A stretch of 64,000 nt of DNA from an uncultured Actinomycetes bacterium. Its GTDB lineage: Bacteria; Actinomycetota; UBA4738; HRBIN12. Of this stretch, positions 1 through 64,000 are shown in pieces (position 1 is the stretch's first letter; every line of letters starts with the position of its first letter). The notes under the pieces are model-generated. The model saw only the letters and a program-made list of their open reading frames with translations, had not been told where the DNA came from and did not search any database. The stretch covers positions 80,011 to 144,010 of the forward strand of contig CAVZKB010000001.1 in the NCBI GenBank assembly GCA_963775755.1. Reading direction: 5' to 3'. The translations under genes were made by a program, and so were the position numbers.

Positions 1-540
1 GTAGAGCACCAGCGCCTCCACGTGGAAGCCGTAGCCCGTGGCGAGCATGAACACGAGCAGCACGGCGGACTGCAGCACGAAGTCGACGAGCGCGACGCCC
101 ACGACGGAGAGCGGCAGGATCTCGCGCGGGAACGCCACCTTCTTCACGAGGTTGCCGTTGTCGATCACGGACCGTGTGCCGTTGCCGACCGCCACCGAGA
201 AGAGGTTCCAGGCGAGCAAGCCCGACAGGAGGAACACGGGATAGTGCGGTGTCGAGTTGCCCAAGACCTTCACCACGAACGTGAAGACCGCCAGGAAGAC
301 GATGGGGTTCAAGACAGACCAGACGGCGCCCAGGACCGAGGCCGTGTACTTGACCTTCAGCTCCTTGCGGACGAGGTTCAGCAGGATCTCGCGGTAGGCG
401 TACAGCTCACGGACACGCGGGATCGGCCGCAGGGAAAGCGACTCGGACGTGCGTTCGGTGACGCTCAGTGCGGTGGTGATGATGTGACTCCTCGGGTGGA
501 TGCGCAGGTCAGACGCGGTGCGTTCGAGTCTAGCAACGGG
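1..540 (-). CDS. ABC-2 type polysaccharide exporter permease (Wzm/TagG-like), 3' end runs off window start; start codon uncertain (possibly GTG near 609 overlapping upstream gene)
   Basis: Reverse-strand translation gives hydrophobic multi-TM sequence (...YREILLNLVRKELKVKYTASVLGAVWSVLNPIVFLAVFTFVV...VAFPREILPLSVVG...) typical of ABC-2 permeases; listed + strand ORF 22..543 is its antisense artefact (E/D/H/Q-rich). Confidence 0.6.
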
Positions 541-562
541 TGACGCCGCGACTTCGGAGGTT

Positions 563-1903
563 CTATGACGTTCCGCGGAAGGTGGCGAGCGCTCGCGCGT
601 AGCCCACACCGAGTCCCTCGTGCAGATCCTCCTCATCGGCTCCGAGGTCGGCGAGCGCCTTGCCCCAGATGGCCAGGGCCTTGTGGGCCGGGTCGCGGAC
701 GAGCCGCAGGGTCTCCTCGATCGCTTGCTCATAGCCTTTCGCGGTCGCCTCCGACGTGCGGACGGCTTCGACGTGGGCTCGTGCGGCGTCGCCCATCCGC
801 GCCCGCAGGTCGGGGTCGTCCAGCAACACGCGGATCCTCCCGGCGAGCTCGGAGGGGCTGGTCGGACCGGGCGCCACGCGGAGCACCGCATCGTCGGGGA
901 CATCGAGGTACGTCCCCGTGGCACTGACGACGGATGGCTTCCCCGAATGCATAGCGCGGATCAACGACCCGCTCACCTCCCCCCGGTGCGGGAAGCGGAG
1001 ATCGACGATCACGTCCGCCGCAGCGAGCCACCCACGGAAGTCGTCGTCGGAGACGTCCGGCGCCAGCGTGACGCGATCGCCCAGCCGGGCCGCGTCGACG
1101 ATCCCATCGACGTCGTAGCCCTCGATCCGCCTGCCGACAAGGGCGACGTACACGGTGTCGTCGAGCTCGCGGGCAGCGCCGAGCACGGCGTCCAGACGCT
1201 TCGCCTCGTTCAGGTCGCCGGGCGCCACGACCAACGATCGCGCGCCCTTCGCCTGCAGCTCCGCGCGGAGCTCGCGACCGCGATCGACCGCCCGGCGCAT
1301 GTCCGCATCGGACTCCACGACCGGGTGCGGGACCACGAAGACCGGCGTCCGGCAACCGGCTTCCCCCAGGTAGTCCTTGCAGAACTCGGAGTGCACGATG
1401 ATGCCGCGCGCCCGGCGAGCGATGTGTGCGCACCAGGGCTCGCGCAACGGCTCGTTGCGGACGATGTCCGGCGAACGGAGGTTCAGGCGGAGCGCGGCGG
1501 CCTCGCGCGTCGCCATGAACCCGAGCGGATCGCCGAGCGTTCGCAATCCACGCACGAAGTCGTCCAGAGCCAGGTCGTGCAGGACGATCAGCGAAGCCTG
1601 GGCGAGGAACGCGGCCCGGTAGGCCTCCAGATGGAACTCCACGTTGTTGCCCAGCTCGAACACGCCGAGGCGGTATCCGGGCAGCCGCGTCGCATCTTTC
1701 GGATCGATCGGCCAGAGCACGTCCATACGGTGCCGGTCGAAGAACCCGATCCGGCGCAGCCCGTCCAGTACGGCTCGGTCGTACGTCGCGACGCCGGTCC
1801 GGGCCGGGGGCAGGGGTCCCGAGAACACCAACTCCCCCACGGAACCGGGGGCCGCGGGCTTCCCGGCGCGGCGCATGAGCGTTCGAACGACGTCGCGGAG
1901 CAT
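563..1903 (-). CDS. glycosyltransferase family 4 (GT-B fold) with C-terminal extension
   Basis: 446-aa ORF; GT4-like C-terminal half (...PSVVSATGTYLDVPDDAVLRV...); stop adjacent to start of next GT. Confidence 0.6.
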   Translation of the reverse strand: MLRDVVRTLMRRAGKPAAPGSVGELVFSGPLPPARTGVATYDRAVLDGLRRIGFFDRHRMDVLWPIDPKDATRLPGYRLGVFELGNNVEFHLEAYRAAFLAQASLIVLHDLALDDFVRGLRTLGDPLGFMATREAAALRLNLRSPDIVRNEPLREPWCAHIARRARGIIVHSEFCKDYLGEAGCRTPVFVVPHPVVESDADMRRAVDRGRELRAELQAKGARSLVVAPGDLNEAKRLDAVLGAARELDDTVYVALVGRRIEGYDVDGIVDAARLGDRVTLAPDVSDDDFRGWLAAADVIVDLRFPHRGEVSGSLIRAMHSGKPSVVSATGTYLDVPDDAVLRVAPGPTSPSELAGRIRVLLDDPDLRARMGDAARAHVEAVRTSEATAKGYEQAIEETLRLVRDPAHKALAIWGKALADLGADEEDLHEGLGVGYARALATFRGTS

Positions 1904-2952
1904 CAGTCGAGCAACCGCGCCACGACGTCCGGCCAGCGGGGCACCTCGGCGCGGACGAAGGCGTTCCCCGCGGCGCCCAGCTTGGACGCCAACTCACGAT
2001 CGGCGTGCAACCGATCGAACGCATCGGCGATCGCCTTGGGCTCGGGCTCCGTGACGAGGCCGGTCTCGCCGTCCACCACGAACTCGAGCGGGCCGCCGCT
2101 GTCGGCGAGCGTCACCACCGGACGGTCGGCCGCGAACCCCTCGAGCGTCACGTAGCCGTAGTCCTCGTCGAACGGACCGTAGTACACGGCGAGCGCACCC
2201 TCGTACAGCTGGAACAAGCGCTCGTCGGTCACGTCGATCTCGAACCGCACGCGTTGCCGGATCCCCAAGCGCTCCACCTGATCTCGGAGCGCCTGCTCGT
2301 CCGGACCCTTGCCGACCAGGACGAGCGTGACCGCGGTCTTCACGTGCTGCATCGCGTCGACCGCGAGCGATTGACGCTTCAGGCTCTCCATGCGGCTGGG
2401 GAACACGACGTACTCGCCGAGCGGGCCGGAGGGTTCGTCCATCAGATGCTCCATCACGGGCGACGGGTGATACAGGACCTCCGACGGGATCCGGAGCGAC
2501 GTCCACAGTCGGTCCTTCACGTTCTTGGAGTTGGTGAACACGCGTTTGGCCTCGTTCAACGCGAGCCGGTCGGCGTTCCACACCATGTCCCTGACCGCGG
2601 GACCGTCCTCTTGGCGGGACAGATCCGCGTAGACGGGGTGGTTCCACAACTCGTAAGCCGTCCGATGCTGGTGCATCAACCACACGATCTTGCGTTCGTG
2701 CTCGACGAGGTACGCGGGGAACTTCAGTCCGACGACCGCGTCCACCTTCAAGCCGTTCGACTCGGTGATGTCGAAGCTCCGCCACACCGCCATCTGGTGC
2801 GCGAGCTGCGAGGCCGGGTACCACTTCCCCGCGATCTGCACCAGGTCGGCGTCGTGGCCGGCCGCGCGCAGCGCGCGGACCAGGCCCTCGGCGTGCGTCT
2901 CGGCGCCGCCGCGCACGAACGCGGTCTGCGGGTGCAGGACGGCGACCCTCAC
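1903..2952 (-). CDS. glycosyltransferase family 4; true start probably GTG at 2952 (VRVAVLHPQTAFVRGGAETH...)
   Basis: Track ORF 1903..3096 has Arg-rich N-terminal extension; GTGA start/stop overlap with upstream small ORF at 2949-2952; motifs ...KWYPASQLAHQ..., ...EGFAADRPVVTLADSGGPLEFV... typical of GT4. Confidence 0.65.
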   Translation of the reverse strand: MRVAVLHPQTAFVRGGAETHAEGLVRALRAAGHDADLVQIAGKWYPASQLAHQMAVWRSFDITESNGLKVDAVVGLKFPAYLVEHERKIVWLMHQHRTAYELWNHPVYADLSRQEDGPAVRDMVWNADRLALNEAKRVFTNSKNVKDRLWTSLRIPSEVLYHPSPVMEHLMDEPSGPLGEYVVFPSRMESLKRQSLAVDAMQHVKTAVTLVLVGKGPDEQALRDQVERLGIRQRVRFEIDVTDERLFQLYEGALAVYYGPFDEDYGYVTLEGFAADRPVVTLADSGGPLEFVVDGETGLVTEPEPKAIADAFDRLHADRELASKLGAAGNAFVRAEVPRWPDVVARLLD

Positions 2953-3344
2953 GAGGGCACGTCCCCTTCGGGTTCCGAGTCGTCGGGCTCGATCTCGGCG
3001 CGCAGCCGCGCGAGCTCCGCCTCGACGGCCATGAGCCGCTCGGCGAGGCTCGTGGTCAGCTCGGCGTGATCGGCGAGCAGCCGGTCGTAGCGCCATGAGA
3101 TCGGCCTCGCCACGCGGAACAGCCGGTACTTCAGCTGGCGCCGCCAGCGCGACGTCGACGCCAGGTTGCCCTCGCCCTGCGGGATGATCACCTTCTCATC
3201 GGCGCGGAGCTGCATCGAGAGGTCGTGGAGCCTGTCGCGCACCTCGGGAGTGTCCATGCGAGCGCGCGACACACGCTCCTGGGCCCAGTAGAGCTCACGG
3301 GAGAGGTCGTCGATCGCGGGATCGTGGTCGGAGGTCGCGGCCAT
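2949..3344 (-). CDS. hypothetical 131-aa coiled-coil protein embedded in polysaccharide cluster
   Basis: ORF with coherent composition, heptad-like C-terminus (LAERLMAVEAELARLRAEI), translationally coupled (GTGA) to downstream GT4. Confidence 0.4.
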   Translation of the reverse strand: MAATSDHDPAIDDLSRELYWAQERVSRARMDTPEVRDRLHDLSMQLRADEKVIIPQGEGNLASTSRWRRQLKYRLFRVARPISWRYDRLLADHAELTTSLAERLMAVEAELARLRAEIEPDDSEPEGDVPS

Positions 3345-3384
3345 CGGCGCAGGTCAGCGTAGCATCCGGCCGGTCACCGGCCGC

Positions 3385-4248
3385 TCAACCGGCGCCTGCG
3401 CCGATGGCCCCGGGTGCGGTCGACGCCAGCCATCCTTCGACCGCTTCGTCGAGGCCGGGGAGCGGCTCGACGCCGACGTGCTCCAGGTAGGCGCTCACCA
3501 TCGCGGAATTGGCCGGCCGCGGCGCGACGAGCCCGAGCGACGCGAACTCCTGCGGCTCGACCGTCCCGGGGAGCCCGGCGATCGCGCGGGCTCGCTCCAA
3601 GACGTCGAACCAGCATGCCGGCTCGGAGCCTGCCACGTGGTACGTGCCGAAGCGCCCGGTGAGCAAGAGCGGCAACAGCCGATCCGCGAGATGTCCCACG
3701 AACGTCGGCGAGCCGACCCTATCCAGGATGCCACCGGCGCTCTCGCCCCTGCGCAACCGCTCGACCGCGCCGCTCGCGTAGTCGTCTCCGGCGCCGTACA
3801 CGTAGCTCGTCCGCACGATGAAGTGCTCCGACACCAGTTGCCGGACGGACCGTTCCCCGGCGAGCTTCGACCGCCCGTACACGGAGAGCGGATGCGGCGC
3901 GTCCATCTCGTCGTACGGCGTGCCCTTCATGCCGTCGAACACGTAGTCGGTCGACACGTGCAGGATCGCAGCCCCGCACGCTCGCGCCGCGAGCGCCACG
4001 TTCTGTGCTCCGAGCGCATTGTCGCGGGCTGCCCGAGCGGGCTCCGTCTCGCACGCATCCACCTGGGTGAACGCCGCGAGGTGCACGATCGCATCCGGAC
4101 GCAGCAGCGGGATCGACCGCATCACCGCGTCGTGGTCGCCCACGTCGAGCTCGTCATGCGTGAACGCGTGCACCTGGTGGTGAGACGGCGCTTGTTGGAG
4201 GAACGCCCGTCCGAGCCCGCCGCCGGCCCCGGTGACAACCAGCCTCAC
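3385..4248 (-). CDS. rfbD: dTDP-4-dehydrorhamnose reductase (RmlD/RfbD); start at internal GTG (VRLVVTGAGGGLGRAF)
   Basis: Rossmann GxxGxxG N-terminus, YxxxK short-chain reductase core (SVYGRSKLAGE), 4-nt overlap with rfbB stop. Confidence 0.75.
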   Translation of the reverse strand: MRLVVTGAGGGLGRAFLQQAPSHHQVHAFTHDELDVGDHDAVMRSIPLLRPDAIVHLAAFTQVDACETEPARAARDNALGAQNVALAARACGAAILHVSTDYVFDGMKGTPYDEMDAPHPLSVYGRSKLAGERSVRQLVSEHFIVRTSYVYGAGDDYASGAVERLRRGESAGGILDRVGSPTFVGHLADRLLPLLLTGRFGTYHVAGSEPACWFDVLERARAIAGLPGTVEPQEFASLGLVAPRPANSAMVSAYLEHVGVEPLPGLDEAVEGWLASTAPGAIGAGAG

Positions 4249-5252
4249 AGACCCGCCCCGGCCGCACGAGGCTCCGTCACGATGGGCACGTCGTGGGCCT
4301 GCCGCAGCCAGGCCAGATGATCGCGATACCACTCGACGGTACGCGCCAGGCCCTCGTCGAACGGGACCCGCGGCTCCCAACCCAGCCCGCGCAGGCGATC
4401 GGAGCCCAGGCCGTACCGGAAGTCGTGGCCGGGGCGATCCGTGACGAACGAGATCTGCGACTCGGGCACACCCGCCAACGCGCAGATCCGCCGCGCGAGC
4501 TCGACGTTCTCCAACTCGTGCCCGCCGCCGATGTTGTAGACCCCGCCCGGTCCGCCGTCATCGAGCACGGTGAGGGCGGCCTTGACCCAATCCGTCACGT
4601 ACAGGAACTCGCGTCGCTGCCTGCCCTCGCCGTAGACGGGGAGCGATCGTCCTTCGAGGGCACAGATCGCGAACGTCGGCATCACGCGCTCGATCTGGCG
4701 AGGCCCGAACGCGTTCGTCCCGCGAACGATCGCGACCGGTGCTCCGTACGTCGCAACGTACGCCGTGCACAACAGATCCGCCGCCGCCTTGCTCGCCGCG
4801 TAGGGACTGATGGGCCGGAGCGGATGCGTTTCATCGAAGACGCTGTCGTCCGGATCACCCGGTCCGTAGACCTCATCGGTCGAGAGCATGAGCATGCGGA
4901 CGTCGTACCTGCGGCTCGCTTCGAGCACGGCCTGCGTGCCGATGACGTTCGTCCGCAGGAACGCGGCGGGGTCGTCGATACTGCGGTCGACATGCGACTC
5001 GGCGGCGGCATGGATCACCGCCTGCGCGCCGGCGACCAGCCCGTCGACGATCCCGGCATCGGCGACGTCACCCAGGACGAACCGGAGGCGCGGATCGCCC
5101 TCGTGTGCCTCGAGGTTCGCCCGGCTGCCGCCGGTCGAGAGCCTGTCGAGCACGGTGACCGTGGTCGACGGGCGCTCGAGCAACGCGTCGACGAGGTGGG
5201 AGCCGATGAATCCGGCCCCGCCGGTAACGAGGACGTTGGTGTCGGGAGCCAT
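4245..5252 (-). CDS. rfbB: dTDP-glucose 4,6-dehydratase (RmlB/RfbB)
   Basis: MAPDTNVLVTGGAGFIGSHLV..., catalytic STDEVYG and YAASKAAAD motifs of extended SDR dehydratases. Confidence 0.85.
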   Translation of the reverse strand: MAPDTNVLVTGGAGFIGSHLVDALLERPSTTVTVLDRLSTGGSRANLEAHEGDPRLRFVLGDVADAGIVDGLVAGAQAVIHAAAESHVDRSIDDPAAFLRTNVIGTQAVLEASRRYDVRMLMLSTDEVYGPGDPDDSVFDETHPLRPISPYAASKAAADLLCTAYVATYGAPVAIVRGTNAFGPRQIERVMPTFAICALEGRSLPVYGEGRQRREFLYVTDWVKAALTVLDDGGPGGVYNIGGGHELENVELARRICALAGVPESQISFVTDRPGHDFRYGLGSDRLRGLGWEPRVPFDEGLARTVEWYRDHLAWLRQAHDVPIVTEPRAAGAGL

Positions 5253-5327
5253 GGTGGGACCTCGAGGAGGGACCGGGACGACAGGAGTCTACCTGGGCGC
5301 CCTACGCGGGCCCCTGGCCCGCCCTCG

Positions 5328-6500
5328 CTAGCCTTGGCTCGAGGTCGCGACCGGAGCGGCGGCTCGCAGGACCGCGGCCGTGCCACGGGCCGTCGCCTCC
5401 CACGTGAAACGCGACGCCCTCGCCACCCCCGCAGCGGAGAGCACGGCCCGCAGGTCCTCGTCGGCGACCATCTCGGACAGCGCCGTGGCGATGGCGTCGA
5501 CGTCGGACGGGTCGACCAGCACTGCCGCCTCGCCAGCCACCTCGGGGAGCGAGGACACGTTCGACGTGAGGACGGGCACTCCCGCCGCGAACCCCTCGAG
5601 CACGGGGAATCCGAAGCCTTCGTAGAGCGATGGATACGCGAGCACCGTGGCGCCCGAGAGGAGCGCGAGCTTGTCGCGCTCGCTCACGTAGCCGGTGCGC
5701 ACGATGCGGCCACGCGCACCCTCCGGCAGCAGCCCGATCGTCGCGTCGAGCCTCTCCGCCGCCTCCGGGAACCAACGGACGGGGCCGCCGGCAAGCACCA
5801 ACGACAGGTGGCGCGCGTCACTCTTGGCGAACGCCCGCACCAGGCGTTCGAGGTTCTTCCGGGGCTCGATGCCCCCGACGAACAACACGTAGGGACCGGA
5901 GATCCCGTGGCGACGCCGGACGGCGTCGACCGCGGCCTCCGGAACCGGGGCGAACGCCTCCGCATCGACGCCGTGCCGCACCACGTGCACCCGATCGTCG
6001 GGGACCGCGAAGGTGTCGCGGAGATCGTCTGCCGCCGAAGTCGAAGGCACGATGATCGCCGGCGATCCGTCGAGCGTTGCCGCGAAGCGCCGACGCCAAC
6101 GGCGGTCGATGTGTGGCGCCGACTCCGGGAAGTGCTGGAACGCGAGGTCGTGGACGATCGGCACCACCCTATCGGCGTGACGGGTCGCGGGCGCCAAGAA
6201 GTTCGTCGCCACGAACAGGTCGAAATCGACGAGCCACTCCACCCGAGGAACGCCGAGACGGTTCGAGGCGGGTTGGAAGATCCGCGCGGGGAACCGCGAT
6301 GCCTTCTCGGTCAGGTTCCGTGCACGCACGTCGGCGAAGAACCTGCGCGGGCGCAGGAGCCCACGCGCGTGCAGGTACCACGCGACGAAGTGGTCGTCGA
6401 GATCGGCGAACGGGAGGTGACGGATCAGCTGTTGAGCGTATTGGCCCACGCCGGTCCGCCGAGGGTCGAGCGCCGGCCGAGCATCGATCGCGACACGCAC
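5328..6500 (-). CDS. glycosyltransferase family 4
   Basis: ...YVLFVGGIEPRKNLERLVRAF...LAYPSLYEGFGFPVLEGFAAGVPVLTSN... (EX7E GT4 motif). Confidence 0.75.
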   Translation of the reverse strand: MRVAIDARPALDPRRTGVGQYAQQLIRHLPFADLDDHFVAWYLHARGLLRPRRFFADVRARNLTEKASRFPARIFQPASNRLGVPRVEWLVDFDLFVATNFLAPATRHADRVVPIVHDLAFQHFPESAPHIDRRWRRRFAATLDGSPAIIVPSTSAADDLRDTFAVPDDRVHVVRHGVDAEAFAPVPEAAVDAVRRRHGISGPYVLFVGGIEPRKNLERLVRAFAKSDARHLSLVLAGGPVRWFPEAAERLDATIGLLPEGARGRIVRTGYVSERDKLALLSGATVLAYPSLYEGFGFPVLEGFAAGVPVLTSNVSSLPEVAGEAAVLVDPSDVDAIATALSEMVADEDLRAVLSAAGVARASRFTWEATARGTAAVLRAAAPVATSSQG

Positions 6501-6520
6501 CCGTGAAGGCTAGCGGAGAC

Positions 6521-7579
6521 TCAGTACAGCTCGACGCGGCTCTGGTCGCCGACGACGAGCCGATGCACCCCTCCGGTGCCGGAGTGCAGCACCTCGACGT
6601 TGCGTCCGAGGATCGACGTGGCGAGACCGTGCACGTCTGCGATCCGGCAGCCCTCCATGACGATCGAATCCTCCACCGAGCTCCGCAGGATCCGCACGTC
6701 GCGTTCGACGGACACGTTCGGACCGACCACGGAATCCTCGATGACCGCGTCGGGCCCGATCGTGACGGGACCTCGCAGCTCGGAACGGATGATCTCGGCA
6801 CCGCGGGCGACCCGGACGATCCCCTCGAGCGACGAGCGCTCGTCGACCTTGCCGCCGATATCCGTGCGCGCGATCGACAGCATCACGCGGTTCGCCTCGA
6901 GCAGGTCGGATGGACGGCCGGTGTCCTTCCACCACCCGCTCACCATCTCCGCGCGAACCGTCTTGCCGTGGTCGATCAGCCATTGGATCGCTTCGGTGAT
7001 CTCGTACTCACCCCGCCACGACGGCTCCAGGGTGTCGACGGCCTCCAGGATCGAGTCGTCGAACAGGTACACGCCGACGAGCGCCAGATCGCTCACGAAC
7101 GACTTCGGCTTCTCGACCAGCCGGACGACGCGCTCCCCATCGAGCACCGCGACCCCGAACCGCTCGGGCTCCGGCACGCGCGCCAGGAAGATCTGCGCGT
7201 CGGGCCGCGTCCGTTCGAACTCGACGACGAATCGCTTCAGCCCCTCCAGCAGGATGTTGTCACCCAGGTACATCAGGAACGGCCGGCCCGCGACGAAGTC
7301 GCGGGCCGTGATGACCGCGTGCGCCAGCCCGAGGGGTTCGTCCTGAGGGATGTAGGTGACCGAGAGCCCCCACGTTGAGCCGTCGCCGACCGCGGCGCGG
7401 ATCTCGTCACCGGTCTGCCCGATCACGATCCCGACCTCCGAGATGCCGGCGTCGCGGATCGCCTCGAGCGCGTGGAACAGGATCGGCGCGCCCGCGATCG
7501 GGATGAGTTGCTTCGCGTTGGTGTGCGTGATGGGCCGAAGTCGCGACCCCTCGCCTCCGGCCAGGATCAGCGCGCGCAT
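6521..7579 (-). CDS. rfbA: glucose-1-phosphate thymidylyltransferase (long-form RmlA with C-terminal left-handed beta-helix); start at internal ATG (MRALILAGGEGSRLRP)
   Basis: Nucleotidyltransferase signature GGxGxRL, LbH-like C-terminus; track ORF 6521..7711 carries junk N-terminal extension. Confidence 0.8.
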   Translation of the reverse strand: MRALILAGGEGSRLRPITHTNAKQLIPIAGAPILFHALEAIRDAGISEVGIVIGQTGDEIRAAVGDGSTWGLSVTYIPQDEPLGLAHAVITARDFVAGRPFLMYLGDNILLEGLKRFVVEFERTRPDAQIFLARVPEPERFGVAVLDGERVVRLVEKPKSFVSDLALVGVYLFDDSILEAVDTLEPSWRGEYEITEAIQWLIDHGKTVRAEMVSGWWKDTGRPSDLLEANRVMLSIARTDIGGKVDERSSLEGIVRVARGAEIIRSELRGPVTIGPDAVIEDSVVGPNVSVERDVRILRSSVEDSIVMEGCRIADVHGLATSILGRNVEVLHSGTGGVHRLVVGDQSRVELY

Positions 7580-7595
7580 CAGGACTCCGCCTGCA

Positions 7596-8993
7596 TCAGG
7601 ACTCCGGCGGGATGCAGGGCGTCGATCCGCCGCCGCTGCCGACCGGCTGCAGGTGGAAGTTGCCCGTGATGAACATCGCGACGGGGCTCCCCCGCAACAC
7701 CTTGTCCGCAACCTCGAGCAGCGGCAGGTTGGGGAAGTACTTCTGCACCACCTCGGCGTCGCTCTGGTGCCCCGGCTTGTACGCGATCACGGATCCCTTG
7801 ACGTCGGCGCCGTACGACGCGTAGTCGACGATCGCAGGAGATGTATCGAATCCGGCGTCGTTGAGGATCTGCTCGACCTCAGCGGCCGTCCCCGCCGAGT
7901 CGTGGTCGACGACCGGGACGACGATGTTCGCCTCGGACGGAGCTGTTCCTGCCAGGTTCTGACCCAGGTCGCCGAGCGGCTTGCCCTGTCGGATCCTGGC
8001 GAAGATCTGCTGGTCGACCGGGTCCGGGAACAGCACCGACAGGCTTCCCTCGAACCCGCCGACCCCGGGTACCGCGCGGAACTCCACCGCGCCCGTCGAG
8101 ATGCCCTCGAGTTGCTTCACCAGATAGATGACATCCGCGAGATCGAACCCCCCGTCAGCGACCAGGTTCCTGGCCACCGGACGGATGAGCGACGGGGCTT
8201 TCGCGATCTCACCCGGCGAGAGGAGCCGGTTCAACACCGCGCGCAGGAACTGCTGCTGCCGTCCGATCCGTGCGAAATCCGGAACGACGTCGCACGGCTG
8301 GTGGCGGGTGCGCACGTAGGCGAGCGACTGGTAGCCGTTGAGCGTCTGACATCCGGCCTTGACGTTCAGCCCCGTGAGCGGATCCGACATCGCCGCAGGG
8401 ATGCACATCGTGACCCCACCCAACGTGTCGACGATGCCCTGGAACCCGGCGAGGTCGACGTACAGCACGTGGTTGATCTTGAGGCCGGTCAGTTGTTCGA
8501 TCGTCTTGGCGACCCGTTGGGCGCCGAACCCCGCCAATCCACCCGAGAACGCTGCGTTGATCTTGTCCATCCCCACCCCGGGGATGTTCACCCAGAGGTC
8601 GCGCGGGAACGACAGCACGATCGCCTTCTGCAGCTTCGGATCGGTGTGGACGAGCATGATGACGTCGGATCGCTGGGATCCGCCGATGTCCGCGTTCGTT
8701 CCGAACTGCACCTGTTCCTCGGGTGTGAGCCCGGCCCGTGAGTCGCTCCCGAGGATCAAGTAGTTGCAGACGTTGTCGACGCACGGACCGAAGTCTCGCT
8801 GTTCGGGGCTACCGCTCGGCGCCGGCGACGGTGGGATGCGCGTGATGCCTCCTTGCGCTTGGAGATAGCCGACGTACGCGTACGCCGACACCGCGGCGAC
8901 GACGAGCGAGAGGCTCGCCGTGATCCCGATCAGTGCGCGCATGAACGCGCGATCGGCGTGGGGCGACCGCTGGTGATCCGGCTCGGAACTCAT
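7596..8993 (-). CDS. LytR-CpsA-Psr (LCP) family cell-wall glycopolymer ligase, N-terminal TM anchor; start at internal ATG (MSSEPDHQ...)
   Basis: TM helix LIGITASLSLVVAAV then LCP core (...YLILGSDSRAG...SDVIMLVHTDP...LSFPRDLWVNIPG...). Confidence 0.75.
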   Translation of the reverse strand: MSSEPDHQRSPHADRAFMRALIGITASLSLVVAAVSAYAYVGYLQAQGGITRIPPSPAPSGSPEQRDFGPCVDNVCNYLILGSDSRAGLTPEEQVQFGTNADIGGSQRSDVIMLVHTDPKLQKAIVLSFPRDLWVNIPGVGMDKINAAFSGGLAGFGAQRVAKTIEQLTGLKINHVLYVDLAGFQGIVDTLGGVTMCIPAAMSDPLTGLNVKAGCQTLNGYQSLAYVRTRHQPCDVVPDFARIGRQQQFLRAVLNRLLSPGEIAKAPSLIRPVARNLVADGGFDLADVIYLVKQLEGISTGAVEFRAVPGVGGFEGSLSVLFPDPVDQQIFARIRQGKPLGDLGQNLAGTAPSEANIVVPVVDHDSAGTAAEVEQILNDAGFDTSPAIVDYASYGADVKGSVIAYKPGHQSDAEVVQKYFPNLPLLEVADKVLRGSPVAMFITGNFHLQPVGSGGGSTPCIPPES

Positions 8994-9134
8994 CGCATCC
9001 AAGCGTACCTGTGGCGCACGAACGGACCCGCCGAACGTGCGTGGCATTCCTGTGGCAGCGCGGGGCGCACCCACGGGGGGGAGCCCGCCGATTAGGATGG
9101 CCGCGAGCCGGACACACCGGGCGCGAGGGGGAAG

Positions 9135-9971
9135 ATGATCAGGGATCCGATCCGGGCGCTCGTCGTCGGCATCGACGACGAGCTCCTCCGAGAGCTCACG
9201 AATGAAGAGGGGTTCACCGTCGATCGCGTCGAGCGACTCGACGGCGACGCAACACCCGACGTGAACGCCGTGATCCTCTCACTGTCGGGCGAACCTCTCG
9301 AGGCGCTCGCAACGGTTCGCGCGAAGGCGCCCACAGCGGCCGTGGTCGTCATCACGGACCCGGCCAACGCGGCCGACGGCACGGTTGCGATGCATGCGGG
9401 AGCCGACGACCATCTGGTTCGCGGCTCGATCCCACCGGGGATGCTTCCACGCGCCGTCCGGTACGCCGTCACCGTCCGGCGGCTGCGTCGCGAGCTCACG
9501 ACCCAAGATGACGAAACGGGCCTGCCCAACCTCCGCGGGTTCGCACCGATCGCCGAGCACCACCTGCGGATGGCCGATCGCGCCCACACGCCGGCCGTCT
9601 TCCTGTTCGTGCGTCTGGAGGGACTGCGGGATGCGGCGGACGCAGAAGAAGCGGCCTCCCTGGCGCGCGAAGCGGGCGCCTTGGTGCTCGAGGCCGTCCG
9701 CGACTCGGACGTCCCCGCAAGGATCAGCGCCGATACGTTCTGCGTCCTGCTGACGGGCGAGGCGCACGGGGCCGAGGCGCTCGTGCTCTCGCGCCTGGTG
9801 GAGTCGATCGCCGTGAACGACGCTCGTCAGGACCAGCCGCGGCACCTCTCCCTGTCGGTCGGGACGTCCCTGTACGACCCGGACCAGCCGAGCACCCTCG
9901 AGCAGATCATCTCGACCGCCGATCGCCGGCTGGCCGCGCAAGCCGCACCCGGACGATCCGAGGGGCGATGA
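9135..9971 (+). CDS. pseudo-receiver (REC-like) + degenerate GGDEF domain protein, candidate c-di-GMP effector
   Basis: REC-like N-terminus lacks phospho-acceptor Asp (AVILSLSGEP); GGDEF A-site replaced by SADTF while the upstream RxxD I-site is preserved with canonical spacing (RDSDVPARISADTF vs RESDLVARLGGDEF). Confidence 0.6.
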   Translation: MIRDPIRALVVGIDDELLRELTNEEGFTVDRVERLDGDATPDVNAVILSLSGEPLEALATVRAKAPTAAVVVITDPANAADGTVAMHAGADDHLVRGSIPPGMLPRAVRYAVTVRRLRRELTTQDDETGLPNLRGFAPIAEHHLRMADRAHTPAVFLFVRLEGLRDAADAEEAASLAREAGALVLEAVRDSDVPARISADTFCVLLTGEAHGAEALVLSRLVESIAVNDARQDQPRHLSLSVGTSLYDPDQPSTLEQIISTADRRLAAQAAPGRSEGR

Positions 9972-10084
9972 GCCAGCGCGGCGAGCGAACGTCCCGCCGG
10001 ATCCGGACCGGATGGCCCCACCATTCCGCCGGGGGAGCCCGACCATAGAGATCACAGCTTCATCGCGAGCGCAAGGAGGTCCCG

Positions 10085-10537
10085 ATGAGCGGACGAGTGG
10101 TGGCTGGGGTCGACGGGTCGGACACCGCGAAGAAGGCGGTGCGCTGGGCCGCGAGGGAGGCCAAGCTCCGCGGATCGAAGCTCGAGCTCGTCTCGGCGTG
10201 GGAGATCCCGGTCTACGGCTTCGCATACGACCAGGGCTACGCCGCGATGTCGGAGGAGATGTTGAAGGGCCTGGTGGACAACGCCGAGGAGTACCTCGCG
10301 GCTGCGGTCACGGAAGCCCGCTCGGAGGCGCTCGAAGTCGAGATCGAGACCATCACGGTGGAGGGACAGGCGGCGAACGTTCTCGTGGACGTCTCGAAGG
10401 GAGCGGACCTGTTGGTGATCGGATCGCGAGGCCTCGGCGGGTTCCGTGAGCTTGTGCTCGGCTCCGTGAGCCAGCAGTGCGCGCAGCACTCCACCTGCCC
10501 GGTCGTGATCGTGCGGCACATGGACGAGACGACCTGA
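10085..10537 (+). CDS. universal stress protein (UspA family)
   Basis: ...LVIGSRGLGGFRELVLGSVSQQCAQHSTCPVVIV... ATP-binding Usp motif. Confidence 0.85.
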   Translation: MSGRVVAGVDGSDTAKKAVRWAAREAKLRGSKLELVSAWEIPVYGFAYDQGYAAMSEEMLKGLVDNAEEYLAAAVTEARSEALEVEIETITVEGQAANVLVDVSKGADLLVIGSRGLGGFRELVLGSVSQQCAQHSTCPVVIVRHMDETT

Positions 10538-10653
10538 TCGCCACCGGCGGCGCGACGACCTGATCGCGTCGACCGAAACCCCTGCAAGGGATCGAGGACA
10601 TGACGAAGGCGGGGCCGCAAGGCCCCGCCTTCGTGTTCCTCGCCTGAGGTGGG

Positions 10654-11283
10654 TCAGGCGAGTTGACCGTGGACCGTGGTGACGTCTCCGTGCTGGAACT
10701 TCGTCCCCCTGTGCCATGGCGTCCCGAGCGCGGGGAGCGCGAACCGGTCGAGCCCGTAGTAGCCGGCGTTCCGCCAGGCCAGGATCAACAGGACCTCGAC
10801 AACAAGGAACACCGGGTTCACGCCGGCGACACCGGCCAGGCCGAACGAGAAGTTCAGCATGGCGCCGAAGAACGCCGCGATCCCGACGAACAGGCCGAGG
10901 ATCAACGCGATACCGATGGCCGCCTCGGCGATCGGGATGACCTTGGAGAAGACCCCCGCGGGGCCGGGGTGCCCCAGCCAACGCAGGAACGCCGCGTACC
11001 ACCCGTAGTTGACCGACGAGTTCGCGCCCTGGCCCGCGTTGCCTGCCGCGTAGGCGGCGAACCCCTGCAGCCCCTTCGTGCTCCTGAACCAGGAGTCGCT
11101 CGTGTACGCGAAGTGCCAGGTCCAGAACCCACCTCCGGTGCCGGTGATCTTCTCGAAGCCTGCATGCAGCCACTGGTAACCGAGCCACACGCGCGCCACC
11201 AGCCACAGCCATGCGGCCGCGGGAGAGGAGAGGAGCCACACCGCGAACCTCGGCTCCTCGAACGTCACTTCCTGCTTCTGCAT
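10654..11283 (-). CDS. DoxX family membrane protein
   Basis: four predicted TM helices, Trp/Tyr-rich loops, DoxX-like layout. Confidence 0.55.
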   Translation of the reverse strand: MQKQEVTFEEPRFAVWLLSSPAAAWLWLVARVWLGYQWLHAGFEKITGTGGGFWTWHFAYTSDSWFRSTKGLQGFAAYAAGNAGQGANSSVNYGWYAAFLRWLGHPGPAGVFSKVIPIAEAAIGIALILGLFVGIAAFFGAMLNFSFGLAGVAGVNPVFLVVEVLLILAWRNAGYYGLDRFALPALGTPWHRGTKFQHGDVTTVHGQLA

Positions 11284-11379
11284 CGCTCCCACCTCCCGTC
11301 TCTACCTTGGGTAAGGCTGAGCGAGATCGGGCGGGCGGACAGCGGGCGAAGGGCCCGGTCCAGGGGGGTCTTTCGCTCC

Positions 11380-14124
11380 CTACCGGGTCTGGCTCGCGGC
11401 GCGGCTCGAGAAGGGCGTCGCCGGACGTGAGAGCTGCAGGCGCAGCCGCGTATCGACGACGCGCACGCCGTGCGGCAGGACCATGACGGGATTGCAGTCC
11501 ATCTCGGCGATCTCCGGATGCGCGTCGGCGAGCGCACCGACACGCAGGATCGTGTCGAGGAGCGATCCCACATCCGCCTTCGGCGCCCCGCGGAACCCGT
11601 CGAGGAGCGGGAACGAAGCCAGCGAACGGACCATCTCGTCGGCGTCGAGATCGGTCAGCGGCGCCACGCGGACCGCCACGTCCCGCTGCAGCTCCACGGT
11701 GACGCCCCCTCCCCCGCACGCGACCACGGGCCCGAACACCGGATCGGCCACGACGCCGACCAGCATCTCGACGCCGCCGTCGATCTGTTCCTGGAGCGTG
11801 AAGCCGTCCACCCGCTCTCCGGCAGCCGCCACCCGGTCGGTCATCGCCCGGGCCTCGTGGAGCACGTCTGGCGCCGACAGGCCGATCCGCACGGCACCGG
11901 ACTCGGTCTTGTGGAGCGGTCCGATCCCCTTCAACACGACGCGGCCCTCGAACGTCGCCGCCGCCTCCGAGGCTTCCTCGGGGGTAGAAACCCTGCGCGT
12001 GCGCGCCATCTTGATGCCGTAACAGGCGAGCAGCTGTTCGGCCTCCTCCGTGGGGAGCCACCCCTCGCCTCGCGCGAGCGCGGTGGCGATCAGCGCCGCC
12101 GCCTCGTCCTCACGGAGGTCGTCGAAGACGGGAACCGTTCCCTCGGGGCGGGCACGCCACGTGCCGTATCGCGCGGCGCGCGCCAGCGCGATCGCCGCCT
12201 GCTCCGGGTAGCGGTACGAGGGGATCCTGGCGCTCGGGGCGCGCAACGCGTCGGGGAGCCCTCGTGCCGACATGAAGCAGGAGAGCACCGGGATACGACC
12301 GTCGATCTCGGCGATGGCGTCGACGAGCTGACGCGCGACCTCGGGCGCCGCGGCTTCGAGCGGCGGGATGTAGATCACGATCAACGCGTCGATCCCCGCG
12401 TCGCTCGCGACGGCCTTGATGGCCCGCCCGTAGTCCTCGGGTGCGGCCGACGCGATCAGATCGACGGGGTTCGAGACAGATGAAGCCGCCGGAAGGAACG
12501 AACGGAGCTCCGTCACCGTCTCGGCGCTCAGCTCGGGGACGTGGAGACCGTGTGATTCGGCCGTGTCCGCGCAGAGGATCCCCAGTCCGCCGGCGTTCGT
12601 CACGATGGCGGCGCGGTTCCCGGCCGGTATGGGCTGGTCGGCGAGGAGCGTCGCCACGTCGAACAGCTGTCCGAGCGTGTCCGTGCGGATCACACCGCTC
12701 TGCCTGAAGAGCGCGTCGACGGTGGAGTCCGACGCGGCGAGCAGCGCTCCCGTGTGTGACATCGCCGCACGACTTCCGGCCGGACTGCGCCCGCTCTTCA
12801 CGGCGACGATCGGCTTGCGCTTGCCGATCCGCCGGGCCAGTTTGGCGAAGCGTCGAGGGTTCCCGAACGACTCGAGGTACATCAGCACGACATCCGTGTT
12901 GGGGTCCTCGTCCCAGTAGCTGAGGAGATCATTCCCGGAGATGTCGGCCTTGTTCCCGACGGACACGAACGTCGACAGACCCAGCCCGAGCTCCGCGGCC
13001 TGCCCCATCACGGCGATGCCGAGGGCTCCACTCTGCGAGAGGAAGCCGACGTGCCCCGGCGGCGGCCAGGTGGTCGCGAACGTGCCGTTCAGCAGCACCT
13101 CCGGATCCGTGTTCACCACACCCATGCAGTTGGGTCCGATCAGGCGCATCCCGAACGCGCGGCACACCTCGACGAGTTCGTGCTGGAGGGACAACCCCTC
13201 CGGGCCCGTCTCCCCGAAGCCGGACGAGATCACCACCAAGCCGCGCACGCCCTTGTCTCCGCACTGGCGCGCCACCGGGATCACGAAGGCGGCGGGGACG
13301 GCGATGAACGCCACGTCGACGGGGCCGGGGACGTCCAGCACGCTGGGGTAGGCCGCGATGCCCTGCACGACGGCCGTCTTCGGATTGACGGCATGGACCA
13401 CGCCCGCGAACGGCGGGGCGAGCAGGTTGTGCAGGAGCCGCCCGCCGATCGAGTCGGGGTTCCGGGAGGCGCCGATGACCGCGACCGACGACGGCTGGAT
13501 CATGGCACGGATCGCGTTCGCGGCAGCGACCCGTTCACGACTCTCATAGGCCTCGAGCGCCTCTTCGGTCAGCGCGGTCGGGAACTCCACATCCACCGCG
13601 CCGGGAGTCACGCGGAGGTGCACGGCGAAGCCGCTCGCGCGGAAGACGTCGATCATCCGATGGTTCTCGGGCAGCACGTGCGCGTGGAAGGTGGTGATGC
13701 CGTTGTGCCTGGCGGCGTCGGCCAGGTGCGCGACCAGGATCGACCCGAGTCCGTGACCCTGGAGCGCGTCGGCGACGCTCACGCTGACCTCCGCCCGCGC
13801 CGCACTACCCTCGCTGATGTACTGGGCGCCCCCGATCACGTCACCGGCCTCGCCGTCGGCGATCGCCAGCAACGTGAGGTGATCGAGGTAGTCGATCTCC
13901 GTGGCGCGGCGGGCCATCTCGCTCACGTCGACGGACACACCGCCGAACCGCAGGTAGCGTGTCTCATCCGAGAGACCGATGAGATAGTCCTCGACCCGCT
14001 CTCGATCGTCGAGGCGCGCGGGACGGATGCGCACCGTCGCGCCGTCGCGAAGGACAACATCGACCGCTCGGTGCGCCGGATAGTCGGGGGGGATGTCGTT
14101 CATGACGGTGTCACTACTCGACAC
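11380..14124 (-). CDS. GNAT acetyltransferase fused to acyl-CoA synthetase (NDP-forming) alpha/beta domains (protein acetyltransferase Pat-like); alternative start at 14103
   Basis: N-terminal GNAT (…LRFGGVSV…HVLPENHRMIDVFRASGF), CoA-binding domain (VAVIGASRNPDSIGG), succinyl-CoA-synthetase-like ligase and ATP-grasp segments through C-terminus. Confidence 0.75.
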   Translation of the reverse strand: MSSSDTVMNDIPPDYPAHRAVDVVLRDGATVRIRPARLDDRERVEDYLIGLSDETRYLRFGGVSVDVSEMARRATEIDYLDHLTLLAIADGEAGDVIGGAQYISEGSAARAEVSVSVADALQGHGLGSILVAHLADAARHNGITTFHAHVLPENHRMIDVFRASGFAVHLRVTPGAVDVEFPTALTEEALEAYESRERVAAANAIRAMIQPSSVAVIGASRNPDSIGGRLLHNLLAPPFAGVVHAVNPKTAVVQGIAAYPSVLDVPGPVDVAFIAVPAAFVIPVARQCGDKGVRGLVVISSGFGETGPEGLSLQHELVEVCRAFGMRLIGPNCMGVVNTDPEVLLNGTFATTWPPPGHVGFLSQSGALGIAVMGQAAELGLGLSTFVSVGNKADISGNDLLSYWDEDPNTDVVLMYLESFGNPRRFAKLARRIGKRKPIVAVKSGRSPAGSRAAMSHTGALLAASDSTVDALFRQSGVIRTDTLGQLFDVATLLADQPIPAGNRAAIVTNAGGLGILCADTAESHGLHVPELSAETVTELRSFLPAASSVSNPVDLIASAAPEDYGRAIKAVASDAGIDALIVIYIPPLEAAAPEVARQLVDAIAEIDGRIPVLSCFMSARGLPDALRAPSARIPSYRYPEQAAIALARAARYGTWRARPEGTVPVFDDLREDEAAALIATALARGEGWLPTEEAEQLLACYGIKMARTRRVSTPEEASEAAATFEGRVVLKGIGPLHKTESGAVRIGLSAPDVLHEARAMTDRVAAAGERVDGFTLQEQIDGGVEMLVGVVADPVFGPVVACGGGGVTVELQRDVAVRVAPLTDLDADEMVRSLASFPLLDGFRGAPKADVGSLLDTILRVGALADAHPEIAEMDCNPVMVLPHGVRVVDTRLRLQLSRPATPFSSRAASQTR

Positions 14125-14779
14125 TGCCGGGGGTCGTCGTGTGGCGGGCGAGGTACGCGGCGGCTTCCGCGCGGCGCGCGACCTCGAGCTTGGACAGGAT
14201 GCTGGAGACGTAGTTCTTGATCGTCTTCTCCGCCAGCTTGAGCTCCTCCCCGATCTCCTTGTTGGTCCGGCCGTCGGCGACCAGTGCCAGGATGCGCTCC
14301 TCCTGCGGCGAGAGACGGGCGAGCTTCTCGTCGTTCATCAGATGTTTGCCCTTGCGGAGCCGATCGAGGACGGACTTGGTCACCGCCGGATCCAGAAGGC
14401 TCTCCCCGGCGCCCACGGCGCGGATCGCACGCAGCAGGTCGTCCGATCGCACCTGCTTCAAGACGTAGCCCGAAGCCCCCGCCATGATCGAAGCGAACAG
14501 CGCCTCGTCGTCGGCGAACGATGTGAGCATCAACACCTGCGTCTTGGGGTGCTTCGCGCGGATCTCCCTGGTCGCCTCGATCCCGCTACCGTCGATCAAG
14601 CGGACGTCCATCACGACCACGTCCGGGCGCGTGCGGTCCGCCTCATCGATCGCATCGTGCACGGAACCGGCCTCGGCCGTCACGACGATGTCGTCCTGCG
14701 ATTGGAGCATCGCTCGGATGCCGTCCCGCACGATCTGATGGTCGTCGACCAGCATCACTCGCAGCGGTGGTTGCTTCAT
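14114..14779 (-). CDS. NarL/FixJ family response regulator (REC + LuxR-type HTH)
   Basis: MLVDDHQIVRDG...DVVVMDVRL...; C-terminal LSPQEERILALVADGRTNKEIGEELKLAEKTIKNYVSSIL. Confidence 0.9.
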   Translation of the reverse strand: MKQPPLRVMLVDDHQIVRDGIRAMLQSQDDIVVTAEAGSVHDAIDEADRTRPDVVVMDVRLIDGSGIEATREIRAKHPKTQVLMLTSFADDEALFASIMAGASGYVLKQVRSDDLLRAIRAVGAGESLLDPAVTKSVLDRLRKGKHLMNDEKLARLSPQEERILALVADGRTNKEIGEELKLAEKTIKNYVSSILSKLEVARRAEAAAYLARHTTTPGSVE

Positions 14780-14789
14780 AGGGGCAATG

Positions 14790-15290
14790 CTAGTCGGCGG
14801 TTGCAGGGGCGTCCCGCGCCTCGTCCATATCCGTCTCGGCGCCGAGCATGAGGGCGTCGGCGACCCGGTCGAGGAAATCCTTGAGGGTGGCCTCCGCGAT
14901 CCGGTACAGGACGGTGCGGTCGATCGCGTGGCCGATCGGACCGAGCGGAGGGACGTAGCGGGCGCTCATGGCGAGCTGCGTCCGGTTCGATCCCAGCGCC
15001 GCCACTTCGAGATCGGCCTCCAGCGCGGGGAAGAGCCCTGCCGCACCGGTCGGCACCCATCGGAGCGGCATCACCGTCTTGCCCCGTGTGTGGACGGGGT
15101 CCCCGAGCTCGATCGCGACCTGACGCGCCACGCGGACCCGTCCGCCGAACCCGACGTCTGCGAGGAGCATGTCACCGCGGTAGTTGGCCTCGCTGGCCAG
15201 CCCTGGGAGCCAGTCCGCCGGGGCACGCGCCAGCGCGCGTTCGATCGATTGCGGCCCGATGGGAAGCTCGACGAAATAGCGCGCGAACAT
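14790..15290 (-). CDS. hypothetical 166-aa protein between histidine kinase and response regulator (start at internal ATG, MFARYFVELPIGPQ...)
   Basis: Upstream part of track ORF 14790..15731 is Ser/Arg-rich junk; downstream 166 aa have balanced composition; possibly SRPBCC-like fold (inference only). Confidence 0.45.
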   Translation of the reverse strand: MFARYFVELPIGPQSIERALARAPADWLPGLASEANYRGDMLLADVGFGGRVRVARQVAIELGDPVHTRGKTVMPLRWVPTGAAGLFPALEADLEVAALGSNRTQLAMSARYVPPLGPIGHAIDRTVLYRIAEATLKDFLDRVADALMLGAETDMDEARDAPATAD

Positions 15291-15372
15291 GTGTCGATCG
15301 TCGCAGGCCACGGTGCGCTTCGCCGGGGCCGTTCGACCCGGACACGTCAGGACGGTCGGCCCCCGCCTGACG

Positions 15373-16515
15373 TCACAGCGGCAGGACCGCGCGAACGGTG
15401 GTGCCCTCCCCCAGGCTGCTCGTGATGTCGAGCGAACCGCCGAGTGACGCGACTCGGTCGCGGAGGTTCCCGATACCGAGGCCCTTCCCGCCGGTTCCGG
15501 GCTCGAAACCGCGGCCGTCGTCGTCGATCTCCAGGATGGCCCCCTCCACGCCCCTGCGGAGCGACACGCGACAGGTCGTGGCCTCGGCGTGCCGGCCGAC
15601 GTTCGAAAGAGCTTCTCGCGTGACCTGCACCACATCAGAGGCGATCGAGGCGAGCTCGGCGGCGACCGCTTGGTCGATGTCCACCACCGTGACCACCCCC
15701 GAACGCTCCTCGAACTCGGCGCCGAGCTCACGCAGCGCCTGACCCAACTGGCGATCGGCCAAGATCCCGGGCCGCAGTCCGAAGATGTAGTTGCGCAGAT
15801 CGCGTATCGCGTCGTCGATGTCCTCGACCGCGCCCTCGATCCGTCCTGTGATCCCCTCGTCCTGTGCCATCGCGGCGGCGCCTTGCAGACTCATGCCGAC
15901 GGCGAAGAGCGACTGGATCACGCCGTCGTGAAGCTCCTTCGCGATCCGCTCGCGCTCGTCCATGACCTCGAGTCGGCGGATCTCGTCTTGGGCCCGGAGC
16001 ATCTCGTCGTACAGGCGCGCGTTCTCGACCGCCACCCCCGCCTGCGTGGCCAGCACCTGGAGCCCGCGCTCATCATCGATCGAGAACTCATCCGCCCCTT
16101 GCTTGTCGGTGACGTAGATGTTCCCGAACACCTTTCCCCGGGCGACGATGGGCGATCCGAGGAGCGAGTGCATCGGCGGGTGATGGGGTGGGAACCCGAC
16201 CGACTTGGGGTGGGCGGAGAGGTCCTTGAACCTGAGCGGACGAGCCTCGGAGATCAGCAGACCCAAGATCCCGTGGCCGGTCGGAAGGTCGCCGATCTTG
16301 GCTCGATCCTCATCGGTGATCCCCTGGGTGATGAACTCCTCGATGCTCCCATCGGGGCCCAACACGCTGATCGCGCCGTACCGAGCCGCGGTGATGCCGA
16401 CCGCCAACTCGACGATGCGATGCAGGATGGCGATGAGCGACCGCTCCGGAGCCAGAGCCAAGCCGGCCTCGATCAACAGATCGGCCCGATAGCGATCCTG
16501 CAACCCGTCGGCCAC
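15373..16515 (-). CDS. GAF-domain sensor histidine kinase (HisKA_3 + HATPase_c), NarL-partner type
   Basis: GAF region (…YGAISVL…GILGLLISEARPLRF…), H-box ELHDGVIQSLFAV, G-boxes DDGRGF / GKGLGIGNLRDRV. Confidence 0.85.
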   Translation of the reverse strand: MADGLQDRYRADLLIEAGLALAPERSLIAILHRIVELAVGITAARYGAISVLGPDGSIEEFITQGITDEDRAKIGDLPTGHGILGLLISEARPLRFKDLSAHPKSVGFPPHHPPMHSLLGSPIVARGKVFGNIYVTDKQGADEFSIDDERGLQVLATQAGVAVENARLYDEMLRAQDEIRRLEVMDERERIAKELHDGVIQSLFAVGMSLQGAAAMAQDEGITGRIEGAVEDIDDAIRDLRNYIFGLRPGILADRQLGQALRELGAEFEERSGVVTVVDIDQAVAAELASIASDVVQVTREALSNVGRHAEATTCRVSLRRGVEGAILEIDDDGRGFEPGTGGKGLGIGNLRDRVASLGGSLDITSSLGEGTTVRAVLPL

Positions 16516-16565
16516 ATCGGGAGCCTAACGTGGAGGAACGATCGCCACCCACGAGCCGAGCCGAA

Positions 16566-16579
16566 GGGTCTTTGGACCC
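16566..16579. promoter_or_regulatory. GGGTC-N4-GACCC palindrome 50 nt upstream of the kinase start, candidate NarL-family (DosR-like) autoregulatory box
   Basis: perfect 5-4-5 inverted repeat gggtctttggaccc in the 310-nt divergent intergenic region. Confidence 0.3.
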
Positions 16580-16825
16580 GCGATGTGGGTGCCGTTCGGA
16601 CCGAGCGAGCCGGGTCCGGTCGGAACACACTGCCCGGAGGGGAAGGGGGTGACACCGATGGTTTGCTCCGATGACGATCCGATCTTGACGGGCAAGATCG
16701 CTCTGGCGCATCTCAGGGAACTCCCTGACTATTACGCTCGGCTCGAAGAGATGGAACATCGCGCCGCGAACACGCCGTTGTCGAGGCACCATCGACGCGG
16801 TGTCGGCTGAGAGGGGCATGGAGCT

Positions 16826-17320
16826 ATGCGCGTGATGGTCGCGTGCGCGAGCAAGCACGGTTCTACCGAGGGGATCGCCCAGGCCATCGCGGAGCGGTTG
16901 CATCAGCTCGGCCATGAGACCGTGGCGGTGCGCGTATCGGACGTCACCGACCTCCTCGGCATCCAGGCGATCGTCCTCGGGAGCGCGATCTATGCCGGTT
17001 CGTGGATGAAGGAGGCAACCGAGTTCGCGAAGGCCCACGCCGAGACCCTTTCGGCCATGCCGGTGTGGCTCTTCAGCAGCGGGCCCCTGGGCACGGAGAT
17101 CGAGGACGAGGAGGAGCAGCCGCGACAGCTCGCGGAGCTCAGGGAGACGCTCCGGCCGAGGGCCCATCGCATGTTCTTCGGCAAGATCGACCGCAGCGCC
17201 CTCGGGTTCGGCGAGCGGATGATGATGAAGGCCGTGAAAGCGCCCGAGGGCGACTTCCGCGACTGGAGCGCCATCGCCGGATGGGCGGACGAGATCGCAG
17301 AGGAGCTCGAAGGTCCCTGA
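16826..17320 (+). CDS. flavodoxin-like domain protein
   Basis: MRVMVACASKHGSTEGIAQAIA... flavodoxin-like FMN-binding loop. Confidence 0.65.
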   Translation: MRVMVACASKHGSTEGIAQAIAERLHQLGHETVAVRVSDVTDLLGIQAIVLGSAIYAGSWMKEATEFAKAHAETLSAMPVWLFSSGPLGTEIEDEEEQPRQLAELRETLRPRAHRMFFGKIDRSALGFGERMMMKAVKAPEGDFRDWSAIAGWADEIAEELEGP

Positions 17321-17337
17321 AGCGGCCGGCCCTCGAC

Positions 17338-19938
17338 CTAGCGGTCGAGCAACTCCCGCAAGACCATCCGGAGCAGACCGCCGCTCGCGAAGTACGCAAC
17401 CTCCGCCGCGCCGTCGATCCGAACCGTGGCGGAGAACGCGCATGCTGTGCCGTCCTCGCCGACCGCCTCGACAGCGACCTTCAGTGCCGGCGACACGCCG
17501 TCCTCGAGACCGCGGACGGAGAACGTCTCTCGTCCGGTGAGGCCGAGCGAAGCCGCGGAATCACCCGGTGCGAACTGCAACGGCAGGACGCCCATGCCGA
17601 CCAGGTTGCTCCGATGGATGCGCTCGTAGCTCTCCGCGATCACGAACCGCACGCCCAAGAGTGACGGACCCTTCGCCGCCCAGTCGCGGCTGGAGCCGCT
17701 GCCGTATTCCTTGCCGGCGATGACCGCGAGCGGCACGCCGGCCTCCCGGTAGCGTGCGGCCGCGTCGAACACCGTCATCACGTCGCCGTCCGGCAGGAAC
17801 GTGGTCCACGGACCTTCGGTGCCGGGCGCCATCTCGTTGCGGAGTCGGATGTTCGCGAACGTCCCACGCATCATCACCTCGTGGTTGCCGCGGCGCGATC
17901 CGTAGCTGTTGAACTCGCTCGGCTCGACGCCGCGCGACTTCAGGTACTCACCCGCGGGCGAATCGGCCTTGATCGATCCGGCCGGCGAGATGTGGTCGGT
18001 CGTGATCGAGTCGCCGACCTTCACCAGGACCCGCGCCCCCTCGATGTTCCCCCCGACGACGGCCTCGTCGAGACCGTCGAAGAACGGCGGATCCTGCACG
18101 TAGGTCGATACCGGATCCCACTCGTACATCGGCCCGGTCGGCGACGGCAGAGACGCCCAGTGCTCGTCGCCGTCCCAGATACGGCCGTACTCCTTCTCGA
18201 ACTGCTCCCGGTCGGTCGACGTGCGGATCGTCTCGGCGACCTCCTCGGGACTCGGCCAGATATCCGCCAGGTAGACGGGACCGTCGGCACCTTCCCCGAT
18301 CGGCTCCGTGGTCATGTCGATGTCGACCCGGCCCGCGAGTGCGTACGCGACGCAGAGCGGCGGCGAGCCGAGGTAGCTCGCTCGAACCTGAGGGTGGATC
18401 CGGCCCTCGAAGTTCCGGTTGCCCGACAGGACGGCGGCGACGTTCAGACCCCCTTGATCCACCGCCGCCGCCACCTCGTCGGGCAACGGACCCGAGTTCC
18501 CGATACAGGTCGTGCAGCCGTAACCGACCAACGCGAACCCGAGCTTCTCGAGGTACGGCGTGAGACCGGCTTGATCCAGGTAGTCGGTCACCACCCGTGA
18601 GCCCGGCGCCAGGCTCGTCTTGACCCACGGCTTGGTCTGCAACCCGGCCTCGACCGCCTTCTTCGCGAGGAGGCCGGCGGCGACCATCACGGAGGGGTTC
18701 GACGTGTTCGTGCAACTGGTGATGGCGGCGATCACCACCGAGCCGTCACGGAGCTCGTTCGGCTGCTCCCCGCGGCGATCGCCGAACGCCGACGCGAACG
18801 ACGACCAGACGTCCGGAAGCGCGACGCGGTCCTGCGGGCGCTTCGGACCTGCGAGCGACGGCACGACCGAGGACAGGTGCAGGTCGAGCACCTCGGTGAA
18901 CACCGGGTCCGGATCGCCGCCGGACCGGAACAGCCCCTGTTCCTTGGTGTAGCGCTCGACGACATCGACGAGGGCGCCGCGGCCGGTGAACATCAGGTAC
19001 CGGAGCGTCTCAGCATCGACCGGGAAGTACGAGGCCGTTGCCCCGTACTCGGGGCACATGTTGGACAGCGTCGCCCGGTCGGCGGTCGAGAGCGTGGACA
19101 GTCCGTCGCCGAAGAACTCGATGAAGCGGCCGACCACGCCGTGCTCCCGCAGCATCTGTGTGAGCGTGAGCACCAGGTCGGTCGCGGTGGTCCCGGGAGG
19201 AAGGCTCCCGGTCATCCGTACGCCGATCACGAGCGGTTGTGGCATGAACATCGGTTGGCCGAGCATGGCCGCCTCGGCCTCGATGCCCCCGACCCCCCAA
19301 CCGAGCACGCCGAGGCCGTTGATCATGGTCGTGTGCGAATCCGTCCCGACGAGCGTGTCGGGGAACGCCACACCGTCCCGCACCGAGACGACCTGACCGA
19401 GGTGCTCCAGGTTCACCTGATGACAGATGCCGGCTCCCGGCGGGACGACGCGCAGGCCGTCGAACGCCTGCTGCGCCCAGCGCAGGAGCGTGTAACGCTC
19501 GGCGTTGCGCTTGTACTCCCACTCGATGTTCGCCGCGTAGGCGCCTTCGCTCCGGAACAGATCCACCTGCACCGAATGGTCGATGATCAGATCGGCGGGA
19601 ACGAGTGGATCGACCTTCGACGGATCGCCCCCGTTCCGGGCCATCGCCGAGCGCATCGCCGCGAGGTCGACCACGGCGGGCACGCCGGTAAGGTCCTGCA
19701 TCAGCACGCGACCGGGCATGAACGCGATGTCCTTGGCCGGCCCCGGCCACGCGGCAAGGGCGTGGACGTCCTCGTCCGAGACGTCGCGCGTGCCCGCGCG
19801 CCGCAGCAGGTTCTCCAGGAGGATCTTGACGGTCTTCGGGAGCTGATGGATGTCACCGAGCGAGTCGAGCCGGTAGATGTCGACGGCGCCGTCGGCGGTC
19901 TCGAGCGAACCCCGGGCGCCGGCCAGATCGGATGTCAT
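17338..19938 (-). CDS. acnA: aconitate hydratase A; start at internal ATG (MTSDLAGARGS...)
   Basis: full-length aconitase family with Fe-S ligand cysteines (…SCTNTSNP…, …GYGCTTCIGNSG…), swivel domain. Confidence 0.9.
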   Translation of the reverse strand: MTSDLAGARGSLETADGAVDIYRLDSLGDIHQLPKTVKILLENLLRRAGTRDVSDEDVHALAAWPGPAKDIAFMPGRVLMQDLTGVPAVVDLAAMRSAMARNGGDPSKVDPLVPADLIIDHSVQVDLFRSEGAYAANIEWEYKRNAERYTLLRWAQQAFDGLRVVPPGAGICHQVNLEHLGQVVSVRDGVAFPDTLVGTDSHTTMINGLGVLGWGVGGIEAEAAMLGQPMFMPQPLVIGVRMTGSLPPGTTATDLVLTLTQMLREHGVVGRFIEFFGDGLSTLSTADRATLSNMCPEYGATASYFPVDAETLRYLMFTGRGALVDVVERYTKEQGLFRSGGDPDPVFTEVLDLHLSSVVPSLAGPKRPQDRVALPDVWSSFASAFGDRRGEQPNELRDGSVVIAAITSCTNTSNPSVMVAAGLLAKKAVEAGLQTKPWVKTSLAPGSRVVTDYLDQAGLTPYLEKLGFALVGYGCTTCIGNSGPLPDEVAAAVDQGGLNVAAVLSGNRNFEGRIHPQVRASYLGSPPLCVAYALAGRVDIDMTTEPIGEGADGPVYLADIWPSPEEVAETIRTSTDREQFEKEYGRIWDGDEHWASLPSPTGPMYEWDPVSTYVQDPPFFDGLDEAVVGGNIEGARVLVKVGDSITTDHISPAGSIKADSPAGEYLKSRGVEPSEFNSYGSRRGNHEVMMRGTFANIRLRNEMAPGTEGPWTTFLPDGDVMTVFDAAARYREAGVPLAVIAGKEYGSGSSRDWAAKGPSLLGVRFVIAESYERIHRSNLVGMGVLPLQFAPGDSAASLGLTGRETFSVRGLEDGVSPALKVAVEAVGEDGTACAFSATVRIDGAAEVAYFASGGLLRMVLRELLDR

Positions 19939-20090
19939 CGTTGCGTCTCTTCCTTCCTCATGGACTCCCTCCATCCTCCCACGCGCGGCAACTGCGGCCG
20001 GACTGCCAGCCGTTCGTCGCCGCGAGGGGTCACGGACGCGGGGTCGGTATGGAGATGAGACGCTACCGGGGACGAAGGAAGGTGGAAGCC

Positions 20091-20447
20091 ATGCCGGATC
20101 GTGAACGAGCACGAACCCCCGAGGACCTCACGCGTCTCTTCGTCGAGCGAGCGAACCAGAAAGACGCCGAAGGGATCGCGGCGCTGTACGAGCCGGAGGC
20201 CGTGATGGCGTATCCGCCCGGACAGATCACCGTTGGGCGCGCCGCGATCCAGGCCCTCTGGGAGCGAGTCCTCGCCAACGCACCGCGCTTCGAACAGGAA
20301 GAACCCCTGCCGACGCTGCTGAGCGGAGACCTCGGGCTCACCGCGACGGCTCCCAAGGATGATGCGGGAGCCCGCGCGCAAGTGGTCCGTCGTCAGCCGG
20401 ACGGAACCTGGCTCCGGGTTCTGGACCAACCGGAGTTCCGCCGCTGA
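20091..20447 (+). CDS. SnoaL-like / NTF2-fold domain protein; start ATG 20091 preceded by GGAAGG RBS
   Basis: 118-aa tail of track ORF 19932..20447; upstream part is antisense to acnA. Confidence 0.55.
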   Translation: MPDRERARTPEDLTRLFVERANQKDAEGIAALYEPEAVMAYPPGQITVGRAAIQALWERVLANAPRFEQEEPLPTLLSGDLGLTATAPKDDAGARAQVVRRQPDGTWLRVLDQPEFRR

Positions 20448-20457
20448 CGCCCTCGCG

Positions 20458-20976
20458 TCAAGGGGGTGTCTTGCGCGCAGCCTTCACGGCTTCCTTGTGG
20501 GCCATGCGGGTCTGCCGGCGGAGCTTGGCCTCGCGCTGGCGGCGCAGCTCCTCGTCGGTCTCCGCCAGGAGCGGCGGAACGGGACGCGGCCGCCCGTCGT
20601 CATCGATCGCGACGTAGACGAGATACGCGCTGGCAGCGTGGACGCGCCTGCCGGTGATCGGGTTCTCGGCCTCCACGCGGACGCCGCACTCCATGGACGT
20701 CGTGCCCACGTCGTTCACGGTGGCGTGCAGTGTGAGCACATCGCCGATGTGTACCGGCTCCAGGAACGACATCTCATCCAATGACACCGTCACCGCAAGC
20801 CCGCCGGCGTGACGGATCGCGGCCAGCGCGGCGGCGGTGTCGACCAGGCGCATGATCACGCCGCCGTGGACGTTGCCGGCCACGTTCGCGTCGGTGACCT
20901 CCATCATCTGCGTGAGCGTCACGCGGGAATGCGCGGCGGGTTTGGCCGCGAGGCCGGGGTCGGTCATGGGCGGCAT
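20458..20976 (-). CDS. acyl-CoA thioesterase (hotdog fold, YciA-like)
   Basis: ...MEVTDANVAGNVHGGVIMRLVDTAAALAAIRHAGGLAVTVSLDEMSFLEPVHIGDVL...; upstream half of track ORF is antisense to lipoprotein gene. Confidence 0.75.
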   Translation of the reverse strand: MPPMTDPGLAAKPAAHSRVTLTQMMEVTDANVAGNVHGGVIMRLVDTAAALAAIRHAGGLAVTVSLDEMSFLEPVHIGDVLTLHATVNDVGTTSMECGVRVEAENPITGRRVHAASAYLVYVAIDDDGRPRPVPPLLAETDEELRRQREAKLRRQTRMAHKEAVKAARKTPP

Positions 20977-21004
20977 CCTACGTCGGCGCCGATAGGCTGC
21001 CGTC

Positions 21005-21763
21005 ATGCGGCGTGCGATCTGGCTGGCGGCGCTCATCGTGCTCGCGACCGCGTGCAGCGCCGAGACGGCGACAACGCCGACCGCAACGAGCTCCACACGG
21101 CCGTCCGCGTCTACGGCTTCGCCCGGCCCACCCAGCGAGAGCCCGTCCCCGAGCGATCCGATGATCGAGCCGGTGGGGATCCCGGCGGGAACGCCGCCCA
21201 CGTACGACGAAGACGTCGACGTCGCCAACCTCCCGGCGGACGCGCTGGTGCCGATCGGCACGGGACCGACCGACGTGTGGCCGGCGATCGCGCCCGACGG
21301 AACCCAGTTCTCGCTGATCGCGTTCGCCGCGCCGAGCGACGACCCGTTGCGCCAGGCGCGCGGTCTCCTCGTGTGGCGGCGGTTCCACGACGGGCCACCG
21401 TGGCGGGCGGTGCTCGGCCTGTCCGATCCCGCCCGTGCCGGCGTGTTGGCCGTGCACGCGCTGATCGGCGATGCGACCGGCGACGGCTCCCCCGACGCGA
21501 TCACGTTCGAAGAGACCGGCGGATCGGGCGCGTGCGGAACATGGCGCGTGCTCGACCTGGCGGCGAACGCCGGCGTATTCACGAAGGAGACGTGCGACAC
21601 GACGATCGATCTCTCCTCCGAGCCGGTCGGGCTCGTCGTCCGGGAGGCGGTCTTCGCGCCGGGTGACGCCCATTGCTGCCCGAGCACCATGAGGATCTCG
21701 GTGCTCACGTTCGACGACGCATCGGGCTGGGCCGTCTATTCGACCCTCGAACAGCCCACGTGA
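21005..21763 (+). CDS. secreted lipoprotein (lipobox LATAC), unknown function
   Basis: signal peptide MRRAIWLAALIVLATAC, Pro/Ser/Thr-rich linker then globular domain. Confidence 0.6.
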   Translation: MRRAIWLAALIVLATACSAETATTPTATSSTRPSASTASPGPPSESPSPSDPMIEPVGIPAGTPPTYDEDVDVANLPADALVPIGTGPTDVWPAIAPDGTQFSLIAFAAPSDDPLRQARGLLVWRRFHDGPPWRAVLGLSDPARAGVLAVHALIGDATGDGSPDAITFEETGGSGACGTWRVLDLAANAGVFTKETCDTTIDLSSEPVGLVVREAVFAPGDAHCCPSTMRISVLTFDDASGWAVYSTLEQPT

Positions 21764-21788
21764 CCGCGCCTGCTCGTCGGCGGGCCGG

Positions 21789-21836
21789 GTTGACCGTCAA
21801 GTTGCCCGTCCGATATATTCAACCTCTCGGTTGAAT
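21789..21836 (+). promoter_or_regulatory. sigma70-like promoter (TTGACC-N17-ATATAT) overlapping a perfect 9-4-9 inverted repeat TATTCAACC-TCTC-GGTTGAATA, candidate ArsR/SmtB operator
   Basis: AT-rich island in a 70% GC genome immediately upstream of arsR-family gene start at 21859; operator 21815-21836. Confidence 0.6.
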
Positions 21837-21858
21837 ACCGGAGCAAGGGGCGGATGGG

Positions 21859-22197
21859 ATGGCGGTCGATCAGCTCAGCGAGACGTTCTCCGCCCTCGCG
21901 GACCCCACGCGCCGGGCGATCCTCGCCCGTCTCGCCCGGGGTGAGGCGACGGTCGGCGAGCTGGCCGAGCCGTTCCCGGTAAGCCTCCAGGCGGTTTCGA
22001 AGCATCTGAAGGTCTTGGAACGGGCCGGGCTGATCGCCCGTGGCAAGACCGCGCAATGGCGACCGTGCCGTTTGCGCGCCGCGCCGCTCGGAGACGCCAC
22101 CGACTGGCTGCAGGACTACCGGCGGTTCTGGGAAGCGAGCTTCGACCGACTCGACGACCACCTACGACAGATCCAGGAAGGAGCGAGCCATGAGTGA
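21859..22197 (+). CDS. ArsR/SmtB family transcriptional regulator
   Basis: LADPTRRAILARLARGEATVGELAEPFPVSLQAVSKHLKVLERAGLI winged HTH. Confidence 0.9.
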   Translation: MAVDQLSETFSALADPTRRAILARLARGEATVGELAEPFPVSLQAVSKHLKVLERAGLIARGKTAQWRPCRLRAAPLGDATDWLQDYRRFWEASFDRLDDHLRQIQEGASHE

Positions 22198-22711
22198 TGC
22201 GACACCCGCCGAAGGTGTGGTCTCCGCCCACAGCGATGCGGAGGGGATCCTGATCGTCCGGGTGTTCGACGCGCCACGCGAGCTGGTCTTCAAAGCGTGG
22301 ACAGAAGCCGAGCGCTTCGCGAAGTGGTTCGGCGAGCACGGTTCGAGCATCCCGTTGGACAAGGTGTCGATGGACCCCCGTCCGGGCGGCGCATGGCACG
22401 CCACGATGATCTACGGCCCGGACGAGGTGGAGCTCCCGTTCGCCGGCACGTTCCTGGAGGTCGTGGAGCCCGAGCACGTCTCGATGTCGCTCGTCGATCC
22501 ATCCGATCCCGACCACGACGCCTTCGAAGTGCTCACCGCCGACTTCAGAGACCTCGGCGATGGGCGGACGGAGATGACGTTCACCCAGCGCGGCGGAAAC
22601 CTCCCGGCCGACGAGTACTCGCGGGCGATGCGCGGCTCGCTCATCTTCTTCGATCGGATGGCGGAGCATCTCGCCGAGAGCCTGAAGTCGAGACACGATT
22701 CCGATCCGTGA
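22190..22711 (+). CDS. SRPBCC / Aha1-like (activator of Hsp90 ATPase homolog) domain protein, co-transcribed with arsR (8-nt overlap)
   Basis: ...LIVRVFDAPRELVFKAWTEAERFAKWFG... AHSA1 signature; typical ArsR partner. Confidence 0.75.
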   Translation: MSDATPAEGVVSAHSDAEGILIVRVFDAPRELVFKAWTEAERFAKWFGEHGSSIPLDKVSMDPRPGGAWHATMIYGPDEVELPFAGTFLEVVEPEHVSMSLVDPSDPDHDAFEVLTADFRDLGDGRTEMTFTQRGGNLPADEYSRAMRGSLIFFDRMAEHLAESLKSRHDSDP

Positions 22712-22791
22712 ACGCGTCGCAGTTCCACGGCTGGCCGCGCGGATGCGTCCGCCATGACGACGAGGGCGCGAGCTAGACCTGTCGTCCTTGC

Positions 22792-23325
22792 TCAGATGAA
22801 GAGCGTGATGGCGTCCTTCGCCTCGAGGAGGGCGCTGGTCGCGCCGGCTGGGTCTTCGAGTCCCTCGATGAGGTCCTCGCGGGCCAGGCCGAGCAGGTCC
22901 ATCGTCATCTGACACGGGATGAGCCGGACGCCCATGTCGCGGGCGGTCTCGAGCAGCTCCGTCGGGCTGGCGACCTTGTGATCGGTCGCGAGCTTCTTCA
23001 TCATCGCCGGCCCCGCACCGAGGAACTGCATCTTGCTGAGCTTCAGATGGTCGGTGCCGCCACGGTTCATCGTCGACAGCATCTTCTGCATCCAGTTCTC
23101 ACCCGTGAGGCGAACCTCGTTCTTCACCAGCGGGAACAGGCCCCAGAACGTGAAGAACACCGTCGTCTGCATCCCCATCGCGGCGCCGCTCGTCGCGAGG
23201 ATCAACGTCGGCCACATGCGGTCGAGCTCGCCGCTCCATGCGAAGATCACCAGCTTGTCGGGCAACGCCTCTTCGACCGCGTCGGCGGCCGTGGTCTCCT
23301 CGGTCAGTTCGGTCATCTTGCTCAC
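22792..23325 (-). CDS. DsrE/DsrF-like sulfur-relay family protein
   Basis: DsrE-fold conserved Cys region (…IPCQMTMDLLG…), 177 aa. Confidence 0.6.
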   Translation of the reverse strand: MSKMTELTEETTAADAVEEALPDKLVIFAWSGELDRMWPTLILATSGAAMGMQTTVFFTFWGLFPLVKNEVRLTGENWMQKMLSTMNRGGTDHLKLSKMQFLGAGPAMMKKLATDHKVASPTELLETARDMGVRLIPCQMTMDLLGLAREDLIEGLEDPAGATSALLEAKDAITLFI

Positions 23326-23555
23326 CTCTTCCGGATGAGGAAGCGGAAGACGTCCGCCTCCGCTGTTTGCTCCACGAGCTCATTACCGGTCGCCTTGCAC
23401 CATGCGGTGAAATCCGGGACGGAGCCGGGGTCGGTCGCGTATGCCTCGATCAGCTCACCCGAGGCCAGCTCCTTGATCGCCTGGGCGGTCTTGACGATCG
23501 GCATGGGGCACGACAGCCCCTTCAGGTCCAATGACTTCGCGATCGCGACACTCAT
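23322..23555 (-). CDS. TusA-like sulfurtransferase (77 aa); start at internal ATG
   Basis: LDLKGLSCPMPIVKTAQAI CPxP motif; ATGA overlap with dsrE. Confidence 0.8.
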   Translation of the reverse strand: MSVAIAKSLDLKGLSCPMPIVKTAQAIKELASGELIEAYATDPGSVPDFTAWCKATGNELVEQTAEADVFRFLIRKR

Positions 23556-24718
23556 CGCTTGCTCCTTCCGGTCGACGGCAGCTCCGGGATCCGGCCCTGC
23601 GGGATCGTCTGCCAATAGAGGCGGTTGAACGTCCATTTCGCCATGTGCCAGGCCCGAGAGGGCTGAGGCGGGGTCGGCGGATGCTCGTAGTCGAACCGGA
23701 GCGCCGTGGCCCGTCCGTCCCCTGTCTCGAGGAAGCACATGACCCGGCCGCCGTAGTTCTCCTTCGGTGCCGTGCCGCGCACGAGGGAAGCGATGCGGCT
23801 CGCGACCACCGGGGCCTCGAAATGCGCGGTCGAGCCGCTCTTGGAGATCGGAAGGTCGGTCGCGTCGCCGATCCCGAAGATCCGATCGTTGCCACCGACC
23901 TGCAAGGTGGCTCGATCGGTCGGAAGCCATCCCGACATGTCGCCGATCCCGGAATCCTCGATCACGTGCTGACCGCGGTGCGGCGGGACGACGACGAGCA
24001 GGTCGTAGTCGGCCTTCTCCCCCTCGAGAGAGGTCACGACCCCGGCGCTCGGGTCGATCGACTCGACGTTGAAGAACGTGGAGAGTCCGATGTCGCGCCG
24101 CTCCATGATCGGCTGGATCAGCTTCGAGGCGGATTCGATCGTGAACGCCCGGTTCAACGGCGAGAGCAGCGTGACCTCACTGCGCTCCCGGATGCCGCGC
24201 CGGCGCAGCTCCTGATCGAGCATGAGCACGAACTCCACGGGCGCCGGCGGGCACTTGTACGGGATCCCGCCGATCCCGACCAGGATCCGGCCGCCGCGGA
24301 AGCGCCGCAGCTCCTCGCGCAGCCGCTGCGCGCCTTCGAGCGAATAGAACTCCTGCGCACCCTCGACCATCCCGGGAACCTGCGTCGGCACGAGCCGGGC
24401 GCCCGTCGCGACGACGAGGTAGTCCCAATCGAGGCTCCCTCCGCGTTCGAGCTGGACGGTCCGTGCGTCCGGATGGATCCTGACCGCCGGCTCGACGACG
24501 AGCTCGACGTCCTTGCGGAGCAGCGTGCGCTCGTCGCGCGTGAGCCACCGCCCGTTCGCCTGACCGAGCGCGACGTACAGGAACCCCGGCTGGTACATGT
24601 GCATGCCGCTGGGATCGACGACCGTCACCTTGGCGGAACGGCCGAGCGCCTTGGACACCAGGTTCGCCGCAAGGGTCCCACCGACCCCGCCCCCCAGGAC
24701 TACGACGCGCGCCGGCAT
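23552..24718 (-). CDS. sqr: sulfide:quinone oxidoreductase (FAD-dependent, SQR family)
   Basis: N-terminal FAD fold VVVLGGGVGG, catalytic YKCPPAPVE motif and C-terminal Cys (VMCFLETGDG). Confidence 0.7.
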   Translation of the reverse strand: MPARVVVLGGGVGGTLAANLVSKALGRSAKVTVVDPSGMHMYQPGFLYVALGQANGRWLTRDERTLLRKDVELVVEPAVRIHPDARTVQLERGGSLDWDYLVVATGARLVPTQVPGMVEGAQEFYSLEGAQRLREELRRFRGGRILVGIGGIPYKCPPAPVEFVLMLDQELRRRGIRERSEVTLLSPLNRAFTIESASKLIQPIMERRDIGLSTFFNVESIDPSAGVVTSLEGEKADYDLLVVVPPHRGQHVIEDSGIGDMSGWLPTDRATLQVGGNDRIFGIGDATDLPISKSGSTAHFEAPVVASRIASLVRGTAPKENYGGRVMCFLETGDGRATALRFDYEHPPTPPQPSRAWHMAKWTFNRLYWQTIPQGRIPELPSTGRSKR

Positions 24719-24722
24719 CAGA

Positions 24723-24965
24723 TCACCGAGCCTTCTCGATGACGAACCGCGCGAACCCCTCTTGCTGATCCACCTCGGCGAGCCGATGGCCGGCCTTCGA
24801 TACCCAAGCGGGGATGTCGGTCTTCGAACCCTCGTCGCTGGAGATCACCTCGATGATGTCTCCAACCGTCCCTTCGCGGATCGCGCCGATCAGCGCCATC
24901 AGGGGGCCGGGGCACGGCATCCCCCGCGCGTCGATGCTCCGGGTGATGTCCGATGTCGTTGTCAT
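24723..24965 (-). CDS. TusA-like sulfurtransferase (80 aa); start ATG 24965 with AAGGAGGA RBS
   Basis: IDARGMPCPGPLMALIGAI CPxP motif. Confidence 0.8.
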   Translation of the reverse strand: MTTTSDITRSIDARGMPCPGPLMALIGAIREGTVGDIIEVISSDEGSKTDIPAWVSKAGHRLAEVDQQEGFARFVIEKAR

Positions 24966-24981
24966 CGTTGATCCTCCTTCG

Positions 24982-25389
24982 TCAGATGAACGTCGGCGAT
25001 CCGGCGGCTTCGAGGAAGAACGACGCAACGCCCTCCTGCCCGTCGATGAGCGGATCGAGGTTCTCCGTGACGAGGCCGAGCATCTCCATCGAATGCGAAC
25101 ATGCGTGGATGCTCACCTCGCCGATCTGCTTCGCCTGCTGGAGGGTCTCGCTCCAGTGTTGGCCGCCCTGACGCTCCATCGCCGCGCGCCCTTCGTCACC
25201 GGACTCGGGAGCCGCGCCGTGGTCCTTCAGGATCCGGTCGGCCCGGAATGCATCGAGCGCCCAGTACTGGACGAGGATGTGCACCTCCCGACCCATGGCC
25301 GCGGCGCCCGCCACCAAGATGGCTGCGGCGCTGAGCTTGTCGTCCGTCCCCGAGAACAGGACGAGGGAAAACGTGTCGGTCTCGCTCAT
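24982..25389 (-). CDS. DsrE/DsrF/DsrH-like family protein
   Basis: 135 aa, DsrE fold with conserved Cys (SIHACSHSMEMLG). Confidence 0.6.
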   Translation of the reverse strand: MSETDTFSLVLFSGTDDKLSAAAILVAGAAAMGREVHILVQYWALDAFRADRILKDHGAAPESGDEGRAAMERQGGQHWSETLQQAKQIGEVSIHACSHSMEMLGLVTENLDPLIDGQEGVASFFLEAAGSPTFI

Positions 25390-25516
25390 GCGTTCCTCCT
25401 TGAGTCACTCCCCGTGAGCTTGTCGGAGGGCGCTACGCACGGCATGAGGCGTCCGACCCTGCGTTCGAGGGCCGCATGTCCTTGCGAGAGGAGAAACCCC
25501 GTTCGCGACGGCTGGT

Positions 25517-26254
25517 TCAGCCGATCGAGGATGCGAGTGTTCGTGTCAGGCCGTCGGCCGACGCCGCCTCAGCGATCAGGCGGGCCGACTCCTCGTACGA
25601 CAACAGATCCGTGTTGATCACCATGTGGTAGAGGAGCGGGTCGTCGATGTCTTTGCCGAAGTACTTCTTCACGTATCGCATCCGCCCGAGATCATTGTCG
25701 CGAACGTAGGCCGACGCTTCCTCGAGGCTGAGGTGCTTGTACTCGCAGAGATGCTCGATCCGCTTCGCGGTCGACCCCACCAGACGGACATGGAAGGCGT
25801 AGTCCAACTTGCTGGTGACGATGTTCGCGCCGCGACCGATCACGATGATGTTGCCGAGCTCCGCGAGGTGCAGGATCGTGTCCGCGGTCTTCCTCACCAG
25901 CGTCCAGTGGGATGGATGCAGCCCGAACAGCGCATCGAGCGTGTCGGACATCTCCGAGACGCGATCCTCCGGCATGAACCTTTCGAGCCGTTCAGGCAGG
26001 TCGTGATCCTTGAGCACCCGCTCGACCAGGTTCCGATCGAAGATCGCCCAGGGGCGCGAGGTTGCGCTGATCGGGCCCTGGAGTCGCGCGACGAGCTCCT
26101 CAGCGACGGTGTGTGCGCCCGCGCCGGCCTGCCGGGAGATCGTGATCACGCGCCGATGGGGATCACCATGTGGCTCCGAGGACGGCGTGTGCGGCATCTG
26201 GAGCTGCGAGTTGATGAACCCACGATAGTGCTCGAAGTTGCCGGCCGTATCCAT
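25517..26254 (-). CDS. cytidylate kinase-like family protein (P-loop); start at internal ATG (MDTAGNFEHY)
   Basis: VITISRQAGAGAHTVAEEL P-loop-like, cytidylate kinase-like family layout. Confidence 0.55.
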   Translation of the reverse strand: MDTAGNFEHYRGFINSQLQMPHTPSSEPHGDPHRRVITISRQAGAGAHTVAEELVARLQGPISATSRPWAIFDRNLVERVLKDHDLPERLERFMPEDRVSEMSDTLDALFGLHPSHWTLVRKTADTILHLAELGNIIVIGRGANIVTSKLDYAFHVRLVGSTAKRIEHLCEYKHLSLEEASAYVRDNDLGRMRYVKKYFGKDIDDPLLYHMVINTDLLSYEESARLIAEAASADGLTRTLASSIG

Positions 26255-26595
26255 GCCGTTCACCCCTTCGAGGACGATGCATCGTCCTCCGACACCAGCG
26301 TGCGCTCGTGGACGACGGACTGGCCCGGGTCTTCGGACCCGCGGTCGAGGGGACCCACGACCCTGCGCCGGCATCATCCGCCATGGCGTCGGCGCACGGT
26401 ATTCGGCAGGTGGCCCCGACGCGCGACACCTCGGCGCAGGTGGACCCGGTTCGGCAGCTGGCCCCATCGACGGTCCGGCCAGAACCTCCGCCCCATCGCC
26501 TGGATGAAGCTCTTCGTAGGTCTCATCCAGTCTCCCTCCTTCGCCGGGCCGGGCGCCGTCTGACGAGGATCGACGCCCGGTCTCCGACGAGCTTG

Positions 26596-28098
26596 CTATC
26601 GGGTCGCTCGTGCGAGTTCGGTCAGGTCGTCTTCGGGCCGAAGCGCGACCGCGAGCTCATGGGGCGCCGGGATCGCGAGGTCGTCATGCCCCGCGGACCC
26701 CCCTTCCCGCCCCTTGCGCCACCGGACCCAAAGGTAGACGGGCACACCCGCCATCAGCAGCAGGTAGCCCTTCGCGATCGACTCGGAGCCGGTCGCATAC
26801 ATGGCCCAGATGGCGTACCCGAAGCCCAGCGCCGCGATCGTCGCGTCGCGCGCGAGCTTGCGGCCGGTGAACCGAGCGGGTTCCTTCATGAACAGGAACA
26901 GCTCGGCCGCAGCAGCGAACGCGTAGGGGACGACCGTCGTCAAGGTGGCGAGCAGGATCACGAACCCGAACTGATCGACGAGGCTCTTCGTGTAGTTCAT
27001 GAACGTGAGTCCCGTGACCAGCACCGCTGCCGCGATCAAGCCGAACACCGGGGTGCCGCGCCGGCCGTAAACCCGGCCGAACGCCTTGGGGAACAGCCCG
27101 TCCTTGCCCGCACCGAGGGACACCCTCGCCGTGAGCAAGGTCCAGCCGTTCAGGGCGCCGAACGCCGCGATCATCCCGATCGCCCCGACCACCTTGGCCC
27201 AGCTGCCACCGAAGATCTCGGCGGCCGCCGCCGCGAACGGCGCGTTCGACTGCGAGAGCGCGCCGAGCGGGAGGATCCCCATGACCGCGACCGTCGCGAT
27301 CACGTAGATCAACGTCGTCAATCCCGTGCCCAACATCGTGGCTCGCGGGATCGTGCGCTCGGGATCCTTCACCTCTTCGGCCGGCACGGTTGCCGACTCG
27401 AGTCCGATGAAGGCCCAGAGCGTGAACCCGATCGCCACCGTGATCCCCTCGAAGAACCCGAGGGTCGCGCGACCGGCATCCTGCGCGGCGGGGAGGAACG
27501 GCGTGAAGTGATCGGCTTTCAGGTAGAACAGGCCGATGATGCCGATCAGGGCCAGCGGCACGAACTTCAGCACCGTCGTGACCAACTGGACCCAGCCGCC
27601 TTGACGGACTCCGAGCACGTTCACGAACGTGAGGAGCCAGACGGCGCCGACCGCGAGGAGCGCCATCGCGAGGTTGCTATCGGCCAGGCCGGGCCACAGG
27701 ACCGTCGTGTAGCCCACGAACGCGGTGGCGATGGCGGCGTTGCCGACCCACGCCGCGATCCAGTATCCCCACGCGGTTTGGAAGCCGACGAACTCGCCGA
27801 ACGCGCGTCGTGCATAGACGTACGGACCACCGGTCTGCGGGTAGGCACGACCCAGGGTGGCGAACACGCCGGCCAGGAGCATGGCTCCGGCCCCGGTGAT
27901 CGCCCATGCGAGCATGGCGCTCGAGCCGTAGACCAGCGCGACACCGGCGAGCGAAGCCGGCAACAGGAAGACACCCGAACCGATCATGTTTCCGATCACG
28001 AGCGCCGTGGTCATCCCAAGTCCGAGCTCCCTCTTCAACTTAGGGGGGTTCGTCGACTCGGGAAGGAGGACCGTTTCCCTCTCGATCATGTCGACCAT
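26596..28098 (-). CDS. APC-family amino acid permease (12 TM)
   Basis: ...GSGVFLLPASLAG..., 500 aa polytopic. Confidence 0.8.
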   Translation of the reverse strand: MVDMIERETVLLPESTNPPKLKRELGLGMTTALVIGNMIGSGVFLLPASLAGVALVYGSSAMLAWAITGAGAMLLAGVFATLGRAYPQTGGPYVYARRAFGEFVGFQTAWGYWIAAWVGNAAIATAFVGYTTVLWPGLADSNLAMALLAVGAVWLLTFVNVLGVRQGGWVQLVTTVLKFVPLALIGIIGLFYLKADHFTPFLPAAQDAGRATLGFFEGITVAIGFTLWAFIGLESATVPAEEVKDPERTIPRATMLGTGLTTLIYVIATVAVMGILPLGALSQSNAPFAAAAAEIFGGSWAKVVGAIGMIAAFGALNGWTLLTARVSLGAGKDGLFPKAFGRVYGRRGTPVFGLIAAAVLVTGLTFMNYTKSLVDQFGFVILLATLTTVVPYAFAAAAELFLFMKEPARFTGRKLARDATIAALGFGYAIWAMYATGSESIAKGYLLLMAGVPVYLWVRWRKGREGGSAGHDDLAIPAPHELAVALRPEDDLTELARATR

Positions 28099-28209
28099 GA
28101 GGACTTCCCCTCCTTTCGGGCGCGAAGCCCACGGAAGAGGGCTCCCGCCACATCCGACACTATGGGCCCGCCGGTGACCCGATCAGGGTCGATCGGCACG
28201 AGGAACGCA

Positions 28210-28235
28210 GGACCGCCCCCGTCGAGGGGCGGTCC
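28210..28235 (-). terminator. 10-bp GC stem / 6-nt loop hairpin 60 nt downstream of hsp20 stop, candidate intrinsic terminator
   Basis: ggaccgcccc-cgtcga-ggggcggtcc perfect inverted repeat; weak T-tract. Confidence 0.35.
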
Positions 28236-28294
28236 GGATCTGCTGCGGGCCGGCGGACCCGTAACGCCCGCCGGCCCGCGGAGCCCCCGCGGTC

Positions 28295-28774
28295 CTATGC
28301 GGCCTCGACGTGCGGCGTCGTGACCGCGATCTCTCTCACGGGTGGAGCCTCGAGCTTGGTGATGGGCTCGGGGACGACGACCTGAAGGACCCCGTCCTCG
28401 TAGGTGGCCGTGATCGTAGACTCGTCGACCCCGTCGGGGATCGGGATCCGCCGCTCGAAGGCACCGTAGGCGCCCTCCATCCGGTAGTAGGTTCCTTCCT
28501 CGACCTCTTCCTCGTGACGGCGCTCGCCCTTGATCACGAGCTCGCCGTTCTCGACGGCGACCCGAACGTCCTTCGCCGGGTCGATCCCCGGGAGCTCGAC
28601 CCGCACGACGAAGTGCTCGTCGCGGACCAAGACGTCGACCGCCGGTACGAACGGGCGTTGCACGAACAGCGGCAACGCGGGGTACGCGAGCCGTGCGCGA
28701 TTGCCGAACACGCTGTGCAGCACCTCATCCATCCGCCGCTCCAACGTGCCGATCTCCTCCCAGTAGCCACGCAT
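28295..28774 (-). CDS. Hsp20/alpha-crystallin small heat shock protein; likely start MRGYWEEI
   Basis: alpha-crystallin domain (…FVVRVELPGIDPAKDVRVAVENGELVIKGER…AFERRIPIP…). Confidence 0.85.
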   Translation of the reverse strand: MRGYWEEIGTLERRMDEVLHSVFGNRARLAYPALPLFVQRPFVPAVDVLVRDEHFVVRVELPGIDPAKDVRVAVENGELVIKGERRHEEEVEEGTYYRMEGAYGAFERRIPIPDGVDESTITATYEDGVLQVVVPEPITKLEAPPVREIAVTTPHVEAA

Positions 28775-28908
28775 CGTGACCACCTCCCTGGAGCGCTTCG
28801 CTCCGAGCCCACCGTAGGTCGGGGCGTCTGGGATCACCACGGGCGTGGGGCCCGCGTCGTCCGGGTCGAGGGTCCCCTTAAGCCGGGACCGGTGCGAACA
28901 GGGACGGA

Positions 28909-29922
28909 GTGCCGGTGCGCGATCCCGCCTTCACGGTCGCGTCGGGCGCCGCGGCTACCATGGGCGACATGGCGCGCATGTTCGTCGAGGGATGGGCCCC
29001 CGAGTACGGGGCGCCGTTCGATCCGGACGAGCAGCTGGCGCCCGCCGAGGGAACCATCGATGCGACCGTCGAGCTGATGGACTGGGAGCCCCTCGAGGGC
29101 GCCGATGACGGCGCCGATCGGATCGCGTTCGTCGACGGCGTGCGCCGCGTGGACGCCCGCCTCCTGATGGACGACCCAGCCGGTGGCCCGATCCCCGGGA
29201 TCTGCGGGACGTTCGCGGTGGGCGCGACCCTTTGGCACCGGACGCAGCGCCGGTCCGAGATCACGAGCGTCCGGGTCGAACGGTGGGCGGTCCTGGCGGG
29301 CGGCCGCGTCGAAGAGCTGCCGGCTGTTGACCTGGATCCGCCGTACCGCTCCACGACCACGCCGTCAGACGATCCTTCGCATCTGATGACGGAGCTCCAC
29401 ACCCGGATGCGCCGAGCGGAGGGCGAGCTGGCGACGCAACTCGCCGACGGCGCGTTCGTGGTCGCCGACGGTCCGCTCAACAAGCCGCTCGCGCCGCTGC
29501 CGGTCGTCGGCTATATCAAGAGCCATCGCGTGACGTACCTGCCGCTCGAGCAGAACGCCGTCGTCGCCGAGCTCGCCCGTGGACAACGCACGCCGTTGTT
29601 CACGATCTCGGCCGATCGGCCCGACGTGTCTCGCTACTCGTGGTACGTGCGCCTCGCGATGTTGCGCGGCGGCCACTCGTGGACCGGCATCGTCCGGTGC
29701 GAGGCCTCGGGCCGCCTGCCGACGGACGAGGTCCGCGTGATCGCCGACCGCACCGCGGCGCTCCTGCCGATCGTGGGCTCGGAGCCGCACATCGATCCCC
29801 GCGCACCGCAGAACCTGGTGCCGATCGGCGCGCTCGAGCGCGAGCTGCGTCATCGCATGGGCGACCAGGGCTTGGTCTATCGCGCTCTCCGTCAGGCAGT
29901 CAGTGAGCGCGAGGCATCGTAG
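28909..29922 (+). CDS. nurA: NurA-like 5'-3' nuclease (RNase H-like fold)
   Basis: NurA catalytic motifs IAFVDGVRR and FVVADGPL (hhxDGS pattern), about 330 aa, located immediately upstream of HerA-like ATPase. Confidence 0.6.
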   Translation: MPVRDPAFTVASGAAATMGDMARMFVEGWAPEYGAPFDPDEQLAPAEGTIDATVELMDWEPLEGADDGADRIAFVDGVRRVDARLLMDDPAGGPIPGICGTFAVGATLWHRTQRRSEITSVRVERWAVLAGGRVEELPAVDLDPPYRSTTTPSDDPSHLMTELHTRMRRAEGELATQLADGAFVVADGPLNKPLAPLPVVGYIKSHRVTYLPLEQNAVVAELARGQRTPLFTISADRPDVSRYSWYVRLAMLRGGHSWTGIVRCEASGRLPTDEVRVIADRTAALLPIVGSEPHIDPRAPQNLVPIGALERELRHRMGDQGLVYRALRQAVSEREAS

Positions 29923-30275
29923 AGATCACCTCGGCCCTCGCTCATCCGATTTCCCAGCATCGTCCGGGTGTGCATACGGCTCGTGCACGACGGTCCACTA
30001 CAAGTCGGCCACCCGGGCTCACATCGAGTCGTTGGGATACGACATCGTGGCCAATTCGGCGACCAGTTCAGCGACCTGGTCGGCGGGTTCGCGACCGCAC
30101 GTTCAAGATGCCCAACCCGAACTACTTCCTGCCCTAGACGGTCCACGGTCGAGCGCTCCCCGGGGCTCTGCGGACGAACGCGGGTCCGCAGCCCGGGGGC
30201 GTCCGACGGCGCGGCTACGATACGCCCCATGGGGTGGTGCACGATCGTCGTGGGGTTCATCGACGAGGACGACCG

Positions 30276-32012
30276 ATGACCGGCGACGGCGTCGGACGGG
30301 TCCTCGGCTCGGAGCACTCGAACACCAGCGAGTTCCGCGTGGTGCTCGACGACGACGAGTACCTCCAGCTCGACGACCTCATCGTGGTGCGGACCCAGGT
30401 CCCGAAAGCGGGCGAGGTCGCCACATACGGCGTCGTGACCGAGGCCGAATCGGTCTACGAGGGCGCCTCGTATGAGTCCGACACGCATCGGGTCGCCGAG
30501 CTCGGCATCATGCCCGCCGCGAAGGTCCGTTCCGCGCGCGTGGCCGTGACCCGCGTCGATCCCGAGATCTGGGTCTCGCCAGATCCGGGCGAGGTCGTGC
30601 AACGCGCCACCGGCGAGGAACGCTCGAAGGCGCTGTACCTGGACGAGATGGGCAGGCCGCTCCCGATCGGGATCGGTCGCGACGGCGAGCCGGTCTCCGT
30701 CGACCTCGACTTCTTCGACGGCCGCAAGGGCGGCCACATGTCGATCAGCGGCATCAGCGGCGTCGCGACCAAGACGTCGTTCGCCCTGTTCTTCCTGCGG
30801 ATGCTCACCGGGCATCCGGGCGTGGTCGGCGAGGGCGCGTCCAACCTCCGCGTGCTGGTGTTCAACGTGAAGGGCGAAGACCTCCTGTGGCTGGATAAGC
30901 CCAACCGGTCCTTCGACGACGAGGCCGCGGCCGGCTGGGCGGTGCTCGGCGTCGAGCCCGGACCGTTCCCGTCTGTGCGGTTCTGGGCGCCGCCCAGGAG
31001 ACGTTCCGGCGACGTCGTCGTGCCCGACACCGGCGGGCGGCAGGAGGGTGTCGACGTCTTCAGCTGGACGCCTCGCGAGTTCGTCGACGAAGACTGCCTG
31101 CAGTTCCTGTTCACCGATGCGAACGACTCGAAGAACCAGATCCCGTTCGTCCGCGAACGCGTGCAGTCGCAGTTGAAGCGGTTCTCCGTCGACGTCGTGG
31201 GGATGCCTGGTGCGGTCGTGCTCCGCGACCCGCGCGACGCGCCCGACGGGAGCTGGCGTGGTCAGCAGGTCCAGGCGCAGCCCGGCGAGCGGATCGTCAC
31301 CGACCTGCTCACGCTCGTCGGCGCGCTCGGCGAGTTCCTGGAGCCCGAGGACGGCTCGGAGCCGGACTGGGCGTGGAGCGGGCGCGTCATGGGCGGCACG
31401 ATCTCCGCGTTCATGCGAAGGCTGCACGCCGGCGCCGCACGGATGGGCCAGTTGGTCAGGGCCGGCGAGAGCCGCCGCATCGATCGTTCGAAGGCGAGCG
31501 TGACGGTCGTCGCGATCCAGTCGTTGCACGATCAGGCACAGCGGTTCGTGGTCGGTGCGCTGCTGAACGAGGCGTTCCGCGAGAAGGACGAGTCCGGGCA
31601 GCGCCTGCCCCTGTCGGTCGTCGTGCTGGACGAGCTCAACAAGTACGCCCCGCGCGAAGGCACCGGTCCCCTGAAGGACATGCTCGTCGACATCGCGCAA
31701 CGCGGGCGGTCGCTCGGGATCCTGCTCGTCGGCGCGCAGCAGACGGCCTCGCGCGTGGCATCCGAGGTCTTGGAGAACGCCGCCATCCGCGTGAGCGGCC
31801 GCCTGGACGCCGCCGAGGCCGAGCGCGCCGAATACGGCTGGATGCTTCCCTCCACACGCGCTCGAGCCCGGCTGTTGAAGCCCGGAACCATGGTCGTGTC
31901 GCAGCCGGCGATCCCCGTGCCGCTCGTCGTGACGTTCCCGTTCCCGCCGTGGGCCACCAGGAAGGAGGAAGTGGCGACGGACGCCGACGGCGATCCGTTC
32001 GCGGGGCTGTGA
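30276..32012 (+). CDS. herA: HerA-like FtsK/HerA-superfamily hexameric ATPase/helicase; start ATG 30276
   Basis: N-terminal HAS-barrel (GRVLGSEHSNTSEFRVVLDDDEYLQLDDLIVV), central P-loop region (HMSISGISGVATKTS, atypical), Walker B VVVLDELNKY, C-terminal arm. Confidence 0.6.
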   Translation: MTGDGVGRVLGSEHSNTSEFRVVLDDDEYLQLDDLIVVRTQVPKAGEVATYGVVTEAESVYEGASYESDTHRVAELGIMPAAKVRSARVAVTRVDPEIWVSPDPGEVVQRATGEERSKALYLDEMGRPLPIGIGRDGEPVSVDLDFFDGRKGGHMSISGISGVATKTSFALFFLRMLTGHPGVVGEGASNLRVLVFNVKGEDLLWLDKPNRSFDDEAAAGWAVLGVEPGPFPSVRFWAPPRRRSGDVVVPDTGGRQEGVDVFSWTPREFVDEDCLQFLFTDANDSKNQIPFVRERVQSQLKRFSVDVVGMPGAVVLRDPRDAPDGSWRGQQVQAQPGERIVTDLLTLVGALGEFLEPEDGSEPDWAWSGRVMGGTISAFMRRLHAGAARMGQLVRAGESRRIDRSKASVTVVAIQSLHDQAQRFVVGALLNEAFREKDESGQRLPLSVVVLDELNKYAPREGTGPLKDMLVDIAQRGRSLGILLVGAQQTASRVASEVLENAAIRVSGRLDAAEAERAEYGWMLPSTRARARLLKPGTMVVSQPAIPVPLVVTFPFPPWATRKEEVATDADGDPFAGL

Positions 32013-32046
32013 GCGCGAACGCAGCCGTGCGCCGCTCTCCCCCGAG

Positions 32047-33216
32047 ATGAAGATCCTCCACACGTCGGACTGGCACATCGGCAAGAGGCTCGGCCGTCAC
32101 GAGCGGATGGACGAGTTCCACGATGTCCTCGCAGAGGTCGAAGGCATCGCCGACGAGCACCGCGTGGACCTGGTCATCGTCTCCGGCGACGTGTGGGATC
32201 GGCCCGTCCCACCGACGGATGCGCTCGCCCTCGGCCTCCAGACGCTCCTGCGCCTGGCGGTGCGCCGCCCGGTGATCGCCGTGGCCGGGAACCACGACTC
32301 CCCGGAGTTCTTCGAGGCGCTCGCGCCGCTGCTGCGCCCCCTCGGGGTCCACTTGGTCGGCAACGTGTATCGCCCCGACGACGGTGGGATCATCGGACCC
32401 GACGAGCTCGGTGGTCTCCCGGTGGTCGTCGCGTGTTTCCCGTTCCTGCGGGAGGGACGGGTGGTCGACTTCATGAAGGACGCCGGCGAGTGGTACCGGG
32501 GGTACGCGGATCGCATCGCGGCGATCACCGGCCACTACAACGAGGAGCTCGTCAAGCGCGCAGGCGCCGACCTGGTGCCGATCCTCGTCGCGCATTTCCT
32601 CGTGAACGGTGTGAAGGTCGACCGCGAGGCCCCGCGCGGGGAGCGCGAGCTCCACATGGGAGATGCGTACGCCGCGACCCCGCAGGCCATCCCGGCAGGT
32701 CCTCAGTACGTGGCGATGGGACACATCCACGCGCCGCAGCGGGTGCCGGGCTCACCGGTGCCCGCGGAGTACGCGGGCTCGTTGTTGGCGCTCGACTTCG
32801 GAGAGGCCGGGGAGCAGAAGCGGGTCGTGCTCCTCGACGCCGAACCGGGACGGCTCGCGGTCGCGGAGAGCGTGCCTCTTCGGAGCGGGCGCCGGCTCGT
32901 TCGGGTCAACGACACGTGGGACGCGATCGAGGCGCGCGCCGACGAGCTCGCGGGGGCGTTCCTCGATCTCACCGTGAAGACGAGTGGCACGGATATGTCG
33001 CTCGCGGAGCGGGCGCACGAGACGTTCCCGTTCCTGGTCCGGGTACGCGCGCAACGACCCCTCGGTGCCGATCGCGAGCGGCTCGCGAAGGGCCATCGTT
33101 CGTGGGAGGAGCTGTACGCGGAGTACTACCGGCGCGAGCATGACGAGGACGCTCCCGGCGATCTGTTGACCCTCTTCCGCGAGGTGCTCGAGGAGGCCAC
33201 CGATGCGACCGCTTGA
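32047..33216 (+). CDS. sbcD: SbcD / Mre11-family DNA-end nuclease (calcineurin-like phosphoesterase)
   Basis: MKILHTSDWHIG, …IVSGDVWD…, …AGNHD…, …GHIHAPQ… metallophosphatase motifs I-V. Confidence 0.85.
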   Translation: MKILHTSDWHIGKRLGRHERMDEFHDVLAEVEGIADEHRVDLVIVSGDVWDRPVPPTDALALGLQTLLRLAVRRPVIAVAGNHDSPEFFEALAPLLRPLGVHLVGNVYRPDDGGIIGPDELGGLPVVVACFPFLREGRVVDFMKDAGEWYRGYADRIAAITGHYNEELVKRAGADLVPILVAHFLVNGVKVDREAPRGERELHMGDAYAATPQAIPAGPQYVAMGHIHAPQRVPGSPVPAEYAGSLLALDFGEAGEQKRVVLLDAEPGRLAVAESVPLRSGRRLVRVNDTWDAIEARADELAGAFLDLTVKTSGTDMSLAERAHETFPFLVRVRAQRPLGADRERLAKGHRSWEELYAEYYRREHDEDAPGDLLTLFREVLEEATDATA

Positions 33217-35740
33217 GCTGACCCTGGAGGGGTTCCGCTCGTATCGCGAGCGGGTGACGTTCGACTGGCGCGGCCGGCGGCTGGTGGGGATCGTGGGCCC
33301 GATCGGCTCCGGGAAGTCGTCGATCCTGGACGCGGTCTCGTTCGCGCTCTACGGCAAGACCCCGCAGGTGGAGAGCGCCACGAAGTCACTGATCCACCAG
33401 CTGGCCGAGCAATCGCACGTCGAGCTGCGGTTCCAAGTGGACGGCCAGGTCTGGCGAGCGGTGCGATCGCTCCGCCGCAAGGGCGCGTCCGGCCATCAGC
33501 TTTCGCTGCTCGCAGACGACACGCCGGATGCGGCGACGCTCGAGGTCGTCACGCTCGAAGGTCCGATGAACGAGCGCATCGAGCAGCTGCTCGGCATGGA
33601 CTTCAAGACGTTCTGCCGCTCCGTGCTCCTGGCACAGAACCGCTTCGCCGAGTTCCTCAAGGCGACGCCCACGCAGCGGGACGCGGTCCTGAAAGGGGTG
33701 TTCGGGTTCGAGCGGCTCGACGACGCGCTCCGCGTGGCCCGGTGGCACCTGGAGCGAGCCGATCTGGAGCTCGCGTCCCTGCAGAAGGAGCGCGAGCGCG
33801 TGGACGAGGCGCGCATCGAGCTCGGCCAGGCTCGCGAGGCGGCGGAGACCACCCGCGCCCGATCGACCGCGCTCGAAGCCGCTGGACCCGAGGTCGAGCG
33901 GCTCGAGAAGGAGCGCGACGCCGCCGCGGGAGAGGCCGAGACCTCGGCCGCTCGGATCGGCGCGTTGACCGAGATCGCGGGGGGGCTGCCGTCGGAGGCG
34001 GACGTTCGTTCCGTGGTCGAGTCCGCGCTCGAGGCGGGAACCAGGATCGCCGCAGCCAAAGCGGCCGCCGATGACGCGGAGCGGGACAGGCGGGCACGTG
34101 AGGCCGAGCTGGCCGACGTGGCATCGCGTCTGGGCGACCGCGAGCGCTTCCGTTCGTTCGAACATCTGGTGCAGACCCACGAGCGGCAGGTCGAAGCGGT
34201 GCAGGCCACCGGTGTCGAGGTGGAACGCATGGACGAGGAGCTCGCCTCCGCGCGCGCCTCGCTGGAAGAACGGTCGGCGGCGGGCAAAGACGCCGAGGAC
34301 GCGCTCGACGCCGCCGACCGAGCCCTGGCCGGCGCCCTGGTCGCCGTCGAAGATGCGCGGAAGGCGTTGATGGACGCCGCGCATGCGGAGATGGCGCACG
34401 AGCTCCGTTCGACGCTCATCGCCGGCGAGCCGTGCCCGGTCTGCCGGCAAGAGGTCCATGCCGTTCCCAGGGCCGGGGCCGCGCCCAAGGTCGCGGCCGC
34501 GCGGAAGGCGCTCACCAAGGCGGAGAAGGTCGAGGCGACCGTTCGGGCCGACAAGGAGCGGTGCGCATCGACCGGAGCGTCGATGCGCACCGCGATCGCG
34601 GAGGCGGAGAGCCGCATCGGGAAGGCGGAGGCCGACCGAGCCCGGGCGGACACGGCGCGGGCAGCCGTCGAGGCCGACCTCGCCGCCACCAAGAGCCAGC
34701 TGATCGAAGGACTCCACGGAGAGGGTGACTTCCGCTCCCTCTTCGAGGCCCGGCAAGCAGAGCTGACGGCCGCGGAGCGCGCGTTCGAGCAGGCTCGCAC
34801 GGCTCTCGAGCTGACCCGCGCGGGAGTCGAGGAGGCGGAGCACCTCGCCGAGGGAGCGGGCGAGGCGATCGCCGCGATCGCCAACCGGTTCTCGGGACTC
34901 TGGGGACGTCTCGACGAGGATCGAGACGTCCCGCGGGACCCCGACGCGATCACGGCGTCGTTCTCGGAGCTCCGAGCGACGATCGTCGCGCGCCACGACG
35001 AAGCGGTCGCGACGCGCGAGACGGCGAGCGCCAGGGTCGACGAGGCGAACGAGGCGCGCTCCGCCCTGCTGGCAACGGTCGGACTCGCTCCCGCCGACGA
35101 TTTCCGGCGGGCGCTCGCGGAAAGCGCCATGGCCCACGGGACGGCGACCGCCCACGTGCAGCAGCTGGAGGAGCGGATCGCATCCGCGAGCGAGCTCGAA
35201 CGCCAGGTGATGGTGTGCGAGGCACGCCGCGCCGTCGCGAAGCGGCTCACCGACGACCTTCAGCCGTCGCGCTTCTTGGGCTTCCTCCTGCGGGAGGAAC
35301 GCGCAGAGCTTGCGGAGCTCGGGAGCGATCACTTCGCAGAGCTGAGCGACGGCGCCTACCGGTTCACCGACGACGATCGCTTCGACATCCTCGACCTGAA
35401 CGCCGCGAGCACGAAGCGGAAGGCCGACTCACTCTCTGGTGGGGAGACGTTCCTGGCGTCGTTGGCGCTCGCCCTCGCGCTGGCGGAGATGGTCGCGCGG
35501 GGTGGTGGTCGGCTCGATTCCTTCTTCTTGGACGAAGGCTTCGGGAGCCTCGACCCCGAGCACCTCGACCGGGCGATGGATGGCATCGGGCGCCTGGTCT
35601 CCGAGAACGAACGCCGCCTCGTCGTGGTCGTCAGCCATGTGGCCGAGATGCGCGAGGCGATCGAAGACCTCATCGTCCTCGAGAAGGACGACGTCACGGG
35701 CGACACGGTGGTTCGATCCGGCGTTGGCCCCGCTGCGTGA
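33203..35740 (+). CDS. sbcC: SbcC / Rad50-family ATPase with coiled coil and zinc hook
   Basis: Walker A GPIGSGKSS, long coiled coil, zinc-hook CPVC, ABC signature LSGGETFLASLALALAL, D-loop FFLDEGFGSLD. Confidence 0.9.
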   Translation: MRPLELTLEGFRSYRERVTFDWRGRRLVGIVGPIGSGKSSILDAVSFALYGKTPQVESATKSLIHQLAEQSHVELRFQVDGQVWRAVRSLRRKGASGHQLSLLADDTPDAATLEVVTLEGPMNERIEQLLGMDFKTFCRSVLLAQNRFAEFLKATPTQRDAVLKGVFGFERLDDALRVARWHLERADLELASLQKERERVDEARIELGQAREAAETTRARSTALEAAGPEVERLEKERDAAAGEAETSAARIGALTEIAGGLPSEADVRSVVESALEAGTRIAAAKAAADDAERDRRAREAELADVASRLGDRERFRSFEHLVQTHERQVEAVQATGVEVERMDEELASARASLEERSAAGKDAEDALDAADRALAGALVAVEDARKALMDAAHAEMAHELRSTLIAGEPCPVCRQEVHAVPRAGAAPKVAAARKALTKAEKVEATVRADKERCASTGASMRTAIAEAESRIGKAEADRARADTARAAVEADLAATKSQLIEGLHGEGDFRSLFEARQAELTAAERAFEQARTALELTRAGVEEAEHLAEGAGEAIAAIANRFSGLWGRLDEDRDVPRDPDAITASFSELRATIVARHDEAVATRETASARVDEANEARSALLATVGLAPADDFRRALAESAMAHGTATAHVQQLEERIASASELERQVMVCEARRAVAKRLTDDLQPSRFLGFLLREERAELAELGSDHFAELSDGAYRFTDDDRFDILDLNAASTKRKADSLSGGETFLASLALALALAEMVARGGGRLDSFFLDEGFGSLDPEHLDRAMDGIGRLVSENERRLVVVVSHVAEMREAIEDLIVLEKDDVTGDTVVRSGVGPAA

Positions 35741-35902
35741 GGGGTCCGGTCGGCGTTTGCGCGCGCGCAGTCTCGAACTACCAGGTATGGGGTACGACCA
35801 AAGACCTACCTGATTCCGACCATATCCCTCCCGCGACCGACTACGGGTTGCCCCGATAGGGACCGATACAACCCTGGAGGGCCCATTCGCACAAGGGGAA
35901 CG

Positions 35903-38900
35903 ATGGCCGGCCAGAGAAGCATCTACCGTATCGCCCGGACGCTGCTGCTCGCGTTGGCAGCGCTCTTGGCTGTTGGCGCGGTCGGCTCCATGTTCCTCGG
36001 TTCCCGTGCGGTCAGCCAGGCGAAAGCATCCGCGGTCGACCAAGCGCGAACCATCGTCGATAACTCGTTGCCGCTGACGTTGTCACCCGGCGACGTCGGC
36101 TCCCCCGCCACCGACGCGAAGGCTGATCTGATCACCGCCAAGATCACGCCGGTCATCCTGGATCCCAGCGCGTGGGATGACGTCGCGATCTGGTCGCTCG
36201 ACGGCCAGATCGTCTATTCGACCGATCGCTCACTGATCGGACAACGGCCGGAGGAAGCCCGCACCAGCGTGCGCGACGCGACCGAGCGCGGGATCACCTC
36301 TTCCGAACAGAACGACGGCATGTTCTCGGTCCTCATCCCCCTTCGCTTCCGGACCGACGGGCCCGTCAGTGCCGCGATCCAGATGGCGCGGCCCGACGAC
36401 CTGATCGCCGCCGCCGGCCGGCCCTGGCGCTACAACGCGATCCTCATGACGACCGGCCTGATCATCACGCTCCTCGTCCTGTACCGGGTGATGCGGCTCA
36501 CCGCGTCGGCCAGCGCCAACCTGAGCTTCACGCCCTCCACGCGGGACCGCGTCGCTCCCATCCCGATCGGTGTGGGCCAGCGTTCGATCGAGGCGTCCGC
36601 GCCCGGGCTCCGCGAGGAGGCCGACGCGCGGAAGAAGGCGGAGGACCGCGCCGTCGCGGCCGAGGAGCGCTTGAAGGTGATCCAGGATCAGTACCGCAAG
36701 ACCCTCGAGGAACTGCACGTCACGCAGCGCGTCCTCCAGGAGCGTCCGGTCCCGAGCGGGACCGACCCGGAGATCGAGGCACGGCTCCTGAAGGCCGAAG
36801 GCAACGCCACGCTGCTCGAGACGCAGTTGAATGCGATGAGCACGGAACGGGACAGGCTCGCTCGACACATCGCCGAACAGGCCAAGGCCAAGGTCGACAA
36901 GGCCGACCCGGAGCTCGATCGCAAGACCCGTCAGGTCGAGCAGGAGGCGATCGGGCTGCGGGCAGAGCTCGAGGGAGCGCAGACGGAGCTCTCGGTGACG
37001 CGCCGTGAGCTGGATGCGCTGAAGGCGCAGGCCGCTCATGCGCAGGAGATCCAGCAAGATCTCGACAACGCGCATGTCGAGGCGCTCCATGCTCGTGAGG
37101 CGGCGGAGACCGCGGAGAGTGAGTTGGCGCGCGCAACCGCCGAACTTAGCGACGTCCACAACGAGCTCCGAGCGCTGCGGACCGAGGAGCAGAAGGCGAG
37201 CGTCTTCGGCGAGGAGCTCCGTGCCGCGCGCGCCGAGATCGAGAGCCTCAAGGCGTCGCACAGCGCCGACCTGATCGAACGCGAGGCCGAGCTGGAGACC
37301 CGCGTCCGCACGGCCCGGGAGGAGTTCCAAGCGCAGCTGGGGCAGACCGAAGCCAGGGCGCAGCGCGAGCTGGCGGATCGCGAAGAGGCGTTGACCAAGG
37401 AAGCCGCGTCGGCCGTCGGAGAGCTGCGCCAGGCGGCCGCCGAGCGCGAGGCAGAGCTGCAGACCAAGCTCGCCGAGCGAGAGGCCGAGCTGCAACATCG
37501 GCTCGCCGAGCGAGAGTCCGAGCTGCAGGAACAGATCTCCGAGCAGGCCGCACTGCTCGAGCAGCGGCTCGCCCAGCGGGAAGCGGAGCTCACGGCACGC
37601 GTCGCCGAGGTCGAAGGTGCGGCGGATACGACGAAGAACCAGCTCGGGACGGCCAACGCCGAGCTCGAGACGTTGCGGGGCGAACTGCAGGCCGCCAAGG
37701 ACGAGATCGAAGCGTTCACCCACGACGGGTCATCCCGCAACGAACAGGTCGCGAAGGCGAACGAGGAACTGGTCCGGTCCCGAACCGAGATCGAGACGCT
37801 CCAGCAGGAGCTCGCCGAGATCCAGCGCGGTCGTGAGGCGGCCGAGACCAAGCTGCAGAACGCGACGCGCGAGCGTGAGGCGCTCGAGCGTGAGCTGGCG
37901 GCGGCCAGCGCGGAAGTCCAGGCGGAGCTCGCGCGGGGCGTCGAGCTGTCGACGAAGGCCGAGATCGCGGAGGAGGAGCTTCGGGCGGCACGAGAGGCGG
38001 CGTCCGGTGCCGAGGACGACCTGCGAGCGGTCCGCGCCGAGAAGGAGAGCCTTGCCGCAGCGTTCGAAGAGGCCAAGGCTCGTCATGCCGCCGAGATCGC
38101 CACGGCGGCCGCGAAGCCCGACCTCGAAGAGGTCCTGCGAGCGAGCCAGGAACGGCTGGCCAGCCAGACCGAGAAGCTCATCGAGGTCGAGGAGCGCGCG
38201 CACTCCGCCGAGCGGCAGTTCGCCGATTCGGTCGTCCGGCTCGAAGAGGTAGAGGCCGAGCTGCGTCACCTCCAGATGGAGAAGGCGTTGCACGACCTGC
38301 AGTCCGAGCGCCCGGCCCTGGAATCCGCCACCGCGGTCGACGCGACCATCCCGAACGTGCCGCTCGAGGATCGAAGGGCTTCGAGCCCCTTCACCAAGGA
38401 GCTCGCGCTCGACGCGAAGAAGTCGCTCTCACACATCTTGGGGCTCACGCAGATCATGAAGTACAAGAAGGACTCGAAGGACCAGACGCAGTTGATCAAG
38501 CAGCTGACGGCCGCGGCGCGACGCTTGGACCACACCGTCGCAGACCTGGCCGAGGCCGACTCGCTCGCGCACGGCGTCGTCGACCTGACGATCAAGCGGA
38601 CCGACCTGGAAGCGCTCGTGAAGCGCGTCGTGGACGAGTCCGGCATCGGCTCGGATCACGACGTTCGCATCGACAGCCAGTCACTGGTCGTCGGCGTCGA
38701 CGCGCTCCGCGTCGAACAGGTCCTCGGAGGGATGCTCCGCACGTGCGGCGACCGCACCGCGACGGGCAAGGCCATCACGGTTCGTCTGTCGCCCATGGAT
38801 GGCGGCGCGTTGATCTCGGTCGAGGACCCTGAGCCCTCGTCCGACGGAACGCTCAGCCCCGTCATCACACGGTTCGCCGAGATGCAGGGCGGATGGACCA

Positions 38901-39139
38901 AGATCGAGAGTCGTGACGGTGGTGGCTCGGCGTTCCGCGTGTTCTTGCCCGACGGCGGACCGTCCGGCGAGACCAACGCGTCCGTGGAGGACGACGCGGT
39001 CGAGGAGGACGAGCCGGCCGCCCCAGGCACGCTGCAGATCGTGGTGGCCGAGCCGGAGCAGGAGAGCACCGACGCGTGGAGCGGCTCGGAGGAGCAGCTG
39101 TTCGTGCAGGAGCTGCACCGGCTGCACGCGGAGGACTGA
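35903..39139 (+). CDS. 1078-aa membrane protein: two TM helices flanking a periplasmic domain, roughly 600-aa cytoplasmic coiled coil, C-terminal degenerate histidine-kinase-like DHp/CA domain
   Basis: TM1 LLLALAALLAVGAV, TM2 ILMTTGLIITLLVLY; heptad-rich E/A/R/L region with tandem LAEREAELQ repeats; DHp-like helix LALDAKKSLSHILGLTQIM; CA-like end ...GGSAFRVFLP without clear N/G1 boxes. Confidence 0.55.
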   Translation: MAGQRSIYRIARTLLLALAALLAVGAVGSMFLGSRAVSQAKASAVDQARTIVDNSLPLTLSPGDVGSPATDAKADLITAKITPVILDPSAWDDVAIWSLDGQIVYSTDRSLIGQRPEEARTSVRDATERGITSSEQNDGMFSVLIPLRFRTDGPVSAAIQMARPDDLIAAAGRPWRYNAILMTTGLIITLLVLYRVMRLTASASANLSFTPSTRDRVAPIPIGVGQRSIEASAPGLREEADARKKAEDRAVAAEERLKVIQDQYRKTLEELHVTQRVLQERPVPSGTDPEIEARLLKAEGNATLLETQLNAMSTERDRLARHIAEQAKAKVDKADPELDRKTRQVEQEAIGLRAELEGAQTELSVTRRELDALKAQAAHAQEIQQDLDNAHVEALHAREAAETAESELARATAELSDVHNELRALRTEEQKASVFGEELRAARAEIESLKASHSADLIEREAELETRVRTAREEFQAQLGQTEARAQRELADREEALTKEAASAVGELRQAAAEREAELQTKLAEREAELQHRLAERESELQEQISEQAALLEQRLAQREAELTARVAEVEGAADTTKNQLGTANAELETLRGELQAAKDEIEAFTHDGSSRNEQVAKANEELVRSRTEIETLQQELAEIQRGREAAETKLQNATREREALERELAAASAEVQAELARGVELSTKAEIAEEELRAAREAASGAEDDLRAVRAEKESLAAAFEEAKARHAAEIATAAAKPDLEEVLRASQERLASQTEKLIEVEERAHSAERQFADSVVRLEEVEAELRHLQMEKALHDLQSERPALESATAVDATIPNVPLEDRRASSPFTKELALDAKKSLSHILGLTQIMKYKKDSKDQTQLIKQLTAAARRLDHTVADLAEADSLAHGVVDLTIKRTDLEALVKRVVDESGIGSDHDVRIDSQSLVVGVDALRVEQVLGGMLRTCGDRTATGKAITVRLSPMDGGALISVEDPEPSSDGTLSPVITRFAEMQGGWTKIESRDGGGSAFRVFLPDGGPSGETNASVEDDAVEEDEPAAPGTLQIVVAEPEQESTDAWSGSEEQLFVQELHRLHAED
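37437..37601 (+). repeat. 33-nt (11-aa LAEREAELQxx) tandem repeats x3-4 inside the coiled-coil gene
   Basis: gccgagcg(c)gag(g)c(a)gagctgca...ctc repeated head-to-tail at 37437, 37470, 37503 and a diverged copy at 37569. Confidence 0.6.
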
Positions 39140-39157
39140 ACACCCCGCCTTACGTCG

Positions 39158-40318
39158 CTAGTCCAAGAGCTTCAGGAGCTCCCGCGATATCACCAGCCGT
39201 TGGATCTGGTTCGTGCCTTCGTAGATCTGGGTGATCTTCGCGTCGCGCATGAACCGTTCCGCGGGGTACTCCCGGACGTAGCCGTACCCCCCCAGGACCT
39301 GCACGGCATCCGTCGTGACCGCCATGGCCGCATCCGAAGCGAAGCACTTCGCGACGCTCGAGTGGAACGGCATCCGCGGGTCGCCCGCGTCGCACGCCGC
39401 GAGCGCCCGATACGTGAGCACCCGCGCCGCCTCGACCTTCATCGCCATGTCCGCGAGCATGAACTTGATCCCCTCGAAGTCGACGATCCGCTCGCCGAAC
39501 TGCTTGCGTTCGCTCCCGTACGCGAGCGCGAGGTCGAGCGCTCCTTGCGCGATCCCCACGGCCTGTGCCGCGATCACCGGACGAGAGTGATCCAGTGTCC
39601 GCATCGCGATCGAGAACCCTTCCCCTTCCTCGCCAACCATCCGATCCATCGGGATGCGACACGCGTCGAGGATCACCTCACGCGTGGGCGAACCCTTGAT
39701 TCCCATCTTCTTCTCCGGCTTGCCGAACGAGACGCCGGGGTCCTCGCGCATCACGAGGAACGCCGAGACGCCTTTCGCGCGAAGCGCCGGATCCCGGGTC
39801 GCGAACACCAGGTACGCATGTGACACCCCGGCGCCCGTGATGAAGCGTTTGGTCCCGTTCAGCACGACATGGTCGCCGTCGCGTTCGTACCGCGTGGTCA
39901 TGGCGGCGGCGTCGGAGCCCGCGCCGGCTTCGGTGAGCGCGTACGACATCAGGATGTCGCCGCGGCAGATGCCCTGCGTCATGGATCGTCGTTGTTCGTC
40001 GGTGCCGGCCAGCATCAGCGGGATCACGCCGAGCTTCGAAACGATCGGCGTCAGCGACACACCGGCGGACACGCGCGAGAGCTCCTCGATGAACACGCCG
40101 AACGCGAGCGCGCCGCCGCCAGACCCGCCGTCAGCCTCGGGGTATCCGACACCCATCAGATCGTTGTCGACGAGGACCTGGTAGACGTCCTCGGGCCATT
40201 CGTCGGTCTCGTCGATCTCGGCGGCCCGAGGCCCGATCCTCTCCTCGGCGATGCGCCGGACGAGCGAGCGGAACTCCTCCAGCTCTTCCGGCAGCTCGTA
40301 GCGTCGGTCGTCCATCAC
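39158..40318 (-). CDS. acyl-CoA dehydrogenase
   Basis: ACAD N/M/C domains, catalytic glutamate region …YEGTNQIQRLVISRELL. Confidence 0.9.
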   Translation of the reverse strand: MMDDRRYELPEELEEFRSLVRRIAEERIGPRAAEIDETDEWPEDVYQVLVDNDLMGVGYPEADGGSGGGALAFGVFIEELSRVSAGVSLTPIVSKLGVIPLMLAGTDEQRRSMTQGICRGDILMSYALTEAGAGSDAAAMTTRYERDGDHVVLNGTKRFITGAGVSHAYLVFATRDPALRAKGVSAFLVMREDPGVSFGKPEKKMGIKGSPTREVILDACRIPMDRMVGEEGEGFSIAMRTLDHSRPVIAAQAVGIAQGALDLALAYGSERKQFGERIVDFEGIKFMLADMAMKVEAARVLTYRALAACDAGDPRMPFHSSVAKCFASDAAMAVTTDAVQVLGGYGYVREYPAERFMRDAKITQIYEGTNQIQRLVISRELLKLLD

Positions 40319-40327
40319 TAGTCTGTT

Positions 40328-41512
40328 TCAGACTACACGCCGGATGACCAGCGCGTCGCCCTGTCCCCCGCCCCCGCAGAGGGCCGCCGTACCGACGTCG
40401 ATACCCCGGCGGCGCATCTCCATGGCAAGCGTCAGCACCAGACGGGCGCCGCTCGCCCCGATCGGGTGACCGAGCGCGATCGCTCCCCCGTTCACGTTGA
40501 CGATGTCGTCTCCGATCCCGAGCGTGCGGGACGCGTGGATCGCCACCGCGGCGAACGCCTCGTTGATCTCGACGAGGCCGAGCGTGCCGACGTCCAGCCC
40601 GGCACGCTTCAACGCGGCCTCGATCGCGAGCGCGGGCACCGTCTGCAAGGACGAGTAGGCGCCGGCCGCCATGCCGTATGCCTCGATCGACGCGATCGGC
40701 TCGAGCTGGAGTCGCGCGGCCGCCTCTTCGCTGGCGACGACGACGGCGGCGGCGCCGTCGGAGATCTGCGACGCGTTCCCCGCGGTGGCCGTCCCGTCCG
40801 CCGTGAACGCCGGTGGAAGCGCGGCCAGCGACTCCAGGCTGGTGTCGGGCCTGATCCCTTCATCGCGGTCGAAGATCACGGGATCGCCCTTCCGATCTGG
40901 CACCTCGACCGCCACGACCTCCTCGGCCAGCCGCCCGGCGTCCCACGCATCGATCGCCCGTCGGTGCGAGCGTTCCGACCACGCGTCCTGGTCAGCGCGC
41001 TCGAGGCCCAGTTCGCGGCTCACGATGTCGGTGCCCTCGCCCATGTGGTGATCGTGGAAGCTCGACCAGAGTCCGTCGTGGATCATCGAGTCGACGAGCG
41101 CCGCATCGCCCAAGCGCGATCCGTCGCGCGCCTTCGGGATCAGGTACGGCGCGTTGGTCATCGACTCCATCCCGCCAGCCACGGCGATCTCGAGCTCGCC
41201 CGCGCGGATCATCTGGTCGGCCATCGCGATCGCGGAGAGCCCCGACAGGCAGACCTTGTTCACCGTGATCGCGGGGACCTCCTTGGGGATACCCGCGCCG
41301 ACGGCCGCCTGGCGAGCCGTGATCTGACCCGTGCCGGCCTGGATCACGTGCCCCATGATCACGTACTCGACCTGGTCCGGCGACACACCCGATCGATCGA
41401 GCGCCGCGCGGATGGCGATCGCTCCGAGGTCCACGGCATCGAACCCCGCCAGCGAACCGCGGAACTTCCCGATCGGCGTGCGGGCGCCGGCGATGATGAC
41501 CGACCGCGTCAT
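40328..41512 (-). CDS. acetyl-CoA C-acetyltransferase (thiolase II)
   Basis: active-site Cys VNKVCLSGL, …NVNGGAIALGHPIGASGARL…, CGGGGQG. Confidence 0.9.
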   Translation of the reverse strand: MTRSVIIAGARTPIGKFRGSLAGFDAVDLGAIAIRAALDRSGVSPDQVEYVIMGHVIQAGTGQITARQAAVGAGIPKEVPAITVNKVCLSGLSAIAMADQMIRAGELEIAVAGGMESMTNAPYLIPKARDGSRLGDAALVDSMIHDGLWSSFHDHHMGEGTDIVSRELGLERADQDAWSERSHRRAIDAWDAGRLAEEVVAVEVPDRKGDPVIFDRDEGIRPDTSLESLAALPPAFTADGTATAGNASQISDGAAAVVVASEEAAARLQLEPIASIEAYGMAAGAYSSLQTVPALAIEAALKRAGLDVGTLGLVEINEAFAAVAIHASRTLGIGDDIVNVNGGAIALGHPIGASGARLVLTLAMEMRRRGIDVGTAALCGGGGQGDALVIRRVV

Positions 41513-42018
41513 GGGTCGAGTCTACCGTCGCGCCACAGCTCGAAGATCGCGACGCTGTCGGGACAGAATTCCTCATCCCGCAGCATCCGGTCGAGCTCGC
41601 CGACGGTCACGAACCCACCCCACGCGATCTCCTCCGGCTGCGGGGTGATCGGTCCGTTCCATGTGACCTCGTAGAGGCGCATCAGGGCACGCTCGAACGG
41701 ACCGTCGAAGGTGTGTCGAGCACGCTCGCGGAGCTCGACGCCGTTGATGCCGGTCTCCTCGGCGAGCTCCCGGCGGGCGCCGTCCGTCCACGACTCCGCG
41801 CTCGCGAGCACGCCTCCCACGACCATGTCGTACAAGCCGGGATAGACGTCCTTCGTCTCCGTACGGCGATGCACCCAGATCTCGCCGGCATCGTTGCGGA
41901 CCGCGATCTCGGCGCACCGATGACGGAGGTTACGCCTCCGCATCTCGGCACGGGTCACGACGTCGAACACTCGATCGCCTTCGTCGACGATATCGACCAG
42001 CTCATCCCCAGCGTCCAC
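41509..42018 (-). CDS. NUDIX hydrolase
   Basis: Nudix box GGVLASAESWTDGARRELAEETGI. Confidence 0.8.
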   Translation of the reverse strand: MDAGDELVDIVDEGDRVFDVVTRAEMRRRNLRHRCAEIAVRNDAGEIWVHRRTETKDVYPGLYDMVVGGVLASAESWTDGARRELAEETGINGVELRERARHTFDGPFERALMRLYEVTWNGPITPQPEEIAWGGFVTVGELDRMLRDEEFCPDSVAIFELWRDGRLDP

Positions 42019-42039
42019 GGAGCTGAGGGTACGACCGGA

Positions 42040-43941
42040 TCAGTTGCGGTTGGCGAGCGCCTTCCCGATGACGTCCGCGATCTCGTCGCGGACGAGTTCG
42101 TCCCGTTCGATCAGCGCGTCGCGGAGCGCGGCGTGCACGTCCAGGTTCTCCTCGAGGACCTCACGGACGAGGGCGCGCTGCGCCTCCAAGATGTCTTCCA
42201 CACGTTGTTTCCCGTCGCCGTCGCCCAGGACCTTGGCGACCAGGTTCGTCTGGCTGACCGCGCCTTGTGCGATCGCCTCGTAGCTGATCAGCGAACCGGC
42301 CATGCCGAACGAGCCGACCATCTGTGCCGCGAGGCCGGTCGCGTACGCGAGGTCGGACGCCGGTCCGGTGCCGCTCTCCCCCAGGCAGAGCTCCTCGGCC
42401 ACCAGCCCGCCCAGCGCGATCGCGATCCCGGACTCGACCTCGGAGCGCGTGCGAGTGAAGTGCTCCTCCTCGTCGCCGTGCGCGAGCAGGCCGAGCGAGT
42501 CCCTCCGCTTGATGATCGACAGCACCTCCAGCCGGCGCCCCTTGCCCAGGAAATGCGCCACGGTCGCGTGCCCGGCCTCGTGCGTGGCGACCGCCGCACG
42601 ATCGACGTCGGTGTAGACCACCGGCTGCTTGATGCCGATCTCGTCGGTGAGCTTGGCCTCGTACACGTCGTCGAGCGTCATCGACTTCCGGCCGTCCCGG
42701 AGCGCGATCAGCAACGACTCGTCGAAGAGGTGCTCGAGCATGACTGGCGTGTACCCGAACGTGTCGTGGGACAGACGGTCCCGGACGGACGGCTCGTCCA
42801 TCTGGGGCTCATGCGCCTTGCGCCGCATGAAGAATTCGATCAGGTCGAGCCTGCCCTGCTTGCTCGGCAGGTCGAAGTAGAGGCGACGGTCGAACCGTCC
42901 CGGTCGCAGGAGCGCGGAGTCGAGGGTGTCGGCGCGGTTCGTGGCCGCGATCAACAGGATGTTGTTGTACGCGGGCTTCCCCGCCTTGAGCCGGTTCTCC
43001 GGCGGCAGGTAGGTGTTGATCCACGCCACCACACGGCTCCGGACGCGCTCGAGCCGGGGCGGCTGATCGAACGACTGCATCTGGATGAGGAGCTCGTTCA
43101 CCATGCCGCCGGTGCCGCTCGAGATGGAGTTCGACACCGTACGCGAGAGGCCGTTGAAGATGCCGCCGGGAGCGGGCGTCATCCCGAAGGTGTCACGCGA
43201 CCCGCCGATCGCGTCGATCTCCTCGATGAAGCCGATCGCGCCCCCTTCCTTGCGCGCCGCCTTCCGCAAGGCCTTGAAGAACCCGCGGATGCGCGAAGCC
43301 GTCCCACCGAACCACATCGACTGCGTCGCCGACGCCGACATGAACAGGAACGGCACGCCCGCCTGCTTGGCCATCGCTTTCGCGAGATACGTCTTGCCGG
43401 TCCCCGGCGGCCCTTCGAACAAGATGCCCCGTCGCGGCGTCCCGCCCAGTTCCTCGCGGAACGTCGCGTACCCCAGGAACACGTCGAGCGAGCGCAGGAC
43501 CTCATCGACCTGACCGTCGAGGCCGCTGATCTCCGTCAGACCCACCTCGACCTGCTCCGGGTGGATCATCAGGTGCGGCGAGCGACCCGAGAGCATCGGG
43601 ATCAGCATCATCACCCCGAGCAGACCGACGATGATGAAGAGCGGGAGGAACGCCACCATGTCGGGCGGGATGGTGGGGAGCCGCAGCGGGTTGTGCGTCG
43701 CGAGCCGATACCACAGGTAGGCATCGAACACCGCGATCGCGATGAACGCCCGCACGACCTTGCGCCGTCTCGTCCGCTCGCGCTGTCGGAACACGTCTGC
43801 GCGTCCTCGCTTGAGGAGCAACGATCCTTCAAGATGCGCCTCGACCGACGCTTTCTGGGTCTCGTTCACGCGTCCCACTCCTCGATCCCTCGCCGTGGCA
43901 TCCGCGAGACTAGGCGCCAAAACTACACCCAAAGACATCAC
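42040..43941 (-). CDS. FtsH-like membrane AAA+ zinc metalloprotease paralog
   Basis: TM segment, Walker A GPPGTGKT, Walker B-like IGFIEEID (D to E), second region of homology, HEAGH zinc site. Confidence 0.75.
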   Translation of the reverse strand: MMSLGVVLAPSLADATARDRGVGRVNETQKASVEAHLEGSLLLKRGRADVFRQRERTRRRKVVRAFIAIAVFDAYLWYRLATHNPLRLPTIPPDMVAFLPLFIIVGLLGVMMLIPMLSGRSPHLMIHPEQVEVGLTEISGLDGQVDEVLRSLDVFLGYATFREELGGTPRRGILFEGPPGTGKTYLAKAMAKQAGVPFLFMSASATQSMWFGGTASRIRGFFKALRKAARKEGGAIGFIEEIDAIGGSRDTFGMTPAPGGIFNGLSRTVSNSISSGTGGMVNELLIQMQSFDQPPRLERVRSRVVAWINTYLPPENRLKAGKPAYNNILLIAATNRADTLDSALLRPGRFDRRLYFDLPSKQGRLDLIEFFMRRKAHEPQMDEPSVRDRLSHDTFGYTPVMLEHLFDESLLIALRDGRKSMTLDDVYEAKLTDEIGIKQPVVYTDVDRAAVATHEAGHATVAHFLGKGRRLEVLSIIKRRDSLGLLAHGDEEEHFTRTRSEVESGIAIALGGLVAEELCLGESGTGPASDLAYATGLAAQMVGSFGMAGSLISYEAIAQGAVSQTNLVAKVLGDGDGKQRVEDILEAQRALVREVLEENLDVHAALRDALIERDELVRDEIADVIGKALANRN

Positions 43942-44079
43942 CCGGAATCGGCCCTTCGGTCCACAACGCGGGACCGAATGACCGGCGGCATATGGACATC
44001 GGAGGCTCGTACGGCCGGTACCGTGCGTGATCGGGAGCCGCTAGGGTGTCCGGACCAGCGGCGGAGGGGTCGTGAGTTC

Positions 44080-44460
44080 GTGGCTCGCAAGAAGGGATCG
44101 CCGGTCAGCGTCGGGGACCGAAAGGTCATCGGAGGTCTCCTGCGGGACCTCCGCCGGGCGGCCGGCTACCGCTCGGTCGAGTCCGCGGCGGCCACGAAGG
44201 ACTGCCCGGCCTCCAGGCAGACGATCTATGCGTACGAACGGGGAGGACTCGTGCCCTCGCTCGCGCAATTCCTCGAACTGGTCGAGTTCTTCGTGCTGGA
44301 GGCGCCGTTACCCCAGGCGCCCGGGGCCAAGCTCGAGTCCGACCTGCGTGCACACGGCGTCGCGGCGATCACGCGGGCGTTGACGCTGCCGGCGTATCAC
44401 GTGACCGAGGCGCGGGATCTGATCGCCCGCATGCAGCCCGACGGTGGGGGAAAGACGTGA
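44080..44460 (+). CDS. XRE-like helix-turn-helix transcriptional regulator (GTG start, GGAGGGG RBS)
   Basis: …CPASRQTIYAYERGGLVPSLAQFLELVEFF… HTH; tail of long spurious track ORF 41713..44460. Confidence 0.4.
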   Translation: MARKKGSPVSVGDRKVIGGLLRDLRRAAGYRSVESAAATKDCPASRQTIYAYERGGLVPSLAQFLELVEFFVLEAPLPQAPGAKLESDLRAHGVAAITRALTLPAYHVTEARDLIARMQPDGGGKT

Positions 44461-44864
44461 GCTCGCTGACGGCCATCGACCACGTTGGCATCGCCGTCCT
44501 CGACCTCGAGGAAGCGGTCGAGCACTATCGGCGGACGCTCGGCGTGAAGCCCATCCTTCGCGAACGCGTGCCCGACCAGGGGGTCGAGGAGGTGTTGTTC
44601 GCGGCCGGGGGCTCCTTCATCCAGTTGCTCGGTGCGCTCGCACCCGACACACCCGTCGGCAGGTTCCTCGCGACGAACGGCCCGGGCATCCACCACGTCG
44701 CGTACCGCGTGACCGACGTCGCCTCGACGCTCGATCAGCTGCGGCGCGAGCAGGTGCGACTGATCGACGAGGTCCCGCGGCCGGGCTCGCGCAACACGCT
44801 CATCGCGTTCGTGCATCCAAAGTCGATGGGCGGCGTGCTCGTGGAGCTCGTCGAGGAACGCTAA
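44457..44864 (+). CDS. methylmalonyl-CoA / ethylmalonyl-CoA epimerase (VOC family)
   Basis: IDHVGIAVLDLEEAVEHYRRTLG…GPGIHHVAYRV…; GTGA overlap with upstream HTH gene. Confidence 0.8.
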   Translation: MSSLTAIDHVGIAVLDLEEAVEHYRRTLGVKPILRERVPDQGVEEVLFAAGGSFIQLLGALAPDTPVGRFLATNGPGIHHVAYRVTDVASTLDQLRREQVRLIDEVPRPGSRNTLIAFVHPKSMGGVLVELVEER

Positions 44865-46103
44865 GGAAGGTCCGTGAGCCCCGGCGTCGGCGCTTGGACC
44901 AACACCGCGACGTTGCCTTCAGGGAGCGCCCCGTCACCCATCAGCTGGTGCACATGGCCGACCTGTTCGTACGGATAGGTGGCGCCGAGCGTCGTCCGGA
45001 CCGTGCCGTCGATCACCATCTGGTTGAACGCCGCGGCCTGTTCGTCGTTGAACAGGTGCGAGCCCTGATAGCGCTTCTGCATGTACCAGAGGTAGCGGAC
45101 GTCGATCATGGTGTCGTAGCCGCTCGTTCCCGCGCAGATCACGATCATGCCGCCGCGATCGCAGACGAAGTTCGACGTGGGGACCGTGTCCTGCGCCGGA
45201 TGCTCGAACACGATCTGCGGGCTCTTGCGCTCGCCGAGCACGTCCCAGATCGCCTTCCCGAACGCCTTCGCACCGTCGAACCACGTCTTCCACTCCGGCG
45301 AGTCCCAGGCCGGCGGCACGCCCCAGTGCGTGAACCGCTTGCGGTTGATGTAGCCCTCCGCGCCGAGCGTCTTGCAGTACTCGCCCTTCTCGTCGCTGCC
45401 GACGACGGCGACCGCGCGCCCGCCGGCGTTCACGACGAGCTGGATCGCGAGCGAGCCGAGCCCACCCGAACCGCCCCACACCAGGACCACGTCGCCCGGC
45501 TCGACGACGTTCGGCGGCCAGCCGAACAGCATCCGGTAGGCCGTGCTGCCGGTGAGCGTCGGCGCCGCGGCCTCTTCCCACGTCAGGTGATCGGCCTTGG
45601 GCAGGCACTGGTGTGCCTGCACCTTGGTGAACTGCGCGAACGATCCCCAACACGTGTCGTAACCCCAGACGCGGAACGAATCCGCGAGGCCGGGGTCGCG
45701 CCCCGCCATCACCTTCGGGTCCTCCGGATCCCACTGACCGGCGTGCACCACGACGCGGTCGCCGACCTTCACGTTCGTCACGTCGGAGCCGACGGCGTAC
45801 ACGACGCCACTCGCGTCGGAGCCCACGATGTGGAAGATCGGTCGGCTCTCCCCATCGCGCCTGGGTCTTCGTGACGTCGACCGGCATACCTCTTGCGGCC
45901 CAGACATTGTTGAAGTTCACGCCTCCGGCCATCACCATCACGAGGGCGTCGAGCGGCCCCAGCTCGGGGACGTCGATGACCTCGTCTCGGATCGCCTGCT
46001 CGGGTTCGCCGAACCGGTCGGGACGGACGGTCTGCGCATGCATCTTCGCGGGGACTTCGCCGACCGGCGGAAGCTCGCCGATCTCGTACAGCTCCTTGCC
46101 CAT
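44861..46103 (-). pseudogene. ccr: crotonyl-CoA carboxylase/reductase (ccr) interrupted by a +1/-2 frameshift near 45850
   Basis: N-terminal 85 aa (MGKELYEIGELPPVGEVPAKMHAQTV…VDVTKTQARWGE) in one frame (track ORF 44934..46103), remainder (…RPIFHIVGSDASGVVYAVG… to C-terminus) in another (track ORF 44861..45907); junction at run ggggagag. Confidence 0.6.
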
Positions 46104-46165
46104 GCGGTATCACCCTTCGCGTTGCTCGGACGGTCGGATGCACCCTACAGGGGCTAGGCAGGCGC

Positions 46166-47080
46166 CTACATATCGGGGCGATCGGGCGAGCCGTCCGGGG
46201 CCGGAGGCAACGCCGAGCCGCCCCCGAAGCCGCGACCGGTGAAGCCGGCGGGACCTGAGCCTCGACCGCCTCTGCGAGGACGGAACGACGAGTTCATGTC
46301 CTCGACGCTGAACGCCCCGGACGCCTCACCCGTGGTCGCGTAGCGGTACAGCGCCGCGTTGAACACGCCGGAGCACGCCGCCCCGGCCGCCATCAACACA
46401 CCGATCGCGAGGACCAGGATCGGCACGCCCAGGACCGGAACGGCCGCCGTGATCAGCGCTCCGACCAGCACGACGGGGATCGAGACCAGGAAGAAGGCGA
46501 GCCCGATCGTCGCCTGCCCGATGAACTGCTCGCCCCACCGCTGGCGGAAGATCGCCGCCGAGCGCCTGATCGAATCGCCGACGCCGACGGGCTCGAAGAG
46601 CAGGACGGGAACGACGAAGTAGGTCAGCACGTTCCACGCGATCCCGACGATGCCGAGCAGGATGCGGCCGACGACCCCCGAGCGCTCCTGGATCGTCCGC
46701 AGGATCATGCCGACGGTCGCGGTGACCACCGCCCAGACGAAGATCTTGCCGATGTGCTGCCGGGCGAGCGCGAGACCGTCCGAGATCTTGGCGTCCTGAC
46801 CTTGCAGGCGCTTCATCGCGGTGCCGATCACGGCCGCATTGAAGAAGATCGTCACGAACGCGAGCACCACGTACATCACGAAACCGATCGCGTAGATCCC
46901 GGGACTCAATGACTGGCCCTTCGCCGGCAGCCCGATCCCCCACATGCCCAGTCCGAAGACCGTCATCACGACCAGCGAGCAGAAGAACGAGATGACGGGG
47001 AGCACCAGCAGCTCCCGATCCTGCTTGACGACCGTCCAACTGGCCTTCGCCAGGCGGAACCCGCGCGAGACAGACCCCAT
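46166..47080 (-). CDS. polytopic membrane protein of unknown function with Gly/Arg-rich C-terminal tail
   Basis: 6-7 predicted TM helices; C-terminus RRGGRGSGPAGFTGRGFGGGS. Confidence 0.5.
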   Translation of the reverse strand: MGSVSRGFRLAKASWTVVKQDRELLVLPVISFFCSLVVMTVFGLGMWGIGLPAKGQSLSPGIYAIGFVMYVVLAFVTIFFNAAVIGTAMKRLQGQDAKISDGLALARQHIGKIFVWAVVTATVGMILRTIQERSGVVGRILLGIVGIAWNVLTYFVVPVLLFEPVGVGDSIRRSAAIFRQRWGEQFIGQATIGLAFFLVSIPVVLVGALITAAVPVLGVPILVLAIGVLMAAGAACSGVFNAALYRYATTGEASGAFSVEDMNSSFRPRRGGRGSGPAGFTGRGFGGGSALPPAPDGSPDRPDM

Positions 47081-47149
47081 CCGATCCTCCGTTCGAGACG
47101 AACCGCCTACCGAAGGCTATTCGACACCTGGCGGGTCGTGGGTGCACGT

Positions 47150-48070
47150 CTATGCGGGCGAGATCTGCGCGACCGGACAGACGTCGGCCCGTGGGCACCA
47201 GCCGCAGTACACGCCGGGGGTGAGCTCCGCCTCGCGACCGTTCCACAGGGCGGCCGCAGCCCGGGCGGCAGCGATCACGCGATCGGCCGCGTGCTGCAAG
47301 CCCTGCTCGCCGACATCTTCCGACTGCCACTCACCGCTCTCGAGGAACAGCGACGCCACGCGATAAGGCGGGACGCCGAACCGAAGCGTCAGTAACAACG
47401 CGTAGTAGCGGAGATCCTCGGGGTACTCGGGGTAGGCGTTGCCCGTCTTCAGATCGATCGCCAAGCGCGTGGCGCGGGTCGGCTCCAACCGGTCGGGCGC
47501 GCCGAGCACCAGGTCGATCCGGCCGGAGAGGATGAGCGCGCCGCCCAGCAGCTCGGCTCTCACCGGCATCTCCGAGATCGGCGTCAGCTCACGGCGGAGC
47601 TCCTTCAGCGGCGGGAAGGATCCCTGGAACATGGTGATGCGCCGCGTCACCTCCATCAGCACGTCGTCGCGGTCGGTCGGCGCCAGGCCGTTCCAGTACT
47701 CGGCGAACCGCTCCTCGCGCTCCACCAGACGGTCGGCGGCGATCTCGGCGATCTCGTGCGCGCCGAGCCCGTCGCGCGCGCCAACCTCGACCTCCACCGC
47801 CCGGTGCAGCAGCACGCCGGCGGCGCTCTTCGGCGAATGCTCGAACGGCGGTGCCTCGCCCGAGATCGCCGATGCGAACTTGCCCTCGCATCGCCCGTGA
47901 TCGGTGAGCTTCTCCTTGCCGAGCCAAAGGGTGTCGCGGAGCTCGAGCTCGCGGACGGCTTCCTCGATGCGATCCCGCAGGCGCTGCGCGAGGTCGGCGG
48001 GGAACGTGGGGCGGGGGTCGGTGCCGATCAGCTGCTCGAGCGTGCGCCGCTGCGGGTCGGTGAGCTCCAC
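47150..48070 (-). CDS. PD-(D/E)xK nuclease with Cas4/AddB-type 4-Cys iron-sulfur motif (RecB-family exonuclease-like); start (GTG 48070) uncertain
   Basis: N-terminal Cys DHGRCEG, catalytic GRIDLV / IDLKTGN / YYALLL, C-terminal CGWCPRADVC. Confidence 0.55.
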   Translation of the reverse strand: MELTDPQRRTLEQLIGTDPRPTFPADLAQRLRDRIEEAVRELELRDTLWLGKEKLTDHGRCEGKFASAISGEAPPFEHSPKSAAGVLLHRAVEVEVGARDGLGAHEIAEIAADRLVEREERFAEYWNGLAPTDRDDVLMEVTRRITMFQGSFPPLKELRRELTPISEMPVRAELLGGALILSGRIDLVLGAPDRLEPTRATRLAIDLKTGNAYPEYPEDLRYYALLLTLRFGVPPYRVASLFLESGEWQSEDVGEQGLQHAADRVIAAARAAAALWNGREAELTPGVYCGWCPRADVCPVAQISPA

Positions 48071-48097
48071 CCGTGCATGGTAGGGATAGGAACCGAC

Positions 48098-48649
48098 ATG
48101 GCCGAGACCCCCGACGAGATCCTCCGCGCATTGGCCGACCCCGAGCGGCTGGCGATCGCCGGTGCCCTGGCGCAGCAGCCGCGGACGGCCGCGACCCTCG
48201 CGACGGACCTCGAGTTGCAGCTCACGCGGGTCCGCAAGCACCTGAACCGCCTGACGACCACCGGCGTCGTGCGTCTGGAGGCCGACCGTCGCACGTACCG
48301 GCTCGACCCCGAGACGCTCCGGTGGGCCGCCGAGCAGGTAGGGCCGCCGCGCGATGCCGGACTCGCGCTCGGCGCCGCGAACGACGACGAGGAGACGGTT
48401 CTGCGCACGTTCTTCCGCGACGGACGCCTGACCGAGATCCCCGCGAAGGAGGCGAAGCGCCGGATCGTTCTCGAGCGGATCGCGGTCGAGTTCGAGCCGG
48501 GCGTCCGCTACGACGAGAAAGAGGTCAACGCCATCGTCGGGCGGTTCTTCAACGACTACGCGTCCCTCCGCCGCTACCTGATCGATGCCGGATTGCTCGC
48601 GCGCGAGCACGGCGAGTACTGGCGAACCGGCGGACGGGTGGACGACTAA
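48098..48649 (+). CDS. ArsR-like HTH fused to DUF2087-like domain regulator
   Basis: ILRALADPERLAIAGALAQQPRTAATLATDLELQLTRVRKHLNRL HTH; C-terminal …RIVLERIAVEFEPGVRYDEKEVNAIVGRFFNDYASLRRYLIDAGLL…. Confidence 0.6.
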   Translation: MAETPDEILRALADPERLAIAGALAQQPRTAATLATDLELQLTRVRKHLNRLTTTGVVRLEADRRTYRLDPETLRWAAEQVGPPRDAGLALGAANDDEETVLRTFFRDGRLTEIPAKEAKRRIVLERIAVEFEPGVRYDEKEVNAIVGRFFNDYASLRRYLIDAGLLAREHGEYWRTGGRVDD

Positions 48650-48780
48650 CGCCTGGCGAACACCTGTTCGGCCAGGGCTCGACGTTGGGGTATGACCGGT
48701 GCTACGTTCGGGGTCACCGCGACGCGGCCCCCTTCCCCCTTCCCCTGCAGTTGATGCTGCCGCGTCCCGATACGAAAGAG

Positions 48781-49257
48781 ATGGGTATGGGACGGAACCG
48801 GAAGATCCGCCTGATCGCCGCCGCCTTGACGACCGGCGCCCTCGTGCTGCCGCTGCTCGCCGCGACACCCGCCGTCGCAAGCCCTCTCCGTTCGACGACG
48901 CCCTCGGTATCCGGGCCGTGCGCGCTCGGTCGCGGGGCCGGCGAGGCCATCCAGGACTTCTCCATCCGCTTGATCACTTGCGCGGCGAAACGCTGGCCGG
49001 TCGAAGGCGGCGCCGACAAGGCGATCTGCATCGCGCGACGTGAGAGCGGACTGATCCCGACGGCGAGCTCGCCCACCGGCAAGTATGTGGGCCTGTTCCA
49101 GCACAGCGCCGCCGATTGGCCCCGCCGGTACGCCGAATGGACCAAGCGCGTCTGGCGACTCAAGGAGAACCCCTATAACGGCCGCACGAACGCGATCGTC
49201 ACCATCCGGATCGCGAACGCCGAGGGTTGGGCCGCCTGGGCGGGCGCGGGCTGCTGA
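48781..49257 (+). CDS. secreted transglycosylase-like (Rpf-like) domain protein
   Basis: signal peptide, then CIARRESGLIPTASSPTGKYVGLFQHSAADW matching the Rpf/transglycosylase-like catalytic Glu region. Confidence 0.6.
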   Translation: MGMGRNRKIRLIAAALTTGALVLPLLAATPAVASPLRSTTPSVSGPCALGRGAGEAIQDFSIRLITCAAKRWPVEGGADKAICIARRESGLIPTASSPTGKYVGLFQHSAADWPRRYAEWTKRVWRLKENPYNGRTNAIVTIRIANAEGWAAWAGAGC

Positions 49258-49296
49258 GCACAGCCTCCCCGACCGAGTGAGGGCTACACTCGGCCG

Positions 49297-50910
49297 ATGG
49301 TGACCAAAGACAAAGGCAAGGCCCCTCCCGGGGGCGAAGGCGCCGACGCCGAGCACGTCCCCACCGTCGAGGAACGCATCGAGGAGCTCCGCCGCAAGAA
49401 GAAGGCGGCGCTCACACCGGGTGGATCACTCGCCGCCAAGAAGCAGCACGACGGGGGCAAGCTCACCGCGCGCGAACGCCTCGACACGCTGATGGACAAG
49501 GGTTCGTTCGTCGAGACCGACCCGTTCGCGATCCACCGGGCGCACGACTTCGGGATGGACAAGAAGCGGCCTCCGGGCGACGGAGTGATCACCGGCTTCG
49601 GCACGATCGACGGGCGCAAGGTCTTCGTGGCATCGCAGGACTTCGGCGTGTTCGGCGGTTCCATGGGCGAGGTCATGGCGCAGAAGGTCTGCAAGGTGAT
49701 GGACCTGGCCATGCAGACCGGCGCGCCGTTCATCCAGATCAACGACTCCGGCGGCGCGCGCATCCAAGAGGGCGCGGCGTCGCTCGCGGGTTACGGGTTC
49801 ATCTTCGAGCGGAACGTCCGCGCGAGCGGCGTCATCCCGCAGATCAGCGTGATCATGGGTCCATGCGCGGGGGGCGCGGTGTACTCGCCGGCCATCACCG
49901 ACTTCACGTTCATGGTGAAGGAAACGTCGCACATGTTCATCACGGGTCCCGACGTGATCAAGACGGTGACGGGCGAGGAGGTCACGTTCGAGGAGCTCGG
50001 CGGCGCCATGACGCACGCGAGCATCTCCGGCATCGCATCGTTCGTCGGCGAGGACGACGAGGACGTGCTGCAGCGGGTCCGCTACCTGCTGTCGTTCCTG
50101 CCGTCGAACAACCTGGAGGATCCGCCGGCGTACGCCACCACCGACGACCCCGACCGGCTGGACGAGGGGCTCACGCACATCGTCCCTGACCGTGCCAAGG
50201 AGCCCTACGACATGCACGAGGTGATCCGCCGCGTGGTCGACGACGGCGAGTTTCTCGAGATCTTCCCGTTCTGGGCGATGAACATCGTGATCGGACTGAC
50301 GCGACTGGACGGGCGCTCGGTGGGCATCATCGCGAACCAACCGAAGGTGCTCGGCGGCACGCTCGACATCGACGCGAGCGAGAAGGCATCAAGGTTCGTC
50401 CGCTTCTGCGACGCGTTCAACATCCCGATCGTCACGTTCGTGGATGTGCCGGGGTTCCTGCCGGGCAAGGAGCAGGAGTACGGCGGCATCATCCGCCACG
50501 GCGCGAAGCTCCTGTACTCGTTCGCGGAGGCCACCGTGCCGCGGATGACGGTGATCACGCGCAAGGCGTACGGGGGCGCGTACGTCGTGATGAACTCGAA
50601 GCACCTGCGGGCCGACGTCTCGTTCGCGTGGCCGACCGCCGAGATCGCGGTCATGGGCGCGGAGGGAGCGGTGAGCATCGTGTTCCGTAAGGAGATCGAC
50701 AAGGCGGACGATCCGGTGGCCAAGCGCGCCGACCTGATCGACGAGTACAAGCGCAAGTTCTCCACGCCGTACGCGGCGGCCGAGCGTGGGTTCATCGACG
50801 ACGTGATCGAGCCGGCAGAGACGCGGAGACGTCTGATCCAGTCGCTGCGGATGCTTGCGACGAAACGCGAGAGCATCCCCGCCCGCAAGCACGGGAACAT
50901 CCCGCTTTGA
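49297..50910 (+). CDS. pccB: acyl-CoA carboxylase carboxyltransferase beta subunit (propionyl-CoA carboxylase PccB-like)
   Basis: carboxyltransferase N and C subdomains, …[14 protein letters not shown]… motif. Confidence 0.9.
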
Positions 50911-51167
50911 CCATGGACGCCGAGCGGAGGTTCGACCTGCCCCAAGGACTCACCAACGAAGAGGAGCGTGCGATCCTGACGGCGCTCGAGCGGTACTTCC
51001 TGCAAGAGAGCCCGAAGCCGGCCCCGTGGGTTCTCCAGGGCCGGATCGACGCGACGGGGCTCGGCGCGCTGCAGGCGCGGAAGTCTTCGAGGGAGCCGTG
51101 GGTGATCCGGGCACTGTTCGCGCGACGCGGCGTGGCGCCCGTGCTCGGCCGCGGCGACGTCCGGTAG
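50907..51167 (+). CDS. acyl-CoA carboxylase epsilon subunit (AccE-like small peptide)
   Basis: 86-aa ORF directly coupled (ATGA) to pccB, composition and position typical of actinobacterial epsilon subunits. Confidence 0.5.
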
Positions 51168-51485
51168 ATGGGCGCGAAGGACCACGATCAGATGACGGCG
51201 ACGAAGACGCCCGGGAACGCAACGCTCGCGGATGCGACCGCGGCATTCTCGGCGGAAGGATGCTCGCCGCCTCAGGCATGGGGCAACGACGCCGGCGACA
51301 CGTACGGGCGACACGACCACCCCTACCACAAGGTGCTGTTCTGCCTGGCGGGATCGATCGTGTTCCACACCGACGACGGGGACATCGAGCTGCGCGCAGG
51401 CGATCGGCTGGACCTGGAGCCGGGGACGGCGCACGCCGCGACCGTCGGGCCCGGTGGGTGCCGATGTGTCGAGGCCTCGAGGTGA
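51168..51485 (+). CDS. cupin domain protein
   Basis: …HDHPYHKVLFCLAGSIVFHTDDGDIELRAGD… cupin motifs. Confidence 0.65.
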   Translation: MGAKDHDQMTATKTPGNATLADATAAFSAEGCSPPQAWGNDAGDTYGRHDHPYHKVLFCLAGSIVFHTDDGDIELRAGDRLDLEPGTAHAATVGPGGCRCVEASR

Positions 51486-52612
51486 AGGTTGCGTTCCACG
51501 TCGACCAACTCTGGTTCAGCGCACCGGGAGGGATCGGGACGTACGTGGGCGAGCTGCTCGAGGCGTTGCCCGCCCAAGACGAGACCCTGCAGCTGACGCC
51601 GTTCTACTCGAAGTGGCGGAAGCCCCCGCGCGAAGCGCCGCTCACCACCGATGGGAGATACCCCGGCGTGGAACTGTCACGGTCGATACGCACCCTCTAC
51701 CCCTCGTGGGACCTGCTCGGCCGGCCGGCGCTCCCCGCTTCGTTGGCCGACGCCGCCATCGTCCATGCCACGAACCACGCGGCCGTCCCTCCGGTCCATG
51801 CGGGTCAAAGGCTGGTCGTGACGGTCCACGACCTGGCGTTCCAGCGGTTCCCGGACCTGTTCCCACGCGCCTGGCGCTGGCTCTACCGAGCGGGCCTCCG
51901 CGCCGCCGCGAGACGTGCCGACGCCATCCTGGTCCCGTCGCAGAGCACGGCAGACGACCTCGTCACCTCGACCTCAGTCCCGCCGTCGCGCGTACACGTG
52001 ACGCCGCTCGCGCCGTCGCTCGCCGCATCTCCGCAAGCTCCGTCCGAGGTGTTCGGTCGTCTCGGCGTCACGCCGCCGTACGTGTTGTCGGTAGGAACAC
52101 TCGAACCGAGGAAGAACCTTGTGCGACTGGTCCGCGCCTACCGGCAGGTCGCTCCCGACGTGCCCCACGCGCTCGTGCTCGCCGGCGCGCCCGGCTGGCG
52201 GTCGGAGGCGCTCGACACGGAGCTCGCGAGGCCGGGTCCGGGGACGATCGTTCGAACCGGGACCGTGTCCGCCGACGACCTCGACGTCTTGTACCGGGGC
52301 GCCGACGCCTTCGCCTACCCGTCGTTGTACGAAGGGTTCGGCCTGCCGGTGGTGGAGGCGATGGCCCGAGGCGTGCCGACGCTCGCCTCCGACACCTCCT
52401 CGCTCCCCCGGGTCGCGGGCGATGCCGCGCTCCTCGTGGACCCGACAGACGTCTCGGAGATCGCCGAGGGACTCGCCCGCCTGTTGACCGAGCCCGCGTT
52501 GGCCGACGATCTCCGACAGCGAGGCCTGCAGCGCGCGGCGACGTTCACCTGGGCCGCCACCGCTCGCGCTACGCTCGACGTGTACCGCGAGCTGACGGAG
52601 ACGTCGTCGTGA
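51482..52612 (+). CDS. glycosyltransferase family 4 (GTG start coupled to cupin stop; alternative ATG 51464)
   Basis: …YVLSVGTLEPRKNL…FAYPSLYEGFGLPVVEAMARGVPTLASDTSSLPRVAGD…. Confidence 0.8.
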   Translation: MKVAFHVDQLWFSAPGGIGTYVGELLEALPAQDETLQLTPFYSKWRKPPREAPLTTDGRYPGVELSRSIRTLYPSWDLLGRPALPASLADAAIVHATNHAAVPPVHAGQRLVVTVHDLAFQRFPDLFPRAWRWLYRAGLRAAARRADAILVPSQSTADDLVTSTSVPPSRVHVTPLAPSLAASPQAPSEVFGRLGVTPPYVLSVGTLEPRKNLVRLVRAYRQVAPDVPHALVLAGAPGWRSEALDTELARPGPGTIVRTGTVSADDLDVLYRGADAFAYPSLYEGFGLPVVEAMARGVPTLASDTSSLPRVAGDAALLVDPTDVSEIAEGLARLLTEPALADDLRQRGLQRAATFTWAATARATLDVYRELTETSS

Positions 52613-53541
52613 AGGTGTCGCTGATCTCGACCGTGAAGGACGCCTCGGCGCACATCGAAGAGTTCGCCGGCTCGGTGGCCGCGCAGACGCGAACACCGGA
52701 CGAGGTCATCGTCGTCGACGGCGGCTCGACCGACGGGACGCCCGATCTGCTGCGCCGTGCGGGCGCCGGCTCGGTGACCGTGATCGAGGAACGGGGCGCG
52801 AACATCGCCCGCGGCCGGAACCTGGCGATCGCCGCCGCGGCCCACGACGTGATCGCCGTGACCGACGCCGACTGCGTGCTCGATCCGCACTGGCTCGAAC
52901 GGATCCTCGAACCGATCGAAGCGGGCGCCGACGTGTCCATGGGCTCCTACGTCCCGATCACCGACGGCTTCTTCCAGGAATGCATGGCGTCGGTGAACCT
53001 GGCGCTCGATCCCTCCGACATCGAGCCCGCGTCCTTCATGCCGAGCGCGCGTTCGGTCGCGTTCCGGCGCGCTTCGATCGACGCGGCCGGCGGCTACCCG
53101 GAGTGGCTCGCCATCGGCGAGGACATGTGGGTGAACCGTCGATGGCGCGAGCTCCGCGTGGACATGCGGTTCGCCCCCGACGCCGTCGTTCGCTGGCGCC
53201 TTCGGCCGACGATGCGGGCGACCTGGGCGCAGTACTTCCGGTACGCGCGAGGGGACGCGCAGGCGGGGATGTTCCCCGAGCGTCACGCGCTGCGGTTCGG
53301 CGTGTACGTCGGGGCCACCGCCGTGCTCGCCTCACGCCGACGCTGGCCCAAGGTGTTGGCGGCCGCCGGAGCCGTGGCGTACGCGCGGGAGCCCGTGCGC
53401 AGGGCGTGGCGTCGCATGCCGGACCCTCGTGAGCGCGCCACCGCAGCCGTCGTCGTCCCCGTGCTGATGGGGTGGATCGACACGGCCAAGATGGCGGGCT
53501 ACGTCGTCGGTCTGATCGATCGCGGACGACGGGGCGGCTGA
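52609..53541 (+). CDS. glycosyltransferase family 2
   Basis: VSLISTVKD…DEVIVVDGGSTDGT…; GTGA coupling to GT4; tail of long track ORF 51232..53541. Confidence 0.75.
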   Translation: MKVSLISTVKDASAHIEEFAGSVAAQTRTPDEVIVVDGGSTDGTPDLLRRAGAGSVTVIEERGANIARGRNLAIAAAAHDVIAVTDADCVLDPHWLERILEPIEAGADVSMGSYVPITDGFFQECMASVNLALDPSDIEPASFMPSARSVAFRRASIDAAGGYPEWLAIGEDMWVNRRWRELRVDMRFAPDAVVRWRLRPTMRATWAQYFRYARGDAQAGMFPERHALRFGVYVGATAVLASRRRWPKVLAAAGAVAYAREPVRRAWRRMPDPRERATAAVVVPVLMGWIDTAKMAGYVVGLIDRGRRGG

Positions 53542-53597
53542 CCGCAGGTCACCGGAGCAGCCTGCCCAACGGCGACCGGGGAGGGCTAGGCTGCGGC

Positions 53598-55115
53598 ATG
53601 CGTCGAACACCGATCGTCGTCCTCGCGATCGCCATCGTTTCAGCCGGCGTGATCGCGGCGCCCGGACCGACGGCCACGGCTCGCGCCCAGGACACGATCA
53701 AGCTCAAGGTCATGACGTTCAACATCCGCGAGGGTGGGGTCCACGGGCAGTTCTCGAAGGTGGTCGAAGCGATCAAGGCGGCTGAAGCGGACGTCGTCGG
53801 GCTACAGGAGCCGTTCGGCCGGACGCGGAAGCTGGCGCGGGCACTCGGGTGGTACGCGGCTCCGCGCCTCCACACGATCTCGCGGTTCCCGATCCTGCAG
53901 CCGGAGGGGAGCGACGGGTTCTGGGGCTGGCTCCTGGTCGCGCCGGGCAAGGTCGTGACGATCGCGAACATCCACAACCCTTCCTACCCCTACACCGTCA
54001 ACATGATGCGGTTGGGCACCGCCACGAAGGCCGAGATCCTGCAGATCGAGCGCCACGTACGGATCCGGTGGATGCAGCCCTTCCTGGATTCGCTCGCGCC
54101 GCAACTCGAAGCGGGCGATCCCGTCTTCTTCACGGGTGACTTCAACGCGCCGTCGTGGCGCGACTGGACGCCCGAGGTGGTCGCCGCGCTCGGATGGCAG
54201 CCGACCACCCTCCGCTACCGGGCGCCCCGGTTCTCGATCCGCTGGCCGACCTCGATCGTGATGGAGAAGGCGGGCTTCCGCGACTCGTTCCGCGCGGTCC
54301 ACCCCGACGCGATCGCGGACCCCGGGTTCACGTGGACGTCCGGCCATCCCGGCATCTCACCGTGGGACGTGTTCGATCGCATCGACTTCGTCTGGGCGGC
54401 GGGCTCCACGCAGACCCTGTCGAGCCGCGTCGTGGGCGATGACGACCCGATGTCGGACATCGTCGTCGAGCCGTGGCCGTCGGATCACCGCGCGGTGGTC
54501 AGCACGTTCCGTGTGCACCCTGCGGACGCGCCGGCGTTCGTCGCGCCTTTGGACGTGCGCGTGCCGATCGGACGGCCCGTACACGGTGTGTTCCACGCGA
54601 CGCCCGCACCCGGGCGCGTCGTCGGTGTCTGGGCGGACGATGCCGACCCTGCGACGGACGAACCGCTCATCTCCGCTCCGGTCGACGACACCGCCGATGG
54701 AACGCTCGACCTGCCCACGGGCGATCTTGCGCCCGGCGTCTACGCCCTGGCCCTGGTCGGATCGGCCGGGGTGCTCTCCCGCACGACGTTCGCCGCGGTC
54801 GACCAGAAGGCGCCCGCGACCATCTCGGTGGCTCAGCGGAGCTACGCCGTCGGCGACCCGATCGTGGTCTCGTGGACGAACGCGCCGGGGAACCGTTACG
54901 ACTGGTTGGACCTGCACGCGGCCGACGCCACGCCCACGACCGGCCGCATCTGGCTCTGGCGCTACATCGGGGCCCGGGTCTTCGGTTCTGCGCCGTTCAA
55001 GGCCGAGGCGACGGGCAACTGGCCCCTCCCACCCGGTCGCTATCGCGTGACGCTCTGCGTCGATGACGGCTACGACTGCCTGGCCACGACCGAAACGTTC
55101 CGCGTCGTCGGATAG
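53598..55115 (+). CDS. secreted endonuclease/exonuclease/phosphatase (EEP) family protein with C-terminal beta-rich domains
   Basis: signal peptide; VMTFNIREGG…VVGLQE… EEP motifs, …SDHRAV… catalytic His. Confidence 0.7.
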   Translation: MRRTPIVVLAIAIVSAGVIAAPGPTATARAQDTIKLKVMTFNIREGGVHGQFSKVVEAIKAAEADVVGLQEPFGRTRKLARALGWYAAPRLHTISRFPILQPEGSDGFWGWLLVAPGKVVTIANIHNPSYPYTVNMMRLGTATKAEILQIERHVRIRWMQPFLDSLAPQLEAGDPVFFTGDFNAPSWRDWTPEVVAALGWQPTTLRYRAPRFSIRWPTSIVMEKAGFRDSFRAVHPDAIADPGFTWTSGHPGISPWDVFDRIDFVWAAGSTQTLSSRVVGDDDPMSDIVVEPWPSDHRAVVSTFRVHPADAPAFVAPLDVRVPIGRPVHGVFHATPAPGRVVGVWADDADPATDEPLISAPVDDTADGTLDLPTGDLAPGVYALALVGSAGVLSRTTFAAVDQKAPATISVAQRSYAVGDPIVVSWTNAPGNRYDWLDLHAADATPTTGRIWLWRYIGARVFGSAPFKAEATGNWPLPPGRYRVTLCVDDGYDCLATTETFRVVG

Positions 55116-55134
55116 CCGCGGCCGGCGCGGCCGG

Positions 55135-55578
55135 CTAGGCGGGTTCTTCCGTCTCCGTCCCGTACATGACCACGATCACGAACAGGGCGAACGCGAGGAC
55201 GTGCACGACCGTGCACCACAGACAGATCGCTCGGATCATGAACAGCTCCGCGTAGACCAGCCAGAGGACGAACGCCATGGCGAACGTGACGGTCGCCACG
55301 CGGACGGTCCGGAGCCACGGAGCCGTCCAGCGCCACACCCACGGAGAGAAGAGCACGCACAACCCGAGGAACCACAACAGACCGAGCAGCGCCACCGAGA
55401 TGCCGAACACCTCCGATTGCGCACTCGTCGTGACGCGCTTGCAGTTGACGACGCCCTCCGATGCGCACGCCAACACATCCGGCGAGGTGAAGTGCGCGAT
55501 GGTCAGATACGCGGACACCGCCGTGCCCGCGATCGTGATCGCGAACGTGGCGGGGACCACCCACGCCGGTCGCGTCAT
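55135..55578 (-). CDS. vitamin K epoxide reductase (VKOR) family membrane protein
   Basis: loop cysteines [13 protein letters not shown] and active-site CLWC in TM4. Confidence 0.75.
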
Positions 55579-56507
55579 GCCGAAGGCAAGGACGCCGCGG
55601 CGCTCGACACCCCGGGAGCGGTGCACACATCCGTCGGCGCCCCGTCCGTGAGCCGGCAGATCGATGCTGTCAGCATGTTGGCGGCCGCGAGCACCTGCTT
55701 CGCGATGGGGCTCGACGGATCCGACAGCGCGGACGCGACCTGCTGCCAGGTCTTGCCCTGCAAGATGTCGGGCGGATAGCTCGAACCGCTGATGGCGAAC
55801 CGGTTCCCGATCAGCAGGAACGGGATGCTCCCGGCCTGTGAGGTGTACGGAGGAGCGTCGAACGTCTGCATCAGCTTCTGCTGCTCGGCAGTGACCGTGT
55901 CGAGCGGTTCGTAGCCGAGACCCGAGGCCGTGAGCTGATTCGTGTTCAGCTCGAGCCCGACGAACGAGATCAGGTCGCTCGAGTACGTGGAGCCGTGGAA
56001 CGTGAGCGTCGGGGTGTTCGGGAAGATGTCGGTCGCCGACGAGGTCGAGAGCCCGAGCCCGGAGAACGTCCCGAACCGCGAGAGCGCGATGACCGTCGGC
56101 CAGCGCTCGGATGCGCAGAACGGGCAGTACTCGGCTCCGATGTACAGGACCTCCGGCTTCCCGTCGCTCGTGACCGCAGGAGCACCGGCGGCGATGGCGG
56201 CCGGTTGGCTGATCCCCTGGCCGGCGCCGACCGCGTCGAGCGCGGAGGCCGGGACCGACGTCACCGCGCGAACCACCTTGGCCGTTCCGCTCGTCGCGGG
56301 CGCGGCCGGGGTGTCACCCTTCTTGCCGACGCTCAACCCGACCATGACCAGCACGATCGCGACGACGACGCCGATCGCGAACAGCGGCAGACGTCGGCTC
56401 ATGCCCGACCGCCTCGAGCGCGACGATCCGGACCCGTTCGATCGCGAGCGCTGCCCCTTGGCCGCGCTCGCTGCTGCCTTGCGCTTCTGCGCCGTCCGGT
56501 TCGTCAT
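55575..56507 (-). CDS. DUF929-like thioredoxin-fold protein (CPFC) with N-terminal TM anchor, VKOR partner
   Basis: …[16 protein letters not shown]…; stop abuts VKOR start. Confidence 0.6.
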
Positions 56508-56635
56508 CGTCCCTGCCGATCGTACGGACTCATCCAAGGCCTCCTCGATGACCAGCGTACGGGCTGCCTCGCCGCCGCCCCCGGGCCGAGCGACCCGCAC
56601 CGACCGGGTCGTTCGGCGGCAGCGAAAGGGCTCGC

Positions 56636-57496
56636 TCAGGCGTCGTAGAAGCCGCCGCCGGACTTACGGCCGAGCCTCCCCGCCGCGACCATCCGCCGGA
56701 GCAGGGGCGGCGGCGCGTAGCGCTCCTCGCGGAACTCGGCATGGAGCACCTCGCCGATGCTCAGCATGGTGTCCAGGCCGATCAGATCCATCAGCGCGAG
56801 CGGGCCCATCGGGTGCGCCAGGCCCAGGTGGATCGCGGCGTCGATGTCCTCGCGGGTCGCGAAGCCCTCGTCATAGAGACGGATCGCATCGAACAGGTAG
56901 GGCACCAACAGCCGATTCACGATGAAGCCGGCGTGATCCTTCGATCGTACGCAGGTCTTTCCCAGCACGTCCGTTCCGTAGCTCCGCGCGAACGCCAGCG
57001 TCTCGTCCGAGGTCGTGACGGCCGGCGTGAGCTCGAGCAGCGCCATCACGGGCGGCGGGTTGAAGAAATGCATCCCGATCACGCGATCCGGCCGCCCCGA
57101 CGCGACGGCGAGCTCCACGATCGGGATCGACGACGTGTTCGAGGCGAGCACGACCTCGGGCCGCGTGAGCTCTCCCAGCGTCCGGAAGATCGCGAGCTTC
57201 GCCTGGACGTCCTCCGTCGCCGCCTCGATCACCAGATCCGACGCGCCGAGCGCGGTGAGGTCGGTGACCCCGCGGACCCTGCCGAACAGCGCCTCCGCAT
57301 CGCCCGGTTCGAGCTTGCCGCGGGCGACCGCCTTGCCCACCGAACGTTCGATCGCGTCGCGGCCACGGGACACGAGATCGTCGCTGCCCTCCACGTACGT
57401 GACGTCCGCACCGGCGCGAGCGAGGACCTCGACGATGCCGGAGCCCATCAGGCCGCAGCCGACGACCCCGACGTGTCGAACCTCTCGCGGATCCAC
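56636..57496 (-). CDS. hbd: 3-hydroxybutyryl-CoA / 3-hydroxyacyl-CoA dehydrogenase; GTG start after AGGAGGAGG RBS
   Basis: [16 protein letters not shown] Rossmann, catalytic …SNTSSIPI…, C-terminal dimerisation domain. Confidence 0.85.
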
Positions 57497-57542
57497 GACC
57501 CTCCTCCTCACGCTCGTCGGCCGCCAGCCTACAATCCAACCC

Positions 57543-58000
57543 ATGAGCGCTCGACGCCGGCTCGCCACGTTGGGCGTCGCCGTCGGCGGCGTGCTCGCGG
57601 GTCATTGGCTCACGTACCTCGCGGTGGCGCCGGTCGCGGGCTCGCGCGCGGCCATCCTGCGCCAGACGGGACACGCGTACCTCGGGCTCGCCAACGACCT
57701 GGCGCTCGTCGCCGCACTCGCAGCGATGGCCACCATGTTCATCGGGCAGCTGACCGACCCGGAGCCGACCGGGCAGCTCCGAGGGCTCACGGCGCGGGTC
57801 GTTCGGTTCCAGGTGATCGCGTTCGTCCTCCTGGAGGTGCTCGAGCGCGTGACGGCGGGATCCCCGCTCGCCGGGTTGATCCACACGGGCATCCTGCCCG
57901 TCGGCATCGCCGCGCAGATCGCGATCGGATATCTCGCCGCGCGTGCGATCCGGTGGCTCCTGCGAACGGCCGATCGCGTGGCCGCAACCTTCGGACGCGC
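57543..58000 (+). CDS. hypothetical 4-TM membrane protein; 3' end undefined (frame reads through into next gene without a stop)
   Basis: MSARRRLATLGVAVGGVLAGHWL… four hydrophobic helices, then Arg/Pro-rich low-complexity translation. Confidence 0.35.
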
Positions 58001-58175
58001 CGGCATCGCTCCCCGCCGTGACGTGCCCCGCACGCTCCTGCCGGAGCCGGTCTTCCGGTCCCGGCCGTGCGTCACCTCTCCGCGGCGGGCGTCCGCGGTC
58101 CACCCTCCTCCGTCTGATCGACGCACGTTCGCGCTTCGATGCGCGACCATCAGACGAATGGAAGGAGATCTATCC

Positions 58176-58860
58176 GTGCGTATCCGCGCGAAACTCGTCG
58201 CCGCTGCCATCCTCGCGGTCGCCGTGCTCCTGTTCCTCCCGGGGGTCGCTTCGGCCCACGAAGAGAAGGAGGTCGGCCCGTATCTGCTGGAGGTCGGCTT
58301 CGGCACCGAACCCGCGCGTATGTCGGGCAGCCGAACAGCGTGCAGCTGCATCCTGAGCAACGACGACAAGCCCGTCGTCGATCTCGGCGACACGCTGAAG
58401 GTGGTGGTCGAATTCGGCGAGCACGTGACGAGCGATCCCGATGGCGCTGGAGCCGTTCTTCGAGATCGGAGAGATCGGGATCCCCGGCGACTACCGGGCG
58501 TTCTTCGTCCCCTCCCAGGCCGGGTGACTACACGTTCCACATCACCGGAACGATCCACGGAACGAAGGTCGACGAGTCATTCACGTCCGGCCCGAAGACG
58601 TTCGCGACGGTCGAGGACATCTCGTGCGTGACGTTCCCGCAGGTCCAGGCGTCCCACGAACGCGGATCTCGCGTCGCGCATCCAGACAGAGTCGGATAGG
58701 ACCTCGTCGGCACTCGCCGACGCGACCACTGCGGGGACGGACGGCGAGCGCCGCCGCCAACAGCGCGAACGACTCCGCCGACAGCGCGAAGATGGTGGGC
58801 ATCATCGGCATCGTCGTGGGCGCGATCGGGCTTGACCGTCGCCGTCGTCGCCCTCTCCGC
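58176..58860 (+). pseudogene. YcnI-like (DUF1775-type) secreted copper-binding protein with N-terminal His after signal peptide, disrupted by at least two or three frameshifts
   Basis: GGAAGGAG RBS + GTG 58176; signal peptide …FLPGVASA|HEEKEVGPYLLEVGFGTEP…; protein-like segments continue in three different frames (…ILSNDDKPVVDLGDTLKVVVEFGEHVTSDP / MALEPFFEIGEIGIPGDYRAFFVPSQAG / DYTFHITGTIHGTKVDESFTSGPKTFATVED / MVGIIGIVVGAIGL anchor). Confidence 0.4.
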
Positions 58861-58886
58861 CAGCGAGGAAGAAGGCGTAAGCGCAG

Positions 58887-59453
58887 GTGCTGGCACACGG
58901 GGGAACCCCGGACGAACAGGTCGCGTTGATCACGGTCGTCTCGGGCCTGTGGATCGGATGGGCGGGCGTGTCGCGCATCCGGGACAAGGGGTTCCCCCGT
59001 CTGCCGATCATCGGGGCGTGGAGCCTGGCCGTCATCGGAGGGGTGGTCGTCATCGCGGGCCTCACGCTCCCCCGGCAGTTCATGCGACCCAACGCCACCC
59101 CGACCGCATCCCCGACGGGGGCACGTATCGCTTCGACCGCCACGCTCGCGATCGACCGACCCACGGCGGGGCAGACGGTGTCGGGCACGCAGGTGGAAGT
59201 GGTGATGACGCTCGCCGGCGGCCACATCGTGGACTCGGCCAGCACGACGCTCACGCCGGACACCGGGCACATCCACCTCTCGCTCGACGGGAAGCTCGTC
59301 TCGATGACGTACGGCCTGGTCCAGCTCGTGGACCTGAGCGGTCTCTCACCGGGCGAGCACACGCTCGAAGCGGAGTTCGTCGCGGCCGATCACAGCCCCT
59401 TCGACCCACGGGTGGTCGCGCAGACCACGTTCACGGTCGGGGGCGGGACGTGA
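58887..59453 (+). CDS. 2-TM membrane protein with periplasmic His-rich domain (HxH…DH…FDP), candidate metal-binding
   Basis: …TPDTGHIHLSLDGKLVSMT…EHTLEAEFVAADHSPFDPRVV…; paralogous to 61432..61884. Confidence 0.5.
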   Translation: MLAHGGTPDEQVALITVVSGLWIGWAGVSRIRDKGFPRLPIIGAWSLAVIGGVVVIAGLTLPRQFMRPNATPTASPTGARIASTATLAIDRPTAGQTVSGTQVEVVMTLAGGHIVDSASTTLTPDTGHIHLSLDGKLVSMTYGLVQLVDLSGLSPGEHTLEAEFVAADHSPFDPRVVAQTTFTVGGGT

Positions 59454-61420
59454 GCCGCCTGGCGCGGTCCCTGCTGGCCCTCGGCATCGCCGGATCGTTC
59501 ACGCTCGCGCTCGCGTGGCCGGCGGGGGCCCACGCGAACCTCGCCGGCTCGGATCCCGCCGCGAGCGCCCTGCTCGACAAGGCTCCCGCCGCAGTTACGA
59601 TGACGTTCACCGAGCCGCCCGACCCGAAGCTGTCCATCGTCCATGTGCTGGACGTGAACGGCACTCCGGTGGAAGCGGGACCGGTCGATGCCGTAGCGGG
59701 GCAGAGCGACGAGCTCGCCATCGCGCTTCCCGATGATCTGCCCGACGGCGTGTACACGGTCAGCTGGCGGGTCGTGTCCGAGGCGGACGGGCACGAGACC
59801 GCCGGGGCCTTCAGCTTCGGCGTCAACGTCGCGGTCGGGACGGCAGTCGTCCCGAGCATCCCGGTTCCGGTAACCCCGTCGCCGTCCGTCGCGAGCGTGG
59901 CGAGCAAGTTCTTGCTCTACGCCGGGCTCGTCGTGCTGTTCGCGACGGGGGTCGTGGGGATCCTCGCCTTCGGCGGGAACGTACCCGCCCGGCGGCCGGT
60001 GCTGCTGACCGGAGCCGCCGCCGGTGCGGTCGGCGCCGTGGGGATGCTCGTGTCGGAGCGAGCGGCGTTGGGCGTGTCGATGGGTGACCTGCTGTCGTCG
60101 TCGACGGGAGCGGACTTCCTCTGGTTGCTGGGCGGGGTCGCGTTCGCCGTGGTCGCCGCCGTCGATGCATCGAGGAGGTCGGGGCGAACCCCGCTCGTCG
60201 TGGCCGGGGTCGCCGCGGCGTCGGCCATGCTCATCCGCGCCATCGGAGGTCACGCCGCCGCCGCGGCGACCCCGACGCTCCAGATCGGTCTGCAGTGGTT
60301 CCACTTCATGGCCGCGAGCGTGTGGATCGGCGGCTTGTTGCTCGCGTTCCTGGCGCTACGCGCGCGCCGTGAAGCCCAAGACGACGCTCAGATCGCGGAG
60401 ATCCGCCGCTACTCCTCCCTGGCGGGGTACGCGCTCGCCGTCGTCCTCGTCACCGGTGTGCTCCGCGCGACGGAAGAGGTCGGCGGTCTCTCCAAGCTGC
60501 TGCATCTCTTCCGCGGTTCGTACGCCAGCACGCTGGACCTCAAGGTTGCGGTGGTACTGGTGCTGATCGCACTGGGCGGGTTCAACCGCTACCGCTCGAT
60601 CCCGCGGATGGGCACGCGTCCGGGGATGCTCCGGCGGGTGATGACGATCGAGCTGGTGGGCGCCTTGGGGGTCTTCGGGCTCACCGGCACGCTGACCGGC
60701 CTCCAACCCCGGCCACCCGTCACGCCCCCGGCCCAGAAAGCCCCGAGCGTCACGCTCCGCGGCAGCGATTTCGCCACGACGATGAAGATCACGTTGGCCG
60801 TCTCGCCCGGTGCGGCCGGTCCGAACAGGTTCGACGCCGACGTCACCGATTTCGACTCCGGCGCTCCCCTGGATGCCACCGATGTGTCGCTCCGGTTCGA
60901 GCCCGTCGGGCAACCGGGCGTGGGCGCCAGCACGCTCGACCTGACGCACCACGGCGATCGCTGGACGGCGAGCGGCGGCCAGGTCTCGATCGCGGGGGTG
61001 TGGACGATCACGGCGGTCGTCCAGACCGCATCGTCGGGTACCGAGATCCCGATGACGCTCGTGACGTCCCTCCTCGACCAGCAGGTGACGGTCTCGACCG
61101 CCGCCGGGCAGCCGGACATCGACACGTTCGCCTTCCCGGACGGCGAGCAGATCCAGATGTACAACGACCCGGGAACCCCGGGAACGGACGAGCTGCACCT
61201 GACGGCGTTCGACACGGACGGGACCGAACTGCCGCTCGCCCGCGCCACCATGATCGCCGTGGCGCCCGACGGGGTGACATCGTCGCTGCAAACGCGGCGA
61301 TTCTCCGCCGGCCATTTCGTGGGCGACGTCACGCTCACGACCGGGAGATGGACGTTCTTCGTGCAGGTGACCGCCCGCGACGGGCGCGTCCTCGTAGCAT
61401 CCTTCGAGCAGACGATCTGA
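59450..61420 (+). CDS. CopC-CopD fusion copper resistance/uptake protein (YcnJ-like) with C-terminal periplasmic domain
   Basis: signal peptide + CopC (…AGAHANLAGSDPA…YTVSWRVVSEADGHETAGAFSFGV), 8-TM CopD region, GTGA coupling to upstream gene. Confidence 0.8.
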   Translation: MSRLARSLLALGIAGSFTLALAWPAGAHANLAGSDPAASALLDKAPAAVTMTFTEPPDPKLSIVHVLDVNGTPVEAGPVDAVAGQSDELAIALPDDLPDGVYTVSWRVVSEADGHETAGAFSFGVNVAVGTAVVPSIPVPVTPSPSVASVASKFLLYAGLVVLFATGVVGILAFGGNVPARRPVLLTGAAAGAVGAVGMLVSERAALGVSMGDLLSSSTGADFLWLLGGVAFAVVAAVDASRRSGRTPLVVAGVAAASAMLIRAIGGHAAAAATPTLQIGLQWFHFMAASVWIGGLLLAFLALRARREAQDDAQIAEIRRYSSLAGYALAVVLVTGVLRATEEVGGLSKLLHLFRGSYASTLDLKVAVVLVLIALGGFNRYRSIPRMGTRPGMLRRVMTIELVGALGVFGLTGTLTGLQPRPPVTPPAQKAPSVTLRGSDFATTMKITLAVSPGAAGPNRFDADVTDFDSGAPLDATDVSLRFEPVGQPGVGASTLDLTHHGDRWTASGGQVSIAGVWTITAVVQTASSGTEIPMTLVTSLLDQQVTVSTAAGQPDIDTFAFPDGEQIQMYNDPGTPGTDELHLTAFDTDGTELPLARATMIAVAPDGVTSSLQTRRFSAGHFVGDVTLTTGRWTFFVQVTARDGRVLVASFEQTI

Positions 61421-61431
61421 CGGGAGCGCGG

Positions 61432-61884
61432 ATGAGAGACCGGTGCACGCGTGGAGCCCTCGTCGGGGCCGCGGTGCTGGTGTTCGCTCTCGGGGCGTGC
61501 GGGGGCGGCGGAGGCGAGTCCCCGGGCCCGAGCCCCAGCTCCCCTACCCCGACCGTCAGCGCCGACCGGCCCGCCAGCCCCGCGAAGCTAACGGTCATCT
61601 CGCCGAAGAACGGGCAGGTGGTCCAAGGAACCACGGTCGAGATGAAGGTGTTGCTCAAGGACGCGAAGCTCGTTCCCGCGACGAGCTCGACCATCGTTCC
61701 CGACGAGGGCCACCTCCATGTCATCCTGGACGATCAACTGATCTCGATGACGGGAGATACTTCGCAACTGCTCTCGAACCTGACGCCCGGGCAGCACCTG
61801 CTGAAGGTGGAGTTCGTCGCGTCCGATCACGCGCCGTTCGATCCGCGGGTCATCGCGGCGGTCGCGTTCGAGGTTCAGGCGTGA
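61432..61884 (+). CDS. lipoprotein with His-rich periplasmic domain paralogous to 58887..59453
   Basis: lipobox LGACGGG; …PDEGHLHVILDDQLISMT…QHLLKVEFVASDHAPFDPRVI…. Confidence 0.6.
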   Translation: MRDRCTRGALVGAAVLVFALGACGGGGGESPGPSPSSPTPTVSADRPASPAKLTVISPKNGQVVQGTTVEMKVLLKDAKLVPATSSTIVPDEGHLHVILDDQLISMTGDTSQLLSNLTPGQHLLKVEFVASDHAPFDPRVIAAVAFEVQA

Positions 61885-62456
61885 ACGGCGCCGTCCCCGC
61901 GCAGACGCGAACCCACACCCCGTCTACGGTCGCGCTCCCCGTCGTGGTTGCGGTCGCGACGCTGCTGCTCCGCCCCCGGATCCTTCAGACGCCGGACGCG
62001 ACCCGGATCGCGCTCCTCGCCGTGGTCTTCGCGGCGATCCTCGTGACCTCGCTCCTCGTGCCGGTGACGCGCGACATCGCCCGCATCCACCCCGTGACCG
62101 TGGCCGTCGTCGGCCTGGCGGGCGTCGGTCTGGCCGCCCTCGCCGCCGGACGACCCGTCGCCGCGCCGCTCGGCTCGTCGGCGCTCCCCCTCGCGCTCCT
62201 CGCGGCCGTCGCCGAGGAAGCGTTGTTCCGCCGGGCCGCCTACGGATGGCTCGCACGCTCCGGACCGGCGATCGCCGTCGTTGGTTCCGCGCTGCTGTTC
62301 GCCGCGATCCACCTGCCGCTCTACGGAGCCCCGGCGTTCCCGGTCGACCTCGGCGCGGGCTTGCTGCTGTCGTGGCAGCGATGGGCATCCGGAACCTGGA
62401 CCGTGCCCGCGGCGACCCACGGCGCGGCGAACGTGCTGGCGGTGATCCTGCGATGA
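61881..62456 (+). CDS. CPBP-family (CAAX-type) intramembrane metalloprotease
   Basis: EExxxR (AEEALFRRAAY), FxxxH (FAAIHLP), HxxxN (HGAAN) motifs; GTGA coupling. Confidence 0.7.
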   Translation: MNGAVPAQTRTHTPSTVALPVVVAVATLLLRPRILQTPDATRIALLAVVFAAILVTSLLVPVTRDIARIHPVTVAVVGLAGVGLAALAAGRPVAAPLGSSALPLALLAAVAEEALFRRAAYGWLARSGPAIAVVGSALLFAAIHLPLYGAPAFPVDLGAGLLLSWQRWASGTWTVPAATHGAANVLAVILR

Positions 62457-63709
62457 CCAGGAAGCTCGCGGTCTTCGCGTTCTGCACGGCGCTCGTGGCC
62501 GTCGGCTGCACCCGCACCGGCGCTCCCGACGGCATCCGGGTCGGGGCGATCTATCCGCTGTCGGGCTCGCAGGGACCCGGCGGCATCGACGAGCACCGCG
62601 GCATCATGCTGGCCGCCGATCTCGCGAACGAGGACGGCGGCGTCGACGGCCGGACGATCCGGATCGAATCGGTCGATACACCCGGCTCCGACGCGGCGGC
62701 GGCGGCCGTCGACCAGCTCCACGCGGACGGCATCGACCTGGTGCTCGGCAGCTACGGCAGCACGATCTCGGGGCCGGCGTCGGCCGAGGCCGCGTCGAAC
62801 GGCATGCTGTTCTGGGAGACCGGGGCGGTCGGGATGCTTCCCCCCGATTCGGACCGCGGCGGCCTGACGTTCCGCGTCCCGCCCACCGGCGAGGTGCTGG
62901 GCCGCGCGGCGATCGCGTACATCGCCGATCAGGTGGCACCGGAGCGGCACCGCGACCCGGCCTCCCTGCGTTTCGCCGTCTCCTTCGTCGACGACGCGTA
63001 CGGCCGCTCCGTCGCGTCGGGCGCCGAGGCCGAGCTGCGGGCTCGCGGGCTGCACGACGTCGGCGACTTCGGCTACGACTTCCGCACGGTCGACATGGCG
63101 AAGTTCGTCCATCGGATCGCCGCCGCGAGGCCCGATGTGCTGTTCGTGTCGGCCTACCTCGACGACGCCATCTCGCTGCGCAGGCAATTGGTCGCGCAAC
63201 ACGTCGAGCTGCTGGCGAACATCGGCACTTCGTCGAGCTACTGCATGCCCGCGTTCGGTTCGACGTTGGGCGAGGACGCGGTAGGCGTGTACGCGTCGGA
63301 CAAGCCGTCGGCCGCGTCGATCAACCCCTCGGGGTTGCGCCCCGATGCTCGCTCGCTGCTGCGACGCGCGAACGACGCCTACCACGCGAAGTGGGACGAG
63401 GACATGAGCCCGGCCGCGCTCGCCGGCTTCTCCGCAGCGTGGGCGTTCTTCACCGACGTCCTGCCGGCCGCGACATCGCTCGCGCCCGCGGACGTCGCCG
63501 CCGCCGCGCGCGGGATCGATCTTCCGCGTGGCAGCCTGCCGAACGGGAGCGGGCTGCGGTTCGGAGCACCCGATACCCCGAACGCCGGCGACAACATCGA
63601 AGCAGCGAGCGTGATCTGGAAGTGGGTGGCGCCCGGAGAGGCCGCCGTCATCTGGCCGCCGGCGTTCGCGACCGACCCCATGGATCCGAGCGCGTCGGAC
63701 GCGTGGTGA
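62453..63709 (+). CDS. ABC transporter substrate-binding lipoprotein (branched-chain amino acid / LivK-like family)
   Basis: lipobox VAVGCT; type I periplasmic binding fold segments (…LVLGSYGSTISGPASAEA…). Confidence 0.7.
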   Translation: MTRKLAVFAFCTALVAVGCTRTGAPDGIRVGAIYPLSGSQGPGGIDEHRGIMLAADLANEDGGVDGRTIRIESVDTPGSDAAAAAVDQLHADGIDLVLGSYGSTISGPASAEAASNGMLFWETGAVGMLPPDSDRGGLTFRVPPTGEVLGRAAIAYIADQVAPERHRDPASLRFAVSFVDDAYGRSVASGAEAELRARGLHDVGDFGYDFRTVDMAKFVHRIAAARPDVLFVSAYLDDAISLRRQLVAQHVELLANIGTSSSYCMPAFGSTLGEDAVGVYASDKPSAASINPSGLRPDARSLLRRANDAYHAKWDEDMSPAALAGFSAAWAFFTDVLPAATSLAPADVAAAARGIDLPRGSLPNGSGLRFGAPDTPNAGDNIEAASVIWKWVAPGEAAVIWPPAFATDPMDPSASDAW

Positions 63710-64000
63710 GCAGGCGCTCGGTCGTCGTCGCCGGCGTGGCGATCGTGACGGCCTATGTCGCGCTCGCCGGGCTGTCCGGACGTCTCACTCCGCTCGCGCG
63801 CGGTCCCCTGCTCGACGGGATCGGGCCGCCGCAGCCCTACCGGTGGGTCAGCCCGCCGCCCGACCTCGCCTCGGGCAACCAGCCGCCCTCCTCGGGCGCC
63901 TTCCACATCCCGCTCGACCCGAAAGGGTCCCGGCCGGAGGTGTTCGTGACCTCCGACAACCAGGTGACCGTTGTCGTGCCGCAGGGTGCGTTCGACGCGG
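63706..64000 (+). CDS. hypothetical membrane-anchored/secreted protein, 3' end beyond window
   Basis: GTG start overlapping upstream stop; TM/signal helix VVVAGVAIVTAYVALAGL. Confidence 0.4.
   Translation, partial: MSRRSVVVAGVAIVTAYVALAGLSGRLTPLARGPLLDGIGPPQPYRWVSPPPDLASGNQPPSSGAFHIPLDPKGSRPEVFVTSDNQVTVVVPQGAFDA

Follow-up and report, generated by a model that had tools for sequence, protein, structure and literature searches.

The best-described relatives of the locus studied here are the DevS/DosT-DevR (DosS/DosR) regulators of M. tuberculosis. Phosphorylated DevR activates transcription through GGGxC...GxCCC inverted repeats, at least two tandem Dev boxes being required, and those of tgs1 are centred at -42.5 and -63.5 (PMC3177182). 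The Rv3134c-devRS operon is autoregulated (PMC3177182); its leading gene Rv3134c, a non-regulatory USP gene, lies behind the boxes and directly upstream of the regulator gene, with the kinase gene downstream within the operon. In the non-pathogenic soil actinobacterium S. coelicolor, the DevRS orthologue OsdK/OsdR (SCO0203/0204) is encoded by a two-gene osdR-osdK operon with no gene between the two and no SRPBCC partner reported; the OsdR consensus is AGGGCCGATCGGCCCT, the site of SCO0200 is GGGGCCGACCGTCCCT, and several box-bearing stress genes cluster round the regulator gene in the SCO0167-0219 stress island (PMC5069765). In LiaFSR and VraTSR, a third, non-enzymatic gene accompanies those for a HisKA_3 kinase and a NarL-family regulator, and the locus is controlled by its own regulator; LiaF and VraT are membrane proteins that act on envelope-stress membrane kinases.

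We analyzed a locus in a 64-kb stretch of DNA (the window) from an uncultured soil actinobacterium. It is fairly probable that the locus encodes a minimal form of a DevS/DevR-type gas or redox-sensing two-component system, laid out as three transcription units. It would be a variant of this well-known system in which a previously unclassified SRPBCC gene separates the kinase and regulator genes.

Table 1. Positions of genes, boxes and promoter elements in the window
Feature	Position	Strand	Remarks
Pat-like protein	11380..14103	-	N-terminal GNAT and ADP-forming acyl-CoA synthetase-like domains; Pfam and NCBIfam matches
Regulator	ATG 14779 to 14114	-	221 aa, NarL-family, DevR/DosR-like
-10-like hexamer TAGCAT	14787..14792	-	overlaps ORF stop codon; 7 nt ahead of regulator ATG
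166-aa ORF	ATG 15290 to TAG 14790	-	predicted SRPBCC-fold protein
-10-like hexamer GACGAT	15297..15302	-	6 nt ahead of ORF ATG; predicted leaderless, box-dependent promoter
Proximal DosR-type box GGGTCGAACGGCCC	15326..15339	-	centred -42.5 from ORF ATG
Distal DosR-type box GGGCCGACCGTCCT	15349..15362	-	centred -65.5 from ORF ATG
Histidine kinase	16515..15373	-	GTG start, 380 aa; single-GAF, DevS/DosT-like, predicted soluble
-10-like hexamer TAGGCT	16522..16527	-	6 nt ahead of kinase GTG; predicted leaderless, box-independent promoter
Perfect palindrome GGGTC-N4-GACCC, GGGTCTTTGGACCC	16566..16579	.	minus-strand reading GGGTCCAAAGACCC; ends 50 nt before kinase GTG
Partner (proximal) box GTGCCGTTCGGACC	16589..16602	+	2 mismatches
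-10-like hexamer CACACT	16626..16631	+	DUF5661-flavodoxin unit
DUF5661 small protein	16658-16810	+	Pfam PF18905, 1.2e-10
Flavodoxin_5 protein	16826-17320	+	Pfam PF12724, 1.1e-24

Kinase and response regulator

The three genes, the gaps between them (82 nt from kinase to ORF, 10 nt from ORF to regulator) and the palindrome ahead of the kinase all lie where the earlier note had placed them. Pfam searches identified a single GAF domain (residues 25-164) in the kinase, followed by HisKA_3 (187-250) and HATPase_c (294-380), the HisKA_3 core being shared with the M. tuberculosis kinases. The GAF domain is 52% identical to GAF-A of DosT (2vzw, E 1.5e-42) and 48% identical to GAF-A of DevS (2w3d, E 2e-39), in agreement with the earlier description of a DevS-like kinase. 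An xHPPM histidine, a NIY(V/L)T(D/E)K tyrosine and the ELHDGV phospho-histidine motif were kept across the loci; the histidine and the tyrosine, which we take to be the counterparts of the DevS heme ligand His149 and distal Tyr171, were missing from no more than one or two of ~70-78 aligned relatives. The domain is predicted to be of the heme type and to bind heme. DevS, about 578 aa long, has two GAF domains, whereas the shorter window kinase has one and no N-terminal extension of ~60 residues.

The regulator is composed of Response_reg and GerE domains, and its best match among solved structures was DevR (3c3w, E 2e-50, 44% identity), which bears out the proposed NarL-type assignment; the next-best structural relatives were of the VraR/LiaR type, with VraR second. 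The DNA-reading helix of DevR is retained (AEKTIKNYVS), and LAEKT(V/I)KNYVSSILSKL is almost invariant across the loci. Overall identity of the regulator was 82-98% across the 80 genome loci.

The 166-aa SRPBCC protein

The homologues returned by database searches (796 at E<=1e-3; 2180 clusters at 50% identity) and an N-terminal MFARYF unchanged in all aligned relatives show that the 166-aa ORF is a real gene. The predicted fold is that of a divergent SRPBCC (START/Bet v 1-like) protein, as the earlier note had guessed. The family is a previously unclassified one: unlike described members of the superfamily (Polyketide_cyc2 PF10604, ZhuI/TcmN cyclases, CoxG, Bet v 1, PYR/PYL), the protein matched no Pfam or NCBIfam model and has conserved motifs of its own (MFxRYF, LFPxLEADLE and YxPPLGxxGxxxDRxLLHRVAEATxKxF). 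A small hydrophobic molecule is its most likely ligand.

The triad stood together in all 80 genome loci, so the ORF is conserved in the syntenic loci to which the earlier note had tied its proposal. The gene orders included kinase-X-regulator (X being the SRPBCC gene) and kinase-(MCO)-X-regulator, with a multicopper-oxidase (MCO) gene; loci in which X and the regulator gene diverge while X and the kinase gene converge (L081, L088, L090); X-kinase-regulator (L141); and a convergent pair of X and kinase with the regulator next (L156). Distant homologues, 35-49% identical, adjoin genes for single-GAF kinases and NarL-type regulators or lie between USP genes.

Tandem boxes ahead of the SRPBCC gene

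The 82-nt spacer between kinase and ORF, which the earlier note had passed over, holds what appear to be the system's own conserved DosR-type boxes, here predicted as sites of the regulator. GGGNC-N4-GNCCC started at -51 to -48 from the ORF ATG in 76 of the 80 loci (50 of them perfect), against 0.58 expected, and a distal box with at most one mismatch occurred at -74 to -71 in 44 of 80, against 0.6 expected. The proximal box persists at -49 to -52 even in homologues only 35-49% identical in protein sequence. The window's own pair is imperfect with respect to GGGTC/GACCC, the proximal box having a central C and the distal one ending in CCT. From the start of the proximal box to that of GACGAT the offset is 37 nt, and 79 of 80 loci have a NANNNT hexamer just 5' of the ORF start (T at -10 to -5); only 3 of 80 have an SD-like 4-mer ahead of the ORF. 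The SRPBCC gene is the most conserved predicted target of the regulator. A full-text literature search for DosR together with SRPBCC returned no paper, and we found no other SRPBCC family reported as a DosR-type target.

The arrangement resembles that of M. tuberculosis in its tandem inverted repeats, in the proximal box at -42.5, and in the non-regulatory gene that stands first behind the boxes and directly upstream of the regulator, although that gene encodes a USP in M. tuberculosis and an SRPBCC protein here. The box centres are 23 bp apart in the window versus 21 bp at tgs1, the central base of the half-site varies (A/T/C), all three genes are apparently leaderless, and the kinase gene lies upstream with its own predicted promoter rather than downstream within the operon. 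The distal box of the ORF, GGGCCGACCGTCC, is nearly equal to the OsdR site of SCO0200 (PMC5069765).

Boxes elsewhere in the window

Two perfect GGGTC-N4-GACCC palindromes occur in the window (16566 and 26327), while dinucleotide shuffles gave a mean of 0.27 and reached two in 4 of 100. With one mismatch allowed there was no enrichment in the window (12 observed, 8.5 expected), nor did a 22-nt weight matrix reveal any window-wide; the motif is low in information in DNA of 69% GC. Since single boxes are not enriched, the case for function rests on conservation and promoter geometry rather than on counts. Tandem pairs numbered 22, compared to 10.6 +/- 4.0 in resamples, none of which reached 22 (0/200). 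Six pairs share one layout (box, 9 nt, box, 23 nt, NANNNT), with an offset of 37-38 nt from box to hexamer. We predict at least five further promoters under the same regulator, namely those of the DUF5661-flavodoxin, Hsp20/alpha-crystallin, cytidylate-kinase-like, DsrE-like and DoxX genes. The clustering of several box-bearing stress genes round a regulator gene is reminiscent of the S. coelicolor stress island (PMC5069765), and the alpha-crystallin gene, preceded by one of the six pairs, adds a likeness to the M. tuberculosis DosR system. The alpha-crystallin-class gene hspX is a classic DosR target.

Transcription units and the palindrome upstream of the kinase

Kinase, ORF and regulator each have one conserved -10-like hexamer 6-8 nt ahead of the start codon, so near as to suggest leaderless transcripts for all three. 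For the kinase, TA[GC][GTC]CT was found at this distance in 72 of 74 sequences (73 loci and the window), and the window sequence has no box at the 37-nt offset typical of the six box-pair promoters. For the regulator, TA[GC][CG]AT was found 6-8 nt ahead of the start in 60 of 81 loci, only one of these 60 having a perfect box upstream of it. Judged from these sequence features, the genes probably form three adjacent transcription units and not the single operon that had been proposed: each has its own hexamer, and kinase and ORF are split by an opposite-strand multicopper-oxidase gene in 42 of 79 related loci.

The palindrome, about 50 nt upstream of the kinase, is perfect and of the DosR/OsdR type, and appears to be a real box: L001, L003 and L005 conserve the aligned column, and L006 has the same box at the same position. 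Its role as an operator of the kinase was not supported. Its partners are a second box at a spacing of 23 nt, which shares its GTGCC-type class with many of the distal ORF boxes of other loci, and the CACACT hexamer at the canonical 37-nt offset; in the window, L001, L003, L004, L005 and L006 alike, CA[CG]A[CA]T keeps a constant distance from the boxes. The DUF5661 and flavodoxin genes are syntenic in L001 and L003-L005, and L006 has kept the flavodoxin alone. The distance from palindrome to kinase -10, by contrast, varies (44, 72, 52, 52 and 51 nt in the window, L001, L003, L005 and L006, respectively). Because of the fixed distance on one side and the variable one on the other, the palindrome appears to be the distal box of the divergent DUF5661-flavodoxin promoter.

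Proposed regulation and alternative explanations

We propose that the kinase is made from its own leaderless, box-free promoter (TAGGCT) and would be switched on by low O2, NO, CO or a reduced state. The activated kinase would phosphorylate the regulator, which may then bind the tandem boxes in the leaderless promoter of the SRPBCC gene and induce it. Read-through over the 10-nt gap could supply more regulator, a positive feedback like that of Rv3134c-devRS, which is uncertain given that the regulator has its own putative leaderless -10 (TAGCAT) and no SD. The same regulator would drive the other promoters of this architecture, including that of the flavodoxin, with the palindrome as distal box. 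In this scheme heme binding, signal, transcription start sites, regulator-box binding, read-through and ligand are all inferred.

A single kinase-X-regulator operon, autoregulated through the palindrome, would agree with the collinear genes and short gaps in the window and 36 of 79 loci, with the strength of the palindrome (14.5 bits, the second-highest weight-matrix score in the window), and with a box of at least 11 bits somewhere in the 110 nt that precede the kinase -10 in 25% of loci, against 0% in coding controls. We nevertheless regard it as unlikely: in the window the centre of the palindrome falls at -57.5 relative to the kinase start, whereas the proximal boxes of the six promoters are 15 bp closer in (-42.5), the same boxes keep the 23/37-nt geometry with the divergent CACACT instead, the reversed gene would break such an operon in 42 of 79 loci, and the ORF and regulator have conserved hexamers of their own. 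Still far less probable is a meaningless neighbourhood, with the 166-aa gene as an unrelated passenger and the boxes as chance GC-rich palindromes. A short, GC-rich motif whose single matches are not enriched in the window would be expected in that case; position-locked proximal boxes in nearly every locus, their persistence in distant homologues and in other gene orders, the offset shared by six promoters and the complete synteny would not.

A three-component system deserves more weight, even though we hold it to be a minority possibility. Here, the SRPBCC protein would bind a hydrophobic ligand (e.g., a quinone or lipid), contact the kinase or regulator and modulate phosphotransfer, with box control as feedback on the sensor. 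LiaF and VraT act in this way in LiaFSR and VraTSR, and plant PYR/PYL SRPBCC receptors control PP2C phosphatases in a comparable manner. A three-component system is consistent with the persistence of X next to genes for a single-GAF kinase and a NarL-type regulator through at least five gene orders, with the many charged residues invariant within the close family, and with the VraR/LiaR-type relatives of the regulator, which act with accessory proteins; unlike LiaF and VraT and their kinases, the window kinase and its SRPBCC-fold partner are predicted to be soluble. Furthermore, X lies nearly always directly upstream of regulators at least 79% identical, and the entire triad is duplicated within four MAGs (L004/L007, L022/L048, L032/L046 and L023/L056). 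The duplication, and a neighbourhood kept through rearrangements, exceed what a plain regulon member would need and lean toward an accessory role. Against it, the best-persisting feature is the upstream box, the hallmark of a target gene, and in L092 a distant homologue is flanked on both sides by USP genes, no two-component genes being present within 6 kb. In addition, regulators 57-76% identical mostly occur with a kinase but with no SRPBCC gene within 3.5 kb (33 loci), indicating that the partnership is clade-limited and that X is dispensable for signalling by such kinases. To our knowledge, DevS and DosT of M. tuberculosis likewise signal without requiring an SRPBCC-like partner. We retain the DevS/DevR-type system with the SRPBCC gene as its target as the preferred reading.

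The Pat-like gene begins 10 nt past the regulator stop codon, and directly follows the regulator only in the closest relatives (L001, L003-L007 and L013).

Gene organization and synteny of the triad

The kinase, the 166-aa protein and the regulator are encoded on the minus strand of a window with a GC content of 66–73% throughout, and the gaps of 82 and 10 nt that an earlier note, made from the sequence alone, had reported between the three genes matched the sequence exactly. A family-profile scan of a genome collection yielded a synteny set of 80 loci, 79 of them from uncultured Actinomycetota and one from a bin labelled Planctomycetaceae. The kinase-X-regulator triad that the note had singled out, X being the middle gene, was recovered in 80/80 genome loci with enough sequence, with the 166-aa gene preceded by the kinase and followed immediately by the regulator. 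Across these loci the regulator is by far the best conserved (82–98% identity), followed by the kinase (62–84%) and the middle protein (53–81%), and four MAGs carry the complete triad in two copies. The exception, L019 (JBLMXP010000031.1), is a typical actinobacterial triad in a MAG labelled 'Planctomycetaceae bacterium', probably because the MAG was misbinned or mislabelled and not because a planctomycete truly has the locus.

In 42 of 79 loci an opposite-strand multicopper-oxidase gene of ~1.5 kb lies between the kinase and the middle gene, while in 36/79 the two are separated by a gap of 69–253 nt. Because every one of the closest relatives of the window has the oxidase gene, it has probably been lost from the window, through a deletion that left both boxes upstream of the 166-aa gene intact. 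In the related locus L001 the oxidase gene occupies positions 4475–5947 on the minus strand, and 41 other loci carry it at the same place in the triad. The product is lipoprotein-like, with Cupredoxin_1, Cu-oxidase_3 and Cu-oxidase_2 domains and a weak match to TIGR02376 (copper nitrite reductase). The gene is divergent from the 166-aa gene, the box region is common to both, and the two may be co-regulated.

Genes, boxes and promoter elements of the window discussed in the text (all box-pair targets are predictions)
Feature	Position	Strand	Remark
Kinase ORF	GTG 16515 to stop 15373	minus	380 aa
Middle ORF	ATG 15290 to TAG 14790	minus	166 aa
Regulator ORF	ATG 14779 to 14114	minus	221 aa
Pat-like gene	11380-14103	minus	~907 aa; N-terminal GNAT similar to mycobacterial Pat, plus ADP-forming acyl-CoA synthetase domains
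Proximal box GGGTCGAACGGCCC	15339..15326		centre -42.5 from start of middle gene
Distal box GGGCCGACCGTCCT	15362..15349		centre -65.5 from start of middle gene
Hexamer GACGAT	15302..15297		upstream of middle gene
Palindrome GGGTCCAAAGACCC	16579..16566		ends 50 nt before kinase start
Partner box GTGCCGTTCGGACC	16589-16602		weaker than palindrome
Hexamer CACACT	16626-16631	plus	precedes Shine-Dalgarno sequence and ATG of DUF5661 gene
DUF5661 gene	16658-16810	plus	box-pair target together with flavodoxin gene
Cytidylate-kinase-like gene (PF13189)	26254..25517		box-pair target; both boxes perfect
Box pair GGGTCTTCGGACCC + GGGACCCACGACCC	26327-26363		best pair of window, 23 nt apart, upstream of cytidylate-kinase-like gene
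DsrE-like gene	25389..24982		box-pair target; next gene after cytidylate-kinase-like gene
Box pair of DsrE-like gene	25446-25482
DoxX membrane-protein gene	11292..10654		box-pair target
Box pair of DoxX gene	11343-11379
Hsp20/alpha-crystallin gene (PF00011, 8.5e-23)	28774..28295	minus	box-pair target
Hsp20 box, perfect	28876..28863	minus	pair has hexamer TACGGT at canonical 37-nt offset
Hsp20 box, one mismatch	28853..28840	minus

Kinase and regulator

The kinase contains a GAF domain (residues 25–164), HisKA_3 (187–250; PF07730, 6.8e-15) and HATPase_c (294–380; PF02518, 3.1e-12). Searches against PDB sequences with phmmer matched residues 26–171 to the GAF domains of DosT (2vzw; E 1.5e-42, 52% identity) and DevS (2w3d/2y79; E about 2e-39, 48% identity), in agreement with the note's assignment of a single-GAF, DevS/DosS-like kinase, the domain being homologous to the heme-binding GAF-A of DosT and DevS. 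A second GAF domain (GAF-B) was looked for with Pfam and was absent; the lone GAF joins HisKA_3 directly. Lacking the two-GAF architecture that defines canonical DevS/DosT, the protein represents a minimal variant. The motifs PHHPPM and NIYVTDK of the window kinase align with YHPPM and TLYLTDK of DevS, and among tblastn segments covering the motif the xHPPM histidine was aligned in 68/68 and the tyrosine of NIY(V/L)T(D/E)K in 76/78; we take these residues to be the counterparts of the heme ligand His149 and the distal Tyr171 of DevS. ELHDGV was kept in 75/76 segments. Judged by its sequence, the kinase is a DevS/DosT-like protein in a minimal one-GAF form that is predicted to bind heme.

The regulator combines Response_reg (PF00072, 2.3e-26) and GerE (PF00196, 6.9e-17) domains, and its best match among solved structures was DevR (3c3w; 2.1e-50, 44% identity), followed by VraR (3.6e-44) and NarL (5.7e-32). 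Its recognition helix, LAEKTIKNYVSS, is nearly identical to that of DevR, LAEKTVKNYVSR, in which Lys179, Lys182 and Asn183 are presumably the residues that contact DNA, and it is almost invariant in 78/79 loci. Homology thus places the protein among the DevR/DosR-like members of the NarL family. K182 is described as a core DNA-binding lysine of DevR (PMC5999986), and acetylation of Lys182 blocks DNA binding by M. tuberculosis DosR (PMC5999986, PMC5861037). The equivalent lysine is present in the window regulator (AEKTIKNY). A Pat-like gene starts 10 nt past the regulator stop and was found only in the closest relatives (loci L001, L003–L007 and L013); by analogy with M. tuberculosis, we speculate that its product could be linked to acetylation of the regulator.

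The 166-aa protein and its distribution

A word-indexed search returned 796 homologues of the 166-aa protein, and an exhaustive profile search returned 2180 clusters at 50% identity, of which 934 had E < 1e-10, so the ORF is a real and widespread gene. All named homologues, from metagenomes or Actinomycetota MAGs, are called 'hypothetical protein', as are the ten distant family members looked up by cluster, which are metagenomic. The window protein had no Pfam match at E ≤ 1 and no NCBIfam match. An AlphaFold2 model built on a 24-sequence alignment (pLDDT 81, pTM 0.79) displayed one strand, then a pair of helices, six further strands and, at the C-terminus, a long helix, which is the order of the SRPBCC helix-grip fold, and Foldseek agreed with this fold. 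PF10604 (Polyketide_cyc2) was matched by 7/25 distant family members (best 5.8e-7), and the family profile gave a marginal match to the SRPBCC protein 2pcs (E 0.007) among PDB sequences. The SRPBCC guess of the earlier note was therefore right at the level of the fold, and on the strength of the model we assign the protein to SRPBCC, as a family of its own that has no curated model.

Homologues of X at only 35–49% identity were looked up on their own contigs, the remaining contigs being too short. In three of these loci (L081, L088 and L090) the regulator is divergent from X and a single-GAF kinase is convergent; L093 has the order oxidase-X-regulator, and in L092 X lies between two USP genes with hydrogenase-maturation and ferredoxin genes nearby. 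Most of the homologues still have a box ~50 nt before the start, e.g., GGGTCTTTGGACCC at -49 in L090, GGGACCTTTGACCC at -52 in L084, and boxes at -50 in L087 and -49 in L093. In a reverse test, the regulator was searched against metagenome contigs and up to 3.5 kb per side was fetched. Regulator relatives of at least 79% identity almost always had X directly upstream (25 adjacent). Two other orders occurred: L141 has X-kinase-regulator, and in L156 X converges on the kinase. X was not found within the fetched contig sequence near 33 regulator relatives of 57–84% identity, all but one of them at 76% or below, and about half of these also showed a kinase. X is consequently a steady partner within one large clade; it recurs elsewhere and is not universal to single-GAF DevS-like systems.

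Promoter signals of the triad

Upstream regions of the 80 loci were aligned on the start codon of the middle gene. A proximal box GGGNC-N4-GNCCC, starting at -51 to -48, was found in 76/80 loci, 50 of them perfect, against 0.58 expected from the per-position background rate, and a distal box starting at -74 to -71 in 44/80. The motif NANNNT stands just before the start codon in 79/80 loci (T at -10 to -5), with a Shine-Dalgarno-like sequence in only 3/80. In the window, both boxes and the hexamer GACGAT lie within the 82-nt spacer between kinase and middle gene. In the M. tuberculosis tgs1 promoter, the primary Dev box is centred at -42.5 and a second one at -63.5, and the tandem pair is required (PMC3177182). 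If the transcript of the middle gene is leaderless, its proximal box would occupy the position of the primary Dev box of tgs1. The proximal box of the window is also consistent with the Streptomyces OsdR consensus, AGGGCCGATCGGCCCT (PMC5069765). The tandem boxes upstream of the 166-aa gene are candidate DevR-type sites, the cognate sites of DevR being GGGAC-type inverted repeats of which at least two stand in tandem, the proximal one at about -42.5 (PMC3177182).

Upstream of the kinase, TA[GC][GTC]CT was found 6–8 nt before the start in 72/74 sequences (TAGGCT in the window), and the same 74 sequences had no box at a fixed position. The regulator start is preceded at 6–8 nt by TA[GC][CG]AT in 60/81 loci, only one of these 60 having a perfect box upstream of the hexamer; in the window the hexamer, TAGCAT, overlaps the stop codon of the middle gene. 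In the window and the 80 loci, the triad genes (starts at 16515, 15290 and 14779 in the window) lack a Shine-Dalgarno sequence and have TANNNT or NANNNT 6–8 nt before the start, a pattern that points to widespread use of leaderless mRNAs in this lineage. The simplest reading of these motifs is three leaderless units, with box dependence confined to the middle one, and transcription of the middle unit may continue into the regulator gene. A generic scan for sigma-70 promoters and intrinsic terminators over positions 14000–16900 returned none, its consensus being unsuited to high-GC actinobacteria, and an Rfam scan of the whole window returned no family. Examined for a terminator, the RNA fold of the spacer between kinase and middle gene had z = -2.1 and no T-tract.

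The palindrome upstream of the kinase

The perfect palindrome GGGTC-N4-GACCC that the earlier note had placed about 50 nt upstream of the kinase start is indeed present. Two perfect copies occur in the window against 0.27 expected, and looser versions, including those with one mismatch, are not enriched within it. What the palindrome means has to be learned by comparing it with other sequences. The window was also scanned with a weight matrix derived from 79 proximal boxes; the top matches of the matrix fell in promoters, the counts were not above those of shuffles, and it was dropped as statistical evidence.

The palindrome was compared in the five closest loci with divergent DUF5661-flavodoxin genes. 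Its column is conserved in L001, L003, L005 and L006 and degenerate in L004, and the variation is symmetric (GGGTCC...GACCC, GGGTCC...GGCCC, GGGCCT...GGCCC). The distance to the kinase -10 element varies, being 44, 72, 52, 52 and 51 nt in the window, L001, L003, L005 and L006, respectively. A weaker partner box is always 23 nt from the palindrome and always starts 37 nt before a plus-strand CA[CG]A[CA]T. Because the geometry is fixed on this side and variable towards the kinase, we interpret the palindrome as the distal box of the divergent DUF5661-flavodoxin promoter, which has the 23/37 spacing in common with the promoter of the middle gene. The DUF5661 gene of the window has an N-terminus ~55 codons shorter than in L001, L003 and L005, and its protein matches only profile positions 34–65 of PF18905.

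Proposed role of the SRPBCC gene in the switch

Control of the kinase by the palindrome was rejected on account of the variable distances in relatives. A strong box was found somewhere upstream of the kinase in 25% of loci versus 0% of coding controls, and an additional effect of the palindrome on the kinase is possible. The earlier note had proposed one kinase-X-regulator operon with the palindrome upstream, which would then be its operator; with the distance to the kinase -10 element variable and a reversed oxidase gene in 42/79 loci, this arrangement is highly improbable. We consider it probable that the DosR-type switch has the SRPBCC gene as its prime target and that this gene leads the regulator gene, with possible feedback by read-through. 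In M. tuberculosis, by comparison, the USP gene Rv3134c stands in the place that the SRPBCC gene has here. If the SRPBCC protein is only a target, the locus would neatly extend what is already known, but do no more than that. That the protein is a true accessory or co-sensor feeding back on signalling seems to us rather unlikely; the survival of the neighbourhood through rearrangements and the co-duplication of the triad speak for it, and the target and accessory readings are not mutually exclusive.

A ligand-loaded co-sensor, a quite doubtful proposal, would bring a membrane-derived hydrophobic molecule to the soluble heme kinase or the regulator, so that gas and respiratory redox signals would be integrated. 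The single-GAF kinase, being soluble, would be unable to reach the membrane alone, and its partner would carry menaquinone/menaquinol or a lipid and deliver the molecule or its information; CoxG carries menaquinone/menaquinol. If true, this would be a soluble three-component DosR-type switch whose accessory is itself under feedback control. Our literature searches found no precedent for a link between DosR and SRPBCC proteins or, judged by the titles and abstracts of the papers listed, for SRPBCC combined with a histidine kinase and a response regulator.

Of the dormancy switches of M. tuberculosis, DevS/DosT-DevR has been studied best; debate continues over the way in which DevS senses cellular redox state and over the reason for a non-regulatory gene at the head of the devR operon. 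Already known are the type of system, the box and the logic of tandem boxes; new are the one-GAF kinase, the split and apparently leaderless genes, a very regular promoter grammar (two boxes 23 bp apart, the first starting 37 nt before the -10 element) and an SRPBCC family without a curated model as conserved partner. These features suggest a stripped-down switch, with a soluble one-GAF kinase and leaderless genes, in a large group of uncultured soil Actinomycetota. What the locus offers is a short list of testable sites, a kinase in minimal form that lends itself to biochemical work, and a candidate protein whose ligand could reveal what these bacteria prepare for at falling oxygen.

Predicted local regulon in the window

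A search of the window for two boxes 22–24 nt apart, with at most three mismatches in total, returned 22 tandem pairs versus 10.6 ± 4.0 in Markov resamples, none of the 200 resamples reaching 22. The six best pairs are all upstream of genes, with NANNNT starting at an offset of 37 or 38 nt from the first base of the proximal box, and their predicted targets include the 166-aa gene. Among mycobacterial DosR targets alpha-crystallin is the emblematic one, and the Hsp20 gene of the window is, by its boxes, a predicted hspX-like target; this pair gives independent support for the boxes as sites of the regulator. Of the dormancy-type classes expected in a DosR regulon (alpha-crystallin, USP, electron carriers), the box pairs within these 64 kb of genome precede genes for Hsp20 and flavodoxin. 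The pair of the DoxX gene lies directly past the stop codon of the Pat-like gene and has the hexamer CAGCCT at the 37-nt offset.

Follow-up and report, generated by a model that had tools for sequence, protein, structure and literature searches.

Two TusA and two DsrE-type proteins accompany a type III-like sulfide:quinone oxidoreductase in a conserved five-gene operon

Introduction

Which partner physiologically accepts the sulfane sulfur of bacterial and archaeal sulfide:quinone oxidoreductases (SQRs), especially the little-studied type III enzymes, has been an open question for about a decade, and the role of DsrE2- and DsrE4-type proteins has been in question for a similar time. Both issues are raised by a locus in the 64-kb stretch of DNA analysed here (the window), in which an sqr gene is bracketed by genes for two TusA-like and two DsrE-like proteins. 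The original prediction interpreted this arrangement as a persulfide relay attached to SQR. We ask what the five proteins are, how widely they occur together and which function their association suggests.

Results

The minus strand of the window carries, between positions 22792 and 25389, a five-gene operon for an SQR, two TusA-type and two DsrE-type proteins. Its tightly packed reading frames follow the order dsrE-short, tusA-1, sqr, tusA-2 and dsrE-long, with the single-strand layout and close spacing initially described. The gene dsrE-short (24982..25389; 135 aa, DsrEs) ends 16 nt before tusA-1 (24723..24965; 80 aa), which in turn lies 4 nt ahead of sqr (23552..24718; 388 aa). The start of tusA-2 (23322..23555; 77 aa) is placed on the sqr stop codon in an ATGA overlap, and its junction with dsrE-long (22792..23325; 177 aa, DsrEl) is either a GTGA overlap or, if translation begins at position 23316 (174 aa), a 5-nt gap. 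The ATG at 23316 is probably the correct start and is the one used in gene calls on identical metagenome contigs. Shine-Dalgarno-like AGGAGG or GGAGG strings are found 5' of dsrE-short, tusA-1 and tusA-2. Signal peptides and transmembrane segments are absent from all five proteins, suggesting that the entire set works on the cytoplasmic side. Each protein contains its expected active-site cysteines, which are conserved in 100% of the orthologues (68-84 per gene), and matches to Pfam, NCBIfam and PDB entries bear out the gene identities assigned at the outset.

The central gene product is a type III-like SQR. Its best NCBIfam model is the one for type III SQRs (NF049943; E 3.6e-104, residues 4-376 of 388), which it matches with 349 bits against a cutoff of 525 bits that belongs to an 'exception' model for a selenoprotein subtype, the sole type III model in the library. 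The protein also matches PF07992 (69.6 bits, residues 4-289), and its N-terminal FAD-binding Rossmann motif (GxGxxG) is present, with G9-G14 invariant in 84 orthologues. The top PDB matches are human SQOR (6e-40), Aquifex SQR and the flavoproteins of FCSD, whereas NDH-2 enzymes reach only about 1e-7 to 1e-9. There are exactly two cysteines, C156 and C328, both conserved in all 84 sequences. The first lies in a K-C-P-P-A-P motif at residues 155-160 and aligns, within PYKCPPAP, with the cysteine of 'PVKCAGAP' in human SQOR; the second (VMCFLETG) aligns, within GRVMCFLETG, with 'GYTSCPLVTG'. The two residues are the equivalents of the type III redox pair Cys159/Cys339 (PMC13047784). The maximum Kyte-Doolittle value is 1.43, and there is no signal peptide or transmembrane segment. 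Type III SQRs are expected to bind the membrane monotopically, by amphipathic helices at the C-terminus. In the protein of the window, the C-terminal stretch AWHMAKWTFNRLYWQTI is rich in aromatic residues, and K361, N365 and Y368 are 100% conserved; the AlphaFold2 model is poor overall (pLDDT 53) and falls below 40 at the C-terminus.

Judged by its sequence, the flavoprotein is thus SQR-type and not an NDH-2, as originally proposed. We consider it very unlikely that it instead acts reductively, with quinol or NAD(P)H as the donor for reducing persulfides or polysulfides on TusA and DsrE, or as an NDH-2-like dehydrogenase, in which case the cassette would dispose of sulfane sulfur rather than make it. 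The Pyr_redox_2 fold is indeed common to CoA-persulfide/disulfide reductases and NDH-2, and a carrier-rich operon without a persulfide dioxygenase (PDO) could in principle represent a persulfide-disposal unit. However, matches to NDH-2 and CoADR lie at least 30 orders of magnitude below those to SQR and cover the N-terminal Rossmann part only, the cysteine pair and its spacing are of the SQR type, and a second dinucleotide-binding domain finds no Pfam match at the cutoff. Moreover, the reduction of sulfane sulfur by menaquinol is thermodynamically uphill. A link between SQR and sulfur carriers is also suggested, in the manner of a Rosetta stone, by more distant SQR relatives (P0166 and P0205; 35-38% identical, catalytic cysteines retained) that are fused to a C-terminal DsrC/TusE-like carrier domain ending in PKPxGC.

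Both TusA proteins score far above the PF01206 cutoff of 28.6 bits (TusA1, 77.6 bits; TusA2, 84.3 bits). In the C18-P-G-P motif of TusA1, C18, P19 and G20 are conserved in 100% and P21 in 99% of 82 orthologues, and in the C16-P-M-P motif of TusA2, C16, P17 and P19 are invariant in 70 orthologues, of which only 39% share its second cysteine (C53). With 40.0 and 53.4 bits, TusA1 and TusA2 stay below the cutoff of the E. coli-type TusA equivalog (NF001423, 78 bits), which rules them out as orthologues of the tRNA-thiolation TusA while leaving them TusA-fold carriers.

The two DsrE-like proteins belong to PF13686 (DrsE_2; cutoff 25 bits), with 49.9 bits for DsrEs and 146.5 bits for DsrEl, and each retains the active-site cysteine anticipated by the original prediction. 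The best solved match of both is 2QS7 (SSO1126), which has been termed a DsrE2B (PMC11094781), a type with one conserved cysteine whose prototype is Mcup_0682. DsrEs aligns with 2QS7 over its full length (E 5e-20, 75 bits), placing its single cysteine, C97, which is 100% conserved in 73 orthologues, on the cysteine of that structure. DsrEl, which is set apart from DsrEs by an insertion of about 40 aa, matches 2QS7 in two pieces (65 bits) as well as 3PNX, again with aligned cysteines; its only cysteine, C138, is part of a P137-C138-Q139-M140 motif that is invariant in 68 orthologues. In the AlphaFold2 model of DsrEl (pLDDT 70), a strand (131-135) ends at this cysteine and is followed by a helix (136-142), and Foldseek searches with the model returned 3PNX, 2QS7, 3MC3 and DsrEFH as top matches, together with YchN.

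Several named subfamilies were considered for the two proteins. DsrE2A proteins have two strictly conserved cysteines (PMC4175335); an identity as A. vinosum-type DsrE2/DsrE2A is ruled out by the single cysteine of each protein and by scores below the 210-bit cutoff of the DsrE2 model NF047629 (DsrEl, 77 bits; DsrEs, 18.6 bits). The defining feature of DsrE3A is a Cys-X7-Cys motif (PMC4175335), which neither single-cysteine protein contains, and the DsrE3A-type structure 3MC3 matches DsrEl weakly (27 bits) and DsrEs not at all, so that the proposed DsrE3 analogy does not hold. Their sequences instead identify DsrEs and DsrEl as DsrE2-like. DsrE4 is defined by position, as a gene downstream of SQR (PMC4175335), and DsrEl, compared by position alone, occupies this place in the gene order of the window but not in a second order described below.

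These properties also bear on a relay of thiosulfonates, in which TusA and DsrE would carry Cys-S-SO3- and the sulfane sulfur of SQR would combine with sulfite to protein-bound or free thiosulfate. Human SQOR can take sulfite as an acceptor, which speaks for such a scheme. It is further suggested by the initial analogy to DsrE3-TusA carriers, and in Metallosphaera, DsrE3A has been shown to pass thiosulfonate on to TusA (PMC4175335). However, apart from the missing Cys-X7-Cys motif and the poor fit to 3MC3, the closer relative DsrE2B bound neither thiosulfate nor tetrathionate (PMC4175335), and no TQO/DoxDA, TsdA, YeeE or sulfite-forming enzyme was found among the nearby ORFs scanned. We therefore regard a thiosulfonate relay as improbable.

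The conservation of the cassette was assessed in 84 related loci from species-level genomes that are labelled as several phyla. In about 72 of them, all five orthologue groups lie together, which is far above chance. The order seen in the window occurs in about 32 loci, whereas about 40, mostly labelled as Chloroflexota, show a second order, dsrEs-tusA2-dsrEl-tusA1-sqr. Another 10 contain tusA1-sqr alone or preceded by dsrEs, suggesting that DsrEl and TusA2 are accessory. In all 82 loci that include upstream DNA, tusA1 lies immediately upstream of sqr, and tusA2 and dsrEl stay together as a pair, with tusA2 directly before dsrEl in both orders; the exception is locus L020, where tusA2 and sqr form a single ORF. 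The flanks of the cassette are unrelated between loci, and the persistence of the set under two orders and in unrelated surroundings points to selection on the set itself. Among the candidates scored, 5131 database relatives match the SQR of the window at E <= 1e-20, and a scan of species-representative genomes yielded at least 600 matches.

The same comparison makes it exceedingly unlikely that the mirror order arose, as first suggested, by the doubling of one DsrE-TusA module, which would make its halves redundant. The order in the window is a literal mirror, and its halves are drawn from the same two Pfam families, but the TusA paralogues share only 36% and the DsrE paralogues only 23% identity, and the members of each pair differ in length and in the residues that are invariant. 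Each of them represents an orthologue group shared by loci labelled as different phyla, with median identities of 54-60% within and 25-31% between groups, and in the roughly 40 loci with the second order, the parts are paired differently. The two TusA and the two DsrE proteins are thus, as far as such comparisons tell, old and distinct orthologue groups.

Upstream of the operon, a spacer of 127 nt (25390..25516, minus strand), presumed to hold a promoter or to be read through, separates dsrE-short from a cytidylate-kinase-like gene. We found no sigma-70-like promoter, minus-strand terminator, inverted repeat or Rfam family in this spacer; it contains a weak palindrome, AGGACATGCGGCCC, at -93 that has two mismatches to GGGACNNNNGTCCC. 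A GGGNC-N4-GNCCC box lies upstream of the operon, and the neighbouring genes are of the USP, Hsp20, S30AE, DUF1918, CBS and P-type-ATPase types. As noted originally, no gene for a persulfide or sulfur sensor adjoins the operon in the window. The nearby ArsR gene (21859-22197, plus strand), whose product has one cysteine, converges on the operon end, shares 8 nt with an AHSA1/SRPBCC gene and is missing from the closest relative, L001. Among the relatives, four loci (L014, L016, L018 and L019) have a divergent CsoR-family gene (PF02583; Cys-x29-Cys, no His) beside TACCCC..GGGGTA palindromes, and ArsR-family genes are located directly upstream of about 30 second-order cassettes. These regulators belong to families that include sulfur sensors. 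Together with the synteny and the SQR-DsrC fusions, they support the proposed attachment of a persulfide relay to SQR, whereas its likening to DsrE3 systems is at odds with the single cysteine of each DsrE-like protein.

The pathway has no visible end in the window: the 38 non-operon ORFs scanned (about 0.6-55 kb) include no PDO, rhodanese, sulfite exporter, sHdr or Dsr genes and thus none of the hallmarks of an SQR-PDO detoxification operon (PDO, rhodanese, TauE-type exporter; CstR/SqrR/FisR), and LbpA is absent from the window. The lack of an oxidative end-enzyme (PDO, sHdr, Dsr) among these ORFs would suit a function in sulfur assimilation, with supply rather than detoxification or respiration as its purpose: SQR would load TusA with persulfide mainly for biosynthesis (molybdenum cofactor, thionucleosides, Fe-S clusters or low-molecular-weight thiols), the sulfur being distributed to different biosynthetic clients by the four carriers. 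In E. coli, TusA is well established as a carrier of sulfur for biosynthesis (PMC4175335), and two distinct TusA/DsrE pairs could supply two destinations. Nevertheless, we consider this scenario unlikely. Both TusA proteins miss the E. coli TusA equivalog cutoff, genes for molybdenum cofactor synthesis, tRNA thiolation or Fe-S assembly are not linked to the operon in the window or in loci L001-L003, the regulators beside the relatives' cassettes are stress-sensor rather than biosynthetic types, and the single expression result on a related operon shows induction by toxic H2S.

Discussion

Our results make it reasonably probable that the operon is a self-contained module for sulfide oxidation in which the resulting sulfur is carried on proteins. 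In the scheme that we infer, from the activity of the enzyme through the direction and sequence of transfers to the immediate acceptor and the physiological role, the type III-like SQR would sit peripherally on the cytoplasmic face of the membrane and oxidise H2S at Cys156/Cys328, passing two electrons via FAD to the quinone pool while the sulfane sulfur stays on the enzyme. Rather than being freed as polysulfide or placed on a small thiol, this sulfur would be taken over by TusA1 as a Cys18 persulfide and then passed to the DsrE2-like proteins (Cys97 of DsrEs, Cys138 of DsrEl) and to TusA2 (Cys16), the likely cognate partner of DsrEl. Work on other systems has demonstrated that TusA passes sulfur to DsrE (PMC11094781). 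The downstream acceptor would be encoded outside the operon, and the role of the module may lie in sulfide detoxification, electron gain or both, with reactive sulfane sulfur kept protein-bound throughout. A DsrE2B-type protein has been assayed in vitro in one case only, that of M. cuprina, where it reacted with none of the sulfur donors offered and took nothing over from TusA or DsrE3A (PMC4175335), so that the DsrE-like proteins may be something other than simple carriers.

It is tempting to speculate further that the cassette is a distinct and widespread system that may in effect couple quinone reduction to a sulfide:TusA sulfurtransferase reaction, in which two non-redundant DsrE2-like proteins and TusA2 may route the sulfur and so prevent any formation of free polysulfide or thiol persulfides. 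In view of the upstream GGGNC-N4-GNCCC box and the stress-type neighbours listed above, it may also be part of a DosR-like hypoxia/dormancy regulon of uncultured soil Actinomycetota, in which case the oxidation of sulfide would contribute to a programme for survival at low oxygen in these bacteria. The full combination, a type III SQR with TusA1 as obligatory acceptor, routing by the DsrE2-like proteins and TusA2, and membership in a DosR-like regulon, is a tentative proposal that we hold to be doubtful as a whole.

The cassette is a compact unit without other attached sulfur enzymes, and its strong conservation and the large number of SQR relatives make it a clean system for the reconstitution of SQR-to-carrier transfer. 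It further suggests that an ability to oxidise sulfide is widely shared among uncultured soil Actinomycetota, Chloroflexota and Dormibacterota, for which public annotation describes the carriers only as 'peroxiredoxin family protein' or 'DsrE/DsrF/DrsH-like'. The advance is incremental, as two organisms with linked SQR, TusA and DsrE have been described before: by our sequence comparisons, the five-gene set recurs in many uncultured soil bacteria, while smaller versions of it are known.

One of these is the operon MFUM_v2_0219-0221 of Methylacidiphilum fumariolicum SolV, in which genes for a type III SQR, TusA and DsrE2 follow each other and for which a conversion of H2S to S0 was proposed, with an upregulation of about 1.7-fold in sulfide-adapted cells (PMC10205796). 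Matched by gene family and order, it resembles the sqr-tusA2-dsrEl half of the operon described here; however, the three genes reported lack an upstream dsrE-short and tusA-1, and the host is a verrucomicrobial acidophile rather than an actinobacterium. Likened by gene arrangement, the 'sulfur island' of Metallosphaera cuprina, with tusA (Mcup_1722), a putative sqr (Mcup_1723) and dsrE4 (Mcup_1724), is similar as well (PMC4175335), but it is archaeal and contains one TusA and one DsrE instead of two each.

A cytoplasmic hand-over of Cys-persulfides between TusA and DsrE-fold proteins is known from the Rhd-TusA-DsrE2/DsrEFH-DsrC relay of Allochromatium vinosum and from the TusA-DsrE3 cascade into sHdr of Hyphomicrobium denitrificans, and tusA-dsrE2 gene pairs are common (PMC11094781). 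These relays start with a rhodanese and end in DsrAB or sHdr-LbpA, whereas the relay proposed here is attached to SQR, and its DsrE proteins have one cysteine, in contrast to the two conserved in DsrE2A and the Cys-X7-Cys motif of DsrE3A. SQR is also linked to TusA/DsrE homologues in the cst operon of Staphylococcus aureus (cstR, tauE, cstA, cstB, sqr), where they are fused in CstA, and in the yrkD-E-F-H-I-J...sqr-pdo cluster of Bacillus licheniformis, where they are represented by YrkI and YrkE (PMC9918477). These Firmicute systems have a CsoR-family persulfide sensor, as may the four relatives with a divergent CsoR-family gene, but their SQR is of type II and always accompanied by a rhodanese, PDO and TauE exporter, none of which is found in the cassette or the scanned ORFs of the window.

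Finally, in Cupriavidus pinatubonensis, the partner of a type II SQR is a fused rhodanese (DUF442) domain that acts together with GSH and PDO, whereas the operon described here encodes separate TusA- and DsrE-fold proteins, without a linked PDO. The rhodanese is a dedicated sulfurtransferase that takes over or controls the sulfane sulfur of SQR. Rhodanese partners of this kind restrict the build-up of cellular sulfane sulfur (PMC9163753), a functional logic that we propose, by analogy, for TusA1.

Organization and surroundings of the five-gene cassette

The five genes lie on the minus strand of the window and encode, in the order of transcription, a short DsrE-like protein (dsrEs, 25389..24982, 135 aa), a TusA-like protein (tusA1, 24965..24723, 80 aa), a sulfide:quinone oxidoreductase (sqr, 24718..23552, 388 aa), a second TusA-like protein (tusA2, 23555..23322, 77 aa) and a long DsrE-like protein (dsrEl, 23325 or 23316..22792, 177 or 174 aa). 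They are separated by 16 nt, 4 nt, an ATGA overlap and then either a GTGA overlap or 5 nt, in agreement with the tight packing described in the original prediction. Two JGI metagenome contigs coding for an SQR identical to that of the window show the same gene neighbourhood, with dsrEl called as 174 aa. Within the window, which has a GC content of 66-73%, the three operon ORFs long enough for the length filter have GC3 values of 0.87-0.93, indicating a strong third-position GC bias. A scan for sigma-70 promoters found none, and the only terminator-like matches, three in number, all lie on the wrong strand for the operon. No inverted repeat was found in the 127-nt spacer upstream of the operon, and an Rfam search of the region upstream of the cassette returned no family for the window or for any of six relatives.

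The flanks consist of housekeeping or stress genes, including those for aconitase, a thioesterase, an ArsR-AHSA1 pair, a cytidylate-kinase-like protein, an amino-acid permease, Hsp20 and SbcCD. The ArsR-AHSA1/SRPBCC pair (21859-22711, with an 8-nt overlap and a single Cys in ArsR) is situated between the cassette and a gene for a 252-aa hypothetical protein. The related locus L001 shares the hypothetical-thioesterase-aconitase flank with the window but lacks this pair and carries a P-type ATPase gene instead; thus, the surroundings of the cassette are being reshuffled. Four long ORFs in the window combine a good coding bias with the lack of a Pfam match (620-2155, 511 aa; 28909-29922, 337 aa; 30234-32012, 592 aa; 35903-39139, 1078 aa), two of them flanking an SbcD/SbcC-like pair (32047-35740), and in L001 a 578-aa ORF without a Pfam match likewise adjoins SbcD. 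Elsewhere in the window, next to a two-component system, a 914-aa fusion protein (11380-14124) joins a GNAT acetyltransferase to an ADP-forming acyl-CoA synthetase-like module (CoA_binding, Succ_CoA_lig, ATP-grasp_5), as in Pat-type protein lysine acetyltransferases.

Identity of the central flavoprotein

Pfam classifies the central protein as a flavoprotein of the Pyr_redox_2 family. Among curated families, NCBIfam NF049943 ('type III sulfide quinone reductase, selenoprotein subtype') fits it far better than any other; the match covers the full length with an E-value of 3.6e-104 and 349 bits, compared with a model cutoff of 525 bits. Its top matches among solved structures are human SQOR (6e-40), Aquifex SQR, the Acidianus SQR-like protein 3H8I and FCSD flavoproteins, whereas NDH-2 and CoA-disulfide reductases reach only 1e-9 to 1e-2 and align with the N-terminal Rossmann part alone. 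An assignment to NDH-2, which had been named as a possible objection to the original prediction, can thus be dismissed, and a reductive or other non-SQR function of the flavoprotein appears very improbable. Consistent with this view, C156, contained in the K-C-P-P-A-P motif noted previously, and C328 align with the two catalytic cysteines of human SQOR and are equivalent to Cys159 and Cys339, the canonical catalytic pair of type III enzymes (PMC13047784). These residues are the only two cysteines of the protein. An AlphaFold2 model based on 16 close homologues reached a pLDDT of 53. As SQR has neither a signal peptide nor a transmembrane segment, it should face the cytoplasm, the compartment of the four carrier proteins.

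Among relatives of the window SQR that represent clusters at 50% identity, two proteins bear on the nature of the sulfur acceptor. P0166 (581 aa) and P0205 (562 aa) are 35-38% identical to the window SQR, retain both catalytic cysteines and carry a C-terminal DsrC/TusE-like domain (PF04358, 71 and 87 bits) that ends in PKPRGCV or PKPVGCI, a carrier arm with the acceptor Cys. Such a covalent link between a type III-like SQR and a protein sulfur acceptor of the Tus/Dsr relay directly supports protein acceptors; no description of an SQR-DsrC/TusE fusion was found in the literature searched. By contrast, we set aside as Rosetta-stone evidence a 468-aa ORF in the long-read MAG locus L020 (5001-6407) that combines sqr and tusA2. 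This fusion is not recurrent, and a database search with the fused sequence returned unfused proteins only, the nearest of them 97% identical, so that the ORF is probably the result of a long-read indel or assembly error.

Identity of the carrier proteins

The tusA1 and tusA2 products belong to the Pfam TusA family (77.6 and 84.3 bits), while DsrEs and DsrEl match DrsE_2 (PF13686, cutoff 25) with 49.9 and 146.5 bits, respectively. For both DsrE-like proteins, the best solved match is PDB 2QS7, i.e., SSO1126, termed DsrE2B (PMC11094781). DsrEs aligns with it over the full length (E 5e-20), and DsrEl aligns in two segments on either side of an insertion of ~40 residues but matches 3PNX (Swol_2425) continuously. 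The single cysteines of the two proteins, C97 in DsrEs and C138 in DsrEl, each align with a Cys of the solved proteins, confirming that the active-site residue is kept in both. An AlphaFold2 model of DsrEl (pLDDT 70) has a confident core, a poorly modelled insertion and the Cys at a strand-to-helix junction; a Foldseek search with this model retrieved 3PNX, 2QS7, 3MC3, DsrEFH and YchN.

The proposed analogy to DsrE3 carriers does not hold, since DsrE3A is defined by a Cys-X7-Cys motif, which is absent from both proteins, and DsrE2A, with its two conserved cysteines (PMC4175335), is equally incompatible with their single Cys. In line with the latter point, the NCBIfam DsrE2 equivalog model yields 77 bits for DsrEl and 18.6 bits for DsrEs, below its cutoff of 210, and the lack of a transmembrane segment in either protein also rules out a membrane-anchored DsrE2.

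Conserved units and gene orders

The window SQR has thousands of close metagenome relatives, mostly unnamed or annotated by JGI as 'sulfide:quinone oxidoreductase'. Three long contigs with an SQR identity of 79-92% contain exactly the same five genes between unrelated flanks. Scanning a genome collection with the single SQR protein gave no match. With a 9-sequence alignment as the query, a search covering each GTDB species by one genome yielded at least 600 matches; 597 of these 600 were confirmed as relatives, and the best 80 were analysed. In total, the six-frame ORFs of 84 loci were searched with the five window proteins. The window order, dsrEs-tusA1-sqr-tusA2-dsrEl, occurs in 30 of these loci (plus two truncated or ambiguous ones), labelled as Actinomycetota or Dormibacterota with a few other bins, and a second order, dsrEs-tusA2-dsrEl-tusA1-sqr, in 36 (plus four truncated or frameshifted ones), mostly labelled as Chloroflexota or Limnocylindria; we state the taxonomic breadth in terms of labels only, because MAG bin labels can be wrong. 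Reduced forms comprise dsrEs-tusA1-sqr (6/84) and tusA1-sqr (4/84), three of the latter in Chloroflexus (C. islandicus L044 and two Chloroflexus sp. MAGs). Since tusA1 directly precedes sqr in all 82 loci in which that DNA is present, and dsrEl is always directly preceded by tusA2 among the 84 loci searched, the conserved units are [dsrEs], [tusA2-dsrEl] and [tusA1-sqr].

The mirror-like gene order had been attributed to the duplication of a DsrE-TusA module. This interpretation is contradicted by the low identity of the paralogues in the window (36% for TusA1/TusA2, 23% for DsrEs/DsrEl), by their separation across loci (median identity 54-60% within but 25-31% between groups) and by the existence of the second gene order. 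Operon position and best-hit assignment of the paralogues always agree across the loci, and each group has its own invariant residues. The five genes are thus old and distinct, and the mirror order is one of the two ways in which they are arranged. Given the same identity values and group-specific residues, it is extremely improbable that the cassette contains redundant duplicated modules. The presumed active-site Cys is 100% conserved in all five groups. In addition, TusA1 shows full invariance of D12, C18-P-G, S42, D44, G46-S47, D50, P52, W54, K57 and K78 (99% for R14, P21 and H60), and DsrEl of P137-C-Q-M, G103, G105 and M108.

Regulatory genes and sequence elements

Four relatives carry a CsoR-family gene (PF02583, 78 bits) in divergent orientation to the cassette (L014, 3906-4200; L016, 3872-4171; L018, 3894-4160; L019, 3919-4212). 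Its products have a Cys-x29-Cys arrangement with Gln, not His, four residues before the second Cys, a pattern we take to be that of persulfide sensors (CstR) rather than copper sensors. The shared intergenic region contains TACCCCGGGGGGTA, TACCCCCCTGGGTA or TACCCCCCAGGGTA, palindromes of the type TACCCC(N2-4)GGGGTA, in L014 (4192-4205), L016 (4190) and L018 (4212), and a variant in L019. Together, the gene and the palindrome look like a CstR-type persulfide sensor with its putative operator. In L067 (1304-1585), a CsoR-family gene with Cys-x29-Cys and no His is on the same strand as the cassette; the window lacks a CsoR-family gene with this palindrome.

In around 30 loci of the second gene order, the cassette is immediately preceded by an ArsR/SmtB-family gene in the same orientation (e.g., L046, 2892-3287; L039, 2308-3378; L055, 2821-3321), and in L040 (6035-6463) and L063 (1313-1678) such a gene lies downstream. 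All of the upstream regulators keep a near-C-terminal Cys. An additional Cys immediately ahead of the 'HP' of helix 2 is found in only four of them, all labelled as Chloroflexota, and also in the homologous genes downstream of sqr in two Nitrososphaerales loci. The DNA immediately 5' of the start codons is conserved as well. With 55-63 bits against a cutoff of 155, these regulators are not BigR equivalogs. The ArsR gene neighbouring the operon in the window can be discounted as its regulator: it is convergent, translationally coupled to the AHSA1 gene and absent in L001-L003, and its product, which has one Cys as originally stated, scores 23.8 bits with the BigR model (cutoff 155).

In Actinomycetota-type loci, a GC-rich palindrome, GGGNC-N4-GNCCC, is over-represented upstream of dsrEs. 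Matches to GGGACNNNNGTCCC with at most one mismatch occur in 6 of the 29 upstream regions from -150 to -40 (0.55 expected from dinucleotide shuffles), and with at most two mismatches in 16 of 29 (5.3 expected). Neither value was attained in any of 300 shuffles, which does not translate into a clean probability because the loci are related. Occurrences in relatives include L015 (4234), L001 (5264) and L013 (about -118 from dsrEs). In the window, only a weak site immediately precedes dsrEs (AGGACATGCGGCCC at -93; 25469-25482), and further copies lie at 26350-26363 and 28863-28876. Exact GGGTC-N4-GACCC is limited to two sites in the 64 kb: 26327-26340, located 73-86 nt 5' of the cytidylate-kinase-like gene, which has the same orientation as the cassette and precedes it, and 16566-16579, upstream of an operon for a GAF histidine kinase and a NarL-type regulator.

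In its core, the palindrome is similar to the DosR box of M. tuberculosis, TTSGGGACTWWAGTCCCSAA (PMC2275270). Stress- or dormancy-type neighbours of the cassette in the window (10085-10537, 14114-16515, 16826-17320, 28295-28840) and its relatives (L001, 2188-3823 and 9377-12124; L002, 1-3532 and 8443-8925) include a universal stress protein, Hsp20, an S30AE hibernation factor, DUF1918 and CBS proteins and a P-type cation ATPase, as well as a GAF sensor kinase with a NarL-type regulator and a flavodoxin-like protein. The first six are kinds of proteins found in the mycobacterial DosR regulon. NCBIfam did not identify the NarL-type regulator and GAF kinase (14114-16515) as DosR/DevS; the scores obtained were generic NarL/MadR/MctR-like ones, all below cutoff. 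In every clear case, the 4-nt spacer is rich in purines on the sense strand, and a third perfect copy of the palindrome is located between convergent genes (10612), so that a small RNA hairpin is as good a reading as a putative DosR-box-like operator; we regard both as a lead only.

A putative sulfur relay and its relation to known systems

Family membership, invariant cysteines and synteny together suggest a model in which SQR works with a protein sulfur relay. H2S would be oxidised at C156/C328 of SQR, with electrons passing via FAD to the quinone pool, and the sulfane sulfur would be taken over by C18 of TusA1, passed among DsrEs, DsrEl and TusA2 and finally transferred to an acceptor encoded elsewhere. 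We consider this model as a whole reasonably, if not strongly, probable. SQR chemistry and the hand-over from TusA to DsrE are established for other family members (PMC11094781, PMC4175335, PMC9163753). The nearest characterised DsrE type, DsrE2B of M. cuprina, did not react with anything in vitro (PMC4175335), which is the main caution. Of 38 scanned ORFs that lie outside the operon and span ~0.6-55 kb of the window, none encodes a persulfide dioxygenase, rhodanese, TauE/SafE exporter, sHdr, Dsr, Sox or thiosulfate enzyme, so that the window does not reveal where the sulfur path ends. Among other possible roles of the carriers, biosynthetic sulfur supply is unlikely and the carriage of thiosulfonates still more so. 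The cassette lends itself well to testing the SQR acceptor question and the function of DsrE2/DsrE4 proteins.

The linkage of SQR to TusA and a DsrE-family protein has counterparts in the H2S-induced type III sqr-tusA-dsrE2 operon of Methylacidiphilum fumariolicum (MFUM_v2_0219-0221; PMC10205796) and the tusA-sqr-dsrE4 cluster of Metallosphaera cuprina (Mcup_1722-1724), the source of the DsrE4 group definition (PMC4175335). The cst and yrk clusters of Firmicutes also combine SQR, in this case of type II, with TusA/DsrE homologues, yet they include rhodanese, PDO and TauE (PMC9918477). For the five-gene cassette with two TusA and two DsrE proteins, its two orders and its spread in soil phyla, a literature search, with most subscription journals outside its coverage, returned only the Methylacidiphilum and Metallosphaera reports. 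SQR-TusA-DsrE linkage is thus already published in two gene clusters, and its five-gene form would not surprise a specialist.

Follow-up and report, generated by a model that had tools for sequence, protein, structure and literature searches.

In Sulfolobus and Pyrococcus, the genes encoding HerA and NurA are clustered on one strand with those of their partners in a herA-mre11-rad50-nurA operon that is induced by UV (PMC5448004). In bacteria, the NurA-HerA system of Deinococcus radiodurans (PDB 7F6D, 7WRW, 7WRX) is encoded by a two-gene nurA-herA unit (PMC4663267); mutagenesis showed that residues D53, K201, R309 and W8 of its NurA and K175, T176, D487/E488, R495 and R552 of its HerA are needed, D220 being a further functional residue of the latter (PMC9960219). 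A longer nurA-hepA(herA)-sbcD-sbcC arrangement was described in Oceanithermus profundus, where it was presented as an exception due to recruitment of SbcDC (Blesa et al. 2017, PMC5448004). Furthermore, HerA-superfamily ATPases associate with a nuclease or another effector in the Sir2-HerA and DUF4297-HerA defence systems (PDB 8XAU, 8WIV).

The stretch of DNA analysed here (64,000 nucleotides from an uncultured Actinomycetota bacterium, hereafter the window) carries a locus with the same four-gene architecture as O. profundus, herA being followed in both by the genes of a bacterial SbcD and SbcC, but outside the phylum Deinococcota to which that organism belongs (Table 1). The four same-strand open reading frames reported in the initial annotation are all present, their assignment as NurA, HerA, SbcD and SbcC is upheld by orthology with D. 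radiodurans, by sbcD/sbcC family models and by individual residues, and the motifs quoted for the four proteins are found in their sequences. The four genes are a real bacterial-type DNA-end processing set and, because numerous bacteria of soil and water keep the block and it is apparently switched on by damage to DNA, it is a solid and largely expected repair module rather than an archaeal oddity. We consider it probable that this module, made of NurA, HerA and SbcD/SbcC, is chromosomal, vertically inherited and acts by the mechanism proposed below; its function is most likely damage-inducible DNA-end resection.

Table 1. Features of the nurA-herA-sbcD-sbcC locus (positions in the window)
Feature	Position	Strand	ORF extent	Description
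PafBC-type promoter box 1	28941-28961	+		GTCGGGCGCCGCGGCTACCAT, upstream of nurA
nurA	28969-29922	+	28909-29922	NurA nuclease, 317 aa from ATG
nurA-herA spacer	29923-30275			353 nt, non-coding
DUF1918 gene remnant	~29942-30022	-		weak
PafBC-type promoter box 2	30201-30221	+		GTCCGACGGCGCGGCTACGAT, upstream of herA
mini-ORF	30229-30279	+		16 codons, MGWCTIVVGFIDEDDR then stop
herA	30276-32012	+	30234/30276-32012	hexameric dsDNA translocase, 578 aa
sbcD	32047-33216	+	32047-33216	Mre11-family phosphoesterase, 389 aa
sbcC	33203-35740	+	33203-35740	Rad50-family ABC ATPase with zinc hook, 845 aa

By sequence comparison, NurA is a clear orthologue of D. radiodurans NurA, of the RNase H-like nuclease family. 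A phmmer search of the PDB retrieved the D. radiodurans chain 7f6d_H (E=4.4e-25) and Thermotoga TM1739 (1zup, E=7.1e-11), and a profile search reached 9e-57 and 1.9e-20 for these same two proteins. The sequence contains the motifs FVDG74 and ADGP186, and its residues D76, K204, R298 and W29 (ORF numbering) correspond to the four needed residues of the D. radiodurans enzyme. Translation likely begins at the ATG at 28969, which is preferred over the GTG at 28909 (337-aa ORF); in the numbering from this ATG, an alignment of 11 sequences from three phyla shows no variation at D56, K184 and R278 and almost none at W9. HerA is likewise a clear orthologue of its D. radiodurans namesake, judging from a full-length phmmer alignment of residues 3-567 with residues 12-602 of chain 7f6d_B (E=3.2e-119, 402 bits) and from the profile search (E=2.1e-190). 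Its motifs comprise the Walker A GISGVATKT159 (K166/T167), KGED199, LDEL451 and RGRS476. K166/T167, E201/D202 (in KGED199), D452/E453, R460, RGRS476 and R517 are identical to the D. radiodurans residues in the pairwise alignment, the two proteins having the same Walker A and B motifs, ASCE acidic residue and translocation arginines, and these functional residues are invariant or nearly so in two further alignments (A1 and A3). The identical HerA protein is also encoded on ENA contig_12224.

SbcD matches Pfam Metallophos (5.9e-16) and NCBIfam TIGR00619 sbcd (150.9 bits for a cut-off of 77.65), and displays the motifs DWH8, GDVWD47, GNHD81 and GHIH225. SbcC exceeds the gathering scores of Pfam AAA_23, SMC_N and SbcC_Walker_B, and its top family match is TIGR00618, with 207 bits and hence under the cut-off of 478.5; its Walker A motif lies at position 32, the CPVC hook at 411, SGGE at 745, the Walker B FFLDE at 774 and the H-loop at 811, in agreement with an ABC ATPase whose head is split and which bears a coiled coil and a CxxC zinc hook.

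The initial annotation had qualified this locus as archaeal-style, a description that we do not retain. HerA and NurA match the Deinococcus and Thermotoga proteins, the single-sequence and profile searches of the PDB listed no structure named archaeal HerA or NurA, and for SbcD and SbcC the bacterial sbcd/sbcc models far outscore the archaeal Mre11 and Rad50 models. It is true that the archaeal operon gathers the same four functions on one strand and shares the relative order of herA, mre11 and rad50. However, nurA comes last there and first here, the partners here are the bacterial-type SbcD and SbcC, and the archaeal-type HerA and NurA models fail on the window proteins. Indeed, Pfam NurA (PF09376) gives only E=0.013 and 15.5 bits, where its gathering score is 21, no Pfam family, DUF87 and HAS-barrel included, matches HerA even at E up to 10, and NCBIfam also misses both proteins, so that the Pfam check proposed at the outset would be misleading.

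The linkage itself was examined in 80 species-level genomes of Actinomycetota and Chloroflexota with a close HerA. The order nurA-herA-sbcD-sbcC is found in all the sampled relatives wherever the contig reaches far enough, and because of this colinearity the four-gene arrangement is far beyond chance. The genes are nearly abutting or overlapping, with median gaps of 2 nt between nurA and herA, 5.5 nt between herA and sbcD (76 loci, with frequent 4-nt overlaps) and -14 nt between sbcD and sbcC, the latter overlap being kept in most of the loci compared. The identities of the four proteins drop in parallel across the loci while the flanking genes differ, which indicates co-inheritance. The same order occurs on a cyanobacterial plasmid, and Streptomyces and Nonomuraea have herA-sbcD-sbcC-nurA, which is the archaeal gene order. 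The view that NurA-HerA pairs are usually unlinked from sbcCD in bacteria finds no support in this HerA family, in which every sampled genome has the linkage, and the linked form was already published for O. profundus (PMC5448004). Since in our sampling the linked form is the rule among Actinomycetota and Chloroflexota and extends to a plasmid of a cyanobacterium, it may represent the ancestral state. In this respect the locus differs from that of D. radiodurans by the presence of sbcD-sbcC directly after herA.

A second difference from D. radiodurans resides in a spacer that splits nurA from herA and in the actinobacterial PafBC-type box that precedes each of the two resulting units. The motif coincides with the mycobacterial PafBC consensus, tGTCgg(N10)tA(N3)T (PMC8635444), and both boxes fit the PafBC (RecA-NDp) geometry, with a GTC around -26, a 12-nt spacer, a TAnnnT -10 element and no -35 element. 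Box 1 is composed of the GTC -26 element, N12 and the TAnnnT -10 element, and its end lies 7 nt before the nurA ATG, which implies a leaderless nurA mRNA. In 64 of 71 loci, as against 0.5% of control windows, the GTC-N12-TAnnnT motif lies no more than 70 nt ahead of nurA, a box matches box 1 in position in 52-64 of these 71 related loci, and the distance from the -10 element to the nurA ATG is exactly 7 nt in 39 loci. Among the nurA boxes the spacer varies, and GTC and TAnnnT are invariant. Over 1.4 Mb of loci, nurA accounts for 66 of the 74 matches whose distance to a following long ORF is 5-9 nt. The window contains only five matches, three of which directly precede nurA, herA and a gene encoding a PD-(D/E)XK (RecB-family) nuclease, and the box is found upstream of the latter gene in all 78 metagenomic orthologues. 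The Chloroflexota loci lack the box, as do the versions of Streptomyces, Nonomuraea and the cyanobacterium, which counts against the damage-inducible reading. The promoters resemble those of mycobacterial PafBC by their bipartite element, their invariant GTC and the DNA-repair genes downstream, but differ in being consistently leaderless and in having been detected by sequence in uncultured lineages (PMC8635444, PMC6789036). From these motifs, the nurA-herA-sbcDC set would seem to be damage-induced. We met no nurA-herA target in the Mycobacterium PafBC literature (PMC8635444, PMC6789036), and the PafBC-type box at nurA, the nurA-herA split, the second box with its mini-ORF and the box of the nuclease gene are new here.

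The initial annotation omitted the 353-nt non-coding spacer, which makes the packing of the four genes uneven; the nurA-herA gap is at most 60 nt in 74 of the 79 loci and window copies measured. We found no credible ORF in this spacer, which contains, in order, the weak DUF1918 gene remnant, opposite to nurA and herA, then box 2 and the mini-ORF. The order of nurA before herA is retained despite the spacer and its promoter-like box. Two related loci have longer spacers (775 nt in L002 and 893 nt in L003) with opposite-strand Usp, DUF1918 and S30AE-like genes inside, and the window spacer is collinear with, and weakly similar to, the herA-proximal part of that of L003. A block, GCTACGATACGCnCCATGG, is common to these three loci upstream of herA and nearly identical to the nurA promoters of L003, L009, L011, L057 and L058; furthermore, blastn finds the window spacer similar to the L003 region upstream of nurA. 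On these resemblances, box 2 looks like a duplicate of the nurA promoter that would now drive herA-sbcD-sbcC, although its core GTCCG departs from GTCGG, which counts against reading it as a damage promoter. The mini-ORF starts 7 nt past box 2 and ends in a TGA that shares nucleotides with the herA ATG (ATGA). Its counterpart in L002 has 12 codons and a stop 5 nt ahead of herA, and that in L003 has 15 codons, terminates with EREAS and a stop, and overlaps the herA GTG; the NurA C-terminal end is SEREAS and a stop. The mini-ORF is probably a collapsed nurA duplicate that preserves translational coupling to herA.

This layout divides the proposed co-transcription of the locus. It is likely for herA-sbcD-sbcC, given the 34-nt gap between the herA stop (32012) and the sbcD start (32047), the 14-nt overlap of sbcD and sbcC and the lack of any terminator-like site found between these genes, but it is not supported for all four genes here, given the spacer and the promoter-like box that herA has of its own. 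One may wonder whether the NurA-HerA pair and a housekeeping SbcCD are two independent neighbours without functional cooperation, as the two pairs are unlinked in Deinococcus and Thermus with no demonstrated connection (PMC4663267, PMC5448004) and as the window nurA is apart from herA under what seems to be its own promoter. We hold this to be unlikely in view of the short herA-sbcD gaps and many 4-nt overlaps noted above, of the occurrence of the four genes together in two gene orders and at least three phyla, of the apparent retention by herA-sbcDC of a copy of the same promoter when nurA split off in this lineage, and of the reported binding of archaeal HerA to Mre11 (PMC2288612).

Under the damage-inducible resection that we favour, DNA damage would activate a PafBC-like WYL regulator, which would let the housekeeping RNA polymerase use the two GTC(-26)/TAnnnT(-10) promoters. 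The first would give the leaderless nurA mRNA, and the duplicated one would serve a leaderless mini-ORF whose translation is coupled to that of herA, with sbcD and sbcC behind. SbcCD would then recognise and clip broken, hairpin-capped or blocked DNA ends, HerA6-NurA2 would load on the end, and the NurA dimer, fed with duplex DNA by the HerA pump, would separate and degrade the strands to produce a 3' tail for RecA loading. A role other than resection, for example in processing hairpins and stalled forks, or one in which HerA would pump DNA during chromosome segregation or during its transfer, overlaps with this scheme, since the enzymology would be identical, and seems improbable as a distinct explanation. 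In its favour, E. coli SbcCD cleaves hairpins. The pump has its model in the TdtA/NurA-like pair located on a Thermus ICE, this NurA-like/HerA-like pair driving transjugation (PMC5365140), but the HerA of the window is the orthologue of the D. radiodurans protein (402 bits), an ICE context is absent here, and the damage-type promoter is shared with the RecB-family nuclease gene. In D. radiodurans, nurA/herA deletion mutants withstood UV and mitomycin C better (PMC9960219), which favours a role outside resection and counts against the repair reading; a 2026 study that doubts resection by archaeal HerA-NurA (PMC12977600) and the physical uncoupling of nurA from herA in this genome also count against it. 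Damage-inducible end resection nevertheless remains our preferred reading.

A defence-like role had also been put forward. In the manner of the HerA-Sir2 and HerA-DUF4297 systems, HerA-NurA together with SbcCD would then degrade invading linear phage or plasmid DNA, which we consider unlikely. PADLOC yields weak matches of HerA to mad8 (4e-8) and to its HerA model (1.9e-7), and of SbcC to mad3 and LmuB, but these are partial, the best stretch with the HerA model covering residues 422-528 in the ATPase region, and NurA matches none of the PADLOC models. WYL-domain regulators also govern some defence systems. The herA-first variant of a Streptomyces plasmid adjoins ImmA/IrrE and TIGR02678/TIGR02680/DUF2397 genes, the cyanobacterial copy sits on a conjugative plasmid, and an antiviral role was proposed for archaeal HerA-NurA (PMC12977600). 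Against these points, HerA resembles the Sir2-HerA and DUF4297-HerA proteins only marginally (E=0.005 and 0.03; profile 2e-4) and in its C-terminal ATPase portion alone, and its neighbours are NurA and SbcD instead of a Sir2 or DUF4297 partner. The context is no defence island, the locus being chromosomal, with housekeeping or metabolic neighbours, uniform G+C and no integrase or transposase found around it. Moreover, the promoter motif is common to the RecB-family nuclease gene and, unlike patchy defence islands, the block was present with conserved synteny in every species sampled, its four proteins having diverged in parallel.

An ORF scan places four co-directional genes, nurA, herA, sbcD and sbcC, where the initial annotation had put them (see table), with a 34-nt gap between herA and sbcD and a 14-nt overlap of sbcD and sbcC, and every motif which that annotation quoted for the four proteins is found in the translated sequences. 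It had overlooked that nurA (stop at 29922) and herA (start at 30276) are separated by a 353-nt spacer, in which no credible ORF was found. The G+C content is about 69% throughout the window, and the cluster shows no compositional anomaly.

Family profiles confirm the last two genes, SbcD by a Metallophos match in Pfam and a TIGR00619 score above the NCBIfam cut-off, and SbcC by matches to AAA_23, SMC_N and SbcC_Walker_B in Pfam; the best NCBIfam match of SbcC is the bacterial sbcc model, well ahead of the archaeal Rad50 models. The same HMM check, which the initial annotation had proposed for all four proteins, gave no significant match for NurA (E=0.013 in Pfam, under the gathering score, and no NCBIfam match) or for HerA (nothing in Pfam even at E up to 10, and in NCBIfam a marginal match to type VII secretion EccCa, E=0.009). 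Taken alone it would have led us wrongly to reject both, and their identity was resolved by comparison with PDB sequences. HerA aligns over nearly its full length with Deinococcus radiodurans HerA (7F6D chain B, E=3e-119), and NurA with D. radiodurans NurA (7F6D chain H, E=4e-25) and Thermotoga TM1739 (E=7e-11). Searches of the PDB with profiles built from relatives in three phyla reached 2e-190 for HerA, 9e-57 for D. radiodurans NurA and 2e-20 for TM1739, and no structure named archaeal HerA or NurA is among the matches listed. Furthermore, the residues found essential by mutagenesis in the D. radiodurans proteins (PMC9960219) are conserved: K175/T176, D220, D487/E488, R495 and R552 of HerA correspond to K166/T167, E201/D202, D452/E453, R460 and R517 of the window protein, and W8, D53, K201 and R309 of NurA to W29, D76, K204 and R298, counted from the GTG 28909 ORF. 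These structure matches and kept residues identify the first two genes as bacterial-type NurA and HerA. The four gene identities are thereby upheld, and the description of the components as archaeal-style is not, since HerA and NurA match the D. radiodurans proteins and SbcC scores best with a bacterial model. Their sequences suggest that all four genes are functional.

A frameshifted HerA N-terminus in ORF 29903-30475 was considered and rejected: HerA is complete from ATG 30276, aligned from residue 12 of the D. radiodurans protein, and that ORF has no family match. HerA is on record in its exact 578-aa form, which an ENA metagenome assembly (ERZ25039533) carries on contig_12224, 1.35 Mb long; the 592-aa product of the full ORF has no exact record. 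The closest relatives among the matches listed come from MAGs labelled Actinomycetes, Actinomycetota or Acidimicrobiia.

Coordinates of genes and sequence elements at the cluster and at related loci (window positions unless a locus is named)
Feature	Coordinates	Strand	Remarks
nurA ORF	28909-29922	+	ORF scan; promoter-supported start ATG 28969
herA ORF	30234-32012	+	ORF scan; real start ATG 30276
sbcD ORF	32047-33216	+	ORF scan
sbcC ORF	33203-35740	+	ORF scan
PafBC-type box 1	28941-28961	+	7 nt before ATG 28969
PafBC-type box 2	30201-30221	+	upstream of herA
Box match	48097-48077	-	6 nt before GTG of PD-(D/E)XK nuclease gene
Box match	41508-41528	+	no credible gene start directly after
Box match	28057-28037	-	no credible gene start directly after
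nurA-herA spacer	29923-30275		353 nt
Possible DUF1918 5' remnant	~29942-30022	-	weak evidence
Mini-ORF, window	30229-30279		TGA overlaps herA ATG
Mini-ORF, L003	2153-2200		TGA overlaps herA GTG; peptide ends EREAS, like the NurA C-terminus
Mini-ORF, L002	9957-9995		stop 5 nt before herA GTG
PD-(D/E)XK nuclease gene	47150-48097	-	306 aa, C-terminal cysteine cluster
HTH (ArsR-like) + DUF2087 gene	48098-48649	+	divergent from nuclease gene
hsp20	28295-28840	-	181-aa ORF
1078-aa protein gene	35903-39139	+	starts 162 nt downstream of sbcC

The initial annotation had called linkage to sbcCD unusual for bacterial NurA-HerA pairs and had suggested profiling it across Actinomycetota. In a scan of one genome per species, close HerA relatives are encoded in at least 576 stretches, of which the best 80 loci were retrieved. 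Among these 80, the four genes are together and colinear on one strand wherever the contig reaches far enough, with a median gap of 2 nt between nurA and herA (often a 4-nt overlap), of 5.5 nt between herA and sbcD, and of -14 nt between sbcD and sbcC, which overlap in 73/73 measurable cases, mostly by 14 nt; the sole large interruption is 4.3 kb between herA and sbcD in one locus (L060). Loci from MAGs labelled Chloroflexota or Dehalococcoidia are included (L051, L055, L056, L061, L076 and L080). Identities to the window proteins drop in parallel, from 96 to 56% for HerA, 86 to 38% for NurA and 86 to 40% for SbcD, as the genes flanking the cluster change, indicating that the block was inherited as a unit.

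More distant HerA relatives (41-47% identity) were taken from annotated records. The cyanobacterial conjugative plasmid1 of Sphaerospermopsis kisseleviana (L084, 6958-13958) has nurA-herA-sbcD-sbcC, its genes overlapping by 4 nt and 14 nt as they do in Actinomycetota, and Nonomuraea gerenzanensis (L082, 8001-14504, in an 11.85-Mb record) and a linear plasmid of Streptomyces sp. BB1-1-1 (L083, 7878-15447) carry herA-sbcD-sbcC-nurA, which is the gene order of the archaeal operon. The Streptomyces plasmid cluster adjoins ImmA/IrrE and TIGR02678/TIGR02680/DUF2397 genes, the latter of which we take to be Wadjet-like. In Oceanithermus profundus, sbcD-sbcC downstream of nurA-herA had already been recorded (PMC5448004), while for D. 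radiodurans any connection of SbcCD with HerA-NurA was stated to be unknown (PMC4663267). Given the linkage in the sampled loci, on the plasmids and in Oceanithermus, the premise that bacterial NurA-HerA is usually unlinked fails for this family. That NurA-HerA and SbcCD are merely juxtaposed is unlikely, since the genes overlap and stay linked in at least three phyla and in two different orders.

Alignment of the regions upstream of nurA brought out a fixed bipartite element, GTC-N12-TAnnnT (the PafBC-type box), whose GTC and TA...T are invariant and whose spacer is variable. It lies within 70 nt of the nurA start in 64/71 loci, as against 0.5% of random 82-nt windows; GTC stands 27-30 nt before the start codon in 52 loci, and the -10 hexamer is exactly 7 nt from the ATG in 39, a distance that implies leaderless mRNAs. 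The fetched loci (1.43 Mb) hold 125 matches, 74 of them placed so that a long ORF starts 5-9 nt further on; in 66 of these 74 that ORF is nurA. The element equals the in-vivo consensus of mycobacterial PafBC promoters, tGTCgg(N10)tA(N3)T (PMC8635444). In mycobacteria the GTC triplet is strictly conserved, and PafBC acts on DNA-damage genes by reprogramming the housekeeping polymerase (PMC8635444; PMC6789036). From this likeness we infer that PafBC would be the regulator of the cluster and that damage would induce it. Five matches occur in the 64-kb window. Box 1 fixes the nurA start, which gene callers place about 18-20 codons early (28915 in L001, a near-identical ENA contig; ORF start 28909). 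The clusters of Streptomyces, Nonomuraea and the cyanobacterium lack the element upstream, as do the Chloroflexota nurA loci. In L055 (Chloroflexota) it is replaced by a LexA-like GAACGTGCGTTC about 42 nt upstream of nurA with a TAGAAT -10, suggesting SOS control of the operon in another phylum. No LexA box (GAAC-N4-GTTC) is found at the cluster itself, the only exact matches in the window being at 1473 and 48658, the latter directly downstream of the DUF2087 gene.

A perfect box, GTCGGTTCCTATCCCTACCAT, also precedes a gene for a PD-(D/E)XK (PDDEXK_1) nuclease (Pfam E=5e-12), which provided an independent test of the motif. Among 80 metagenomic orthologues fetched, 78 had a usable 5' end; the box is present in 78/78, at the identical position in 69, with the consensus aTGTCGG-N10-TA(C/G)CAT. 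Its retention indicates a small regulon of this lineage, made up of DNA-processing genes that carry the motif, and the arrangement points to a leaderless, damage-regulated nuclease gene. The ATG of the divergent DUF2087 gene abuts the GTC box, its complement CAT lying directly 5' of GTCGG; the same overlap recurs at many of the orthologous loci, and the control region shared by the two genes is therefore very compact.

Among the 79 loci and window copies measured, a sizeable nurA-herA gap is confined to the window (with L001), L002, L003 and L081; only in this sub-lineage is the junction a hot spot for insertions. The gap of L002 (775 nt, 9226-10000) holds opposite-strand stress genes (DUF1918 and S30AE-like), as does that of L003 (893 nt, 1304-2196; Usp and DUF1918). 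On weak evidence, the window spacer aligns collinearly with that part of the L003 gap which lies nearest herA, and it seems to retain a DUF1918 5' remnant. Directly upstream of herA, the window, L002 and L003 have in common GCTACGATACGCnCCATGG, nearly identical to the nurA -10/start region of L003, L009, L011, L057 and L058, and in all three the ATG of this duplicated promoter copy opens a mini-ORF of 12-16 codons. The mini-ORF may be what is left of a nurA duplicate, still coupling translation to herA: the promoter and a nurA copy would have been duplicated, the nurA copy would have collapsed, and, with foreign genes inserted between nurA and herA, the box copy and mini-ORF would have preserved both the damage-type promoter and the coupling. 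The spacer with box 2 and the mini-ORF thus suggests two likely transcription units, nurA alone and mini-ORF-herA-sbcD-sbcC, with the same promoter type before both. The proposed co-transcription is likely for herA-sbcD-sbcC and is not supported for nurA. Scans of 28000-40000 found no sigma-70 promoter and a single terminator-like site, which lies within sbcD (shuffled sequences gave more), both scans being uninformative at about 69% G+C; Rfam gave no match in the whole window, and a repeat search of 28000-36200 gave chance high-GC matches only.

SbcCD attaches to DNA ends through its Rad50-type head and the coiled coil with its zinc hook, and cleaves hairpins or ends that are blocked. If the complex here works like its Deinococcus homologue (PMC9960219), a HerA hexamer would feed duplex DNA into a NurA dimer, which would separate the strands and, while translocation proceeds, degrade the 5' strand. 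The layout of the operon suggests that, after damage, SbcCD and HerA-NurA work on the same ends, either one after the other or jointly; that the four genes nearly always form one tight operon speaks for a DNA-damage function that they share. We tentatively put forward, as possible rather than probable, a wider reading in which the linked arrangement would be the ancestral and general state of bacterial NurA-HerA across Terrabacteria (Actinomycetota, Chloroflexota, Cyanobacteriota, Deinococcota) and the unlinked Deinococcus/Thermus arrangement a derived exception; the four proteins would form one damage-induced end-resection machine, PafBC-controlled in Actinomycetota, and RecA loading could depend mainly on it in lineages where RecBCD, AddAB or AdnAB are scarce.

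The cooperation of HerA-NurA with Mre11-Rad50 in end resection is debated (PMC9960219, PMC12977600): D. radiodurans nurA/herA mutants gain UV and mitomycin C resistance (PMC9960219), and a 2026 archaeal study questions the resection role and suggests an antiviral one (PMC12977600). An anti-phage or anti-plasmid defence module, the alternative raised in the initial annotation, would fit the partial PADLOC matches and the setting of the Streptomyces variant, on a plasmid or among defence-like genes. For this locus we consider it improbable in view of the synteny, universal, as far as the contigs reach, among the best 80 of at least 576 loci, the shared repair-type promoter and the housekeeping chromosomal setting. 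Within 10 kb on each side the neighbours are ordinary (aconitase, thioesterase, an ArsR-type regulator, DsrE/TusA sulfur genes, a cytidylate-kinase-like gene, Hsp20, acyl-CoA dehydrogenase, thiolase and a NUDIX hydrolase), and no integrase, transposase or defence gene was found there. A DNA-processing role of the same proteins other than resection is a less likely alternative.

Systems of this type are already known, as archaeal NurA-HerA with Mre11-Rad50 and as bacterial NurA-HerA in Deinococcus and Thermus, and so is the linked form, in Oceanithermus (PMC5448004). The breadth of the linkage (Actinomycetota, Chloroflexota, Cyanobacteriota), the PafBC-type leaderless promoter at nurA and the promoter duplication with its mini-ORF find no mention in the literature searched, older comparative papers lying outside the search; part of the linkage and promoter novelty may already have been noted in these. 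An Actinomycetota block behind a PafBC-type damage promoter adds to the debate on HerA-NurA/Mre11-Rad50 cooperation and predicts that the PafBC-type regulon reaches uncultured Actinomycetota. The cultured carriers of the herA-first variant, Streptomyces and Nonomuraea, make the idea of a shared function testable. Furthermore, this analysis exposes an annotation gap: none of the 120 HerA homologues listed (0/120) has a precomputed Pfam domain, NCBIfam is without a model for HerA or NurA, and RefSeq names them "ATP-binding protein" and "hypothetical protein", respectively, for instance in Nonomuraea and Streptomyces. With so large a family missed by Pfam and NCBIfam and vaguely named, repair inventories of Actinomycetota and Chloroflexota MAGs likely under-report it.

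The window and L001 encode four repair proteins that are 100% identical, differ at 6 positions of the spacer and differ in hsp20, called at 56 aa in L001 (8019-8565); they are thus close but separate assemblies, and the hsp20 length difference may be an assembly indel. In the 1078-aa protein encoded after sbcC, two hydrophobic segments at the N-terminus are accompanied by about 600 aa of coiled coil and by a C-terminus with weak, sub-threshold likeness to HisKA/HATPase_c; this protein is kept at this position only in the closest clade (~17 loci, 36-82% identity).
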